Below, piece after piece: positions 1-64,000 of a DNA stretch of 64,000 nucleotides. Source of the stretch: an uncultured Legionella sp. (GTDB lineage Bacteria > Pseudomonadota > Gammaproteobacteria > Legionellales > Legionellaceae); the NCBI GenBank assembly GCA_945952115.1, contig CAMFHA010000001.1, positions 3,579-67,578 of the forward strand, given 5' to 3'. Both the position numbers and the translations under genes were made by a program. Numbering within the stretch: the first letter of the stretch is position 1; the number at the start of each line of letters is the position of its first letter. The notes under the pieces were generated by a model. That model worked only from the letters and a program-made list of their open reading frames with translations, searched no databases and was not told the DNA's origin.

Positions 1-893
1 TTTATACCGAAATGCAAACAACAGGTGCTGTAAGCAATAATCCAAAGCGCGCTTTAAAATTTAATCCAATAGAACATCCTATCGCACTTCAATTAGGTGG
101 TTCAGACAAAAAAACCTTAGCCGAAAGTGCATGCAAGGCGGAAATAGAGGGATATGACGAGATTAATCTTAATTTAGGTTGCCCCAGTGATAGAGTGCAA
201 GCAGGGCGCTTCGGTGCGTGTTTAATGAAAGAACCCGCTCAGGTTTTTGAATGTATCCGGGCAATGAAAAAAGCTGTTACGATTCCAGTAACCAGTAAAA
301 CAAGGATTGGAATTGATCAACAAGATAGCTATGAGTTTTTTAGAACTTTTGCTTTGGGTTTGGTTGAGGCAGGTAGTGATAAACTAATAGTGCATGCGCG
401 TAAGGCTTGGTTAAATGGTTTAAACCCAAAACAAAACCGAACGATTCCTCCTGTTCACTATGATTATGTTTATAGAATTAAAGAAGAGCTTCCTCACATT
501 CCAGTAATTATAAATGGCAATATACAATCTCTTAAAGAAGTAAAAGAACATTTAAACTATGTTGATGGTGTTATGTTAGGGCGCTTAGCTTGTGATAATT
601 CGTACCAAATTGCTCGCATTCATCATGCTTTATACCCACATCATCCTCTTTTAACTCATAAACAGTTATTTTTGCTTTATAAAGAGTATATGATTAATGA
701 ATATTATAGTGGAGTAGCTTTAAGTTTATTAATTAAGCCTATATTTACGCTTGCTCATGGTATGCCGGGAGCAAGCCAATGGAAAAAAATATTAATGTTA
801 CTTTTGCAAACAAAAGATTTATTGTTATTAGATGAGCTCATCGATTACTTTGATCAAGCAGAACGTCTCTATGAGAATATTATTAATGAATAG
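1..893 (+). CDS. dusA: tRNA-dihydrouridine synthase A, 5'-truncated by the window edge
   Basis: The frame is open from the window start. It has the TEMxTTGA...HPIALQLGGSD block and the NLNLGCPSDRVQAGRFGACLM catalytic-Cys motif typical of DusA. Confidence 0.85.
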   Translation, partial: YTEMQTTGAVSNNPKRALKFNPIEHPIALQLGGSDKKTLAESACKAEIEGYDEINLNLGCPSDRVQAGRFGACLMKEPAQVFECIRAMKKAVTIPVTSKTRIGIDQQDSYEFFRTFALGLVEAGSDKLIVHARKAWLNGLNPKQNRTIPPVHYDYVYRIKEELPHIPVIINGNIQSLKEVKEHLNYVDGVMLGRLACDNSYQIARIHHALYPHHPLLTHKQLFLLYKEYMINEYYSGVALSLLIKPIFTLAHGMPGASQWKKILMLLLQTKDLLLLDELIDYFDQAERLYENIINE

Positions 894-1236
894 TTCTTTG
901 CTTACTATTGTATTGCTCGTTTGTTCCAATGCTTTTATGACCGTAGCTTGGTATTGGCATTTAAAAGGCTATGTTAATAAACCAATTTTTTTGGTTATTT
1001 TAGTAAGTTGGTTCATAGCTTTCTTTGAGTATTTGTTGCAAATTCCAGCAAATCGCATTGGTTTTACTCAAGCTCATTATTCTTTATCGCAATTAAAAAT
1101 TATTCAAGAAGTAATTAGTTTATCTGTGTTTATTCCATTTGCGATATTGTATATGCACCAGAAAATTACTCTAAATTATTTATGGGCTGGGTTGTGTGTT
1201 TTAGGCGCAGTTTATTTTATTTTTAAAACCAATTAG
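886..1236 (+). CDS. Small DMT-like inner membrane protein (DUF486 family)
   Basis: SNAFMTVAWYWHLK, FEYLLQIPANRIG and LSQLKIIQEVISLSVF resemble the DUF486 family. I moved the start to ATG 886, which overlaps the dusA stop (ATGAATAG). Confidence 0.7.
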   Translation: MNSSLLTIVLLVCSNAFMTVAWYWHLKGYVNKPIFLVILVSWFIAFFEYLLQIPANRIGFTQAHYSLSQLKIIQEVISLSVFIPFAILYMHQKITLNYLWAGLCVLGAVYFIFKTN

Positions 1237-1527
1237 CCCGATTATCCTTTTCACTTAAACTCTGAATTAGATACCCTCTATGAGGGTCTATAACCTTTAT
1301 CACTGAAAAATAAAAAAATTGAAATCGTTCTTGATTTCTGCATTTCGTTCCTAAAGATGACATTTTTAACATTATTTTAAAAAATGCTCAAAGTCCTATA
1401 GCGGTACTCATGGTATTTTCTTGTGATTTCTAGTACATTAATGCATTTGTTATTTATACTTCGCGTGGTCAAAAGCCGTAAATTATGATCGTACGAAATA
1501 TAAAATATCCAGAGGATTATCTAAGCC

Positions 1528-4215
1528 ATGCTGAATACGTTAATTAAGAAAATGTTTGGTAGCCGAAATGAGCGCACATTACGGCGTATGGAAAAGGCAG
1601 TAATGGCTATTAATGCTTTTGAACCAGAAATGAAGGCATTAAGTGATGCTGAACTTGCTGCCAAAACAGCTCAATTTAAAGCACGTTTCTCTGAAGGTGA
1701 ACGCCTTGATGAGCTACTTGCTGAAGCATTTGCAACGGTTAGAGAAGTTTCTGTCCGCACACTAGGCCTTCGTCATTTTGATGTGCAATTAATAGGTGGA
1801 ATGGTTTTACATGAGGGCAATATTGCAGAAATGCGTACTGGTGAAGGTAAGACTCTTGTAGCAACTTTACCAGCTTATTTAAATGCTATTAGCGGTCTTG
1901 GCGTTCATGTAGTTACTGTAAATGATTATTTGGCTAAGCGCGATAGTCAATGGATGAAGCCTGTATTTGAATTTTTAGGTCTTACTGTAGGTGTTATTTA
2001 TCCTGATATGGGACATGCTGAGAAACAAGCTGCTTATCGATGTGATATTGTTTATGGAACAAATAATGAATATGGTTTTGATTATTTACGCGACAATATG
2101 GCATTTAGCTTGGCAGATAAGGTGCAGCGCGAACTTAATTTTGCTATTGTCGACGAAGTGGATTCCATCCTTATTGATGAAGCGCGTACACCACTTATTA
2201 TTTCTGGCTCAGCAGAAGACAGCTCCGAACTGTATATTAAAATTAATAAACTAATTCCTCAATTAAAGAAACAAGAAGAAGAGGGAGATGATGGTGATTT
2301 CACCATTGATGAGAAACAAAAACAAGCACATCTTACAGATGCTGGCCATATTCACATTGAAAATCTATTAACAGAAGCTAAATTGCTTGAGCCAGGTGAA
2401 AGCCTCTATCATGCCAGTAACATTATGTTAATGCATCATGTTAATGCTGCGTTAAAAGCTCATGCTATGTTTCATCGTGATATTGATTACATTGTTAAAG
2501 ATAAACAAGTGGTTATTGTTGATGAACACACTGGACGTACGATGCCGGGACGTCGTTGGTCAGAAGGTTTACATCAAGCAGTGGAAGCCAAAGAAGGGGT
2601 AGCCATTCAAAATGAAAACCAAACTCTAGCATCCATCACCTTTCAAAATTTCTTTCGTATGTATAATAAATTATCTGGAATGACAGGTACTGCGGATACA
2701 GAAGCTTATGAATTCCAGCAAATTTATAATTTAGAAGTAGTTGTTATTCCCACTAATAAACAGATGATGAGAAAAGATGAGCCGGATTTAGTTTTTCTTA
2801 CACAAATGGATAAGTATCAAGCAATTATTGAGGATATTCGTGAATGTTCTCAAAGGAAACAACCTGTATTAGTAGGGACCGCTTCTATTGAAGCTTCTGA
2901 ACTTTTAAGTCAATTATTACAAAAAGTACAAATTAAACATCAAGTATTAAATGCAAAATTTCATGAAAAAGAAGCGCAAATCGTTGCTGAAGCAGGGCGG
3001 CCTGGTGCTGTAACTATTGCCACTAATATGGCAGGCCGTGGAACGGACATTGTTCTAGGAGGTAGTTTATCTGCTGATTTAGCTCAAGTGCCAGAAGAAG
3101 CAAGTCAAGAGCAGAAAGAGGCTTTAAAAGTAGAATGGCAAAAACGACATGATGAAGTTTTGGCTGCGGGTGGTTTACGCATTATTGGTTCTGAGCGTCA
3201 TGAGTCACGTCGTATTGATAATCAGTTGCGTGGACGTTCTGGTCGTCAAGGAGATGTTGGAAGTAGCCGTTTTTATTTATCTTTAGAAGATAATTTAATG
3301 CGCATTTTTGCTTCTGAGCGAGTAGCCAATATGATGCGTCGTTTAGGTATGAAGCCTGGTGAGCCCATTGAGCATTCTTTAGTAACTAAAGCAATTGAAA
3401 ATGCTCAGCGCAAATTAGAAGGTCATCATTTCGATGTGAGAAAACAATTATTAGATTATGACAATGTTGCTAATGCTCAACGCCAAGTAATTTATACTCA
3501 GCGTGCTTCTATGATGGAAATAGAAGATACCGAAGAAGTGGTTGCAATGATGAGAGAGGAGGTAATTACTGCTTTAGTCAACTCCTATATTCCGCCTCAA
3601 AGTCTTGAAGATCAATGGGAATCTAAAACTTTATCTGAGGTCTTAGAAGACGAATTTAAAATTAAGGCTGATGTAGCAGAATGGATTGAACAAGATCACA
3701 CCATTCAACCAGAGCAAATTAAAGAGAAAATTTTAGCTTTAGCTAATGCTCATTATAATGAAAAAGTAGCAAAAACAATGCGTCAAGTGATGTCTCAATT
3801 CGAAAAGTCTGTAATTTTACAAACCTTAGATAATCATTGGCGTGAGCATTTAGCTGCCATGGATCATTTAAGACAAGGCATTCATTTACGAGGTTATGCT
3901 CAAAAAGATCCTAAACAAGAATATAAAAGAGAAGCATTTACTCTATTTACAGAAATGCTTGATACCATCAAGCATGATATCACAAAGCTTATTTTATCAG
4001 TTGAAATTCAAAGCCAAGAAGATGTGCAAGCAGTAGAAGATCAGCGACGTGCAGATCAAATTCAAAAAATGAATTTAACTCATGAAAGTGCTTTGGAAAT
4101 AGAAGAAAATAGCGAGCAAACCTTTAGACGTCAAGAGAAAAAAATAGGCCGCAATGATCCATGTCCTTGTGGTTCTGGAAAAAAATATAAATCATGTCAT
4201 GGCAGTTTAGCATGA
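1528..4215 (+). CDS. secA: Preprotein translocase ATPase SecA
   Basis: 895 aa with [78 protein letters not shown] and a C-terminal Zn finger [19 protein letters not shown] lies 11 nt upstream of the ATG. Confidence 0.98.
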
Positions 4216-4637
4216 GCATTAAAGTAGCTGTTGCCATTATTACTGACGGTGAACAGCGTATTTTAATTACCCAACGTCCTTTAGATGTTCCTCAAGGGGG
4301 ATGTTGGGAATTTCCTGGTGGAAAGCTAGAAATTAATGAATCAGCTGAACATGCTTTAATAAGAGAAGTTAAAGAAGAACTTGGTATTGATGTAAAAAAA
4401 TATCAGTTGTTAGGAGAAATAGAGCACCAATATACTGATAAGCGAGTTTGTTTAATTATTTTTCATGTAAGCGAGTTTTCTGGTATAGCGTCTTGCCTAG
4501 AAGGACAACTAGGGCTTAAGTGGATTAATAAAGAGTTATTAAATCCTAATGATTTTCCTGAGGCTAATCGTGCTATCTTTAAATTATTGGTTGAGACCCG
4601 ACATTCCGCAGCACAGTATTTTTTAGATAAAAAGTGA
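4212..4637 (+). CDS. mutT: 8-oxo-dGTP diphosphatase (NUDIX hydrolase MutT)
   Basis: NUDIX box [27 protein letters not shown] 4212 overlaps the secA stop (ATGA), and secA-mutT synteny is classic. The last ~14 codons lie inside a palindromic element. Confidence 0.85.
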
Positions 4638-4745
4638 GTAAATTTGAATTTTAAAGCGCAGTTTACATACAAGTAAATGAGCATTTAAAATTCAAATTTA
4701 CTCACTTTTTAGCAAAAAAGACGAAGCTGCGGAATGTCGGTGAGA
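4593..4745. repeat. About 150-bp palindromic element spanning the mutT 3' end
   Basis: Perfect 27-bp inner arms at 4629-4655 and 4684-4710 (aaaaagtgagtaaatttgaattttaaa and its reverse complement). The outer arms include ccgacattccgcagc (about 4598-4612) and gctgcggaatgtcgg (4725-4739). Confidence 0.85.
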
Positions 4746-4787
4746 CTGAAATAAATACCTAGTAAATTGACGCCATTACCTAACTTT

Positions 4788-6590
4788 TTATGTAATTTTT
4801 ATATAATAATCCTGAGGAATATAATTCGTTAATTTCAAGCACCAAATAGAGTAATCCGATTTATTTTCTATTAAAGAAAAGCCTAATCTTTTATATAAAT
4901 CAGAAACAATTTTATTTTTAACGGAAGGGTAGTAATAACCGATGATTTGCTCAATTTCTAATGAGCGACAATATTCAATTAATAGATGAAACATAGCATA
5001 TTCCATCGTTCTTTTAAAAACTCTGCAACTCATTATCCATAGCTCAATATGACACTCTTTGTTAAGAATCTTCGAAATAATTACTGAAATAAGGCCATGA
5101 TCACCATAGCAGTCTGATAAACGCCCATATACATTTAGATAATTAGGATTTGATGAAATAGTTTCTATTTCTATTAAACTAAATAGCTTATTAGTTAAAT
5201 TAAATTGATGGGTTTTGTGGATAAGTTGAGTAATGCGTTGCCAATAGAGTGGAGTAAAGGGTTTAATTTCTGCTTTCATTTCTAAACTAGAAAGAAAATC
5301 AGCGTAATTTAAATGTTGAGATATATTTTGAATTGGAACAGATTTTATTTTGTAAAAATCATTTCGATTAATATCTTCCATTGAAAGCCCTGCTGTCTCA
5401 AAATAATAGTTTTTATCAATAAACTCTATAAAATTAATAACATCATTACCTACATTAGGTACTGTAACTTCAGGAAGAGCTTCTGTAACTATTTGGCGTT
5501 CAGCTTGGTTATCATCAATAAAAACAATACTATCTAGATGAATATTCAAATGATCAGCGATTTTTATTAGATTCTTATATTTGGGTTCCCAGTCTGCTTC
5601 GAAAGCAGCAAAATCATTTTCTTTTAATACAGAATCAGGATGTGTAAAACCCATTTTCGCATTCGCAAGATCATTTTTAGAGCAAACAGATAAAATAATC
5701 CCGCGATCTTTTAATGATTTAAGATAATGCTGAAATTCAGTATAAACTTCTGCTAAAGCAGATTCAATGCCAATAATTATTCCATCAAGCCCATCATCAC
5801 CTATTTGGCCGCCCCAGCACGTGTTATCTAAATCTAAGGCTAAACATTTTTTTGCTATTCCTAGAAGACTACCGATAAGAGCAGAAAGACTGTGAGCTAG
5901 ATGAGGAATAGCTTCATAGCTTAAAGCATATCGAGCAGAATACCATAATTGCTTATCAAACCACTTATTTAACCCTAGGCTTGCAGCTAAATAATTAATA
6001 TCGTGTATATATAAATAGTTTTTTTGTTGCGCTTCATGTGAAAAAAAACTATTTAAACAGTTAATATAACAGACCTGGCCATGAGGGTCTGAATTATCTA
6101 AATTTCCAAGAATACGATATTGAGGATAATCAAAATTATTTTGAATGATTGGACATTGATATTGAAGTAAAGAGGTCCAAATACGTCTATATTTTTCTTT
6201 CTCTTGGTTTAATAGTTCTTCAATTCTTGTCTGAGAATCTTTAAATTGAGGATAAAGTATTATATTTTTATAGCTAGTATGAATATAAATAATATCTGGT
6301 TTAAATTGTTCAAGGCCTTTATTTTCAAAGACAGCTTCTTCGTAAAACTTATTAAAATCTGACTCGTAAAATTCAGGTTTAATTCCTATTTTTAAAAGAA
6401 AAAGCTCTACAATATCTTTAACTGTTGAAGTGGTTGAGCCACTTAAGAAAGCAATTCGTTTGGGTATTAGTTGATTATTAAGTAATAACTCTCTTTTAAT
6501 AACACTTTTCTTTCTTAAAATTAAAGCAGAATCCAAAGGATAGTTCAGCGCAGAATTAAAAAATGAGCTGTTTAGATTATTTTTTTTCAA
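4788..6590 (-). CDS. FkbH-like HAD-IIIC phosphatase/acyltransferase protein
   Basis: HAD motif LALDLDNTCWGGQIGDDGLDGIIIG (DxDxT) plus a C-terminal GNAT-like block (WIMSCRVFKRTMEYAMF). Apparent TTG start with AAGGA upstream. Very AT-rich. Confidence 0.75.
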   Translation of the reverse strand: MKKNNLNSSFFNSALNYPLDSALILRKKSVIKRELLLNNQLIPKRIAFLSGSTTSTVKDIVELFLLKIGIKPEFYESDFNKFYEEAVFENKGLEQFKPDIIYIHTSYKNIILYPQFKDSQTRIEELLNQEKEKYRRIWTSLLQYQCPIIQNNFDYPQYRILGNLDNSDPHGQVCYINCLNSFFSHEAQQKNYLYIHDINYLAASLGLNKWFDKQLWYSARYALSYEAIPHLAHSLSALIGSLLGIAKKCLALDLDNTCWGGQIGDDGLDGIIIGIESALAEVYTEFQHYLKSLKDRGIILSVCSKNDLANAKMGFTHPDSVLKENDFAAFEADWEPKYKNLIKIADHLNIHLDSIVFIDDNQAERQIVTEALPEVTVPNVGNDVINFIEFIDKNYYFETAGLSMEDINRNDFYKIKSVPIQNISQHLNYADFLSSLEMKAEIKPFTPLYWQRITQLIHKTHQFNLTNKLFSLIEIETISSNPNYLNVYGRLSDCYGDHGLISVIISKILNKECHIELWIMSCRVFKRTMEYAMFHLLIEYCRSLEIEQIIGYYYPSVKNKIVSDLYKRLGFSLIENKSDYSIWCLKLTNYIPQDYYIKIT

Positions 6591-6657
6591 GGAAATGTCC
6601 TTAAAAAGTGAGCTAAACTACATGAGCAAAAATAAGCTTTAAAAACATGCGCGTTCT

Positions 6658-9543
6658 TTAATCTAAAAAAAGCTTATTCATATAATTTATAATTTGTTCA
6701 TGCAGACCTTTTTTCATAGTCGTATTTAAAATCACAACAAATTGTGAATCTAAATTATATATTCTTAAAAATACACCCAAGTTAATACCAAACTCTATTT
6801 CATTAGTAGTAGCATTCCAGTCAATATATTTATTGTGAATATATTCATTACTATTTAATTTATTAATATAGGTATACACTATAGGATGAAGTTGATCTGT
6901 AATTGAAAGATAATTTCGATCTATAAGCTCTTTCTCCCAAATTGCGGATAGTGCTGAATAACTCATATTTTTAAAATATAAAATAAATAATTTATTTAGT
7001 TCTTGAGCACCATCTAATAGGGTTTTATTTTTACTGTCATAAAAAATAGGTAAGCTAGTTGCTATATTAGTAATAAGAGTTTTAATATGTTCAATAGGTA
7101 AATTTCGATTTGAAAAGCTAACATAAAACATCAGTTTTGTGTTATTTATTAATTGTTGTATTGCTTGATTCAGTATCAATGCAAAAAGAACGCTATAGGG
7201 AATATTTATTAGCTTATTATTCGAAATATATTGATCGGTTTTTTCTTTTGTAATTAAAAAGCATGAATTTCGAGGCACTAAATCGATATCAAAAAGATGC
7301 CTAACTTGATTGTATTCAATGGGATTTATTTTTAATAATTCTTTTTCAAATTCATATAAAGAGTTATTAGTAGGCAGCCAAATTTCATTTATTTTATTTA
7401 AAGCTTTAATTTCTTCATTTTTAGGTAACTTACTCTCTTTATAACCTTCATAATTACGAAATAGTTCTTCACGAATCAGAAGAGCAGACCAACCATCTAA
7501 AGCAATATGATTAAAAGCAATAATTAAGAAGTTTTGCTTATTTTTTTTTTGCAAATAGATATAGACTAATCGCTCAGAATACGTAAAAACACTCAGTTTT
7601 GATCTATATTTTTTAAATAAAAGAGGAGTTTTTAACCAAAAATTAGTTTGAGATTCTGTTTTTTCAAAAAAATATTCATCCTTTATATTTACTAGTTTGC
7701 AAGACAGCATAAAATGTTGATCAATAGTTTGAGCAATAGCTAACTCTAACTTATCCAGATCAACTTTTTTATCTAGGCAAAAACTTGACACTAAGTAAAT
7801 TTCTCTTTTTTGTTGGATAAAATAAGCTTCTGATAACCAATGTAATTTAACAGCATGCTTTATTTTTGTATCTTTAAAGTTCATGGGGGTTAAATAAGAA
7901 TAAAGATCTTTAATTTTTGTATGCGCATTAATTCGTGAACTATCAAACCATTTGCCGGTTTTTTTTAAAAAAAATAAAGACAGTTCAATATAGTCAATGG
8001 ATTCAAGTCCTAAATTCTGAATTAGAGTGTTATTATCAATATCTTGATCTGGAAAAAATTTTTTAAAATACTGGTTTAAATCATTTTTCCGAGGAATACA
8101 GACTATTTTATTTAATGCAAGATAATCTATTTTCCCACTTTGGGTTTTGGGAAAATCTTCCACAAAATGGTAATGACTTGGGTGCATGTAATTAGGTAAA
8201 TGCTGCTTTAGAGTTACTTTAATTGTAGATAATAAATCTTTATCCTTTTGGTTTTTTTTAACAAATAAATGAATTTCATTTTCTTTTTGGTCATTTATAA
8301 TACAAGTAAATTGATGTACAGGGTAGTTTTTTCTAAGTAAATATTCCAGTTGATCCAAGTTGATGATTTGACCATAGAGTTTAATTAGTCGATGACTTCT
8401 TGTATGATAATATAATTGCTTTTGTATAATTTTAACGAAATCATTAGTTTTAATAAACAGTTTATTATCTATCAAAAAATAACTTTTTTTTGTTTGTTTT
8501 GTATCGAAATAGCCTGTGGCAATATCTCCTGCAATGTAGATTTCATATCCTTTTTCTTTTGTTACTTTTAATCTATAATCACAGCCTGGTCGTAATTTTT
8601 CTAAATGAAATCGCTCCTTTTCCGTGATTATTTTTGTGATCTTTTTATAAAAAGGAACCAGAAATTCAGTTGCCCCATAAAGATTATAAAAAATAGTATT
8701 TGGATTCACATAGGTGAGCCAATAATTAACAGCTTTATCATCTAGAGGTTCTCCGCTTAATAAAATTAAACGCACACCAATTAATTGGTTTTGTGCATTA
8801 TTATGTTCTATATGCTCAATCACTATTTTAAATAGAGTAGGGGTCATATTTAAAATAGTGATCTTGTTTTCTATTAATTCATTTAAGATAAAGTTTATTT
8901 TATTTGCTTGAGTTTTAATAAAAGATATTTTTGCGCCAGCTAAAAGAGGAATAAATAGAGGGCGTAACGAGGCTACAAAAGAAAGCTCTGTGTTAAATAA
9001 AAAATGATCTCCTTGAGTAAGAGTAAATTCTTGAATACCCCAATGAAGGTAGCGCTGAATTACTTCATAACGATAATGTACTGCTTTAGGAAGTTCTGTT
9101 GTTCCAGAAGTAAAAAATACAATACCGGGTAACCAGCAAAAATTAGGCTTAAGGTGGTTAGATCGATAATAAAAAAAATCACTTAATTGTTCTTTATGTA
9201 ATTTATCTTTAAATTCTGAATCAAATGATTTAACTAATTCCTCTTCAATTATTAATAAATCTACAGAAAAGGTAGATAAATAAGATATTAATAGTTCTGG
9301 TGCAGTAGAAGTATGTATGGGAATATAGGTTTTATTTTTTAGTACTAATGCATGACATAAGCACAGCATCTCTAAAGAAGGTGAACTGTAAATCATTACA
9401 GTATTTACTTCTAATGAATCTAAAAATTCACAATAATATTTTATCTTGTTTATAATCTCAGCATAAAAAAAATTTGTAGATGAAAAATCGTTATTTTGTA
9501 AGAATAATTTCTGTTCTAAAAATAAAGCTAGTTTATTTTTCAC
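6658..9543 (-). CDS. Stand-alone NRPS-like protein with adenylation, carrier and condensation domains
   Basis: A-domain cores FFTSGTTELPKAV, NLYGATE, IKTNDF and PKTQSGKIDY. Carrier motif LGLESIDYIEL. C-domain motif FNHIALDGWS (HHxxxDG with the first His replaced by Asn). Apparent GTG start. Confidence 0.8.
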   Translation of the reverse strand: MKNKLALFLEQKLFLQNNDFSSTNFFYAEIINKIKYYCEFLDSLEVNTVMIYSSPSLEMLCLCHALVLKNKTYIPIHTSTAPELLISYLSTFSVDLLIIEEELVKSFDSEFKDKLHKEQLSDFFYYRSNHLKPNFCWLPGIVFFTSGTTELPKAVHYRYEVIQRYLHWGIQEFTLTQGDHFLFNTELSFVASLRPLFIPLLAGAKISFIKTQANKINFILNELIENKITILNMTPTLFKIVIEHIEHNNAQNQLIGVRLILLSGEPLDDKAVNYWLTYVNPNTIFYNLYGATEFLVPFYKKITKIITEKERFHLEKLRPGCDYRLKVTKEKGYEIYIAGDIATGYFDTKQTKKSYFLIDNKLFIKTNDFVKIIQKQLYYHTRSHRLIKLYGQIINLDQLEYLLRKNYPVHQFTCIINDQKENEIHLFVKKNQKDKDLLSTIKVTLKQHLPNYMHPSHYHFVEDFPKTQSGKIDYLALNKIVCIPRKNDLNQYFKKFFPDQDIDNNTLIQNLGLESIDYIELSLFFLKKTGKWFDSSRINAHTKIKDLYSYLTPMNFKDTKIKHAVKLHWLSEAYFIQQKREIYLVSSFCLDKKVDLDKLELAIAQTIDQHFMLSCKLVNIKDEYFFEKTESQTNFWLKTPLLFKKYRSKLSVFTYSERLVYIYLQKKNKQNFLIIAFNHIALDGWSALLIREELFRNYEGYKESKLPKNEEIKALNKINEIWLPTNNSLYEFEKELLKINPIEYNQVRHLFDIDLVPRNSCFLITKEKTDQYISNNKLINIPYSVLFALILNQAIQQLINNTKLMFYVSFSNRNLPIEHIKTLITNIATSLPIFYDSKNKTLLDGAQELNKLFILYFKNMSYSALSAIWEKELIDRNYLSITDQLHPIVYTYINKLNSNEYIHNKYIDWNATTNEIEFGINLGVFLRIYNLDSQFVVILNTTMKKGLHEQIINYMNKLFLD

Positions 9544-9617
9544 TAGGATTTACTCTGTATAATACTTAGTTAAATTATAGATTAATATTAAAAGAGCAGT
9601 TAAGAAATTTTATAAAA

Positions 9618-9652
9618 GGCTGGTGCTGAGCTTCGCAAGCTTAGCGCCAGTC
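9618..9652. terminator. Imperfect hairpin downstream of the 9681..10970 gene, T-rich on both sides
   Basis: ctggtgctgagctt-cgca-agcttagcgccag. The two non-Watson-Crick positions are G:U on + strand RNA but A:C on - strand RNA, so function on the - strand is uncertain. Confidence 0.35.
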
Positions 9653-9680
9653 TTTATTACTTTTGATATAGAGTGATCTC

Positions 9681-10970
9681 TTACGAAAATATAGTAGCGA
9701 TTTTATCTATAGCCTCGGTATTCTCTGATTCTATTTCTTCATTTGTAAGTTCTAAGGGGGCTCTCTGCTGTATTTCTTCTTGTAATTTCGCTTCTAGTTG
9801 CATCATAATTGATTCTGGTAATTTCATTTCTGTTTCTGCAATATTAACTACTTTACCATCTAAATATAATTGACCTTCTCTAACATCCATTTCTACCTGT
9901 TTATACTCAGTGGGTAATTCATTTTCTGGTGTTGGAACAAAGGGAACACCACAAAAAACGGTCACACCATCTCCTAAGCGAATTCCAGTAAGCAAGGGTT
10001 TTTGAGAGGAGTAGCCATAAGAGCCAATAGCAACGCAGGCACTCCAGATTAACTTGTAAGCTAAATCTAAAGGAATACCTACAATGGTGCCCATTCCCTG
10101 CCCAACAAGCCCCATACTGAAGCTTAGAATATGAGCTAGGCTAATACTGCAAAAAGCGCTAATTACACGCTCAGCAATTGCAGGAGCAAATAAAGCAACT
10201 CCTGCAGGTCCAGCATAATTACACACTAATAAAGTACTACCAATTAATGCTGTAAATTTAGTTTTGTGCGGTAACGCATTGGTTGAATGACTAAGCACAT
10301 CACCACTAATATATCCTATTGTTGCTCCTGCATAAGAACCTGCAGCTCCAAAAAGTTTTTGAGTGATATTGGTAATGGGGTAATTAGCATAAGGATCTTT
10401 TTTAATTTTATTAATTGTTCTTGTACATAAATACGTTTGAAAGTTATTCCATTCTTTTTCAGTAAATTCCGTAAGTTTTGCTTTTTTAAGAATTGAATTA
10501 GCCTGATCTAAAGCTGAAATTGATGAGGTAATTAATCTTTTCGCTGCTAAAAAACACATTTCTTTATCTTCTTCATCCAGATAATTTTGATTGGTAATAC
10601 CTAAATCTTTATCTAAAAGTGTGTAAAGAACAGATTTTTCTTCAGGAGTACGCCATGTATAAGTTTGTTCAATTTGCTCCTTAATATACAAAACGGCTGC
10701 AAACATCACTCTTGAGGCGGTAGTACTTGCTGCGAGCTCATCTAGAGTTTCAATTTTCTCTTCTTCAAAGGTATTAGGTTTTAAAATAACTCGAACTTTT
10801 TCTAAAAATTCAATTTGTGATTTTCTTACAGCGATATCTACACCACCTAAAACAGTAGGCATACCAAAAAAGGAAGGAGAATTATTTAAATCAATTTTTT
10901 TTATTTCTTGATATTTATCTCGGAGAAAATCTAACTTTACTATAGTATTAGGGGCGAGAATAAAGCGCAT
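9681..10970 (-). CDS. Hypothetical membrane protein with a Gly/Ala-rich hydrophobic core and an acidic C-terminal tail (effector-like)
   Basis: Start set at ATG 10970, preceded by AGGAGG at 6 nt. Gly-rich hydrophobic stretch (GAAGSYAGATIGYISG...GLVGQGMGTIVGIPLDL). Glu-rich C-terminus (LELTNEEIESENTEAIDK). Confidence 0.55.
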   Translation of the reverse strand: MRFILAPNTIVKLDFLRDKYQEIKKIDLNNSPSFFGMPTVLGGVDIAVRKSQIEFLEKVRVILKPNTFEEEKIETLDELAASTTASRVMFAAVLYIKEQIEQTYTWRTPEEKSVLYTLLDKDLGITNQNYLDEEDKEMCFLAAKRLITSSISALDQANSILKKAKLTEFTEKEWNNFQTYLCTRTINKIKKDPYANYPITNITQKLFGAAGSYAGATIGYISGDVLSHSTNALPHKTKFTALIGSTLLVCNYAGPAGVALFAPAIAERVISAFCSISLAHILSFSMGLVGQGMGTIVGIPLDLAYKLIWSACVAIGSYGYSSQKPLLTGIRLGDGVTVFCGVPFVPTPENELPTEYKQVEMDVREGQLYLDGKVVNIAETEMKLPESIMMQLEAKLQEEIQQRAPLELTNEEIESENTEAIDKIATIFS

Positions 10971-11242
10971 GTAGACCTCCTGTCTGGTAATATGCATCGA
11001 GTATTCTTTTATAATACTGAGTCGTTGATTAAATGCAATCACCTTTGATCTTTTTTTATTAAATGGTTGTAATTATTTTTCGAAAATTATTAAACTTATA
11101 ATTTAATCTATTGAAATGATGCTTTTTTTAATGATTATGGTACTGTTAACAATTCATAAGAGTTGAGCCAATATTCAGGGCATTAATTTAATGGCAATGC
11201 TTGCAGGACAAGAGCTATTTTTTTAATTGAAGAGCAAATTAT

Positions 11243-12097
11243 ATGAGTAAGTTAACCGTTTATTTTTCATTACTTCGAATCTCGCATTGGAGTAAAGCAG
11301 TATTTGTGCTCTTTGGTTTTTTTTATACACCTATTCATGGGTATTTTGTTCCCGCATTGCTTGCTGCTTTGGCGTTTTGTCTTATTTCTAGTGCAGTATA
11401 TATTTACAATGATATTCAGGATAGAGCAGAAGATCGTATTCATCCTTATAAAAAGAAACGTCCTCTAGCAAGTAAAGAGGTTTCTCTCTCAGAAGCCTTT
11501 GCTCTATTATTAGTGTTGCTTAGTGTGGGGCTCGTTATCGGTTGGTTAATTTCAAAGCAATTGGCGATGATTCTTATTACCTATTTGCTTATTAATTTAG
11601 CTTATAACCATGTATTCAAATTAGTGCCTATTTTAGATGTGTTATGTATTGCTTTGGGCTTTATGTTACGTGTTTTAGCAGGAACTATAGGTATTGGATT
11701 ATCCCTTTCCATTTGGTTGACCAGTGCAGCCACTTTACTTAGTTTATTTATAGCACTTAATAAAAGAAGATTAGAAGCACAACTTGGACTTAAGCATTCA
11801 ACTAGAAAAGTGCTTAAGAACTACCATCCTTTACTATTGCAACGCCTAATATTTGGAACAGGAGCTGCTTGTTTCTCAGTTTATTTATTCTATATTATTT
11901 ACGCTCGAGGTGAGTCTTTTTATTTTATATTGACATTACCTTTTGCGGCTTTTGCATTATGGCGTTTTGCCTGGCTTTCAACCCAGAATGTAGATAATGA
12001 CGATCCCGTTGATGTATTTATTAATGATAGATTATCAAGAGTTAATCTTTGGTGTTTTGCTGTATTAACTTTTATGGCATTAACACATACTGTTTGA
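11243..12097 (+). CDS. UbiA-family prenyltransferase, decaprenyl-phosphate phosphoribosyltransferase (DPPR synthase)-like
   Basis: Polytopic membrane protein carrying NDIQDRAEDRIHPYKKKRPLAS. This is the NDxxDxxxD motif followed by the HPxKxxRPxA signature of the DPPR-synthase branch. Confidence 0.7.
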   Translation: MSKLTVYFSLLRISHWSKAVFVLFGFFYTPIHGYFVPALLAALAFCLISSAVYIYNDIQDRAEDRIHPYKKKRPLASKEVSLSEAFALLLVLLSVGLVIGWLISKQLAMILITYLLINLAYNHVFKLVPILDVLCIALGFMLRVLAGTIGIGLSLSIWLTSAATLLSLFIALNKRRLEAQLGLKHSTRKVLKNYHPLLLQRLIFGTGAACFSVYLFYIIYARGESFYFILTLPFAAFALWRFAWLSTQNVDNDDPVDVFINDRLSRVNLWCFAVLTFMALTHTV

Positions 12098-12173
12098 GCA
12101 CAGGTCTAAGTAAAGTCACGTGAGATATAGACTAATAAAGAACTTTCCTTAATGCAGGGTAAGCCTTACCTTT

Positions 12174-15100
12174 CTAATTTAAAAGCTTGTTGTAAGATAA
12201 ATTAGTTGAATCATTGGAGTTTTGAAGAGGTTTTTCTTTAAAAAAAACGAGGTTAGATAAAGGAGTTTGCAAGTTTACAAGAAAAGCTTGGATACTTGGT
12301 GTTTTTAGGATCTCCCTCGTTAAAGGATTTTGAGACAATAGTGGTTCATTAGTTTTGTAACGAGCTGAACTATAATTGCTTTTTCCGGTAAGTAGCTCTC
12401 TGAACCAATGGACGCTTTTATGTAGTGCTGGCTCGGTTTCTCTTGCAAGAATATCACTCAATTTAAAATAATGGGATAAAAATGCTTCAGAGTCATTAGA
12501 AAGCAATAGCTCATGTGCCTCGGTTTTATATTCATCCGATAAAAAAGTTTGTGCTATTGGCAGTAGTTTCAGAGGATACACTTTTTTTATCTCTGGAATA
12601 ATAAATTTCAAGTCTGTCCCACTTTTAACAAGTACATTAAATGGCACCTCTAACAAAAGTGATAAAATCATTTTCACTGATTCAATATTTTTTGATGCGA
12701 TATGTAAAACTGTATTGCCATTTCTATTTTTTTCTTTGATAGCGGTAAGGCGTTCATGCTCTGGCAAAAGCGATAAAATCATTTTTAATGCTTCAGGATC
12801 ATTGGCTATCCTGTGTAAAACTGTATCTCCATTTTTGTTTTTTTCATTGACAGCAGCAAGACGTTCATGTTCTGGTAAAAGCGATAAAATCATTTTTAAT
12901 GCCTCAGGATTTCTGAATGCCTTATGTAATAATGTATCGCCATTTCGATCTTTTTCCGTAATAGCGGCAAAGCGTTCCTGCTCAGGGTAAAGTGATAAAA
13001 TTATCTCTAATGATTTTGGATGATTTGCTGCTCGATGTAAAACCGAATTGCCATTTTTATTTTTTTCTTTAACGGCGGTAAGTCGTTCATTTTCAGGATA
13101 AAACGATAAAATTAGTTCTAATGCTTCATCATTGCTTGCTGCTCTATGTAAAACGCTATCGTCGTTGCTGTTTTTTTCTTTGACAGCAACAAGGCGTTCC
13201 TGTTCTGGGTAAAATGATAAAATCAGTTCTAAGGCTTCAGGATGAGCTGCCGCACTATGTAAAAGCGTATCGCCTTTTTTGTTTTTTTCTTTGATAGCTG
13301 TAAGGCGTTCATTTTCAGGATAAAGCGATAAAATTAATTTTAATGCTTCTGCATTGCTTGCTGCTTTATGTAAAACGGTATCTTCATTGTCATTTTTTTC
13401 TTTGATGGCGGTAAGGCGTTTATGCTCTGGGTATAGCGATAAAATTAGTTCTAATGCTTCAGCATTGTTTGCGGCTTTATGTAAAACGGTATCGTCATTG
13501 CTGTTTTTTTCTTTGACAGCCTCAAGACGCTCATGTTCCGGTAAAAGTGATAAACTTAGCTCTAAGGTTTCAGGAATATTGGCTATCCGATGTAAAATCG
13601 CATTGCCGGATTGGTCTTTTTCTTTGACAGCACTAAGGCGCTCATGTTCTGGTAACAGTGATAAAATTATTTTTAATGATTCCGGATTGTATATTGCTCT
13701 ATGTAAAAGCATAGTGCCATTTTGATTTTTTTCTGTGATAGCAATCAGCCGCTCATTTTCAGGATAAAGAGATAAAATTAGTTCTAATGCTTCAGGATGA
13801 TTTACTGTTCTATGTAAAAGTCTATCACCATCTCGGTCTTTTTCTTTGACAGCAGGAAGATGTTCATTTTCAGGGTAAAATGATAAAATTATTCTTAATG
13901 CTTCAGGATGATTTGCTGCTTTATATAAGAGTGTATTGCCATATTGGTCTTTTTCTTTGAGAACACCAAGACGCTCAGGCTCTGGATAAAGCGATATAAG
14001 GAAATTTAATGATTTTGGATAAGTGATTGCTCGATGTAGTAGTGTTTCTTTTTTTTCATTCTTTTGGAGGATTTCGTTAAGTCCTTTATCTGAAAAATAG
14101 CGTCTAATTAGTGTTGTATTTTCATATTCAATAGCAAGAACTAAAAGTGCTTGTTCATTGATAGTGCATTCCTGCCAATTTGAAATAAAAAACGTAGTTT
14201 TTAATGTCTGAATAACCCATTCATGTAATGCTTCATTAGATTGTACAATTAAGCAGGCTAGTAGTTTGCGTTGCGTCTGTTTTTGTAGTGCGTCTGATGT
14301 ATAATTCTCATAACTTGCTTCAAAATGAAAAAAATCGAAACATTCAAGAGTTAATTGCCCAGTTTGGGACATTTCATTGATGATAAATGACTGGGCTTCA
14401 TGAGTATCTTGAGGATAATGTAAATTTACAGGACTTAGTTTTTGAAGGACATGCCACTGCTTTAGTTTTACTCGATAACTATCCATGATGCTTATCAGGC
14501 TATGGGAACTCAATGGAAGATTTTCTTTAATATCCTTTTGAAAGTCACTCAATAACGAATGGTGTAATCGTTCACACAACACACCAGTATGCCTATTGCT
14601 TTTAAAATCTTGAATCACTTTATCAGGAATATCGATAGAATGATGATGCATTAAATAAATCAATACTTGCTCATAAATGTGTTCTTGGTAAGAGAGAAGT
14701 TGAGGTTTTTTCGCACATTGAAGAGCTTGCACAAAATCTTGAGAGGTCACAAGATGTTGTTTAATTAAATACAATAACATTTTTTCACTGAGGTTTTTAA
14801 ATAATTTAGGTCTGCTCGTTAACATTATCCATAAAGAAACCTCTTTGAGTTTAAGTACTTTCATTGCTTGTTCATCAGATAGGTATTGGCTTAGCTTTTT
14901 TAATAAGGCAAAACGATGCTCTTCTGCTATTTTGGTTTGAATATTTTTATATAAAAGAAAAATTATTCCTGTTGGCAAAGCGTTTACTTTGTCTAAAAGT
15001 AAGGTTTCTATACGCTGAGAATGGCTATCAAGTAACACTTTTAGAAAAAAAAATGGCCCTAAAAAATCATATAGTCTTTTCCAGTTAGTTGAGGTTACTG

Positions 15101-15776
15101 TAAATGAGAATAAAGGGGCGTCTTGTGGTGGTGTAAAAGGTGTTTTTGCCTGATTTGATTTTATTTTACCTGATAAAGTCAGATTTACGCCTAGACCAAG
15201 CGCACTGGGTATCTCTATGATATTCGCTTGTTCAAGTAACCAGTTTAATTCAGTGGAAGAATAAGATACAGTGGATAATAATTCATAAACCTTCTGAATC
15301 TCTGATATTTGTTCAACATGTGCTACACAATAACGATGCAATAAACCAGAATCAAGCAATGCTTTAGCACTAATTTGTCGTTCCAGTAAGACTTGAATGA
15401 GTGCCACCATTAAAATAGGGTTTGATGCTTTTTCCTCTAACAATACTAATAAAGTCAAAGGATGCTCTTCTTCACTTAACCCAGATAAAAACCTTTCTTT
15501 CCAATAAGAAACTATCTCTTGAATTAATTCATCATCTTCTTCATTCAGACTCAATAAAGCTACTAACTCATCTATTGGTTGAGATGAGGATAGCTGTTCC
15601 ATCAATAGTCTATAGAAAGAGAGTTCTTTTTGTTCTGCTATAAAGATTTTATGGTGTTCAGTTCTAAGTTCTTCAAAATTAATATGACGTTGTAATTTTA
15701 TAATTTCTTTTTCTATATTTTCCTTAGAAACAAAAGGAAAATTTGAAAGCGTTTGGAGTTTTGATATCACTTTCAT
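12174..15776 (-). CDS. 1200-aa protein with 13 tandem 37-aa ankyrin-like repeats (effector-like)
   Basis: Repeat unit ERLxAxKEKNxxGDTxLHxAAxxPEALxLILSLYPE. The G-T-LH-AA core is that of ANK repeats. N-terminal ~560 aa and C-terminal ~150 aa are unique sequence. Confidence 0.8.
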   Translation of the reverse strand: MKVISKLQTLSNFPFVSKENIEKEIIKLQRHINFEELRTEHHKIFIAEQKELSFYRLLMEQLSSSQPIDELVALLSLNEEDDELIQEIVSYWKERFLSGLSEEEHPLTLLVLLEEKASNPILMVALIQVLLERQISAKALLDSGLLHRYCVAHVEQISEIQKVYELLSTVSYSSTELNWLLEQANIIEIPSALGLGVNLTLSGKIKSNQAKTPFTPPQDAPLFSFTVTSTNWKRLYDFLGPFFFLKVLLDSHSQRIETLLLDKVNALPTGIIFLLYKNIQTKIAEEHRFALLKKLSQYLSDEQAMKVLKLKEVSLWIMLTSRPKLFKNLSEKMLLYLIKQHLVTSQDFVQALQCAKKPQLLSYQEHIYEQVLIYLMHHHSIDIPDKVIQDFKSNRHTGVLCERLHHSLLSDFQKDIKENLPLSSHSLISIMDSYRVKLKQWHVLQKLSPVNLHYPQDTHEAQSFIINEMSQTGQLTLECFDFFHFEASYENYTSDALQKQTQRKLLACLIVQSNEALHEWVIQTLKTTFFISNWQECTINEQALLVLAIEYENTTLIRRYFSDKGLNEILQKNEKKETLLHRAITYPKSLNFLISLYPEPERLGVLKEKDQYGNTLLYKAANHPEALRIILSFYPENEHLPAVKEKDRDGDRLLHRTVNHPEALELILSLYPENERLIAITEKNQNGTMLLHRAIYNPESLKIILSLLPEHERLSAVKEKDQSGNAILHRIANIPETLELSLSLLPEHERLEAVKEKNSNDDTVLHKAANNAEALELILSLYPEHKRLTAIKEKNDNEDTVLHKAASNAEALKLILSLYPENERLTAIKEKNKKGDTLLHSAAAHPEALELILSFYPEQERLVAVKEKNSNDDSVLHRAASNDEALELILSFYPENERLTAVKEKNKNGNSVLHRAANHPKSLEIILSLYPEQERFAAITEKDRNGDTLLHKAFRNPEALKMILSLLPEHERLAAVNEKNKNGDTVLHRIANDPEALKMILSLLPEHERLTAIKEKNRNGNTVLHIASKNIESVKMILSLLLEVPFNVLVKSGTDLKFIIPEIKKVYPLKLLPIAQTFLSDEYKTEAHELLLSNDSEAFLSHYFKLSDILARETEPALHKSVHWFRELLTGKSNYSSARYKTNEPLLSQNPLTREILKTPSIQAFLVNLQTPLSNLVFFKEKPLQNSNDSTNLSYNKLLN
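12645..14075 (-). repeat. About 13 tandem 111-bp coding repeats inside the ankyrin-like gene
   Basis: Period of 111 nt. Adjacent units share long identical strings, for example aaaagcgataaaatcatttttaatgc at 12771 and 12881. Confidence 0.85.
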
Positions 15777-15812
15777 CGTATATCTCTACTTTAAATGCCA
15801 AATAATTGTACT

Positions 15813-15830
15813 CTATACTTTGAAGTATAG
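15813..15830. promoter_or_regulatory. Perfect 8-2-8 palindrome CTATACTT-TG-AAGTATAG, about 35-55 nt upstream of the ankyrin-like gene start
   Basis: Read directly. Its position in the promoter region of 12174..15776 suggests an operator. Confidence 0.3.
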
Positions 15831-16029
15831 TTCAAGCTTAATTTTTAGAGAGAACTCTGAGTGTTTGTAATAAAAGGTTACAGCGAGGAATGGCAAGGCT
15901 AGCACTCATTTAATGGTGTCAAAGAAATACGGCTTAAACTGACACCATTAACCGTTCATTCCATGTGTTGGAATAACTAGATTTGAGCTTAGCTTCAAGT
16001 AAAGCATCTGAGTGAATGCTTTATTGTAC

Positions 16030-16425
16030 TTAATTTTTAGTAATAGTAGTCTCACCTAAACCATTCACAGTAGCTGTATATCCGTTAGCAGATAATACTT
16101 TAGGAGTAATTTCTCCTGTTACTAAATCCATAGTAAAAGTACCTAAAACAATTGGATTAGGAGTATTGGTAGCCATTTTTATAAGAGCAGAACATTTATT
16201 GCCAGTACTATGGCCATAGCATGCTATACGCACAAGATTCCAATATATTTGTCGTGTAGAATTTGCCGCGGTTGGATAAGGTGACGCAATAGTGCCAGCA
16301 ATAAATGCATTAGATTCTTCGCCTGTTTTATTATGAGTGGTTAAATAAGCTGGGCTTGCAAAAGCAGTGCTAATGCTTAAGCCCAAAGTGAGAGCACATA
16401 ATCTTTTGATTAATTTCATTAACAT
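16030..16425 (-). CDS. Small secreted hypothetical protein
   Basis: N-terminal signal peptide KRLCALTLGLSISTAFA|SP. No recognisable domain. Confidence 0.5.
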   Translation of the reverse strand: MLMKLIKRLCALTLGLSISTAFASPAYLTTHNKTGEESNAFIAGTIASPYPTAANSTRQIYWNLVRIACYGHSTGNKCSALIKMATNTPNPIVLGTFTMDLVTGEITPKVLSANGYTATVNGLGETTITKN

Positions 16426-16454
16426 TTCTCCATTAGAGTTATTAAATAATTGAC

Positions 16455-16549
16455 TATACCTTTTGCACCTGAGTTTTGGTGTTTTAAGCGATTTGATTTT
16501 ATTCTATTTTGGAAGATTAAAAATCGAAAACTCAAGTGCAAAAGGTATA
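16455..16549. repeat. Palindromic intergenic element with TATACCTT..GAGTTTT termini
   Basis: Arms tataccttttgcacctgagtttt (16455-16477) and aaaactcaagtgcaaaaggtata (16527-16549) match at 22/23. The termini resemble those of the element at 38111..38275. Confidence 0.8.
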
Positions 16550-16610
16550 CTATAGGGCTTTATAGCGTTTCAGGCAAGTTTGGCTATTTTAGTCATCAGA
16601 TCTGATTATC

Positions 16611-17591
16611 TTAATTTTTTAAAATTTGAGCGATATCTTTGGCAAAATAAGAAATAATAAAATCAGCTCCAGCTCGTTTAATTGCAATTAAGCTTTCTAA
16701 TATTGCTTGCTCTTCATTAATTAAATGGTTCTGCGCAGCACATTTAATCATAGAATACTCACCGCTGACTTGATAAGCACACAAAGGAACCTCAGGAAAA
16801 TGTTGTTTCATTTTAGCAATAATATCCAAGTAAAATCCCGCAGGTTTTACCATAATCATATCAGCTCCTTCATCCAGATCTAAAGAGGTTTCTCTTATAG
16901 CTTCTTCGCTATTTGCTGGATCCATCTGATATGCTTTACGATCACCAAATTGAGGAGCACCTTGAGCTGCGTCTCTAAATGGACCGTATAGGCAAGAACA
17001 GTATTTAGCACTGTAACTTAAAATAGGGATATTTTGATAACCTTCTGTATCTAAGGCATAACGAATTGCACTGACCATTCCATCAGTCATACCACTTGGA
17101 GCGACCCAATCAGCTCCCGCACGCGCATGGCTAATGGCTTGTTTTCCTAGTAATTCAAGCGTTTTATCTATATTAATAGATTGTTCATCAAGAACACCGC
17201 AATGCCCGTGATCAGTGTATTCGCAAAAACAGAGATCGGTAATAATTACTAGGTCTTTATTAATGGCACGAATTATTTTAATTGCTTGTTGAATAATACC
17301 TTCATCATTAAACGATTCACTCCCCAAGCTATCCTTATATTTAGGGATGCCAAATAATAAGACAGCAGGAATGCCTAATTCGCTTAAAACTTCTATTTCT
17401 TTAGCAAGATCGCTAAGACTTAATTGAAACTGACCTGGCATGGATTTAATTTCTTTGGCTTTATCTAGCGTTTCGCTAATAAATAAAGGAGCAATAAATT
17501 GCTGTGGGTGTAAACGCGTTTCTCGAATTAAAGCACGAGTCATTGCAGTTTTTCTTAAACGACTTAATCTTAAAGGGCTCGTATAGGACAT
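16611..17591 (-). CDS. hemB: Porphobilinogen synthase (delta-aminolevulinate dehydratase)
   Basis: 326 aa with the Zn-type site DLCFCEYTDHGHCG and active-site regions MVKPAGFYLDII and YQVSGEYSMI. Confidence 0.95.
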   Translation of the reverse strand: MSYTSPLRLSRLRKTAMTRALIRETRLHPQQFIAPLFISETLDKAKEIKSMPGQFQLSLSDLAKEIEVLSELGIPAVLLFGIPKYKDSLGSESFNDEGIIQQAIKIIRAINKDLVIITDLCFCEYTDHGHCGVLDEQSINIDKTLELLGKQAISHARAGADWVAPSGMTDGMVSAIRYALDTEGYQNIPILSYSAKYCSCLYGPFRDAAQGAPQFGDRKAYQMDPANSEEAIRETSLDLDEGADMIMVKPAGFYLDIIAKMKQHFPEVPLCAYQVSGEYSMIKCAAQNHLINEEQAILESLIAIKRAGADFIISYFAKDIAQILKN

Positions 17592-17642
17592 TATTTTTCC
17601 TTAATATCTTAACCTTTCTAACTGAACTTTGGCCATTTTTGA

Positions 17643-17676
17643 TTTTGTCATTCTCGCCTACGCGGGAATGACAAAA
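17643..17676. repeat. GC-rich hairpin ttttgtcattctcgcctacgcgggaatgacaaaa
   Basis: Inverted repeat read directly between hemB and tamB. The core CGCGGGAATGAC is related to the arms at 47012..47098. Confidence 0.75.
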
Positions 17677-17731
17677 GAGCAAGTAGATTTTAAATTGATC
17701 AAAAATAAAAAATGGTCAAAGTCGAGTCTAA

Positions 17732-20242
17732 TTATTTTTTACTCGAAGTGTATAAGACATCAATACCACTGTTCGAGTTACTGGTACTAACTTGAATGCT
17801 AAAAAATTTACTGAGTAAATATTTCAAGGTAACTACATTAGAGTCAGTCTGTGATAATCCTACATTATAACTTAAACTAATACGTTTAGAGAGTGATTTA
17901 CTCACTACAAAAGCAGTTTTATCGCTTACTTGATTAGTCAGTAAATTATAATTACTATTCGTTTCTACATTAAAATCCACTCCCAGATTTTGTTTTAATT
18001 GTTCTAAAAGTTGAGTTCCTTGAATATTATTACCGATATTCATTGATGAAACAGCTGCTAAAAGTAATTGCGCTCCCGATTTATTCGCTTGACTTGCTGG
18101 GCGCCCTAAAACCATCATGGATAAAATATCTGCTTGAGAAAGAATAGCAGGAGTAGAAAATAATTTAATTTCTGGATTAACTAAACGTCCCGTAACTTCT
18201 ACGCCAACAGTAATACTGCCTCGTAAATTAGCATTTTGTAGGTTATCATTAAATTCGAGTACTTCGTTATTATTTATATTGCTATTCGCTGAGGTATTAA
18301 TTGTCTTTGATGCACGCAAATTAATACCAGGATTATCAATAGCGCCGCCAGTAAAAAACAGTTCCCCTTGCTCAATTTTTAAATTTTGCCCATAGGCTTT
18401 ATATTCTCCTTTGACCACATTTAATTCTCCAGTAGCTAACATTGGACCTTCAGGAGTTTGCTTCACGTTTACGGTTCCAGCAAGTAGGGCATGCAAACCT
18501 TTTGCATTCAGCTCAACTTGTTTGCCTGTAGCTATTTGCACTTCTATTTGACTGCGGATGGGTGAAGATGGCGTTTTTTCTTTACTTTCAAAAATTACAT
18601 CATTGGATAAACCAATACTATTGGAAAAAGACTGGATTTTTATTTTGGCTAAAGGGATTAAAATAGAGCCCATTATTTCTAGTAAATCACGTGCATATTT
18701 TATTTGTAATTTAGGTGAACTAGTAATCTGATATTCATTACTTGTAATAATAGGTACATTGTTTCCTTCTAAATTAATATCTGCAGTAGGTTGAGGTAAT
18801 AATAAGCCATGGCCTTTTAGTACCAAAGGTTGATTGCCAACACGTATCGATGCATTTCCTTCCCATTTATCTTTTTTGCCAGTGAGAGCCGCTTCTATTG
18901 AATTAAGTGTTATCCCTAAATTAGGTAATTCAACTTTGCCTTTATTTAATACTAATTTGCTTTCTATAATGGCTTTTTTAAATTCTCCATGTGCATTTAA
19001 GAAGAGATTTAAGGTTCCTTGTGGGTTCTTCAGTTCTGGTATTAAATTAGCTAAAAAATCTAAGGAATTCATCTTTAAGGAACAATGCGCAGAAAAAGTT
19101 TGTTTTTTAGTTAATCCTTCAGCTAGATTAAAGTGTGGAAGGGTAAAATTGAAGCTTAGTTTTTTAGTGGTATCGAGATTTAATGCTCCTTTGGCCTGAA
19201 TTCCTTTGGATGATAAATGTGCATTAATCAACCCTTCTTGAAAGGTAATGCGATGGATCTTATCTTCTGTTGATACTTGATAAAATCCAGGCGTACTAGT
19301 TATATTCAGGTCGGCGTTATAAGGATTGGTTAATAGCCCATTTAAAGTAAAACTGGTATAAAGTCCTTCATTTTTGGAGTTTTTATTTATAGTATGCATG
19401 GCATTAAATTGAAAATGCCAGGTCAATGGAAGTTTGCCCTGTATTTGGCCATTTATCTGCCATTGTTCTTTAGTTGTTCTATTAAATTTGGAATTAAGAT
19501 CTATTTTGAGTTGGGGTAAATTGCCATTGATGCTAATTCTTCCTTCTTTGCTCAGAATTTCTTGTGCCCTGGTATTAGGCCAGATTAAATCACGCCATTT
19601 TATTACTTGCTCTAATTGATTTAAATGGCTCAATGAGCCTTGTAAAGAAATAGAACCTGGGCCATTAAAATCGCCGGACCAGTTAATTAAATTAATATCT
19701 CCAGCACTCGTTAAAATGCCTTGAGGAAGTGTGTTAATTTTAGTTAATGAGCGCAATCTAACCGCGCTATTAAAAGTGTAGGGATATTGAGGCTTGAGTT
19801 GTAAATCACTCACTACAGTTAAGCCAAGATAGTTAAAACGGAAGGAGTGAATGCTTATTTGCTCTTGAGTAATTAAGGCAGTTCCTTCCACATCATATGC
19901 TGTAATTAATGTATCTTGTTGAGTAACTTCAATACTGTCCGCATGAAAGTCCCTTAATAAAACATTCGCTTGCCACAGCGAGTTGATTGTCCAATTAAGA
20001 GAGACATTTTTTGCTTTGATATTAAGATCATTATAGTGATAATTTAACTCTTTTATTTGAGCATGATCGAGTAAACGGCCTTGCACTTCTTTAGCACTAA
20101 TCGTTTGATTAAAGTAAGCTGCAGAGAAATAAATTAATGCATTAAGGCCGCTACTTGTATAAGTAAAAAAAATAAAAGCGGTGATTGATATGACAAACAA
20201 TGTTAATAAAAACCCACTTAATATTTTTACAAATTTTTTCAT
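17732..20242 (-). CDS. tamB: Translocation and assembly module subunit TamB-like (DUF490 C-terminus)
   Basis: N-terminal membrane anchor, long beta-rich body and a C-terminus (RISLSYNVGLS...TLKYLLSKFFSIQV...GIDVLYT) like TamB. Its start overlaps the tamA stop (ATGA). Confidence 0.75.
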   Translation of the reverse strand: MKKFVKILSGFLLTLFVISITAFIFFTYTSSGLNALIYFSAAYFNQTISAKEVQGRLLDHAQIKELNYHYNDLNIKAKNVSLNWTINSLWQANVLLRDFHADSIEVTQQDTLITAYDVEGTALITQEQISIHSFRFNYLGLTVVSDLQLKPQYPYTFNSAVRLRSLTKINTLPQGILTSAGDINLINWSGDFNGPGSISLQGSLSHLNQLEQVIKWRDLIWPNTRAQEILSKEGRISINGNLPQLKIDLNSKFNRTTKEQWQINGQIQGKLPLTWHFQFNAMHTINKNSKNEGLYTSFTLNGLLTNPYNADLNITSTPGFYQVSTEDKIHRITFQEGLINAHLSSKGIQAKGALNLDTTKKLSFNFTLPHFNLAEGLTKKQTFSAHCSLKMNSLDFLANLIPELKNPQGTLNLFLNAHGEFKKAIIESKLVLNKGKVELPNLGITLNSIEAALTGKKDKWEGNASIRVGNQPLVLKGHGLLLPQPTADINLEGNNVPIITSNEYQITSSPKLQIKYARDLLEIMGSILIPLAKIKIQSFSNSIGLSNDVIFESKEKTPSSPIRSQIEVQIATGKQVELNAKGLHALLAGTVNVKQTPEGPMLATGELNVVKGEYKAYGQNLKIEQGELFFTGGAIDNPGINLRASKTINTSANSNINNNEVLEFNDNLQNANLRGSITVGVEVTGRLVNPEIKLFSTPAILSQADILSMMVLGRPASQANKSGAQLLLAAVSSMNIGNNIQGTQLLEQLKQNLGVDFNVETNSNYNLLTNQVSDKTAFVVSKSLSKRISLSYNVGLSQTDSNVVTLKYLLSKFFSIQVSTSNSNSGIDVLYTSSKK

Positions 20243-21921
20243 AAATCTGTTCCCATGCTAACCACTAAACGCGGATTGGTGCCTGCTCTTTGAAAGGTTT
20301 GATTTATTTCTTGTGCTAATCCTAATTTAATTGGGCCTATAGGGGATACCCACATTATCGAAGCCCCAGCATCATATAAAGTAGATTTCAACGTAGGATT
20401 ATAAACAGTTCCTGCATCATAAAAAGCAATAGCATACCAGTTTTTAACCAACTCTTTTTGTAATTCAAAACCGCCATAACTCACGATTTTTCCTGGACCT
20501 ATTGAGTTGAAACTAAACGCTTTGAGATTATCTGTTCCTCCTAATAATAACGCTAAAGAAAGAGGTAATTGAGTTATATCATTGATTGCAGTAAAACCTT
20601 GAATTGCATGAGCATATAATCGAAATTTAATTGGCTTAATCATATAAGCTGCTTTAGCATCAATAGAGCCTTGTGCAAAAGAGTTTTGAGACAGTACTGC
20701 TTTACTCGCGCCTAAAGCAGTTAATGAAATACTATAACCCGTTGGAGAAAAAAGAGGGCTAGTGGTTTTGCTTATGATCCATTGGCCTTTAGGATAAAGC
20801 ATAAATTCATGGCTATTAGGTTGTTGATTATAATTAAAGCCTTCATACAATGCATTGATGGATAATGAGCGCTTATACCAATCTAAATGATGTTGTTGGC
20901 CAAATGATAATAAATAAGCATTACCATAACCACTGGTGTAATTTAAATTAGAGAAATTACCAGTAATACTGTACTGATCGGTAACGGGATTACTTCCAGG
21001 AATAAGATATTGGGCTTGAAGTGCATTTTGGCTAAAAGAGCCTTGTGCCATAGCATTAAATTTATGTCCTTGTTTATTAACCGGTATAACAAACAAACCT
21101 GCACGACCACGTAGACCCGTATCGGTTCCATAGCCAGCCCCTAGACTGTAAGAGTACTTCGGCACAGATCCTACAAGCACTTCAATAGGAACAGTTGTTT
21201 GAGAATCAGTAATTTGAGGTTTGACTAATACAGAACTAAAATAACCACTGCTTGCTAAATCATTATTTAATTTTAATACCTGATTGGTTGAATAGGTTTG
21301 ATTTATTTTGAATGGTACAAAACGGTGTAATAATTTAGGACTAATATTGGTTGGGTTAAACTGTACTTGACCAAAATAAAATAAAGGACCCGTATCAAAA
21401 ATTAAAGTAATTTTAGCGGTATTATTATTTGTAATTAATACTTCAGCCTTGGTGTATTTACCCTGTAAATAACCTAAATTTTCAGCGGTATCCGTAATAC
21501 TTAATTTGGCTTTATTATATTCAGGCATAAGAAGAGGATCACCTACTTTTAGTTTTATCTCTTCTACAGTTTTTTTTAGTATAGAATTATTAGCTCCACT
21601 TCCTGTTAATTTAATTGCCAGAGAGGAAATATAGGTTACCGGGCCTGGATGAATAGTAATGATAGCTTTTTTGGAGCTAATAATTTGTACATTAATTTGT
21701 GCTCTAAAATAGCCAAAAGGTTGTAAAGCATTTAACACGTGTAAGCGGATGTCCTCTGAGGTCATTTGAGTTAAGGATTTTTCTTGTTGTACTTCATCTA
21801 AGCGTTTTTCGATATTGGTCAAAGCTTTTTCACTGACGCCATTAATCACAAAAGTAGCTTTAGAATCAGCTAATGCTGCAAATGAAATAAGACTTAGAAA
21901 ATAAAAAGTAAATTGTTTCAT
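20239..21921 (-). CDS. tamA: Omp85-family outer membrane protein TamA
   Basis: Signal peptide, POTRA-like N-terminus, C-terminal beta-barrel with WVSPIGPIKLGLA. Paired with tamB. Confidence 0.8.
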   Translation of the reverse strand: MKQFTFYFLSLISFAALADSKATFVINGVSEKALTNIEKRLDEVQQEKSLTQMTSEDIRLHVLNALQPFGYFRAQINVQIISSKKAIITIHPGPVTYISSLAIKLTGSGANNSILKKTVEEIKLKVGDPLLMPEYNKAKLSITDTAENLGYLQGKYTKAEVLITNNNTAKITLIFDTGPLFYFGQVQFNPTNISPKLLHRFVPFKINQTYSTNQVLKLNNDLASSGYFSSVLVKPQITDSQTTVPIEVLVGSVPKYSYSLGAGYGTDTGLRGRAGLFVIPVNKQGHKFNAMAQGSFSQNALQAQYLIPGSNPVTDQYSITGNFSNLNYTSGYGNAYLLSFGQQHHLDWYKRSLSINALYEGFNYNQQPNSHEFMLYPKGQWIISKTTSPLFSPTGYSISLTALGASKAVLSQNSFAQGSIDAKAAYMIKPIKFRLYAHAIQGFTAINDITQLPLSLALLLGGTDNLKAFSFNSIGPGKIVSYGGFELQKELVKNWYAIAFYDAGTVYNPTLKSTLYDAGASIMWVSPIGPIKLGLAQEINQTFQRAGTNPRLVVSMGTDL

Positions 21922-21939
21922 TAAACCTAACCATTTTTT

Positions 21940-21976
21940 ATCCTAGAAAACGCAGTTGTACTCCATGTACACTAGG
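21940..21976. repeat. Degenerate copy of the ATCCTAGAAAACGCAGT element family
   Basis: atcctagaaaacgcagttg at 21940-21958 is identical to the termini at 38034 and 55207. The right end CTAGG contains the mutS stop codon (21972-21974). Confidence 0.6.
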
Positions 21977-24563
21977 CTTTTTCAGTTATTTTTTCAGCTG
22001 ACTTTGTCGCGTTACTAACCGTTTCAGAAGAGATCTTTTCTAAATTTTTTAATTCATAGAGTAAATCTAAGGCTTCTTTTGCACTTAAACTGTCAGGATC
22101 AATACTGGATAATAACTGAAGTGTAGGAGAAAACGAGCTATTTATTTTAGTTGTTTCTTTTATTGTAAATTCTGGTTGTTTCGTTTTATTTAAGTGAATT
22201 AAATAATCCTGTGCTTGTTTTAAAACCTCTTTAGGAATTCCTGCAAGCTCAGCCACCTCTAAACCATAGCTCCGATTAGCGGGGCCTTCTTCTACTTTAT
22301 ATAAAAAACTAATGCGTCCTGTACTAACCGAGGCTTGCATATGAACATTACGAATACAAGACCATTGATTAGGTAAATCAGTAAGTTCAAAATAATGGGT
22401 TGAAAATAAAGTAAAAGCTTTAATTTTATTAGCTAAATAAGCGCATGTCCCGTAGGCTAAAGCCATTCCATCATAAGTACTGGTTCCTCTACCAATTTCA
22501 TCAATTAATACCAGGCTTTTAGCGGTTGCTTGACGTAAAATCTGTGCTGTTTCAGTCATTTCAACCATGAAAGTGGAACGGCCTGAAGCTAAATCATCAC
22601 TTGCACCAATGCGAGTAAATATTCTATCAATAGGACCAATAAGCGCTTTTTTTGCAGGTACAAAACTGCCAATATGTGCAATGAGGACAATCAACGCGGT
22701 TTGTCGCATATAGGTTGATTTTCCTCCCATATTAGGGCCTGTAATGAGTAAAATATTGTGTGTTGGTTCTAAACAAAGATCATTGGCTATAAAGTGTTCT
22801 TTAGCTAGTTGTTCGATAACAGGGTGCCTGCCGGATTGAATAGTTAATCCTGCCTGTTGACTGAGCTCGGGACAATTCCAACTAAAAGTTTCTGCACGTT
22901 CAGACAAATTAGCTAAAACATCTAGCTCTGCTAAAGCGCGTGCTAGATGGCTTAATACAGTAAGATGTTCTTGCAAAGCTACTAATAAATTATCATAAAG
23001 CCATTTTTCTCGCGCTAAGGCTTTGCTTTGTGCGGAAAGCACTTTTTCTTCAAATAGTTTTAATTCAGGCGTGATATATCGTTCAACGTTTTTTAGAGTT
23101 TGTTTACGATGATAATGAGTAGGGGCTTTGTCTGCTTGAGACTTGGAAAGCTCTATGTAAAATCCTTGAACATTATTAAAGCCAAATTTTAAAGTAGATA
23201 AACCTGTTTTTTGTTTTTCCTCTTGTTCAAACGTTGCTAGTTTTTCTTGAGCATTGGTACTCAACAAGGTTAATTCATCTAATTCTTCATCAAATCCAGG
23301 AGCAATCACTCCACCGTCTCTTATTAACATAGGCGGATTATCAATTAGTGCTGATTCAAGTAATTGATAAAGAGTGGGTTGAGGATGAAGCTTTTCTTTT
23401 AGCTGGCTGATTAGAATACTTTTATTAGAATATAAAAGCGTTGTTAGTTCAGGTAATAAATTTAACGTACTGCGTAATGCGACTAAATCTCGAGGACGAG
23501 CTGATTTTAAAGCAATACGAGAGACAATTCGTTCTATATCATAGCTTTGACGTATCAATTCATGAATGTTTAGTGTTTGTTGTAAATTAAGTAGTTCTTG
23601 AATAGCCTCTTGCCGTTGTTTAATTTTTAAAATATTCATTAAAGGACGACTTAACCAACGCTTTAATAAACGACTACCCATATTGCTTGCTGTATTATCT
23701 AAAATTGACATTAAGCAATGTTCATTGCCTCCTTGAACTTGTTCAAACAGTTCTAAATGTTTTTGAGTAGCAGAATCTAATTGTAAATAATCTTGAGAAT
23801 GCTCTAGTGTTAATTCGTTTAAATGGGGTAATGCTTGTTTTTGTGTTGTCTGTAAATAAGCTAATAAAGCACCTGCTGCGGTAAAAGCAACAGGATATTC
23901 TTGATAACCAAAAGCTGATAAATCAGAAACTGCAAATTGTTCTTTAATTAATTTTTGTGCTTGAGTGTTATTAAATTCCCAACCAGGCCTTATTTTTATA
24001 GGAAAATCAGTGCAGTATTCATATAAAGGAGACTTCTCTTGTATTAAAAGCTCTGCTGGTTTTAGGCGAGTTAATTCAGTATTGAGTTGTGTAAGATCTT
24101 GTACCTCGAGTAAATGAAAACGACCACTACTTAAATCAACCCAAGCAAGGCCTATTTTGTTTTTATCGTAATGAAGCGTTAACAATAAATTATCTCGCTT
24201 AGCATCGAGTAATGCTTCATCGGTAATAGTGCCTGGTGTTATTATTCGAGTTACTTGACGCTCCACCGGCCCTTTACTTGTAGCAGGATCGCCAATTTGT
24301 TCACAAATGGCTACGGATTCGCCTTTCTTGAGAAGCCGAGCTAAATAATTTTCTACGGCATGATAGGGAACACCAGCCATAGGAATAGGTTTATTTGCTG
24401 ATTGTCCTCGATGAGTTAATGTTAAATCCAATAATTGCGCTGCGCGTTTAGCATCTTCAAAAAAAAGCTCATAAAAATCCCCCATCCGATATAATAAAAG
24501 CATGTTAGGATAATCTGCTTTTATTTTTAAATATTGTTGCATCATAGGGGTATGAGTAGTCAT
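21972..24563 (-). CDS. mutS: DNA mismatch repair protein MutS
   Basis: 863 aa with [20 protein letters not shown], Walker [14 protein letters not shown] and STFMVEMTE. Confidence 0.98.
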
Positions 24564-24637
24564 AAATCTAATTTAAAAATTGAAATTGATAGAATCTTAC
24601 CAAAACCGTACTTTTAATGTAAGCACGTTCACAGCTC

Positions 24638-24677
24638 ATATACCCAAAACCTCACATCTTGAAACATTTTGGGTATA
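24638..24677. repeat. Inverted repeat TATACCCAAAA-N18-TTTTGGGTATA
   Basis: 11-bp arms read directly. The 23-nt string catcttgaaacattttgggtata recurs at 57243..57265, and 14 nt of it recur at about 36124. Confidence 0.7.
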
Positions 24678-24803
24678 TAACAAAGAGATTAGAGGGTTTT
24701 TTATAAGACTTGTTTTATTTATTAGGATAAATCCTTCACTTAATGCTATTATTTGCTAGAATTAAATTGATTTTAAACAAAAAAAAACAAAAGGGAGATG
24801 ATT

Positions 24804-24974
24804 ATGATGCGTTTAATTATGGTTGCTGCTGCTGGCTTATTAGCATTAGTATTAACTGGTTGTGGTGAAGACAACAAACCAGCAGAGCCAGCTGCTACTA
24901 GTAACACTACTCCAGCTGCTCCTGCAGAAGCTACTAAACCTGCTGAAGAACATAAAGCAGCTGAACAGCACTAA
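24804..24974 (+). CDS. Small lipoprotein (56 aa), absent from the supplied ORF track
   Basis: MMRLIMVAAAGLLALVLTGC lipobox, then a Pro/Ala/Glu-rich tail. AAGGGAG lies 6 nt upstream. It is followed by a rho-independent terminator. Confidence 0.6.
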   Translation: MMRLIMVAAAGLLALVLTGCGEDNKPAEPAATSNTTPAAPAEATKPAEEHKAAEQH

Positions 24975-24994
24975 GATTTATAGCTTTAAAAAAG

Positions 24995-25018
24995 CCCCCA
25001 CACAAGGGGGTTTTCTTT
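24995..25018 (+). terminator. Rho-independent terminator
   Basis: CCCCC-acacaa-GGGGG stem-loop followed by TTTTCTTT, immediately after the lipoprotein ORF. Confidence 0.7.
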
Positions 25019-25043
25019 AAGCTATCCTTGAGTATCTAATTAG

Positions 25044-25529
25044 ATGAATACATTTCATTCTATTCTTCAAGAATTATCTTCAATTCTTAAAAAATTGCAT
25101 TGGCAATTAGTTACTGCAGAGTCGTGTACTGGTGGGTTAATTGCTAGTTCAATCACAGATTTAGCTGGAAGCTCGGAATGGTTTGAGCGTGGTTTTATTA
25201 CTTACAGTAATTTATCAAAACAACAAATGCTTGGTGTTCCTGAAGAACTCATTATGCACTATGGGGCTGTAAGCGAAGAAGTTGCTCTTTCTATGGCTAA
25301 TGGTGCTTTACAACATAGTGTAGGACAAATTGCTTTAGCAGTAACCGGAATTGCTGGTCCTGCTGGGGGAAGTATAGAAAAGCCAGTGGGTACAGTATGT
25401 TTTGCTTGGTCTATTCGTAATCGTTCATCCTGTGTATTAAGAAAACATTTTAATGGTACACGTCAAGAAATTCGCTTAGCTGCTGCTCAAGAAGCGCTAT
25501 ATGGCACTCTTTCTTTAATCCAAAAGTAA
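25044..25529 (+). CDS. pncC: CinA-family nicotinamide-nucleotide amidohydrolase (PncC domain)
   Basis: TAESCTGGLIAS and GIAGPAGG motifs. Conserved position upstream of recA. Confidence 0.85.
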   Translation: MNTFHSILQELSSILKKLHWQLVTAESCTGGLIASSITDLAGSSEWFERGFITYSNLSKQQMLGVPEELIMHYGAVSEEVALSMANGALQHSVGQIALAVTGIAGPAGGSIEKPVGTVCFAWSIRNRSSCVLRKHFNGTRQEIRLAAAQEALYGTLSLIQK

Positions 25530-25531
25530 TA

Positions 25532-25657
25532 GGAAACTGTTAGTGGCGTGACAAGGTCAGCTGAAAAAATGACTGAAAAAGTGCAATGTACAATTGGAGT
25601 ACATGAGCATTTTGAAGTCATTTTTTCAGCTGAGATTGGCCGTCACTAACAGTTTCC
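25532..25657. repeat. 126-bp imperfect palindromic element between cinA and recA
   Basis: Arms ggaaactgttagtg...tcagctgaaaaaatgac and gtcattttttcagctga...cactaacagtttcc. The perfect blocks are 14 and 17 bp. Confidence 0.8.
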
Positions 25658-25677
25658 GAAGAAGTCTATTGAAAAAG

Positions 25678-25707
25678 TTGGATCTTGGTTACTAGCTGTG
25701 TGATAAT
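25678..25707 (+). promoter_or_regulatory. Candidate sigma-70 promoter of recA (TTGGAT-N18-TGtGATAAT)
   Basis: Extended -10 TGnGATAAT at 25699-25707 and a -35-like TTGGAT at 25678-25683. No CTGT-N8-ACAG LexA box is visible. Confidence 0.3.
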
Positions 25708-25737
25708 TTTGCTTTGCATTTACTCTTGGAATCAATA

Positions 25738-26784
25738 ATGGAAGACAATAAACAAAAAGCATTAGCAGCAGCCTTATCACAAATTGAGCGGCAATTTGGT
25801 AAAGGATCCGTCATGAGAATGGGCGATAGTAATGTAGCCCGTGATATCGAAGCAATTTCTACTGGTTCTTTAGGTTTAGATATCGCTTTGGGGATTGGTG
25901 GTTTACCTAAGGGACGTATTGTTGAAATTTATGGGCCAGAATCCTCTGGTAAAACAACACTTACCCTTCAAGTCATTGCTGAATGTCAAAAAAGAGGGGG
26001 CACGGCAGCCTTTATTGATGCAGAACATGCTTTAGATCCTAGCTATGCGCAAAAATTAGGTGTTAATGTAGACCAATTACTTGTTTCTCAACCTGATACT
26101 GGAGAGCAAGCTTTAGAAATTACGGACATGCTTGTTCGCTCTGCAGCAGTAGATGTGGTGATTATAGACTCTGTAGCTGCTTTAACACCCAAAGCTGAAA
26201 TTGAAGGGGATATGGGTGATTCTCATGTGGGTTTACAAGCGCGGTTGATGTCGCAAGCACTAAGAAAATTAACTGCTAATATTAAACGCTCTAATACGTT
26301 AGTTATTTTTATTAACCAAATCCGTATGAAAATTGGGGTAATGTTTGGTAGTCCAGAAACAACTACTGGTGGTAATGCTTTAAAATTCTATGCCTCTGTT
26401 CGTTTGGATATTCGCCGTATTGGCTCGATTAAGAAGGGCGAAGAGATTTTAGGAAGTGAAACTCGTGTTAAAGTGGTGAAAAATAAAGTAGCGCCTCCAT
26501 TTAAAGTAACTGAATTTGATATTCTTTATAATGAAGGAATTTCACGTGAAAGCGAAATTATTAATCTTGCTGTCCAATTGAATCTTATTGAAAAAGCAGG
26601 AGCTTGGTATAGTTATAAACAAGAGAAAATTGGCCAAGGTAAAGACAATGTTCGTCTGTATTTAAAAGAGCATCCACAAATTGCTCAAGAATTAGAACAT
26701 CAGATTCGAACAGAGTTATTGACTAATAATTTGTCAATGTTGTCTCCTGCTAGTGAAGATACGTTTGAGACTATAGATGACTAA
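25738..26784 (+). CDS. recA: Recombinase RecA
   Basis: [22 protein letters not shown] and Walker [10 protein letters not shown]. Start placed at ATG 25738 rather than the upstream TTG. Confidence 0.98.
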
Positions 26785-27211
26785 AGTCTTAGATTGTGCT
26801 TTGCGCCTATTAACCAGGCGCGAGCACAGTGGCAAAGAGCTTAGAGAGAAACTCAAGCAAAAGAAATTTAATGCAGATGAAATAGAGGATGCATTAGAAT
26901 CTTGTCAGCAGCTTAATGTGCAAAGTGATGAGCGTTTTGTTGAGAGCTATATTCGCACTCGAATTCATCAAGGTTATGGACCCGTAAAAATCACGCAAGA
27001 ATTAAAACAAAAAGGTGTTGATTCTGAACTTATTGATAAAAAGATAAAACAAGAAGAACTAAATTGGCTTGGATATGCCTTGGCCGTGTGGGAAAAAAAA
27101 AGTAAAGGACAAGCTAATTTATCTTTTCATGAAATTCAAAAATATCAACGTTTTTTACTTTACCGCGGTTTTGATATGGATATAATCTCTCAAGTAATAA
27201 AAGAAAGATAA
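26777..27211 (+). CDS. recX: RecA regulator RecX
   Basis: 144 aa. Overlaps the recA stop by 8 nt. [16 protein letters not shown] is typical of RecX. Confidence 0.9.
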
Positions 27212-27240
27212 TCACTCATCACATTTTGAATGCTTTAGAG

Positions 27241-27359
27241 GAAAAGTCAGATTTGAGTGCAGGTTGAACGATCTTGCTGCAAAAAAAGCGCAGCATACAT
27301 AAGTATGTGAGCATTTTTTTGCAGCAAGATCGTTCAAGATGCATCAAATATGGCTTTTC
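27241..27359. repeat. 119-bp nested palindromic element between recX and alaS
   Basis: Inner perfect 24-bp arms (ttgaacgatcttgctgcaaaaaaa and its reverse complement). The outer arms gaaaagtcagatttgagtgca and tgcatcaaatatggcttttc are shared with the element at 52044..52102. Confidence 0.85.
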
Positions 27360-27419
27360 GGTGAACGTGGTGAATAGTTATAAAGAAAGTTCCTTTAACT
27401 AATAGGTAAGTAGTAGATA

Positions 27420-29999
27420 ATGAAAAGTTCTGAAATTAGACAAGTCTTTTTGGATTATTTTATCCAGCGTGGTCATCATTTAGTAGAGTCAAGCTCTTTA
27501 ATTCCCGGTAATGATCCCACTTTATTATTTACTAATGCAGGCATGGTGCAATTTAAAGAGACGTTTTTAGGCCTTGAGTCCCGTTCTTACAACAGAGCAG
27601 TAAGTTCTCAACGTTGTGTACGTGCTGGTGGTAAACACAATGATTTAGAAAATGTAGGTTATACAGCACGTCATCATACCTTTTTTGAAATGTTAGGAAA
27701 TTTTAGTTTTGGTGATTATTTTAAACGTGAAGCGATTCAATTTGCTTGGGATTTTCTGACCAAAGTGCTTGGCTTACCTGAAGAGCGTTTATGGGTTACT
27801 GTATATAAAGAGGATAAAGAAGCAGAAGATATTTGGTTAAAAGAAATGCAAGTCTCTTCTGCACGATTTTCTCGTTGTGGGGAAAAAGATAATTTTTGGT
27901 CGATGGGTGATACTGGACCTTGTGGACCTTGTACCGAGATATTTTATGATCATGGCCCTGACGTGGCAGGTGGCCCACCAGGTAGTCCTAATGAAGAAGG
28001 CGATCGCTATATAGAAATATGGAATTTAGTGTTCATGCAGTTCAATCGAGACAAGCAGGGCACATTACATCCTTTACCAAAACCTTCTGTAGATACAGGC
28101 ATGGGCTTAGAGCGTCTTGCAGCAGTAGTGCAAGGTGTTCATAGTAATTATGAAATTGATAGCTTTCAATATTTAATTCGTGCTATTGCTCAATTAGGCC
28201 ATCATATTGATTTAACTAATACTTCATTAAAAGTAATTGCTGATCATATTCGCTCTTGCTCCTTCTTAATTGTAGATGGGGTAATACCTGGCAATGAAGG
28301 ACGTGGCTATGTGTTGCGTCGTATTATTCGGCGAGCGGTGCGTCATGGAAACAAATTAGGCTTACCCACTCCATTTTTTTCTAAATTAGTCCAACCTTTA
28401 ATTGACGTGATGGGCGAGGCTTATCCCGAATTAATTGCAGCTAAAACTCAAGTGGAAAACATTTTAGCGCAAGAAGAAAATCAATTTGCTCGTACTTTGG
28501 AACAAGGTTTGCGGTTATTGCAAGAGCAAATTCAAATTTTAAATGGAAAAGAAATTTCTGGTCAAGTTGCTTTTAAACTATATGATACTTATGGTTTTCC
28601 TATTGATTTGACTGCAGATATTGCGCGCGAGCATGATTTGCAAGTCGATATGATTGGCTTTGAGCAATTGATGCAAGCACAAAGAGCTCAGTCGCAGGCT
28701 GCTAGTCAATTTACTAGTGATTACCATGCTTCTTCAACACTCGATTATAACTCTGAATTTCATGGTTATGATAAGAATTTGTTAGAAGCTAGCGTCATTG
28801 CTTTATTAAAAGAAGGAAAAGAAGTTGAAGAGTTAAAATTCGGAACTAAAGGGGCTCTTATTCTGGATCATACTCCTTTTTATGCAGAAAGCGGTGGGCA
28901 AATAGGAGATAGAGGATACATCCAGGGAAATGGAGTGCAATTTAGAGTAGACGATACACAAAAATTAGGACAAGCAGTGGTTCATTATGGAGAGGTTATC
29001 CAAGGAGCCCTGGTTCTTAATCAAACAGTTCATGCAGAAATAGATAAAAAACGTCGGGAAGCTATTCGTCTAAATCATACGGCTACTCATTTGTTGCATG
29101 CAGCCTTAAAGAAAATAGTAGGCTCTCATGTACAACAAAAAGGCTCTTTAGTTGATGCCGAACGAGCACGCTTTGATTTCTCGCATTTTGAAGCTTTAAG
29201 TGCAGAGCAAATACAACAAATCGAATTTTTAGTTAATGAACAGATTCGTGCGAATAATCCAGTAGAAACTCAATTAATGGATATTGAGTTAGCCAAAAAA
29301 AGCGGGGCAGTAGCTCTATTTGGTGAAAAATATACGGAGAAGGTTCGTGTATTAACGATGGGGGCTTTCTCTAAAGAATTATGCGGTGGTACTCATGCTC
29401 GTTATACAGGCGATATTGGTTTATTTAAAATTACTACAGAGTATGGTATTGCAAGTGGAGTACGTCGAATCGAAATGGTGACTGGTGCTTATGCTTTAGC
29501 ATGGGTTAATGAGCAACAAAATTTACTCAATGAGCTTGCTGGACAATTAAAAACGTCCATTCCTTTAATAAAAGAAAAATTAACTCAAGTTTTAATAGAC
29601 AATAAAAATAAAGAAAAAGAAATTGCATGTTTTCTACACGAAAAAGCTCAGCAATCAGGGGCTGAGATGTTAAATGAAGTAGAAAAAATAAAAGAGGTTA
29701 ACTTATTAATTAAACAGATGGATGGAGTAGATAATCAAACTATGAGAACTACTCTTGATCAACTGAAATCAAAGCTTGAACCTGCAGTTATTGTGTTATA
29801 TACGCTAGATCAACAAAAAATAAATGTTATAGCGGGCGTAAGTAAATCGCTCATAGGAAAAACGCCTACAGCAGCCGAGCTAGTAAGACATCTTTGTGGA
29901 AAAGGTGGTGGTCGTGATGATATGGCTCAAGGAGGTGGCCTAGCTCCTTCCGATCTAGAAGATAGAGTGAAACAAATTAAATTAATGATTAGAAATTAA
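27420..29999 (+). CDS. alaS: Alanine--tRNA ligase
   Basis: 859 aa with HHTFFEMLGNFSFGDYFK, the editing domain HTATHLLHAAL and C-terminal GKGGGRDDMAQGGG. Confidence 0.98.
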   Translation: MKSSEIRQVFLDYFIQRGHHLVESSSLIPGNDPTLLFTNAGMVQFKETFLGLESRSYNRAVSSQRCVRAGGKHNDLENVGYTARHHTFFEMLGNFSFGDYFKREAIQFAWDFLTKVLGLPEERLWVTVYKEDKEAEDIWLKEMQVSSARFSRCGEKDNFWSMGDTGPCGPCTEIFYDHGPDVAGGPPGSPNEEGDRYIEIWNLVFMQFNRDKQGTLHPLPKPSVDTGMGLERLAAVVQGVHSNYEIDSFQYLIRAIAQLGHHIDLTNTSLKVIADHIRSCSFLIVDGVIPGNEGRGYVLRRIIRRAVRHGNKLGLPTPFFSKLVQPLIDVMGEAYPELIAAKTQVENILAQEENQFARTLEQGLRLLQEQIQILNGKEISGQVAFKLYDTYGFPIDLTADIAREHDLQVDMIGFEQLMQAQRAQSQAASQFTSDYHASSTLDYNSEFHGYDKNLLEASVIALLKEGKEVEELKFGTKGALILDHTPFYAESGGQIGDRGYIQGNGVQFRVDDTQKLGQAVVHYGEVIQGALVLNQTVHAEIDKKRREAIRLNHTATHLLHAALKKIVGSHVQQKGSLVDAERARFDFSHFEALSAEQIQQIEFLVNEQIRANNPVETQLMDIELAKKSGAVALFGEKYTEKVRVLTMGAFSKELCGGTHARYTGDIGLFKITTEYGIASGVRRIEMVTGAYALAWVNEQQNLLNELAGQLKTSIPLIKEKLTQVLIDNKNKEKEIACFLHEKAQQSGAEMLNEVEKIKEVNLLIKQMDGVDNQTMRTTLDQLKSKLEPAVIVLYTLDQQKINVIAGVSKSLIGKTPTAAELVRHLCGKGGGRDDMAQGGGLAPSDLEDRVKQIKLMIRN

Positions 30000-30007
30000 G
30001 TGCTTAT

Positions 30008-31714
30008 TCAAGAAGTAGTTGGCTTATACTCAAAATTGAACGGTCTCAAAGACTCTATATCTTCGTAATCTATTAAGGTTTGTGCTGTATATCGGTTTTG
30101 ATAAAAAATGCCGTTGTATTTAGAGCATTCTTGAACGGCTTTTTTATTAATATCAGATAAAATCTCATCTTGATTTTTTTGCTTTAAGTGCAGTTCTACG
30201 GCACAAGTTAATGCAAATGCACGAGAGGTTTTTTGATTTCTCTCAACATCTTCTTTAATGAGCTCATATAAGAGCCCAGGATTTTTTTCTTTAGCATATT
30301 TTTTTAAATAAGGATCATTTTTAATACCTTGAGCATTTAAAAAAGTTTTATATAGTGCTAAATAATCATAACAAAGAGATGTATAAAAATTCTGATGATC
30401 TTGAGTAAAGTTATATAAAGTAAGATGATTAATAGTATCTAAATAATATAAAGCTACAGAAGTTCTCTTGGTATTCTCAGCCTCTTGAAAATTATTACCT
30501 ACTAAAGGTGAATATAAAACAACTGTATTAAATGAATAAAAAGCTCTAAGACGTTGGCACAAGGCCTCGAATAAAGTTGCAATATGTAGAGGAAAACCAA
30601 TCATTAATTTAATGATTGGAGCAAAATAATTTAATATCCAAATAGGGGAGTAATTTCCTAAAATAGAGGGTATGTGTTTGCGTAATGTTAACTGAGTATA
30701 AAAATTAATTAAATAGGGAGTAAAGCCTTTTAAGTCAGTAGGTACTTTATCTTCGGAGATATTTAATTGTTTAAAAGATAAGAAATTTTGAATCTCTGGA
30801 GAAGAAAAAATACGATAATGAACTTGTTTAGATTGTGCGTCAAGCCAAATGAAGATTGAAGATTCATTGAGATCAGCTTGCCCGGCTTCTTCCATTTCTT
30901 TTTTCCTAGTGCAAAAATGAATTTTAGGGGCAGGAGGTCCAAAAAGAGTTCTTTGCCAAATATTCCCTAAAAAACTTGGGCCAGGACCAAAAACAAAGAG
31001 TAGTCTTTTAGCTTGTCGTTCTGGAGAGTCCTGATCAAAATATTCACTGGGCAATGGATCGCCACAACCTCCATCTAAATGTCTTATTCCATTTAATTGA
31101 AAAGGCTTAAATATAAATGGCAAGGCTGAAGAAGCAGCGCACGCTTCTGCAATAGAGTGATGTGGTGTTTTTTTAGCATTATACAGATGTAATATTTTAT
31201 TGCCTTTATCAGATGAAGTAGAAGTAATTATGAGATTTTTAAATTTTTCAGGGTATTTTTGATGTAATAAATCTAAGTCACAAAAAGTTACTTGATAATC
31301 TTCTTGTTCTAATTTATCAAGTAAGTCGCGCAAAGAAGGAGATAGCGTGTCATTTTGCTCTTTTCTAAGGTGTTTTTTAATATGTTTGACTAAATAAGCA
31401 TTCAAAAAAATTTTTAATGGGTTTAAACTTAAATGAACAGGCAATATGGCTTCATCAATTTTTAATAATTTTATTATATTTTGATTTAAAATATCTTCAT
31501 TTAACTCGTCTAGTTCAGGTCCTACCGCAAATAAGGTGGCAGTTAAAGAACCTACAGAAGTTCCTGCTAAAGTTTTTATACCTTGCCAAATGCAAGTATT
31601 CTTTCCATAGGCTTTAGTATTTTTTAATGCATAATAAACACCTGGCAGTCCATTACCTCTTGCTCCTCCACCATTAAAAACAAGTTCTTCAATTTGGCGA
31701 TCAAATTCAACCAT
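30008..31714 (-). CDS. Patatin-like phospholipase, VipD-like (effector-like)
   Basis: Oxyanion GGGARG, nucleophile elbow GTSVGS and catalytic HLDGG, followed by a ~300-aa non-lipase C-terminal extension as in VipD-type proteins. Confidence 0.8.
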   Translation of the reverse strand: MVEFDRQIEELVFNGGGARGNGLPGVYYALKNTKAYGKNTCIWQGIKTLAGTSVGSLTATLFAVGPELDELNEDILNQNIIKLLKIDEAILPVHLSLNPLKIFLNAYLVKHIKKHLRKEQNDTLSPSLRDLLDKLEQEDYQVTFCDLDLLHQKYPEKFKNLIITSTSSDKGNKILHLYNAKKTPHHSIAEACAASSALPFIFKPFQLNGIRHLDGGCGDPLPSEYFDQDSPERQAKRLLFVFGPGPSFLGNIWQRTLFGPPAPKIHFCTRKKEMEEAGQADLNESSIFIWLDAQSKQVHYRIFSSPEIQNFLSFKQLNISEDKVPTDLKGFTPYLINFYTQLTLRKHIPSILGNYSPIWILNYFAPIIKLMIGFPLHIATLFEALCQRLRAFYSFNTVVLYSPLVGNNFQEAENTKRTSVALYYLDTINHLTLYNFTQDHQNFYTSLCYDYLALYKTFLNAQGIKNDPYLKKYAKEKNPGLLYELIKEDVERNQKTSRAFALTCAVELHLKQKNQDEILSDINKKAVQECSKYNGIFYQNRYTAQTLIDYEDIESLRPFNFEYKPTTS

Positions 31715-31801
31715 ATTTTGCCTATGTAGATTATTATTTGTTCTATTTTATGTTTTTTACAGTGCTTTGTAAATATTTTAATCCAGCAAATTTCTTCGTA
31801 A

Positions 31802-31829
31802 ATTAATATTCTATTTAATATTCTATAAT
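31802..31829 (+). promoter_or_regulatory. Tandem direct repeat aTTAATATTcta/tTTAATATTc abutting a TATAAT box (PmrA-box-like)
   Basis: TTAATATT at 31803-31810 and 31815-31822, TATAAT at 31824-29. The period is 12 nt, not the 11 nt I recall for PmrA boxes. Confidence 0.35.
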
Positions 31830-31962
31830 GTAGTAGAGGATAACATTAGATTTATTTTAAACTAAATGTTTAAAACATGACTTGCAAAAAACAAGATCGA
31901 GGTAAAAGAATGTTTTAATAAGGGAGTTTTTCGTAAGTCCTGTAAAAAATAAGGAGATTAAG

Positions 31963-32163
31963 ATGCTCTACATTTTATTGAACTTAATTGCGTTAATTAT
32001 TGTGGCTGGAGTAGGTCTTTGGTTAATTAATGCGTTTATTCCCATGGCTCCCATGATTAAAAGCCTATTGAACTTTTTGATATTGATTGTATTAATTATT
32101 TATATTTTGCAGTTTTTTAATATTATTCATCCTATTTTTCCAATGGTGAAGATCTTGAAGTAG
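31963..32163 (+). CDS. Small hydrophobic membrane protein (2 predicted TM helices)
   Basis: 66 aa, almost entirely hydrophobic. AAGGAG lies 7 nt upstream of the ATG. Confidence 0.5.
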   Translation: MLYILLNLIALIIVAGVGLWLINAFIPMAPMIKSLLNFLILIVLIIYILQFFNIIHPIFPMVKILK

Positions 32164-32175
32164 AAATAAGCCTTG

Positions 32176-32892
32176 TTAGATTTTCATTTTTTTATAAATA
32201 AAGAAAGGCAATGAACGAATGATGAGCATTATTAAAATCCAAAATTTTGGAAAGTAAATTAACCGCTTATGATTTTTAATTGCCTTCCAACACGCTTTAG
32301 CACATGCCTTTGGGGGGGCTGCATAAAATACACCGGGTAATCCATAAGTTTGTTTTGTATCAATGAATCCTAATTTTGCAATGCAAATATGCTGTGTTTC
32401 AGAGGCTGCTTGTTGTAAGCCTTGTAAATAAATTTCAATAGCTGCTTTAGTTCCCCCATAAAGACTATTTTTTGCACGGCCTCGACAAGAAGCTACCGAG
32501 CTCAAATAGAGAAGATGATGTTTTTTTTGTTTTAAATTTAAATAGTGATTAATTAATAAAGTAGTGGCTAGTATATTAGTTTTTATAATGTGATTAATTG
32601 TCTTAACAGTTAAATGTTGGTTATCAGTAAAATCACTATGGGCTATGAATAAATCAATTTCACCTTCTATAGTATCTAATAGAATTAATAATTCTTTGAT
32701 TTCATGATTAAAATCACAGCTCAGATAGTTGCAAGCAATAGAATAACGAAGCTCTAAATCATGACTAATCAGTATTAGCTGCTCTGAATTTCTACCGATC
32801 AAATATAAATTATAGTTTTTTTCTGCGGCAAGATGAGCAAAGTGTTCAGCAATAATAGAGGTAGCACCGATAATAACCCAAGTTCTTTTCAT
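32176..32892 (-). CDS. Short-chain dehydrogenase/reductase, DprE2-like
   Basis: GATSIIA cofactor loop and SSVAS...YGGTKAA (S-YxxxK) catalytic residues. Its start overlaps the stop of the upstream FAD oxidase by 4 nt. Confidence 0.65.
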   Translation of the reverse strand: MKRTWVIIGATSIIAEHFAHLAAEKNYNLYLIGRNSEQLILISHDLELRYSIACNYLSCDFNHEIKELLILLDTIEGEIDLFIAHSDFTDNQHLTVKTINHIIKTNILATTLLINHYLNLKQKKHHLLYLSSVASCRGRAKNSLYGGTKAAIEIYLQGLQQAASETQHICIAKLGFIDTKQTYGLPGVFYAAPPKACAKACWKAIKNHKRLIYFPKFWILIMLIIRSLPFFIYKKMKI

Positions 32893-34190
32893 TTTATTAT
32901 TCCTAAACGTCGAGCTAGATTTGAATCCATTGGTAAGTGATAATCTGCTAGTAATTGAGCAAAGTTAGCATGATGTTTATACATTGGTTCGTATTGTTCT
33001 GCAGTTAATAATAAATCTTTTGCTAAATAGACTCTCCCTTGACTCTCAACAATAAATTGATTCATTTTTTTTATAGCTTGGTGTGCTTGTTGATTATTTA
33101 TAAAATCAATAGCAATAGTAATACCAGGCCTACAAAATGACAGCAATCCTTCTCCAGGCTGAGTAAATAATTTTAATACTGCTAAAGTAGGAACGGCATT
33201 GCATTCTCTTAAAATAACTATTAACCGCTCTAAAATAGAAACAGCATGTTCTGTAGGGAAAACAGCTTGAAATTGTAATAATCCTTTTTTACCGTATAAA
33301 CGATTCCAATGACGCAGATTATCCAAAGGATTATTAAATTGCTCTAAGCTTAAATGTTCTTCAAGTGCCTTCCTATGAAAATAATAACTATTGAACCATT
33401 TCATATTCCATTGATGAATTAGCTTGATAGGAAGGAGAGGGATGAAATAAGTTTTTTTTTCCTGTAGTTCAAAAGAAGGAATATGATTGGCTAATGATAA
33501 GCATCCTCGGGGGTTTTCATTTAATAAGTCAAGCCAAGCGACTTGATAATCATAACGAAGACCTTCTGTATTCATTTTCTCTAAAAGAGAAGGGATTGTT
33601 ATAAAAGATTCATTTTTAACTTTAACACAATGAGAGGCTTTTTTTAAGCGCACGGCTAAGCGAGTTATTACGCCAGTTAAGCCTAAACCGCCGATAGTTG
33701 CATAAAATAAATCACTGTATTCTGTTCGACTACAACGAATAAGTTGATTTTGAATAAAAAGCTCAATCCATTCTACATGATGACCAAAACTTTTTTCTTG
33801 ATGATTATTTTTACCATGCACATCATTTGCAAGAGCGCCTCCAAGTGTTGCATAAAGCGTCCCTGGAATAACAGGAGGAATAAATTCAGAATGCAGTGAC
33901 AGTAACTCTTTAAAAGTAATTCCAGCTTGGCATATCACTAATCCTGAATTCGGCTCAAAACTAATAAAGTGATTAAAACGCTGCGTATTAATTGTCACCC
34001 CTTTATTATTCAAACAGCAATCGCTGTAGCTTAATCCTGCTCCTCGAGCTAAAACAGTCTGCGATTGATGCGTCGTGAGATAGTTAAACAACTCTTTTTC
34101 TGTATCAGGCCTTATGCATAGAGAGTCACTGGAAACGGCATGACTGAAGGTAGTTAAATTTATTTTTTTTGTATGCATTCTTTTTATCAC
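32889..34190 (-). CDS. FAD-binding (PCMH-type) oxidoreductase, DprE1-like
   Basis: ARGAGLSYSDCCLN and GGLGLTG FAD-binding motifs. 433 aa. Translationally coupled to the SDR, as in dprE1-dprE2. Confidence 0.65.
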   Translation of the reverse strand: MIKRMHTKKINLTTFSHAVSSDSLCIRPDTEKELFNYLTTHQSQTVLARGAGLSYSDCCLNNKGVTINTQRFNHFISFEPNSGLVICQAGITFKELLSLHSEFIPPVIPGTLYATLGGALANDVHGKNNHQEKSFGHHVEWIELFIQNQLIRCSRTEYSDLFYATIGGLGLTGVITRLAVRLKKASHCVKVKNESFITIPSLLEKMNTEGLRYDYQVAWLDLLNENPRGCLSLANHIPSFELQEKKTYFIPLLPIKLIHQWNMKWFNSYYFHRKALEEHLSLEQFNNPLDNLRHWNRLYGKKGLLQFQAVFPTEHAVSILERLIVILRECNAVPTLAVLKLFTQPGEGLLSFCRPGITIAIDFINNQQAHQAIKKMNQFIVESQGRVYLAKDLLLTAEQYEPMYKHHANFAQLLADYHLPMDSNLARRLGIIK

Positions 34191-34293
34191 TTGTACTATA
34201 AGTAGAATTTAGTGTTGCATGAATTATTTGCAATGAACACTATTGAAGCGAAAACAGCCTATAATTTAATGAAGGCCATTGCAAGGAGCAACT

Positions 34294-34533
34294 ATGTTGC
34301 ATTTAAGTAATAAAGTATTTATCACTGCGAGTATATTGTTCTCATTAACTAGCTTTGCGGCGGATCTTCCCCAAGTAGATATTGAATCACAAAAATTCAA
34401 TAAAGAACAATGTGTAAATAATAATACTCAAAATTGTATTAATGACCAGTGTTTAACTTCAGAAGCAACTGATTGTCAAGCGCAATGTCAAAAAAAAGCA
34501 ACGGCAGTATGTGAGCAACAAGCAGATGAATAA
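34294..34533 (+). CDS. Small secreted Cys-rich protein
   Basis: Signal peptide ITASILFSLTSFA|AD and 6 Cys in a ~55-aa mature part. AAGGAG upstream of ATG 34294. Confidence 0.45.
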   Translation: MLHLSNKVFITASILFSLTSFAADLPQVDIESQKFNKEQCVNNNTQNCINDQCLTSEATDCQAQCQKKATAVCEQQADE

Positions 34534-34602
34534 AATTTGAAGTTATTCACTATAATTAGACTAAGTGAAGTATTCAACAGCTGTTATTGTAAGGAGAGTA
34601 TC

Positions 34603-35322
34603 GTGGATGCTTTAGCTGCATATAGCAAAACAAATCAACAAACTCAAGAAAATTTGGTTCAAGCACATGCGATATTAGTTAAACGAATTGCGTATCATTT
34701 GATGAGCCGTTTGCCTCAATCTATACAACTGGATGATTTAATTCAAGCCGGCATGATTGGATTGCTGGAGGCAGGGCGAAATTATGATGCTTCTAAAGGG
34801 GCTTCTTTTGAAACTTATGCAGGAATACGTATAAAAGGGCATATGCTAGATGAAGTGCGTCAGAATGATTGGGTTCCTCGTTCAGTGCATCGCAACTCTA
34901 GAAAGATTGCAGAAGCAGTACAATATATAGAGAATCAACTAGGTCGTGAGGCAAAAGATAGTGAGATTGCTCATAAACTTGAAATTTCACTTACAGAATA
35001 TTACGAAATGCTGCAAGACTCAGTAGGAAGTCATCTTTATGGATTTGATGATTTAGGCGTTACTGAAGACGTTTTATATAATACTGAGGAAGGACATTAT
35101 AATATAGAACCACAAATTAGAGTGGTGAACGATAATCTAATGTCTCATTTAAATGAGATTATTGATGGCCTTCCAAAAAATGAACACCTTGCCTTGTCTT
35201 TGTATTTTGAACATGATTTAAACTTAAAAGAAATCGGCGATATTATCGGTGTTAGTGAGTCACGAGTTTCTCAAATCTTAAGCCAAGCAATTCTTCATAC
35301 TCGAGCGCGACTACCCGATTAA
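34603..35322 (+). CDS. fliA: RNA polymerase sigma-28 factor FliA
   Basis: DALAAYSK...[27 protein letters not shown], and region 4 [21 protein letters not shown] start at 34603 with AAGGAG 6 nt upstream. The stop overlaps the pyrE stop (TTAA). Confidence 0.9.
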
Positions 35323-35954
35323 TTACAACCATATTTTTCATAATAAATTTGCATTTTTTTAAGTTCCTCTTTGTAGTTATTTGTTTTTAAGTAATCAATT
35401 AAATCAAAAAAATCAATAATCGAATACACATTAATCCCTTGGTCAGCAATTTCAGAAAGAGCAGATTTACTTGTTTGGCCCTTTTCACAACGGTTAAGAG
35501 CAATAATCACACCGGTAAGTTGCCCCCCATGCTGTTTGATTAAGGATTGTGCTTCTCTAAAAGCAGTTCCTGCAGTAATTACATCATCAATAATAATAGT
35601 TTTTCCACTTAAAGGCGCGCCAATTAATTGTCCTCCTTCACCATGATCTTTTATTTCTTTACGATTAAAAGTAACCGTGATGTCTTTATTATTTTGACTT
35701 AAAGCAATTGCTGTAGCGGTAGCTAAAGGCAAGCCCTTATAAGCAGGCCCAAATAAGTGATCTAAGTCAACTTGATTTTCTAACAGCGTTTGCGCATAAA
35801 ATGTTCCTAGTTGGCATAAAGCATGGCCAGTATAAAATAGGCCTGCATTAAAAAAATAAGGGCTAATACGACCCGACTTTAAAGTAAACTCACCAAATTT
35901 TAAAACCTGAGATTCAAGAGCTAATTTTATAAAAGCTGATTTCGTATCATTCAT
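35319..35954 (-). CDS. pyrE: Orotate phosphoribosyltransferase
   Basis: [18 protein letters not shown] and PRPP loop [13 protein letters not shown]. Confidence 0.95.
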
Positions 35955-36185
35955 TGTGTATTCCTAAAGTAAAAAATTTTTAAAAACACTGAGATAATTG
36001 AAAAAAATCCTTAACAATCAACAAAAAACTGATATGCTAATTAAACAGCAATTCAATGGATGCTGTTTGAAATGTCATTATACGCAAATTGCTTATTATT
36101 TTAAGTAGCATGAAGCGTTATAGACATTTTGGGTATAGTAATAAATATTAAAGAAATACTGAGTTTATGACAAAGGGGATAGCTA

Positions 36186-36404
36186 ATGTCGCAAAGAGAA
36201 ACAGGCCAGGTTAAATGGTTTAATGAAAAAAAAGGATTTGGTTTTATTATAAATCAACAAGGCGATGATATTTTTGTACATTACAAAGACATTCAAGGTG
36301 CTGGATTTAAGACCTTACATGAGAATGACCTGGTTACTTTTGTGCTTGATAAAGGACCGAAAGGGTTAAAGGCGCAAGAAGTAGTTCTAGCTTCTGCTGA
36401 ATAA
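36186..36404 (+). CDS. CspA-family cold-shock protein
   Basis: GQVKWFNEKKGFGFI (RNP1) and DIFVHY (RNP2). Long leader. Confidence 0.9.
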   Translation: MSQRETGQVKWFNEKKGFGFIINQQGDDIFVHYKDIQGAGFKTLHENDLVTFVLDKGPKGLKAQEVVLASAE

Positions 36405-36460
36405 GCATCAGCGCCTACGTATACAAAAAGCTTGTCTTTACGTGAACGTTGGCGTTTGCT

Positions 36461-36595
36461 TTACCGAAAGTGTAACTGCTCGCACGTCATCCTGAGTCGC
36501 TTGCGACGAAAGATCTCCGAATAAAGCACTGTGCTTAATTCAGGAGATCCTTCGTTCCACTCAAAATGTCGGGACGAGCAGTTACTCGAAAGTAA
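36461..36595. repeat. 135-bp nested palindromic element carrying the GTCATCCTGAG motif
   Basis: Outer arms ttaccgaaagtgtaactgctcg and cgagcagttactcgaaagtaa. Inner arms cgacgaaagatctccgaat and attcaggagatccttcgttc. It creates the spurious ORF 36461..36643. Confidence 0.75.
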
Positions 36596-36744
36596 GTATA
36601 TTAAATAGCTATATTTAAAATATTGAGAAATTTTTTTAATCACTTTACATCGTTCGGTAATCCAAACGTTATACGCATTTATTTAACGTATTAGCTTTAA
36701 TTATTATATAGGTAACTCCTGAAATAAGCACAGGAATTGATTAA

Positions 36745-38034
36745 ATGGGTTTAGCTTTTCTTTATTTATTAAAAAAAAGAAAATTTTTACCTTTATTTAT
36801 TACTCAATTTTTTGGAGCTTTTAATGATAATGCATTTAAATTAGCAATGCTTACATTAATTAGCTATCGCCTATCCACTTCGCAGTCACAATCTGAACTT
36901 TACCAAGCCCTAGCGAGTGGCTTATTTATTATTCCTTTTTTTATTTTTTCTTCAATTTCTGGACAGGTTGCTGATAAATATGATAAAGCTTTGCTTACTC
37001 GTTTAATTAAGACTTTTGAGGTGTTGCTTATTTTTATTGGTAGCTTGGGTTTTTATCGAAGTAATATTATTTTAATGATGATTACTCTGACTGGAATGGG
37101 AATTCATTCAGCCTTTTTTGGTCCTATTAAATATGCGATTTTACCGGATCATTTATTAAAAAATGAATTGCTAGTGGCCACTGGGTTAATAGAAGGAAGC
37201 ACCTTTCTCGCTATTTTATTAGGCACAACTCTTGGCACTTTATCTATAGGAATTAATGCTACTATTCCCTATCTAGCTATTTTTATGACTTTATTGGCTT
37301 CGCTTTTGGGTTTGTTTGCCAGCCTGTTTATTCCCAGCGCTCCTCCATTAATAAACGATTTAAAAATTGATGTTTATTTGTGGCGTGCTACTTGGAAGAT
37401 GCTAAAACAAGCTAATGCCTCACCTGGTTTATTAGTGGCTATTTTAACTACTTCTTGGTTTTGGTTGGTTGGCGCTGTTTTGCTTACTAAATTACCCGAT
37501 TATACTCATTATATTTTAGGCGCTAATACAAGTATATTTGCACTTTTTCTTGCTTTATTTTCCATAGGTATCGCTTTGGGCTCAATTGGGATTAATAAGA
37601 TTTTAAAAGGACGCATTACTCTCTCTCTTGTACCTGCTGCAATGAGTGCTTTTGCATTATTTACATTCGATATTTATTGGGCGTCTCCGCAAGAAGGAGC
37701 TCAGTCTTTTAGCAGTGTTATAATTTTTTTTACTTATTTTAAACACTGGCGTATTGCAATAGATTTATTAATGTTAGGGGTTTGCGGCGGGCTATTTATC
37801 GTGCCTTTATACACCTATTTACAAGTCGCAAGCCATCCTGAATTCCGAGCACGAACTATTGCCGCTAATAACATTTATAATTCTTTATTTATGGTATTAG
37901 GCACAGTAATAGTGATGATCTTGTTGCATTTTCAGATCTCTATTCCCTTGGTTTTTTTGTTATTTAGTATTTTAAATGCACTAGTCGCTGCTATGTTATG
38001 GTTTTATTTACGACCAAAAAATAAAGTTACATAA
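36745..38034 (+). CDS. MFS transporter, lysophospholipid transporter LplT-like
   Basis: FFGAFNDNAFKLAML, SGQVADKYDK and FGPIKYAILPDHL...ATGLIEGSTFLAILLG parallel E. coli LplT blocks. About 12 TM helices. Confidence 0.65.
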   Translation: MGLAFLYLLKKRKFLPLFITQFFGAFNDNAFKLAMLTLISYRLSTSQSQSELYQALASGLFIIPFFIFSSISGQVADKYDKALLTRLIKTFEVLLIFIGSLGFYRSNIILMMITLTGMGIHSAFFGPIKYAILPDHLLKNELLVATGLIEGSTFLAILLGTTLGTLSIGINATIPYLAIFMTLLASLLGLFASLFIPSAPPLINDLKIDVYLWRATWKMLKQANASPGLLVAILTTSWFWLVGAVLLTKLPDYTHYILGANTSIFALFLALFSIGIALGSIGINKILKGRITLSLVPAAMSAFALFTFDIYWASPQEGAQSFSSVIIFFTYFKHWRIAIDLLMLGVCGGLFIVPLYTYLQVASHPEFRARTIAANNIYNSLFMVLGTVIVMILLHFQISIPLVFLLFSILNALVAAMLWFYLRPKNKVT

Positions 38035-38090
38035 TCCTAGAAAACGCAGTAGACACTCATAGTAGATTCAACTGCGTTTTCTAGGATTAT
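38031..38090. repeat. Hairpin element of the ATAATCCTAGAAAACGCAGT family (perfect 20-bp arms, 20-nt loop)
   Basis: ataatcctagaaaacgcagt (38031-50) and actgcgttttctaggattat (38071-90). The MFS stop codon TAA (38032-34) lies inside the left terminus. Confidence 0.9.
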
Positions 38091-38110
38091 TCAACAATAT
38101 TGCTCCTATT

Positions 38111-38275
38111 ATATACCTTCCACAAACGAGTTTTAGGATTTGATGCTATTGCTTTTTCCGTTTAGGCTACGTTTAAAAACTCGCAATAGAGTAGACTATT
38201 ACTCGCTTTTAAACGTAGCCTAAACAAAAAAATCAAGTCGCCTAAAACCCTAAAACTCATTCGTGAAAGGTATAT
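38111..38275. repeat. 165-bp nested palindromic element with TATACCTT..GAGTTTT termini
   Basis: Outer arms atataccttccacaaacgagttttagg and cctaaaactcattcgtgaaaggtatat. Inner perfect 19-bp arms gtttaggctacgtttaaaa and its reverse complement. Confidence 0.8.
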
Positions 38276-38304
38276 TTTTGAATTTTATAGATTTTATGGA
38301 CTGT

Positions 38305-39231
38305 TTATAGCCAATTTTTTACTGGCAAAAACTCAGTATAAAGGCGTTCCTCTGGACTGTCTTTTTCAGGTTTCCAGTCATATTGCCAATTAACCTCAGG
38401 AGGCAAGGACATCAAAATAGACTCTGTCCTTCCTTCAGACTGAAGACCGAATAAAGTGCCTCGGTCATATACTAAATTGAACTCTACATAACGGCCCCTT
38501 CGGTACTTTTGAAAAGCTTTCTCTCTTTCTCCAAAAGGAAGATGAGCTCTTTTTTCTACAATGGGAGCATAAGCTTTTATAAAATGATCGCCAATGCTAG
38601 CCATTAAACCAAAACTATGTTCAAAACTAATTTCATTAAAGTCATCAAAAAATAGGCCACCAATGCCTCTCGCTTCATTACGATGTTTAATAAAAAAATA
38701 ATCATCAGCCCATTTTTTAAATTGAGGATAAAGATGATTTCCAAAAGGCTGGCAAGCTGATAATGCGGTTTGATGCCAATGTTTACAATCCTCTTCAAAA
38801 GCATAATAGGGTGTTAAGTCAAAACCACCACCAAACCACCAAATAGCTTGTTCCCCTTCTTTAGGCGCAATAAAAAAACGTACGTTAGCATGAGCTGTTG
38901 GTACATAAGGATTATTCGGATGAATAACTAAAGAAACACCTAAAGCAGTAAACTCTCTGCCAACTAAATCTGGCCTATGGGCACTAGCTGATGCAGGTAA
39001 TTTATTGCCGCTTACATGAGAAAAATTGACTCCTCCTTTCTCAAATACAGCTCCTTCTGAGATGATACGAGTAATTCCTCCACCACCAGAAGGACGCTCC
39101 CAACAATCCTCTTTAAATTGAGCCGTTTTTTCTAAGGACTCTAGTTGAGCACAAATAGTATTTTGCAGTGTTAAAAGATAGGATTTAACTTGCTCTACAG
39201 CGTCATTAGGGAGGGTATCTAAGTTGGACAT
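38305..39231 (-). CDS. hemF: Oxygen-dependent coproporphyrinogen-III oxidase
   Basis: [32 protein letters not shown] and [16 protein letters not shown]. Start set at ATG 39231 (MSNLDTLP), giving ~308 aa. Confidence 0.95.
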
Positions 39232-39287
39232 AAAAGCCTGTATGGATAAGTGCGAAAGAAAATTAAATTTTCTCATTTTTTTTAAAT

Positions 39288-39302
39288 TGGCACAATATTT
39301 GC
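39288..39302 (+). promoter_or_regulatory. Sigma-54 (RpoN) promoter TGGCAC-N5-TTGC
   Basis: TGGCACaatatTTGC is an exact match to the -24/-12 consensus, 37 nt upstream of the flgD-like start codon, in the hemF/flgD divergent spacer. Confidence 0.6.
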
Positions 39303-39338
39303 TTTTTACTGACAGATCCAAATAAAGGGGAGATTAAG

Positions 39339-39938
39339 GTGAGTTTGGTGGATTCAAATGCAGTAATGAGTTCAATAAAAGGTTCTAATACTGAAGAATC
39401 TAATAAAGAGAAAAAAGGTTATCGTACACATCAATCAACCTCACAAGCTGATTTTTTGCTTAAGATAGCTCCTCTTAATTTCGCCCAAAGCCTTGAGAAT
39501 TTGCAATCTAATCACGCTTTGCAGGCTTCTGCTTTGATAGGACGAAAGGTTTTAATAAAAAATAATATTCTAAAATTAGGTGCAGAAAACAGTCTAAAAA
39601 TTTTTATTAAGACGGGTTCGGAATACTCTAATATCGCTGCTTCAATTTACTCTATCTCAGGTAAACTAATTAAAATCATTCCTATTGAGCAAATAACTCA
39701 AAATGAAATGCTAGAATTTTTTTGGGATGGTACAGATCAATATCATCGTCGAGTTCATTCATCGGTGTATACTGTTACTGTATCTGGAATCTATCAAGAC
39801 CAAATGGTTAATATATCTACTATGAGTTATGCCAATGTAGACAGTGTTAGCTTAGGGCAAAATGGAGAGGGTTTAAAACTTAATCTTGAAGGGCTTGGTC
39901 CTGTATCTTTAAATGTTGTAGAGCAAATACTAATGTAA
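39339..39938 (+). CDS. flgD: FlgD-like protein (flagellar hook-capping/rod-modification family), divergent
   Basis: ADFLLKI...ALQASALIGRKVLI resembles the FlgD N-domain. IYSISGKLIK...FFWDGTDQYHRRVHSSVYTVTV resembles the FlgD Ig-like domain. C-terminus VDSVSLGQNGEGLKLNLEGLGPVSL. GTG start with GGGGAG upstream. Confidence 0.6.
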   Translation: MSLVDSNAVMSSIKGSNTEESNKEKKGYRTHQSTSQADFLLKIAPLNFAQSLENLQSNHALQASALIGRKVLIKNNILKLGAENSLKIFIKTGSEYSNIAASIYSISGKLIKIIPIEQITQNEMLEFFWDGTDQYHRRVHSSVYTVTVSGIYQDQMVNISTMSYANVDSVSLGQNGEGLKLNLEGLGPVSLNVVEQILM

Positions 39939-39952
39939 CGCTGGAGTTTATT

Positions 39953-40387
39953 ATGGTGTTTAAACTATCTTATGAAGAAAATCCAAGCCAGGAAGACGTT
40001 GCTATTTTAATTCAGGGTGTTGTTAAAAATGCCCAGTTAAAAAAAGGATTAGATTCTTTAGATTTTTTTTCATTTTTCATTCGAGATGAAAATAATAGAG
40101 TCATTGGCGGTTGTTTAGGTGGAATGCTATATGGCGGTCTGCATATTGATAGTTTGTGGGTAAATGAATCCCATAGAAATAATGGTTGGGGAACTAAATT
40201 AGTAGAAGCTGCTTTAAACTACGGTAGAGAAAAAAACTGTCAGTTTGCAACCGTTAATACTATGGATTGGGAAGCTCTTGATTTTTATAAGAAATTAAAT
40301 TTTGAAATTGAATTTAAACGAATAGGTTATGAAAAAAATTCTGCACTTTATTTTCTTCGGAAATTTTTGTTCTCAAAAGAAGCTTGA
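39953..40387 (+). CDS. GNAT-family N-acetyltransferase
   Basis: LWVNESHRNNGWGTKLVEAAL (acetyl-CoA motif A Q/RxxGxG/A) and FYKKLNFE. Confidence 0.8.
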   Translation: MVFKLSYEENPSQEDVAILIQGVVKNAQLKKGLDSLDFFSFFIRDENNRVIGGCLGGMLYGGLHIDSLWVNESHRNNGWGTKLVEAALNYGREKNCQFATVNTMDWEALDFYKKLNFEIEFKRIGYEKNSALYFLRKFLFSKEA

Positions 40388-40470
40388 CGCTGCTAATTAT
40401 TTTGGTAAAGTGACCATAAAATTTCATCTACTTCATTAAGAGTAGATGGGCATTAGGCATTTTTATTATT

Positions 40471-43400
40471 ATGTATAAATCGGGACTTATTAATTTAACT
40501 CAGCCTCTTACTCATATCGATAAAATTAATGAAACAGCGATTTCAATTAATCAGAGTACAAATAACTATCAAGTTGATGAAGAACCATTCCATTTAATTA
40601 ACAAAGAAGAATTTATAGCGCTGGCGAAAAAAAACTCAGCTATTAGTAATCCCGAGCATTTTTGGGATATAGTCTTGGGGCAATATCAACACAATAATAA
40701 AGAATATAAAAATCATCAAGTTCAATATTTAACAGATGCTTCTGCTAATTTAATACTAGTTCATAGTAATAAATTTCAACAGGGAATTGATTTTCAGCAT
40801 TTGGCCAAAGGATTTTATTTAACTACTAATCCTCATACTCAACGTTGCGAAGTACTTCATTACAGTTCTGCTTTAAAAGAAGCGCAAAAATTAGAGCAGA
40901 TGCCTTTAGCAATTACTCTGGTGAATTCAGAACAGCCTATTTTTGAAGAAGACAATGCTGCTCTTTTTTCTGGAAAAAAAGAAGAGTGCTATCAGCTTCT
41001 TTTGTCAAAGATAAAAAATTATTGCAGTAAAGAAGAGTTTAATGCTGCATTTAAATATTTTTCTAATTTAATGGAGCATGAAAAAGATCTTTCTTATGAT
41101 GATTTCTTTTTGAGTCAGCGTTTACGTGAAGCAGATATTAATCCTATTGTTCTTTTAGGTCGTTGGGAAACAGTGATGAGCAATCATCAGCTAAAGCAAA
41201 CTGATCGTCTTTTGCAATGGCAAGCATTAAGTGCTCTGCCTTTATATAGCAGTTATGAAGCAATTAGAGCATTAACTGACTATTTTGGAGATGATAATCC
41301 TTGTGGTTTTCTATTACCTGAAATGGAATTAACTATAGGAAAGCTGGATTGGGAAAAAGGTTATCGAACAATTAATGATTTTAATCAGTTAGGTGGATTT
41401 GTGATTGATTTTGAACAAGCAGAAAAGTTCAAAAATAATCAGCCTAACGACATTAAAATATTAAAAAATAAACTTTATCTGTATGTTAAAAACAATAAAT
41501 TATATTGTTCTGTTAAAGAAGCACCGGCTGTATTTAAAGAAATTCCTATTCCTGAAACCTTAAATCATTATCAATCTATTGTCCAAAAAATAGTGAGCGA
41601 TGGAGATAACTTAAAAAGAGGACAAAGTAAAAATCCTCTTTCTCTTGCAGAAGAAAATGCTATTTATGATTTTGCCCGTATGCAATCTTATAAGCCTATG
41701 AGCAAAGATGAGGTTGATTTTTGGCGTTATATTGCTTATCAACCTAAGCGAAATTCCATTGCATTTTATAAAAAAGCCATAGCTTTAATTCAAGCAATGC
41801 AATTTAAAGAAGCCTTTAAGCCATACAAAGGAAGTATGTATAAATTGCTTGCTGCTTGTACTACTCAAAAAGCCCATAAAGCGGAGAGTATTCAAGAGGA
41901 AGAGCAAGAGCTGCAAACTTGGAAAAAATTATGCGATCGAATTAATAATTTAGAAAATAACTTGCCTTTTTGGATGAGAAAAGCGGGTATTGCCGCTGGA
42001 AAATTGATCGAGGGTAAAGCCGTCGCTGATTATATTCATGGTAATACTGCAATTACTATTTATCCTCACTTAGAATTTCAAGATGAGTTATTTGCAGCCG
42101 ATATTCAGACTATTTATTCTTTAGAGCTTAGAGATCTAGCTAATCCTGATGCTAAAATTAAAAAAATTGATGAGCATCGTATGCGATTTGTGGCTTTATT
42201 AGCTGCGTATTCAACAGATGTTTATGAGGGAGCTCGTTTTTATCGTCAACAAGGAACATGGCGGCCTTTATCCATTCAAGATTATATTTTGTTACAACAT
42301 CAACTTCATCAACGCTATCCTAAGTTAGCCGGTTTGATTGTACCGCATTTAAGTACTTTTAATTTAACTCAGTTAAATCAATTTAATTTTTTAGATAGCT
42401 TGCAAACCGATACAGATGGAAGATTTATTCATGAAAATGCTTTACGTTGTGTTATGTTTTTTTGGAAAGATGCCATTAATAACAATAAGCTGACTTCTTC
42501 TGATTTAACTAATTTATGGAAGATAGTGCAAAATCAAGCGGAATTTGAAGATGGAACAGAGTTAGAACTTAATGTTCTTCATTATTTAAAAGAACATTTT
42601 CGATTATATTTTCCAGAAGGTTATTTTGAAAATAAAGAGCAACTTCTTGAAAATCAAGCTTTTGATTTAACAGAAGTAGAAAAAAAGCAACTAAATCAAT
42701 ATCAATTTAAAGTAAAACAGGTTGAAGCAATTGAGATTATTGAAACTACTTTAAAGCGTAAAAATAAGGTTAAATTTACAGAATATTTTATTGAATTAAA
42801 TAATCAATTTTCCAAACTAAGGTATGTACTTACGGAATCTGATTTTAATTTTTTAATGCAACATCTTATTACCTTAAAAGAAGAATTCTCGCATGATATT
42901 TCTACTCTTATTGAATTAATTAAACAAATTCAAGCTAAAGGAAGTATTTCTAGTTTTATTCAAGTAATTCAAAGTCTTCAAAAAACAGCAGCTAATGAAG
43001 CGCTCTCTGAGCAAATCATTTTTTTTATTAAAGAAATAAAACCAATTATTACGCAACTTAAAGAACAAAATAAGCTTGCTTTTAATGGTATTGCTTTTGA
43101 AGAAATACTCATATTGCTGTTACTTTCTCTTAATACAGCTGACATGAAGAAAGAGAATTTTCATGAAGATATAGAGCATATTATTTTAACTTTAAATGAT
43201 ATTGCAAAAACTAATTCTATTGCTAAATCGTATTTATTATCTACAGTAGAGTTTTTTTTGAAACAGAACAAAGATTTTACTCAAATAAAACAATTTGTGG
43301 AGAGCTTAAAAGACATCTCTACTATTTTATCAAGTTCTTTAAAAGAGAGAGATACAGAAGAGCAAAATCAAACCAAAGAGGGGATGCTGACTTTTCATTC

Positions 43401-46400
43401 TTTATTAATTCATTTTTATGAAAAACCTGATTATTTAATAAAATTGCTTGAGCAGATGGATAAATTGGATCCTTCTTTAATTTTAGAGAATATTGAAGTA
43501 AAAGAAATTTCACAATTACCGTTACAAGAATTTTCATCTAATAGCCTTTATCTGAAGAAAATTAATAATGAAATTATTGAATATACCTTTTATGATAAGA
43601 AAGGAAATTTACAGCCTCCTTTTATTCTTAAAAAGGAAGCTTGTTCTTTCTTTAATAGCTTAATAAAAGAATTAACGCCTGCTATTCAATTAACAAATGA
43701 ACAAGAAAAAAAACTTTGGGATTTAATAAAAAAACAACGCCAACAGAGTAGTTTTAGTTGGTTATTTAATTGGTTTAAAAAAGAAGAAGTCCTTTCATTT
43801 ATTCCCTTATCCTCTGAAGAGCAACTTGAACATAAAAATCCTTCTACTGTTTATTTATATTGGTCTAAAGATTACAAGCATTTACATTATTTAATAACAG
43901 ATGTTACGTGCAAAACAACGGAGCAAGGATTTATTGAGAGCGATCAGTTAAATGAAGAAGAATTTAAAGATCTCAATAAAAGTTTTAACCCAGAAATAAA
44001 GCTTTCTTCTGACTTAAGTAATGAAATTTTAGCTTATGTGAATGAACATATTAAAAAGACCACTAGACCAATTCAAAAACGATTTATTTTTCAATTGGTT
44101 AGTCGTTTGTTAAATAATGGGCAATCGATTCAAGGTTTAGATAAGTTGATATCTTATTTAAATTCTACGCCTGAAGCAGTAGCTATATTAATTAAATCCT
44201 TGGATCGTCCGCCTTATCCTGATGTGGAAAGCATTTATCAATGGTTAAAAGAAAACAAGTTTATCGAACGTTATAATGCTTATTGCCGTGCGCCTTATGG
44301 CCCGCGCGAATTATCTTATGCTTTTCAAGAATCTTATTACGCCATACAAAAAACTAAGTATGAAGGTTTAGATACAACTATTTTCACTGATGAGCTTGGT
44401 GCTTTTTTTTCTAAGCAATTAAGTGCAAATCGTAAAAAATCGATACCTCAGTTACAGGAAGAACTTAATAAATTACGTAGTCTGTCTGATCAAGAGTTTT
44501 CACTAAATCATAAAAAAGAACTTTTATGTTTGTGTATTGAGTTTTTGGCACGAACTGCTGGGCAAACACATCCTGAAGATCCTAAAAAAATTATCAGTCA
44601 AGAATTGAATACGACACAAGTAATGACTGTATATGCCATGTTAGCCACTAATAATCCAAAATTAATTACTCAAATTGATACGGGAGAAGGAAAATCTCGT
44701 ATGGCAATGATTCTTGCTGCTTGTGAAATTTTGCGTGGTAAAACTGTAGATATTCTCACTAGTGATATTTTGCTTCTTGCTCAAAGAGATTATCTGGCTT
44801 ATTTTTCTTTTTTTATGAGTTTAGGTATTCCAAGCAGTTTAATAACGTTTAATACTCCTCCTGAGCTTTATTGTAAAAATGGTGTTAATTTTTCTGACGA
44901 TCGTCAATTGCTTTTATTGCGCAATCAAAGTGATATTTTAGGAAACCCTTTTTTTTATTTGACAGAGAACAAAAAAAATCGTTGCGTTATTTTAGATGAA
45001 GAAGATATTTTTCGTCATGATAAAGCAACGGATCTTTATAATTATGCAATCACCTCTACTCGGTTAAAAAGTTTTACTTGGATTTATCCTCATTTAGTAC
45101 AATTTATTGATGAACAACTTAAACAAGCAGAAAAAGCGAACGTTAAAGTACTTTCCTTAGAAGCTTTGATTCCTTTATTTATTCAGTACGCTCAAAAATG
45201 GGAAACAGAGGTTAATTATAATAATCTTTTAATCTTGCAAAAAGAGCGACCTGCTCAGATTAGCACTTGGCTAAATAGTGCTTATCATGCATTACGGTTG
45301 ACAGAACGACAACATTATACAGTTACGCCTAATAATCCTGCTAAAATGTTTACAGTTGTTGATTCCAATAACAAAGCGCGCTTAACGCGAAAGGTATTAA
45401 TTTTAGATCAGGGGCGTACTATTGAGGACAGCACTTATCCAGATGGCTTGCACCAATGTTTATGCTTTTTAGAAAATCAAAAAAATAAAGATGGTTTTGT
45501 TCTGTTTCCAGAAAATGCCACAGTACGCTCTTCATTAACAACTAATTTTATTGCTCAATATAAAGAAGGCCAGCTTTATGGTATTAGCGGTACTACACGA
45601 AGTCATTCCTCTCATTTTGATAAGGATATTAACCATGAGCATTATCACTATATCATTACTCCTCGTGAAAAAGATTTACAACGTGAAGATAAGCCTATTT
45701 GGTTAGCTAAAGATGAGAAACAACAAATTCAATTTATTAAAAAAGCTATTATTAAACAACTAAAAAGAAATGAACCTATTTTACTTATTTGTAAAGACGA
45801 TAATCAAAGTCAAAGCTTGTATCAAGCATTAACGCAAGATCCCGAAGTTGCTAGTTTATTAAAAAAACATCAATATATTCATGCTCTTTCTACTCCTGAA
45901 GAAAAGAAACAAGCAATTGATGATGCTGGAGGAGATGCCGTTTTAACTATTGCTACTAGCGGAAATTTTGCGCGAGGAATTGATATTCCAACTATTCATT
46001 CTTTATTAGTATTATCTACTTTTGTACCTACATTTGAAGATGAAATTCAGATAAAAGGACGAACTGCTCGGAATGGTAAAAAAGGCGAGTATCGCATGAT
46101 TCTTAATTTACAAGACTCTAATTGTGCTTTTAATGGCGCTACAGAGAATGCTGTTCGAGAAATCTATAAATTACAAGGTCACTGGGCTACTCAAGCTGCT
46201 TTTCGTGAAGAAGCCAGTAAATTATATGCAGATTTTCTTGAGGAAATAACTCAACTTTTTTTAAAAGAATATCATGAAGTTAAATTATCTGATGAAAATG
46301 GATTTGCCTCATTGGCTCTCTTAGAAGAGTGGAGTAATTATTTAGGCTTGATGCAAAAAGATTGGAAAAAATGTAGAGGTGCACTTTTATTGGCTCTTGA

Positions 46401-53261: not shown

Positions 53262-55114
53262 GATTCTTTGGGTATAGGATGAAGTTTATAATAAGTATCA
53301 ATAATTTTACGAGCCACCACGGATGCAGCAAAATCATTTTCTACCACTACTGCTATTGCAATATCTGAATTTTCAACCGGGGTGAATCCAATGAATAAAG
53401 AGTTATCGCGTAAGGCTTCAGGTATATTTTCATAACGTGTTTTTTCATATTGATGTCCACTATGAACTTGCGCAGTGCCAGTTTTTCCTGCCATGGGATA
53501 AGGTGGGTTTCTTCCAAAACGATAACCAGTTCCTTCATTGCTAATTAATACACTATGCATAGCTTCAGCAACAATAGCCCAATTATGTTCATTATTAAGT
53601 TTAATTTGCTTTTCTATAACAGGCTTATAGCGTTCTACCACATTATTATCAGTATTAACCGTTTTAATTAATAAATGTGGCTTATATCGTGTGCCATGGT
53701 GGCTTAAAGTAGCAGTTGCATTAGCTATTTGTAAAGGTGTGGCTAACATAAACCCTTGGCCAATAGAAGAAATAACGGTGTCACCAGGATACCAAGGAAC
53801 CCCTTTGACAGCTCTTTTCCATTCAATATTGGGAACAATGCCATTGGCTTCTTCATGTAAATCTACTTTGGTTAAGGAGCCTAATCCAAATTTTTTAAGC
53901 ATAGTGGCAATATGAGTGATCCCCATTTTTGTTCCTAAATTATAAAAATAAGTATCACAAGAGACAGTGATCGCGCGCTTGAAGTTAATAGCACCATGAC
54001 CAGTTTTTTTCCAATCTCGATAAATATGACTGGCTGTAGGTAATTTATATTTGCCATAATCATAGATTTCAGAACTAGGCGTTACAAAACCTTTATCCAA
54101 ACCGGTCAATCCTACAAAAGGTTTAATAGTAGATGCAGGAGGATAAACACCACGTACAGCTCTATTAAAGAGAGGTCTTTGTAAAGCATTGGATAAGATT
54201 TTATAATCTTTATTACTCACACCATTTACAAAAAGATTCGGATCAAAACTAGGTGAACTGACTAGAGCTAAAATTTCTCCATTATGAGAATCAATAACTA
54301 CTGCTGCACCACGTTTACCTTGTAATGCTTCATAGGCAGCTTGCTGTAAGCGTAAATCAATACTTAGATATAATTTGGCTCCAGAATGAGGAGGAATTTT
54401 ATTTATGACACGAAGAGTTCGGCCACTAACATCAGTCTCTACCATCTGATAACCAACTTTACCATGCAGTAAATCTTCATAATATTTTTCAATACCGGCT
54501 TTACCGATATAGTTAGTGGCTCTGTAATTAACCGCATCTACTTTTTTTAACTCATCGATATTTATACGGCCTACATAACCTAAGGCATGAGCAGTTATTT
54601 CTCCTAAAGGATAGTGGCGCATTGATCGTGCTTTAATACTTACGCCAGAAAAATGATATTGATTACTTGCGAAAATAGCGACTTCTTCTTGGCTTAACTT
54701 TAATTTAATTGGAATGGGTACAAAAGAGCGATTTTGAGATTTAGTTCGATAAAAACTTTCAACATCATCCTCTGTAATAGAAGGGAGCAATACTCTTAAT
54801 TTAGCGATGGTTTCTTTAAGATTTTTCACATGTTCAGGAATAATTTCTAAAACATATACAGGAACATTTTCTGCAAGCAATATTCCATTTCTATCTAAAA
54901 TGACTCCCCGAGGCGGAGCAATAGGAATAATAGTCATTTGATTTTTTAGAGATAGAGTTTGATAGCGTTTAAATTGAGAGATTTGTAAAAACCCAAGCCG
55001 TAAGATTAAGATTAGTGATAAAATAAGTAAAATGGTTACTAGAATATATAGCCTAAATTGTTGACTCTGTGATTCGGATTGATAATTATTAAACGATTTA
55101 TTAAGACCCATCAC
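53258..55114 (-). CDS. mrdA: Penicillin-binding protein 2 (elongasome transpeptidase)
   Basis: PRGVILDRNG, active site PASTIKP, SSIGQG (SxN-like) and KTGTAQV. Confidence 0.93.
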   Translation of the reverse strand: MMGLNKSFNNYQSESQSQQFRLYILVTILLILSLILILRLGFLQISQFKRYQTLSLKNQMTIIPIAPPRGVILDRNGILLAENVPVYVLEIIPEHVKNLKETIAKLRVLLPSITEDDVESFYRTKSQNRSFVPIPIKLKLSQEEVAIFASNQYHFSGVSIKARSMRHYPLGEITAHALGYVGRINIDELKKVDAVNYRATNYIGKAGIEKYYEDLLHGKVGYQMVETDVSGRTLRVINKIPPHSGAKLYLSIDLRLQQAAYEALQGKRGAAVVIDSHNGEILALVSSPSFDPNLFVNGVSNKDYKILSNALQRPLFNRAVRGVYPPASTIKPFVGLTGLDKGFVTPSSEIYDYGKYKLPTASHIYRDWKKTGHGAINFKRAITVSCDTYFYNLGTKMGITHIATMLKKFGLGSLTKVDLHEEANGIVPNIEWKRAVKGVPWYPGDTVISSIGQGFMLATPLQIANATATLSHHGTRYKPHLLIKTVNTDNNVVERYKPVIEKQIKLNNEHNWAIVAEAMHSVLISNEGTGYRFGRNPPYPMAGKTGTAQVHSGHQYEKTRYENIPEALRDNSLFIGFTPVENSDIAIAVVVENDFAASVVARKIIDTYYKLHPIPKES

Positions 55115-55203
55115 AAATTAATACATACGACAAATGAGCCACATGTTACCGCAAAATTGTAAAATTACCAATGCTGTATTCTTTTTTTTCCTTCTTTGGT
55201 GTA

Positions 55204-55389
55204 ATTATCCTAGAAAACGCAGTTGAATCTACTATGAGTGTCTGCTGCATTGATTGTTCAAGAGATTTTGATGATTTTTTACTTCACCGTAAGGGTGATA
55301 CGCTTTCAGCAAAAAATCATCAAAATCTCTTGAACAATCAGCACATTAAACACTCTCGCTACGATTCAACCGCGGTTTCTAGGATTATT
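55204..55389. repeat. 186-bp nested palindromic element, long form of the ATCCTAGAAAACGCAGT family
   Basis: Termini atcctagaaaacgcagttgaatc and gattcaaccgcggtttctaggat match at 21/23. 55219-55248 is the reverse complement of 38046-38075 at 29/30. It carries an inner 30-bp-arm palindrome tgattgttcaagagattttgatgatttttt. The right end covers the rlmH stop. Confidence 0.85.
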
Positions 55390-55855
55390 TATGATAAGGA
55401 TGATTGTTAATAATAGACCATGCTCTATATAAGGTTTCTAAGAGAATAATACGAACTAAAGGATGAGGTAGGGTAAGCTTGGATAAAGACCAACGTTCAT
55501 GACAAAGCTTTAGAGTATCGGGTGAAAAACCTTCTGGGCCACCAATAAGAAAGCATAAATGACTATTGATTTGCTGTAATTGAGTTATCTTAAGTGCAAG
55601 CTCTTCGCTTGAGTAGCTTTTACCTTGCAGATCTAAGGCAATAATTTTTGCCCCATTAGGAATAGCTTCTTTAATTAAAACGGCTTCTTTTTCCATGATG
55701 CGGGTTAAATCGGTGGATTTATTTCGTTTAATTAAAGGAATTTCAATCAGTTTTAGCTGAATCCCGTCATTAAATCGTTTGGAGTAATCATTAGTTCCTT
55801 GATTAACCCAATCAGGCATTTTATTGCCTACAGCAATAACAGTTATTTTTAGCAT
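55385..55855 (-). CDS. rlmH: 23S rRNA (pseudouridine1915-N3)-methyltransferase
   Basis: 156 aa. SPOUT fold with FLIGGPEGF and [14 protein letters not shown], ending NHPYHK. Confidence 0.93.
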
Positions 55856-55856
55856 C

Positions 55857-56192
55857 TTAATGTTTACTGGGATCTTCCCATAAGCCTTCTAAATTATAGA
55901 AGTGTCTGCTTTCTGGTTGCATGATATGAAGTACAAAATCACCTAAATCAATTAAGGCCCAATCACCTTGCTCAATACCCGTTGAATTAAGGGTAGGTAA
56001 ACCTGCCATTTTCATGTCTTCCATGACTTTTTGAGCGATTGCTTTAACATGGCGCGAAGCACGGCCAGAAGCAATGATCATGTAGTCTGTAACGGTAGTT
56101 TGCTCGTGGACATCAAGCACTTTAATATCAATGGCTTGCATCTCATCAAGCGATTTTATTATTTTAGAAAGCATTTCTTTGGAGTTGGGCAT
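55857..56192 (-). CDS. rsfS: Ribosomal silencing factor RsfS
   Basis: 111 aa with [15 protein letters not shown]-like [15 protein letters not shown] and [15 protein letters not shown]. Confidence 0.93.
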
Positions 56193-56328
56193 AAGCTATT
56201 AGTCTATCAAAAAACGAACGATTCTAGCAGAAAAGATTAGAGATAAAAAGTATTATGCAGTTTATGATTTAAATTCATGAAGGTTTGGCTCTTAGCCAAA
56301 AACGTTATCAATTGATTTCTTTAGCTGG

Positions 56329-57213
56329 CTAGATACGGTTTTTTTCATTAAGACTCAAGTCGTCAGCTTCTTCTCTTGTTCTATTAGTAGCGTTTTCTTT
56401 CTCTATGCTATTTGCTGTTTCACTGAGAGCATTTTCTGTAGAAAAAAAACCGAGATTAGCTTTAGTGGTAGTTTCGGCTGATGCTTCTTTTTTCGTCTGT
56501 GTTGGTGATTTCGTTTTATTATCCACAGTCGCTTCTTCGTTTAAAGATATATTTGTTGTTACAGGAATTTGTGTAGCTAAGTCTGCTAACAGATCTTGAA
56601 TGTATCTAGCTGTTTCCTCCGGATGGTATAACTCATAATCATAGGCATTAGCAAATATCGCTGCATTTTTTTTATCTTTAAGAAAATCAATATATGTAAG
56701 ATCTGGTCTGTGATAATTTAAAAATAGAAGCGATTTAACAACAAAAACAGAATGCTCAAATTCTTTCATTTTGAGGAAATATTGAGAGAAGTCTTTTTGC
56801 ATCCGTCTCCATTGAGCAACTCCAGGAGTATCTTCTCGTCCGTCATTTGGATCTACAGCTTTTATGAGGGGAAAAGGCCCATACACATAATCTAATTTTA
56901 CAGCATGTCCCATATCAACACATACAGGATTTCCTCTAATGGGAGTAATTACATTCTCAGTTCCCATTGCGTCGACGACTATTCTCCCGGTACGCCGATA
57001 TATATCTAACAAAGTAAAAACGATTTCTTCATCAGTTGCTTGCCTTCCCTTAATATAGGGACATAACCATCCTATTTTTTCTTCACCGTTTATAACGGCT
57101 GTGAAGTGTTTTGCTGGCAGAGTCGGATTAACCTCATTCCAGATTTTAATAGATCGTTCAACAGCTTTATATCAGTAAAGACAGCATGATTTTAATATAG
57201 GCAATCTATCCAT
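56329..57213 (-). pseudogene. Small effector-like gene with an in-frame TGA at codon 14 (pseudogene, or a TTG-initiated 227-aa remnant)
   Basis: ATG 57213, then 13 codons, then TGA (57174-57172). The same frame stays open with protein-like sequence (YKAVERSIKIWNEV...PYIKGRQATDEE) for 53 codons before the first possible start (TTG 57012). Confidence 0.45.
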
Positions 57214-57282
57214 TTTTTTCAATAGACTTTTTGCATAACCTGCATCTTGAAACATTTTGGGTATAAATAAAATTTAGCAGGA

Positions 57283-58728
57283 CTATTCTATTATTTTTAC
57301 TCTGGTTAATAGAAATTTAATTACAGCAAAAATCACAAGACAGCCAATAGTCGCAGTAAACAAAATTCCTACTTGTTGTCTAAATGCTGCTGCATATAAG
57401 GCGTGTAATATAGTAAGATTTGTTTCTCCATGGGGAATAGCTGTCAATGTTGCTAATTTTCCAGAAAGAAAACCACCAACGCCTAAAGATACAAAGAAAA
57501 TTCCCATCATGGTGCTCACCTTATTTTTATCAGCAAGAAGAGTTATTGCAGCTAAACCTACCGGGGATAGTAAAAGCTCTGCTAAAGAAATCATTAAAAA
57601 TGCAGGAATAATTAATAAAGGGGACAAAAGGGTGTTTAAATTTGAATAAGTACTAACAAGAGCAATGATCGTATAAGCAATAGTCATAAATATCATTGCA
57701 CAAATGAATTTTTTTCCTGTACTTAATCCGCGTTCAATTAAATTCTGTTTTTGATTATTTTTAGCTAAAAAATATCCAATTATTAACATTCCAACACTTT
57801 GAATAGTAATATAATAAGGAGGTGGAAATTCTATGCCCCATAAACTAGATTCAACTAGCCGTGAGATGAACAAGGTTAAGGACATAAACATCTGAAAATA
57901 AAAGGCCCAAAACATTATAGAAATAACACAGAGTAAGCCAATTACTAACGTTTGACGAGCTTGAGTAGCGCTCTCCTTGCTCACAGCATAAAGAATATAG
58001 ATAGCAGAAAACAAAACAACACCACCGAATATGATGTTAGCTAGTTGAGGAGAGCTTAAAATGTAAAAACATAAAGACCAAAGCAGTAACATCAAGACTA
58101 AAGCTACAACAATTTTTTTATACTGAAAACTATAGGGATTATAATCTCTTATTTTATATACTTTGATACCTATACGAAATACCATAAACGCAATAATCAT
58201 TCCTATTGCTGCACTAGCAAAAGATGCTGGCCAGCCAAAATGTTTACTTAAGTGACTAGGAAGCGTGGTACCTAAAATGATCCCGGTAGTAATTCCCATA
58301 TAAAAGATGGTAAAACCACTTTCTCTTCTAGATGAGTTAGCGAGATATTCATTGCCTAATAATGAAGAAATATTAGGTTTTAATAAGCCTGTACCTACGG
58401 CAATACCGCCAAGAGCAGATAGTAGTGCTCGATCAGATTCTAATGCGGAGAGTACGCAATAACTGATAAAAAGAACAAAAGCTCCAAGTAAAATCGCTCT
58501 TTTTTGACCAATTAATTTATCTGCAATCCAACCTCCAACAACTGGAGAAAGATAGGTTAGTGCTGTAAATGAACCTACTAAAGCATAGATATCTTTATCT
58601 GGCCATTTAAAATGATGAGCCAAATAAAGGGCTAGCAGTGATTGTACAACATAAAAACCATAACGCTCCCACATTTCAGTGGCAAAAAATACACCTAAGG
58701 ATTTTGGATGTTTTTCCATGTTAATCAA
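57283..58728 (-). CDS. Proton-dependent oligopeptide transporter (POT/PTR2 family)
   Basis: FATEMWERYGFYVVQSLLALYL (PTR2 signature) and GGWIADKLIGQKR. About 14 TM helices. Confidence 0.88.
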   Translation of the reverse strand: MINMEKHPKSLGVFFATEMWERYGFYVVQSLLALYLAHHFKWPDKDIYALVGSFTALTYLSPVVGGWIADKLIGQKRAILLGAFVLFISYCVLSALESDRALLSALGGIAVGTGLLKPNISSLLGNEYLANSSRRESGFTIFYMGITTGIILGTTLPSHLSKHFGWPASFASAAIGMIIAFMVFRIGIKVYKIRDYNPYSFQYKKIVVALVLMLLLWSLCFYILSSPQLANIIFGGVVLFSAIYILYAVSKESATQARQTLVIGLLCVISIMFWAFYFQMFMSLTLFISRLVESSLWGIEFPPPYYITIQSVGMLIIGYFLAKNNQKQNLIERGLSTGKKFICAMIFMTIAYTIIALVSTYSNLNTLLSPLLIIPAFLMISLAELLLSPVGLAAITLLADKNKVSTMMGIFFVSLGVGGFLSGKLATLTAIPHGETNLTILHALYAAAFRQQVGILFTATIGCLVIFAVIKFLLTRVKIIE

Positions 58729-58913
58729 GCACTTACCGTCTAATTTAAAAGAGAGTATTTCAGTATATCATAAGATTTTAACTGAAACTATATGGGGTTT
58801 TGAACTACGCTTTTCGAGGATAAAAATAGTCGAATTATTCTCATTTAATTCTGTTCCTGTCTGAGTATGAGTCGTGTATGATGGCCTAAAATGATTTTCT
58901 AGGGAGTTTAATA

Positions 58914-60572
58914 ATGAATCAAGAAGTGAGCCATTCAATTACTGCTAAACGTGGCCTAGAGTTAGAAGCTAAAAGTTGGTTAACTGAAGCAGCATTACGG
59001 ATGTTATGTAATAACCTTGATTCTGAGGTAGCGGAAAATCCAGATGAGTTAGTTGTGTATGGTGGATTAGGCAAAGCAGCAAGAAATTGGGATTGTTTTC
59101 ATAAAATTAAAGAAGTATTAAAAAAACTAGAAAAAAATCAAACACTGTTAGTTCAATCAGGAAAACCAGTTGGTGTGTTTACAACTCATGAAGACGCGCC
59201 ACGCGTTCTTATTGCTAATTCAAATTTAGTACCTCGATGGGCTACCTGGGAGCACTTTAACGAATTAGACAAAAAAGGGCTGATGATGTATGGCCAAATG
59301 ACAGCCGGTAGTTGGATATATATAGGCTCGCAAGGTATCGTACAAGGAACTTATGAAACTTTTGTTGCTGCAGCTAAGAAGCATTATCACGGAGATCTAT
59401 CCGGTCGATGGATTTTAACCGGTGGTTTAGGCGGGATGGGAGGTGCTCAGACCTTAGCTGGAACCATGGCTGGTGCAAGTGTATTAGCTGTAGAATGTGA
59501 TGAAAGTAGAATTCAAAAACGCATAAAAACTCGTTACTTAGATAAATACACTAAAGATTTAAATGAAGCTTTGTCTTGGATACACGATTCATGTGCTAAA
59601 AAAACACCTTGTTCTGTAGCCATTTTAGGAAATGCGGCTGAAATTTTTCCTAAATTAATAGCGCTTGGTGTTAAGCCCGCATTAGTGACTGATCAAACCA
59701 GTGCTCATGATCCACTTAATGGTTATTTACCAGCAGGTTGGTCTTTAGAAAAAGCAGAGAAGCTGCGTAAAACTGAACCAGCACAGGTTATTGAGGCCGC
59801 TAAAAAATCGATGGCACAACAAGTCCATGCAATGCTTGAGTTTCAAAAGCAAGGTATTCCTGTTTTTGATTATGGTAATAATATTCGTCAAATGGCTTAT
59901 GAAGCAGGAGAAAAAGATGCCTTTGCTTTTGAAGGCTTTGTTCCTGCCTATATTAGGCCTTTATTTTGTGAAGGAATTGGGCCATTTCGTTGGGTAGCTT
60001 TATCTGGAGATCCTAGGGATATTGATGCTACTGATGCAATGGTTAAAGAATTGATTCCAGATAATAAACATCTTCATAATTGGTTAGATATGGCTCGAGA
60101 AAAAATTGCATTTCAAGGCTTGCCTGCTCGAATTTGTTGGGTCGGTTTAAAAGATAGAGCACGCCTAGCATTAGCATTTAATGAAATGGTCAAAACTAAA
60201 AAAGTTAAAGCCCCCATTGTTATTGGACGCGATCATCTAGATTCTGGTTCTGTAGCTAGCCCCAATCGTGAGACAGAGGGAATGATAGATGGCAGTGATG
60301 CGGTATCTGATTGGCCTTTATTAAATGCTTTATTAAATTGCGCTAGTGGAGCAACCTGGGTCAGTATACATCATGGAGGCGGGGTAGGTATGGGTTTTTC
60401 TCAACATGCTGGCGTGGTTATTGTTGCGGATGGAACAGACGAAGCAGCAGAGCGTTTGGCGCGCGTGTTGCATAATGATCCTGCTACCGGTGTGATGCGT
60501 CATGCGGATGCAGGTTATGAGTTAGCAAAAGAATGCGCGAAAGAAAATAATCTTTGGTTACCCATGCTTTAG
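58914..60572 (+). CDS. hutU: Urocanate hydratase
   Basis: 552 aa with [17 protein letters not shown] and [19 protein letters not shown]. Confidence 0.97.
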
Positions 60573-60583
60573 AGGAGATTAAG

Positions 60584-62098
60584 ATGCCTAATAATTTTGT
60601 AATTCACCCGGGACAACTTACTTTACCCATAATAAAAAAATTAAGTATGGATGATCTTCCTTATACTTTATCTCTTTCTGAAGATGCTTTAGACGCTATC
60701 TATAAATCGCATAAAACAGTGTTGAGTGTACTAGAAAGTAAAAAAATTGTTTATGGAATCAATACGGGCTTTGGATCATTGGCCAATCAAACTATATCAC
60801 ATCACAATTTAAAACAACTACAAAGAAATATTGTTCTTTCACATGCCTGTGGGACAGGTGATTTACTTTCTGATGAGGTGGTTGGATTAATTCTATTATT
60901 AAAAATAAATAATTTGGCTCAAGGATATTCAGGGGTACGTTATGAACTGATTCAAGCTTTGATACAACTTTACAATCATCAAATATATCCTTGCATTCCG
61001 GCTAAAGGCTCTGTTGGAGCTTCTGGGGATTTAGTTCCCTTGGCTCATATGTCTTTATCTTTACTTGGAGTAGGTGATGTTCGGTACAAAGGTAAAATAA
61101 TTTCTGCCATAGAAGGGCTTAAATTAGCAGGATTAAAACCGCTTGAACTTGAAGCAAAAGAAGGTTTGGCTTTATTAAATGGTTTGCAGGTGTCTACTGC
61201 CTTGGCACTCATTGCTTTATTTAAAACGGAGCAATTGTTTGAAACAGCGCTAGTTGCGGGCGCTTTATCTGTTGATGCGGCTTTAGGAAGTGATGTGCCT
61301 TTTGATGATCGAATTCATCGAGTTCGTGGTCATGATGCTCAACGTGATGTTGCAGCCTTATATCGAGCTTTATTAAATGGCAGCCAAATAAGAGACTCAC
61401 ACCGTGATTGTTCACGGGTACAAGACCCTTATTCATTACGTTGTCAACCACAAATTATGGGCGCTGTGTTACATCAAATTCGTTTTGTTAGCAGTACATT
61501 AGAAATTGAGTCTAATGCAATTTCTGATAATCCCCTAGTATTTTCAGATAAAGGCGATATTTTATCTGGTGGAAATTTTCATGGTGAAATTATAGCAATG
61601 GCTGCTGATAATTTAGCTTTAGCAATTGCGGAAATGGGGGCTAATGCAGAGCGACGAATAGCGTTGTTAATTGATAATCATTTTAGTAGCTTGCCTGCTT
61701 TTTTAGTGAATGAAGGAGGAATTAACTCTGGATTCATGATTGCACATGTTACCGCTGCTTCTTGTGCGAGTGATAATAAAGCGTTGGCTCATCCTCACTC
61801 AGTGGATAGTTTACCCACTTCTGCGAACCAAGAAGATCATGTTTCTATGGCTACTAACGCTGCTCGGCGTTTATATGAAATGCTTGATAATACCTCAACC
61901 ATTCTAGCGATTGAATTATTAGCAGCTTCTCAAGGTCTGGAGTTTCATAAACCATTAAAAACTTCCCCACAATTAGAAGTTTTTTATGATAAAGTGCGGG
62001 CTTTGGTTCCTCCTTATGATCAAGATCGTTATTTTGCACCAGATATAGAGAGCATTAAAAAAAGTGTTCTAGATGGGGTTTTTGTGCGAGTGAAATGA
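60584..62098 (+). CDS. hutH: Histidine ammonia-lyase
   Basis: MIO-forming GSVGASGDLVPLAH. Start set at ATG 60584 with GGAG upstream. Confidence 0.97.
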   Translation: MPNNFVIHPGQLTLPIIKKLSMDDLPYTLSLSEDALDAIYKSHKTVLSVLESKKIVYGINTGFGSLANQTISHHNLKQLQRNIVLSHACGTGDLLSDEVVGLILLLKINNLAQGYSGVRYELIQALIQLYNHQIYPCIPAKGSVGASGDLVPLAHMSLSLLGVGDVRYKGKIISAIEGLKLAGLKPLELEAKEGLALLNGLQVSTALALIALFKTEQLFETALVAGALSVDAALGSDVPFDDRIHRVRGHDAQRDVAALYRALLNGSQIRDSHRDCSRVQDPYSLRCQPQIMGAVLHQIRFVSSTLEIESNAISDNPLVFSDKGDILSGGNFHGEIIAMAADNLALAIAEMGANAERRIALLIDNHFSSLPAFLVNEGGINSGFMIAHVTAASCASDNKALAHPHSVDSLPTSANQEDHVSMATNAARRLYEMLDNTSTILAIELLAASQGLEFHKPLKTSPQLEVFYDKVRALVPPYDQDRYFAPDIESIKKSVLDGVFVRVK

Positions 62099-62111
62099 TT
62101 GAGGTTTAACT

Positions 62112-62546
62112 ATGAGCGTGAAAATATACACTGATGGGGCTTGCAAAGGAAACCCTGGACCGGGTGGTTGGGGTGTTTTGCTTCGTTATAATGAAGTAGA
62201 GAAAACTTTGTATGGGGGAGAATATTTGACCACCAATAATCGCATGGAATTGATGGCTGCGATTAAAGGTTTAGAAGCTCTAACTCGTGCTTGTGCTGTT
62301 GATCTGTATACGGACTCTCAATATTTACGTAAAGGAATGAATGAGTGGTTAGCGCAGTGGAAAATTAATGGATGGAAAAATTCCAAGAAAGAGCCAGTTA
62401 AAAATGCAGATTTATGGGAATTATTAGATAAATTAGCAGCCAAGCATCAGGTAACTTGGCATTGGGTTAAAGGGCATTCAGGTCATGTGGAAAATGATTT
62501 GGTGGATGCTTTAGCAAATAAAGGAATTGAAGAGTTGGCTAACTAA
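62112..62546 (+). CDS. rnhA: Ribonuclease HI
   Basis: [30 protein letters not shown] and [18 protein letters not shown]. Confidence 0.95.
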
Positions 62547-62579
62547 TTAAGTTCTAATTAAACTATTAATGGTAAATAC

Positions 62580-63281
62580 ATGCGACAAATTGTATTAGAT
62601 ACAGAAACAACAGGTATTGGTCATGAACAAGGTCATCGAGTAATCGAAATTGGTTGTGTGGAGCTTTTTGATCGAAAATTAACTGGAAAGCATTATCATG
62701 TTTATATTAACCCTCAACGTGAAGTAGATGAAGGTGCTTTTCGTGTCCATGGTATCAGTAATGAATTTCTTAAAGATAAACCTTATTTTGAGAATATTCT
62801 GACCGAATTCATTCAATTTGTTGATGGAGCAGAATTGATTATCCATAATGCACCGTTCGATGTAGGTTTTCTTAATTCTGAATTTAAACGTGTGCGATGG
62901 AATAAGCGATTAGAAGAGCATTGTTCTATTTTAGATACTTTAGAGCTGGCACGTGAAAAGCATCCAGGACAAAGGAATAGCCTAGATGCTTTATGTAAAC
63001 GTTATGATATAGATAATTCCAATAGACAGCTACACGGCGCTTTACTAGATGCTGAAATCTTAGCCTATGTTTATTTAGCAATGACTGGCGGCCAAGCTAG
63101 TTTATTTGCTGAGGCTGAAACTGAAAATAATGCGCATATTATTGAGGCAAAAGAAAAAGAATTGCAACTTAGTAATGCTCTTATTATTAAAGCTTCTGAA
63201 CATGAACTTGCTGAACATGAGCTTTTTGTTAGTTTTTTAGAGAAAAAATCAGGAGTAAATCACTGGTTGGAAACAGATTAG
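62580..63281 (+). CDS. dnaQ: DNA polymerase III epsilon subunit (3'-5' proofreading exonuclease)
   Basis: Exo motifs VLDTETTG, HNAPFDVGFL and HGALLDAEILAYVY. Confidence 0.95.
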   Translation: MRQIVLDTETTGIGHEQGHRVIEIGCVELFDRKLTGKHYHVYINPQREVDEGAFRVHGISNEFLKDKPYFENILTEFIQFVDGAELIIHNAPFDVGFLNSEFKRVRWNKRLEEHCSILDTLELAREKHPGQRNSLDALCKRYDIDNSNRQLHGALLDAEILAYVYLAMTGGQASLFAEAETENNAHIIEAKEKELQLSNALIIKASEHELAEHELFVSFLEKKSGVNHWLETD

Positions 63282-63282
63282 A

Positions 63283-63325
63283 TAATCCTAAATTCGGCAG
63301 TAGATTCAACTGCCGAGTTTAGGAT
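63283..63325 (+). repeat. Variant hairpin of the ATCCTA...GCAGT family directly after the dnaQ stop (terminator-like)
   Basis: atcctaaattcggcagt (63285-301), loop agattca, actgccgagtttaggat (63309-325). The one mismatch is a G:U pair on the + strand RNA. The loop and flank share AGTAGA(C/T)T with the 38-kb copies. Confidence 0.75.
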
Positions 63326-63394
63326 AGTAGACTCTAGTTAGTTTACCCTTGGAGACGCGTGCACGCACGCGTTTCAAGATAAACGGTTCTAATA

Positions 63395-64000: not shown

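What the first reader, a model, noticed from the sequence alone, without database searches (positions are those of the whole stretch)
4788..9543. Orphan two-gene cassette: stand-alone A-T-C NRPS-like enzyme plus an FkbH-like loader, wedged between mutT and effector-like genes
Gene 6658..9543 encodes one adenylation domain (SGTTELPK, NLYGATE, PKTQSGK), one carrier domain (LGLESIDYIEL) and a terminal condensation domain (NHIALDGWS, with the catalytic second His kept). Sixty-seven bp downstream is an FkbH-type HAD-IIIC/GNAT protein (DLDNTCWGGQIGDDG). FkbH enzymes are known to load glycolysis-derived C3 units onto carrier proteins. The only carrier in view is the T domain of the A-T-C protein. That suggests a minimal assembly line making an acyl or aminoacyl-glyceryl type ester or amide. 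Both genes are strikingly AT-rich relative to secA/mutT and use non-ATG starts. There is no thioesterase, PPTase, MbtH or transporter alongside. The product and acceptor cannot be predicted from here.
Basis: partly seen in the sequence, partly recalled or inferred. Interest (0 to 1): 0.65.

Follow-up and report, generated by a model that had tools for sequence, protein, structure and literature searches.

The report
Legionella NRPS-like enzyme with FkbH loader
Two adjacent, intact genes in a Legionella-like chromosome encode a one-module NRPS-like enzyme (A-T-C) that does not activate a normal amino acid and an FkbH-type glycerate loader; together they look like a stripped-down copy of a small, uncharacterised Legionella-specific cassette that probably makes an acylated glycerate.

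Summary
ORF 6658-9543(-) is a complete A-T-C protein and ORF 4788-6590(-) a complete FkbH-type protein. They lie 67 bp apart, use GTG and TTG starts, and are the two most AT-rich of the 32 ORFs I measured.

- The A domain has Val where every amino-acid-activating A domain has Asp235, and Arg at position 239. This pocket is nearly identical in all 27 family members, so the substrate is probably a non-amino carboxylic acid.
- The pair is a reduced version of a larger Legionella cassette, not a true orphan. Two other lineages place an orthologous A-T-C next to a stand-alone T-C paralogue, FkbH, and a methyltransferase and/or a small ACP. L. shakespearei has T-C + MT + FkbH + ACP without the A-T-C. 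FkbH plus one T-C unit is the invariant core. The ACP that accompanies FkbH elsewhere is absent from the window.
- Most other A-T-C family members sit with O-methyltransferases, TauD, PvcA-type isonitrile synthase or a trans-AT PKS, not with FkbH.

The closest known logic is vioprolide initiation (acyl-T + FkbH-T + ester-forming C). The product, the acid and the carrier used are inferred. I rate it a new variant of a known kind, of moderate interest.

The parts
6658..9543 (-). A-T-C NRPS-like gene (961 aa, GTG start)
   Evidence: ORF list and translation. Its N-terminus aligns with 26 homologues. Full-length AF2 model has pLDDT 84.1 and hits LgrA/DhbF A-T-C at Foldseek E 1e-44.
8104..9543 (-). 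Adenylation domain (residues 1-480). Core motifs are intact: TSGTTELPK, NLYGATE, D368, R382/K388, and K471 in SGK. The Asp235 position is V190 and position 239 is R194.
   Evidence: Pfam AMP-binding 88.5 bits and AMP-binding_C. The best NCBIfam hit is DltA-like at 141 bits, far below cut-off. F-V-A-S aligns on F-D-x-S in two LgrA A domains and in an L. pneumophila NRPS. Pocket columns are near-identical in 27 members. Codons checked.
7879..8091 (-). Carrier (T) domain, residues about 485-555. Ser515 (codon 7999-8001) lies in LGLESIDY.
   Evidence: Ser515 and Asp517 are invariant in 27 sequences. The motif aligns on LgrA PCP GGDSI. PP-binding scores 16.2 bits, E 0.013, below cut-off. In the model Ser515 sits at the start of helix 515-529.
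6661..7866 (-). C-terminal condensation domain, residues about 560-961. The motif is N-H679-IAL-D683-G-W (His codon 7507-7509).
   Evidence: H679, D683 and W685 are invariant. Pfam Condensation scores 24.1 bits, below cut-off, on the N-lobe only. The C-only AF2 model has pTM 0.85 and a complete C fold, TM 0.64-0.74 to Cy, SrfA-C and LgrA C. An exhaustive profile search shows a small isolated clade.
6591..6657 (-). 67-bp intergenic spacer with an AAGGA ribosome-binding site (6598-6602), 7 nt before the TTG start
   Evidence: Read directly from the sequence. No terminator-like site was found in the spacer.
4788..6590 (-). FkbH-like gene (600 aa, TTG start)
   Evidence: Homologues start at the same position, also with TTG or GTG. 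All 150+ invariant columns of an 18-sequence cross-phylum alignment are kept.
5889..6386 (-). FkbH N-terminal ('NEX') domain, residues 69-234
   Evidence: Pfam PF21211 at 53.6 bits. Colinear with PDB 3SLR (BF1531), E 6e-50. The literature suggests NEX may help transfer to carriers.
4875..5855 (-). FkbH domain proper (HAD-IIIC phosphatase plus C-terminal acyltransferase-like part), residues 246-572. Contains D253-L-D255-N-T257 (5832-5834 is D253), S304-K-N, D359-D360, and S521-C522-R523 (5025-5027 is C522).
   Evidence: TIGR01686 at 233.6 bits against a cut-off of 146.65, and TIGR01681 at 61.4 bits. Invariants; codons.
9574..9603 (-). Promoter-like site (TTAACT-18-TATAAT) upstream of the A-T-C start
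   Evidence: Consensus scan, 10 of 12 matches. This is a pattern match only; such sites are not enriched in this AT-rich region.
9615..9655 (.). G+C-rich 19-bp-stem hairpin between the upstream effector-like gene and the cassette; probably the terminator of gene 9681-11042
   Evidence: Terminator scan and sequence.
4598..4740 (.). Very long hairpin (about 60-bp stem) between the convergent mutT and FkbH 3' ends, overlapping the last 40 nt of mutT. Probably a bidirectional terminator that marks the end of the unit.
   Evidence: Inverted repeats I1/I2. RNA fold gives -75.6 kcal/mol, z = -13.9. It is the only copy in the window.

Best explanation
The two genes form one transcription unit. They are a reduced copy of a Legionella-restricted cassette whose invariant core is an FkbH-type loader plus a T-C unit.

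Proposed mechanism:
1. The A domain adenylates a carboxylic acid that lacks an alpha-amino group and thioesterifies it onto the phosphopantetheine of Ser515. The acid's identity is unknown. A conserved Arg at pocket position 239 hints at an anionic or polar group.
2. The FkbH-like enzyme takes 1,3-bisphosphoglycerate, dephosphorylates it in its HAD domain, holds D-glycerate as a thioester (candidate Cys522) and passes it to a carrier thiol. In relatives that carrier is a dedicated 80-87 aa ACP. Here, where the ACP gene is missing, it would be the T domain of the A-T-C protein acting in trans, or an unlinked ACP.
3. The C-terminal condensation domain (His679) joins the two units, most likely as an O-acyl-glycerate ester, and/or off-loads the product onto a further nucleophile.

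Shown here: domain architecture, conservation of catalytic residues, the non-Asp pocket, and gene linkage in three lineages. Inferred: substrates, which carrier FkbH uses, ester versus amide, the order of steps, and the release step.
For: - Architecture and catalytic residues are intact and under selection.
- The two genes are co-directional and 67 bp apart, with an RBS and no terminator between them. A hairpin follows the upstream gene and a large hairpin follows FkbH.
- Linkage recurs. L085 has A-T-C | T-C | FkbH | ACP. L097 and L098, two contigs that join through a split T-C gene, have A-T-C | T-C | MT | FkbH. The window has A-T-C | FkbH.
- These three A-T-Cs form one clade in an NJ tree. 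Their FkbH genes, together with that of L. shakespearei, are the four closest FkbH relatives (60-69% identity).
- Across the four cassettes the only constant is FkbH plus one T-C unit. The ACP is missing in two, the A domain in one (L090), and the stand-alone T-C in one (the window). That makes a T domain a credible FkbH acceptor.
- Precedent: in NRPS modules FkbH domains load glycerate on T domains. In vioprolide a fatty acid activated by a FAAL is esterified to that glycerate by an ester-bond-forming C domain (PMC8949500). AerB combines FkbH-PCP with an O-methyltransferase (PMC10143770), which echoes the MT in L090 and L097.
- The absence of a PPTase is expected. Legionella genomes carry a single broad-spectrum Sfp-type PPTase (PMC5126622).
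Against: - No biochemical data exist for any member.
- Everywhere else but L097, FkbH is coupled to its own small ACP. A T domain may therefore not be its natural partner, and an ACP could lie outside the 64-kb window.
- One T domain cannot hold both substrates at once, so the two-gene version needs action in trans or iteration.
- The A-domain pocket is the same in family members that have no FkbH and instead sit with OMT, TauD or PvcA genes, or alone. The A-T-C enzyme can evidently work without FkbH.
- The C-domain subtype (ester- versus amide-forming) could not be resolved.
- The catalytic role of Cys522 rests on recalled OzmB biochemistry, not on an alignment made here.
Confidence: 0.45

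Rival explanations
1. The two genes are independent neighbours. The A-T-C enzyme works alone: it activates its acid and the C domain transfers it to a free nucleophile. The FkbH protein serves an unlinked ACP in a different pathway. The adjacency reflects a shared history of horizontal transfer, not a shared product.
For: - Most A-T-C homologues have no FkbH nearby. L. spiritensis and P0016 sit beside a PKS and OMTs. P0004, P0007 and P0021 sit beside OMT/TauD/MT/PvcA genes. L. massiliensis and L001 have neither.
- The pocket residues are identical whatever the context.
- FkbH homologues occur without an A-T-C: L090, L092 and L094.
Against: - Three independent lineages have the A-T-C next to the FkbH cluster, at three different chromosomal sites: beside mutT, beside the rplQ operon, and beside mfd. 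All three fall in one A-T-C clade.
- In the window the genes are 67 bp apart in one apparent operon.
- The window lacks the ACP that FkbH would otherwise need.
Confidence: 0.2
2. The cassette is an envelope or glycan decoration module. FkbH loads glycerate on the T domain, and the C domain transfers the glyceroyl group (or the A-domain acid) onto an amino or hydroxyl group of a cell-surface sugar or lipid, rather than making a diffusible small molecule.
For: - The about-590-aa FkbH family is 53-69% identical across phyla (Legionella, Aliarcobacter, an archaeon).
- It sits in contexts that suggest polymer modification. L094 has FkbH+ACP+MaoC+SDR+polysaccharide deacetylase. L092 has ACP+MBOAT+unknown+FkbH.
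- A polysaccharide deacetylase gene lies beside the A-T-C in L098.
- N-glyceroyl groups on bacterial nonulosonic acids are known, and as of 2017 their genes were unassigned (PMC5378307).
Against: - No glycosyltransferase, deacetylase, MBOAT or flippase lies near the window cassette.
- lpxB is 38 kb away.
- None of the four Legionella T-C/FkbH cassettes lies in a recognisable LPS or capsule locus.
Confidence: 0.15
3. The pair is a decaying remnant. The fuller cassette (A-T-C, T-C, MT, FkbH, ACP) has lost its ACP, T-C and MT, and what remains no longer makes a product.
For: The window has the fewest parts of the four cassettes. The two genes are the most AT-rich in the window.
Against: - Both ORFs are full length.
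- The A-T-C keeps every family-invariant residue, and the FkbH keeps all 150+ invariant columns of a cross-phylum alignment.
- The start sites match those of homologues, and the RBS is intact.
- A second lineage (L097/L098) also lacks the ACP.
Confidence: 0.1
4. An aminoacyl-glyceryl product, one of the first reader's two options. The A domain activates an alpha-amino acid that is then joined to glycerate.
For: The best-scoring named models are DltA and NRPS amino-acid adenylation domains.
Against: - The Asp that binds the alpha-amino group (Asp235 of the FDxS motif) is Val, Ile or Ala in all 27 members.
- The DltA and TIGR01733 scores are far below their cut-offs: 141 against 476, and 110 against 317.
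Confidence: 0.05

Closest known systems
Vioprolide (and cystomanamide) initiation: FAAL/acyl-carrier + ester-bond-forming C + FkbH-T (PMC8949500)
   Same: An acyl-activating ANL domain with its carrier, an FkbH unit that supplies carrier-bound glycerate, and a condensation domain that joins the two. In vioprolide the bond is an ester.
   Different: - In vioprolide all parts are domains of a giant myxobacterial PKS/NRPS that carries on to build a peptide. Here they are two (in relatives three to five) discrete proteins with no downstream modules.
- The activating domain here is NRPS-type, not a FAAL.
- The second carrier is missing in the window.
- Sequence relationship to VioA was not tested.
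Discrete FkbH / OzmB / tetronate-type glyceryl-ACP synthases (TIGR01686)
   Same: The whole FkbH domain scores above the curated cut-off. The HAD motifs, the N-terminal extension (FkbH_N/NEX) and a conserved Cys in the C-terminal part are all present.
   Different: - The window has no cognate ACP.
- There are no FkbI/K/G-type enzymes (methoxymalonyl route) and no FabH-like enzyme (tetronate route).
- The subfamily is the widespread about-590-aa form also found in non-PKS contexts.
- The only solved relative is an uncharacterised Bacteroides protein, 3SLR.
AerB loading modules of suomilide/varlaxin (FkbH-PCP with O-methyltransferase and sulfotransferase; PMC10143770)
   Same: FkbH loads glycerate on an NRPS-type carrier and a methyltransferase tailors it. 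Compare the MT immediately upstream of FkbH in L090 and L097.
   Different: - AerB is cyanobacterial, with fused domains, and is followed by amino-acid modules.
- The window copy has no MT.
Stand-alone or terminal ester-forming/release C domains (SgcC5, enacyloxin Bamb_5915, BurF C; PMC12304814). Also the fungal T-C didomain Fum14, recalled from my own knowledge.
   Same: A C domain that uses a carrier-bound acyl donor and a non-peptidyl nucleophile. The T-C didomain format matches the Legionella stand-alone T-C paralogues. SgcC5 and the enacyloxin C domain are among the structural matches.
   Different: They match no better than ordinary LCL, Cy or E domains (E about 1e-17 for all, 11-15% identity), so membership in an ester-forming subtype is not established.
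Legionella 'Cluster F': a single-module A-T-C NRPS, reported as the most prevalent BGC in 15 Legionella species, product unknown (Tobias et al. 2016, PMC5126622)
   Same: Same genus, same A-T-C description, patchy distribution attributed to horizontal transfer, and no known product.
   Different: Identity with this family was not established. My homology search found family members in L. massiliensis, L. spiritensis and uncultured Legionella, none of which is in that study's species set. The L. pneumophila hit (P0048) is a generic C-A NRPS with a normal FDVS motif.
Fungal CrmA (isocyanide synthase-A-T-transferase; PMC9381783)
   Same: It is an analogue for the other branch of this family. There the A-T-C sits with PvcA-type isonitrile synthase, a TauD-type dioxygenase and methyltransferases. 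The A domain would act on an acid whose amino group has been converted, which fits the missing Asp235. CrmA products include polyol esters.
   Different: CrmA is a fused fungal protein. The window has no PvcA, TauD or OMT gene.

Membership tests
NRPS module (A-T-C) | ANL adenylation core motifs (A3 P-loop, A5 YGxTE, A7 Asp, A8 Arg/Lys, A10 Lys) | tested here: met
   TSGTTELPK, NLYGATE, D368, R382/K388 and K471 are all invariant or nearly so in 27 sequences. Pfam AMP-binding scores 88.5 bits. Structural matches to A domains have TMt 0.7-0.78.
NRPS module (A-T-C) | Asp235 (FDxS) that binds the substrate's alpha-amino group | tested here: not met
   F-V-A-S aligns on F-D-x-S in three independent alignments. 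The position is V, I or A in all 27 members.
NRPS module (A-T-C) | Carrier domain with a phosphopantetheinyl Ser at the start of helix 2 | tested here: met
   Ser515 is invariant and aligns on the LgrA PCP Ser. It lies at the N-terminus of helix 515-529 in the model. Pfam PP-binding is sub-threshold at 16.2 against 20.8 bits. Actual modification cannot be tested here.
NRPS module (A-T-C) | Condensation fold with HHxxxDG (catalytic second His) | tested here: met
   N-H679-IAL-D683-G, with H, D and W invariant. The fold is complete with TM 0.64-0.74. The Pfam score is below cut-off at 24.1 against 30.6 bits.
NRPS module (A-T-C) | C-domain functional subtype (LCL, DCL, starter, ester-forming) | tested here: inconclusive
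   The PDB profile search gives only weak hits to BacC, McyB, SrfA and TycB C domains. Foldseek does not separate the subtypes. NaPDoS-type classification is not available.
FkbH family (TIGR01686) | Whole-domain score above the curated cut-off | tested here: met
   233.6 bits against 146.65, covering 320 of 323 profile positions.
FkbH family (TIGR01686) | HAD phosphatase motifs (DxDxT; S/T; K; DD) | tested here: met
   D253-L-D255-N-T257, S304-K305-N306 and D359-D360 are invariant in 18 cross-phylum sequences.
FkbH family (TIGR01686) | Conserved Cys in the C-terminal part that carries the glyceryl thioester | tested here: inconclusive
   An invariant S521-C522-R523 is present. Its equivalence to the OzmB catalytic Cys rests on memory, with no alignment to a characterised FkbH. 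Three other Cys are also invariant (C258, C513, C541).
FkbH family (TIGR01686) | Cognate carrier protein encoded alongside | tested here: not met
   tblastn with the L085 ACP finds nothing in the 64-kb window (best E 1.3). The ACP is present in L085, L090, L092 and L094 and absent in L097.
FkbH family (TIGR01686) | Use of 1,3-bisphosphoglycerate and formation of glyceryl-S-carrier | not testable with these tools
   Needs an enzyme assay.
Vioprolide-type acyl-glycerate initiation | Acyl-activating domain + acyl carrier + C domain + FkbH + a second carrier for glycerate | tested here: inconclusive
   Four of the five parts are in the window. The second carrier is absent there but present in the sister cassette L085. 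Ester formation is untested.
Methoxymalonyl-ACP or tetronate pathways | FkbI/FkbK-type dehydrogenases and FkbG OMT, or a FabH-like condensing enzyme, next to FkbH+ACP | tested here: not met
   None among the window ORFs scanned.
   Eleven A-T-C contexts and five FkbH contexts were read (plus L001/L002). None is a recognisable LPS or capsule locus, though deacetylase or MBOAT neighbours occur in L094, L098 and L092.

The most novel reading that the evidence does not exclude
The FkbH enzyme has dispensed with its dedicated ACP and loads glycerate directly, in trans, onto the T domain of a one-module NRPS-like enzyme whose own A domain loads a non-amino acid onto the same carrier. The single T-C unit is then used twice, iteratively or across subunits, to build and release an O-acyl-glycerate. 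This would be a two-protein assembly line with two different loaders competing for one carrier. The product would be a Legionella-specific small molecule encoded among Dot/Icm effector genes, with a possible role in the host or amoeba interaction.
Probability: 0.15. Interest if true: 0.75.

Novelty: new variant of a known kind. Interest (0 to 1): 0.5.

Why it matters
Very few Legionella natural products have been worked out, although the genus carries many small NRPS and PKS clusters (PMC5126622). This family of roughly 35 cluster representatives at 50% identity (about 960-aa A-T-C and about 500-aa T-C proteins) is, among the named sources, seen only in Legionella. I found no paper that characterises it. 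Its adenylation pocket (Val at 235, Arg at 239) does not fit the standard amino-acid-binding pattern. If the proposed coupling is right, the window holds the smallest natural version of the 'acyl + FkbH-glycerate + C domain' logic, known so far only inside giant myxobacterial and cyanobacterial megasynthases. That makes it an easy two-protein system for testing how FkbH enzymes choose carriers and how C domains make esters. The side observation that the same A-T-C family is embedded in PvcA-type isonitrile clusters elsewhere in the genus gives a second, testable lead for the acid substrate.

Tried and rejected
- The genome-contig scan with the family alignment chose generic NRPS motifs.
- Two metagenome scans, with the window A-T-C and with FkbH P0065, returned nothing useful.
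- A search for an ACP or ACP remnant in the window found nothing, including in the 150 bp downstream of FkbH.
- A search for PvcA, TauD, OMT, MT or T-C homologues in the window found nothing.
- C-domain subtyping was uninformative, both by PDB profile search and by Foldseek on a C-only model.
- The third homology search, with the C-domain profile, added only five fragments.
- Rfam found nothing credible on 4300-11300. A plant miRNA model picked up the hairpin at E 0.12.
- No flanking direct repeats suggest a recent insertion.
- Literature searches for FkbH plus Legionella and for Legionella isonitrile/NRPS characterisation found no paper on this family.
- I considered that the family is the published 'Cluster F' and could neither confirm nor exclude it.
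- I considered that the 660-aa gene upstream of the L. massiliensis A-T-C is a divergent FkbH and rejected it. It has no similarity to FkbH and only weak P-loop hits.
- I considered a Dot/Icm-translocated A-T-C and did not pursue it. The C-termini are not conserved in any telling way, and no tool here tests translocation.
Full report
**1. What is in the sequence**

The window is a 34% GC chromosomal segment of a Legionella-like organism. It carries core genes: dus, secA 1528-4215, mutT 4194-4637, hemB, tamAB, mutS, recA, alaS and lpxB. Effector-like genes are interspersed among them: a SoDot-IcmSS-domain protein at 9681-11042, a 1200-aa ankyrin protein, a patatin-like protein, and a 2144-aa protein with a SecA_DEAD-like region.

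Between mutT and the first effector-like gene lie two co-directional ORFs on the minus strand. One is 6658-9543 (961 aa, GTG start) and the other 4788-6590 (600 aa, TTG start). They are 67 bp apart, with an AAGGA ribosome-binding site at 6598-6602 and no terminator-like site in the gap. Homologues start at the same aligned positions, also with non-ATG codons.

A G+C-rich hairpin (9615-9655) and a promoter-like site (9574-9603) precede the first gene. A very long hairpin at 4598-4740 (-75.6 kcal/mol, z = -13.9) follows the second gene and overlaps the end of the convergent mutT. The pair therefore looks like a self-contained operon.

The two ORFs are the most AT-rich of the 32 I measured: 26.4% and 29.4% GC against 34.9 +/- 2.3%.

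**2. The A-T-C protein**

- **A domain.** Pfam calls AMP-binding (88.5 bits) and AMP-binding_C above threshold.
- **T and C domains by sequence.** Condensation scores only 24.1 bits (cut-off 30.6) and PP-binding 16.2 bits (cut-off 20.8). On sequence models alone these two domains are sub-threshold.
- **Three further results settle the architecture.**
  - A profile of 27 homologues aligns colinearly with the A-T-C stretch of LgrA. It places LGLESIDY on the PCP GGDSI and HHIALDGWS on HHILLDGLS.
  - The AlphaFold model (pLDDT 84.1) aligns over about 1000 columns with LgrA and DhbF A-T-C crystal structures at E 1e-44 to 1e-40. Ser515 sits at the start of a helix, as in PCPs.
  - A C-domain-only model (pTM 0.85) is a complete condensation-superfamily fold, with TM 0.64-0.74 to Cy, SrfA-C and LgrA C domains.
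- **Conserved residues.** Ser515, His679, Asp683, Lys471 and the other adenylation core residues are invariant across the family.

The adenylation pocket is not that of an amino-acid-activating domain. In the universal FDxS motif, the Asp that binds the alpha-amino group aligns with Val190. This holds in two LgrA A domains and in a pairwise BLAST against a generic L. pneumophila NRPS, where FDVSVW pairs with FVASLR. Position 239 is Arg194.

Across all 27 members the aligned pocket columns are almost unchanged: F-[VIA]-A-S-L-R, T/S, L-L-S, L, P, K. I read this as a conserved, non-degenerate pocket for a carboxylic acid without an alpha-amino group. The acid cannot be named from these data. Positions 330/331 are uncertain because of a gap in the alignment.

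**3. The FkbH-like protein**

It passes the curated NCBIfam FkbH-domain model: 233.6 bits against a cut-off of 146.65, over 320 of 323 positions. It also has the HAD-IIIC signature and the FkbH N-terminal domain.

It belongs to a very widespread subfamily of about 590 aa, with more than 3600 hits. The subfamily is 53-69% identical from Legionella to Aliarcobacter and an archaeon.

The window copy keeps all 150+ invariant columns of an 18-sequence cross-phylum alignment. These include DLDNT, SKN, DD and an S-C522-R motif in the C-terminal part. The only solved relative is an uncharacterised Bacteroides protein, 3SLR.

That FkbH enzymes convert 1,3-bisphosphoglycerate into carrier-bound glycerate is established knowledge for the family and is summarised in PMC8949500. 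It was not tested for this subfamily.

**4. Relatives and their neighbourhoods**

The A-T-C family is small. The word-indexed search gave about 30 full-length members at 31-59% identity. An exhaustive HMM search with the C-domain profile gave about 35 representatives before the list turns into giant NRPSs that score through many weak C-domain hits.

All named members are Legionella: L. massiliensis, L. spiritensis and Legionella MAGs. The same search also recovers stand-alone T-C proteins of about 500 aa, which are paralogues of the T-C half (30-37% identity).

A-T-C contexts fall into three groups.
- **(a) FkbH-linked.**
  - The window has A-T-C and FkbH.
  - L085 has A-T-C, T-C, FkbH and an 87-aa ACP.
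  - L097 and L098 are two contigs of one sample that join through a split T-C gene. Together they give polysaccharide deacetylase, A-T-C, T-C, methyltransferase and FkbH, with no ACP.
- **(b) Tailoring- or isonitrile-linked.**
  - The neighbours are one or two Methyltransf_2 O-methyltransferases, a TauD-type dioxygenase and a second methyltransferase.
  - In the fullest versions there is also a DIT1_PvcA isonitrile synthase, an FMN-dependent dehydrogenase and a PaaK-like ligase.
  - In three loci a trans-AT PKS of more than 3700 aa lies alongside.
- **(c) No recognisable partner.** L. massiliensis and L001.

In an NJ tree the three FkbH-linked A-T-Cs form one clade, and the group (b) members lie in the other large clade.

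On the FkbH side, the four closest homologues (60-69% identity) are exactly those linked to T-C or A-T-C genes. They include L. shakespearei, which has T-C, MT, FkbH and ACP but no A-T-C. More distant FkbH genes sit with ACP+MBOAT (L092) or with ACP+MaoC+SDR+deacetylase (L094).

A small ACP with a WDSL motif, 35-57% identical between loci, accompanies FkbH in four of the six loci and is often translationally coupled to it. It is absent from the window (tblastn best E 1.3) and from L097.

Across the four Legionella cassettes, the only constant is FkbH plus one T-C unit.

**5. Most likely mechanism**

The best-supported reading has three steps (confidence about 0.45).
1. The A domain loads a non-amino acid on Ser515.
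2. FkbH supplies glycerate as a thioester to a carrier.
3. The C-terminal C domain joins the two, probably as an O-acyl-glycerate ester, and/or releases the product.

The logic has a direct precedent. In vioprolide biosynthesis a FAAL-activated fatty acid is esterified to FkbH-loaded, T-bound glycerate by an ester-bond-forming C domain (PMC8949500). AerB loading modules combine FkbH-PCP with an O-methyltransferase (PMC10143770), like the MT next to FkbH in L090 and L097. A list of characterised ester-forming C domains, and the idea that the FkbH N-terminal extension helps hand glycerate to carriers, come from PMC12304814.

In L085 the split system has every part of the vioprolide scheme. In the window the second carrier is gone. 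FkbH must therefore use the A-T-C T domain in trans or an ACP encoded elsewhere.

The absence of a PPTase in the cassette is expected, because Legionella has a single broad-spectrum Sfp-type enzyme (PMC5126622).

What is shown: architecture, conserved catalytic residues, the non-Asp pocket, operon-like arrangement, and clade-specific linkage. What is inferred: both substrates, the carrier used, the bond type, the order of steps, and the release step.

**6. Rival readings**

| Rival | Confidence | For | Against |
|---|---|---|---|
| Independent neighbours | 0.2 | Many A-T-C genes have no FkbH, and the pocket is the same in all contexts | Linkage recurs at three different chromosomal sites within one clade |
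| Envelope or glycan decoration | 0.15 | Deacetylase and MBOAT neighbours of more distant FkbH genes; N-glyceroyl sugars whose genes are unknown | No glycan genes near the window cassette |
| Decaying remnant | 0.1 | Fewest parts of the four cassettes | Both ORFs fully conserved |
| Aminoacyl product | 0.05 | Best named models are amino-acid adenylation domains | The missing Asp235 |

**7. Comparison with what is known, and novelty**

The protein is an NRPS-type A-T-C by every structural criterion. It fails the one sequence feature that defines amino-acid activation. The second protein is a member of the FkbH family by the curated model but lacks its usual carrier.

The pair works most like the vioprolide/cystomanamide initiation logic, but as discrete proteins with no downstream assembly line.

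A 2016 survey reported a single-module A-T-C NRPS ('Cluster F') as the most prevalent BGC in 15 Legionella species, with unknown product. I could not establish whether it is this family. The species sets do not overlap, and the only L. pneumophila hit is a generic NRPS. I found no paper that characterises the family.

I rate it a new variant of a known kind and give it an interest of 0.5. It is a real, intact and unusual little system with a testable mechanism, but no feature lies outside known thiotemplate chemistry.

Noticed in passing
window 4598-4740: Very long near-perfect hairpin (about 60-bp stem, -75.6 kcal/mol, z = -13.9). It overlaps the last 40 nt of mutT and lies between the convergent mutT and FkbH genes. 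It is the only copy in the window. It could be a bidirectional terminator or a palindromic mobile element.
   Followed up: partly
window 11243-12097 (+); 32176-32892 (-) and 32889-34190 (-): A UbiA-family protein scores above cut-off for decaprenyl-phosphate phosphoribosyltransferase (386.7 bits against 234). About 20 kb away lies an overlapping (4 bp) FAD_binding_4 + short-chain dehydrogenase pair that resembles DprE1/DprE2. Together they suggest a polyprenyl-phospho-arabinofuranose-type pathway in a Legionella-like genome.
   Followed up: no
L095 1-16488; L096 1-12242; also L081, L086, L088, L002: In other Legionella lineages the same A-T-C family sits in a cluster with a PvcA-type isonitrile synthase, an FMN-dependent dehydrogenase, a PaaK-like ligase, two Methyltransf_2 O-methyltransferases, a TauD-type dioxygenase and another methyltransferase. 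In three loci a trans-AT PKS of more than 3700 aa is adjacent. This looks like an uncharacterised isonitrile-type BGC, and fungal CrmA (ICS-A-T-transferase) is a possible analogue.
   Followed up: partly
L092 6800-13147 (Legionella, multi-species protein P0081): Gene order is 82-aa ACP, MBOAT, 474-aa unknown, FkbH, thiolase. This is a Dlt-like layout in which FkbH replaces the DltA-type loader, suggesting transfer of a glycerate-derived acyl group across the membrane onto an envelope polymer.
   Followed up: no
L094 10001-15129 (Aliarcobacter cryaerophilus): Gene order is FkbH, ACP (51% identical to the Legionella ACP), MaoC dehydratase, SDR, unknown, polysaccharide deacetylase. The FkbH+ACP pair is 54% identical across phyla, which suggests a conserved and frequently transferred module whose role outside polyketide pathways is undescribed. 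N-glyceroyl sugar decoration is a candidate.
   Followed up: no
L097 1-660 and L098 4092-4994: Two contigs from the same run (DRR666269) end inside the same T-C gene and overlap by the peptide IINFHHIILD. They therefore join into one locus: deacetylase, A-T-C, T-C, MT, FkbH, mfd.
   Followed up: yes
window 40471-46905 (+): A 2144-aa ORF whose only domain hits are a SecA_DEAD-like/helicase region at residues about 1320-1870. It is AT-rich (31% GC) and effector-like, with no function assigned.
   Followed up: no
window 30008-31714 (-) and 12174-15776 (-): A patatin-like phospholipase (568 aa) and a 1200-aa protein with C-terminal ankyrin repeats. Both are typical of Dot/Icm effector repertoires and support a Legionellales origin for the window.
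   Followed up: no
L086 5023-5283 (-): The 86-aa ORF directly after the A-T-C gene in this locus reads like the C-terminal fragment of a transposase/integrase (…NWLRPHGSLKGKPP…) and is not a carrier protein. This hints at mobile-element activity next to the cluster.
   Followed up: no
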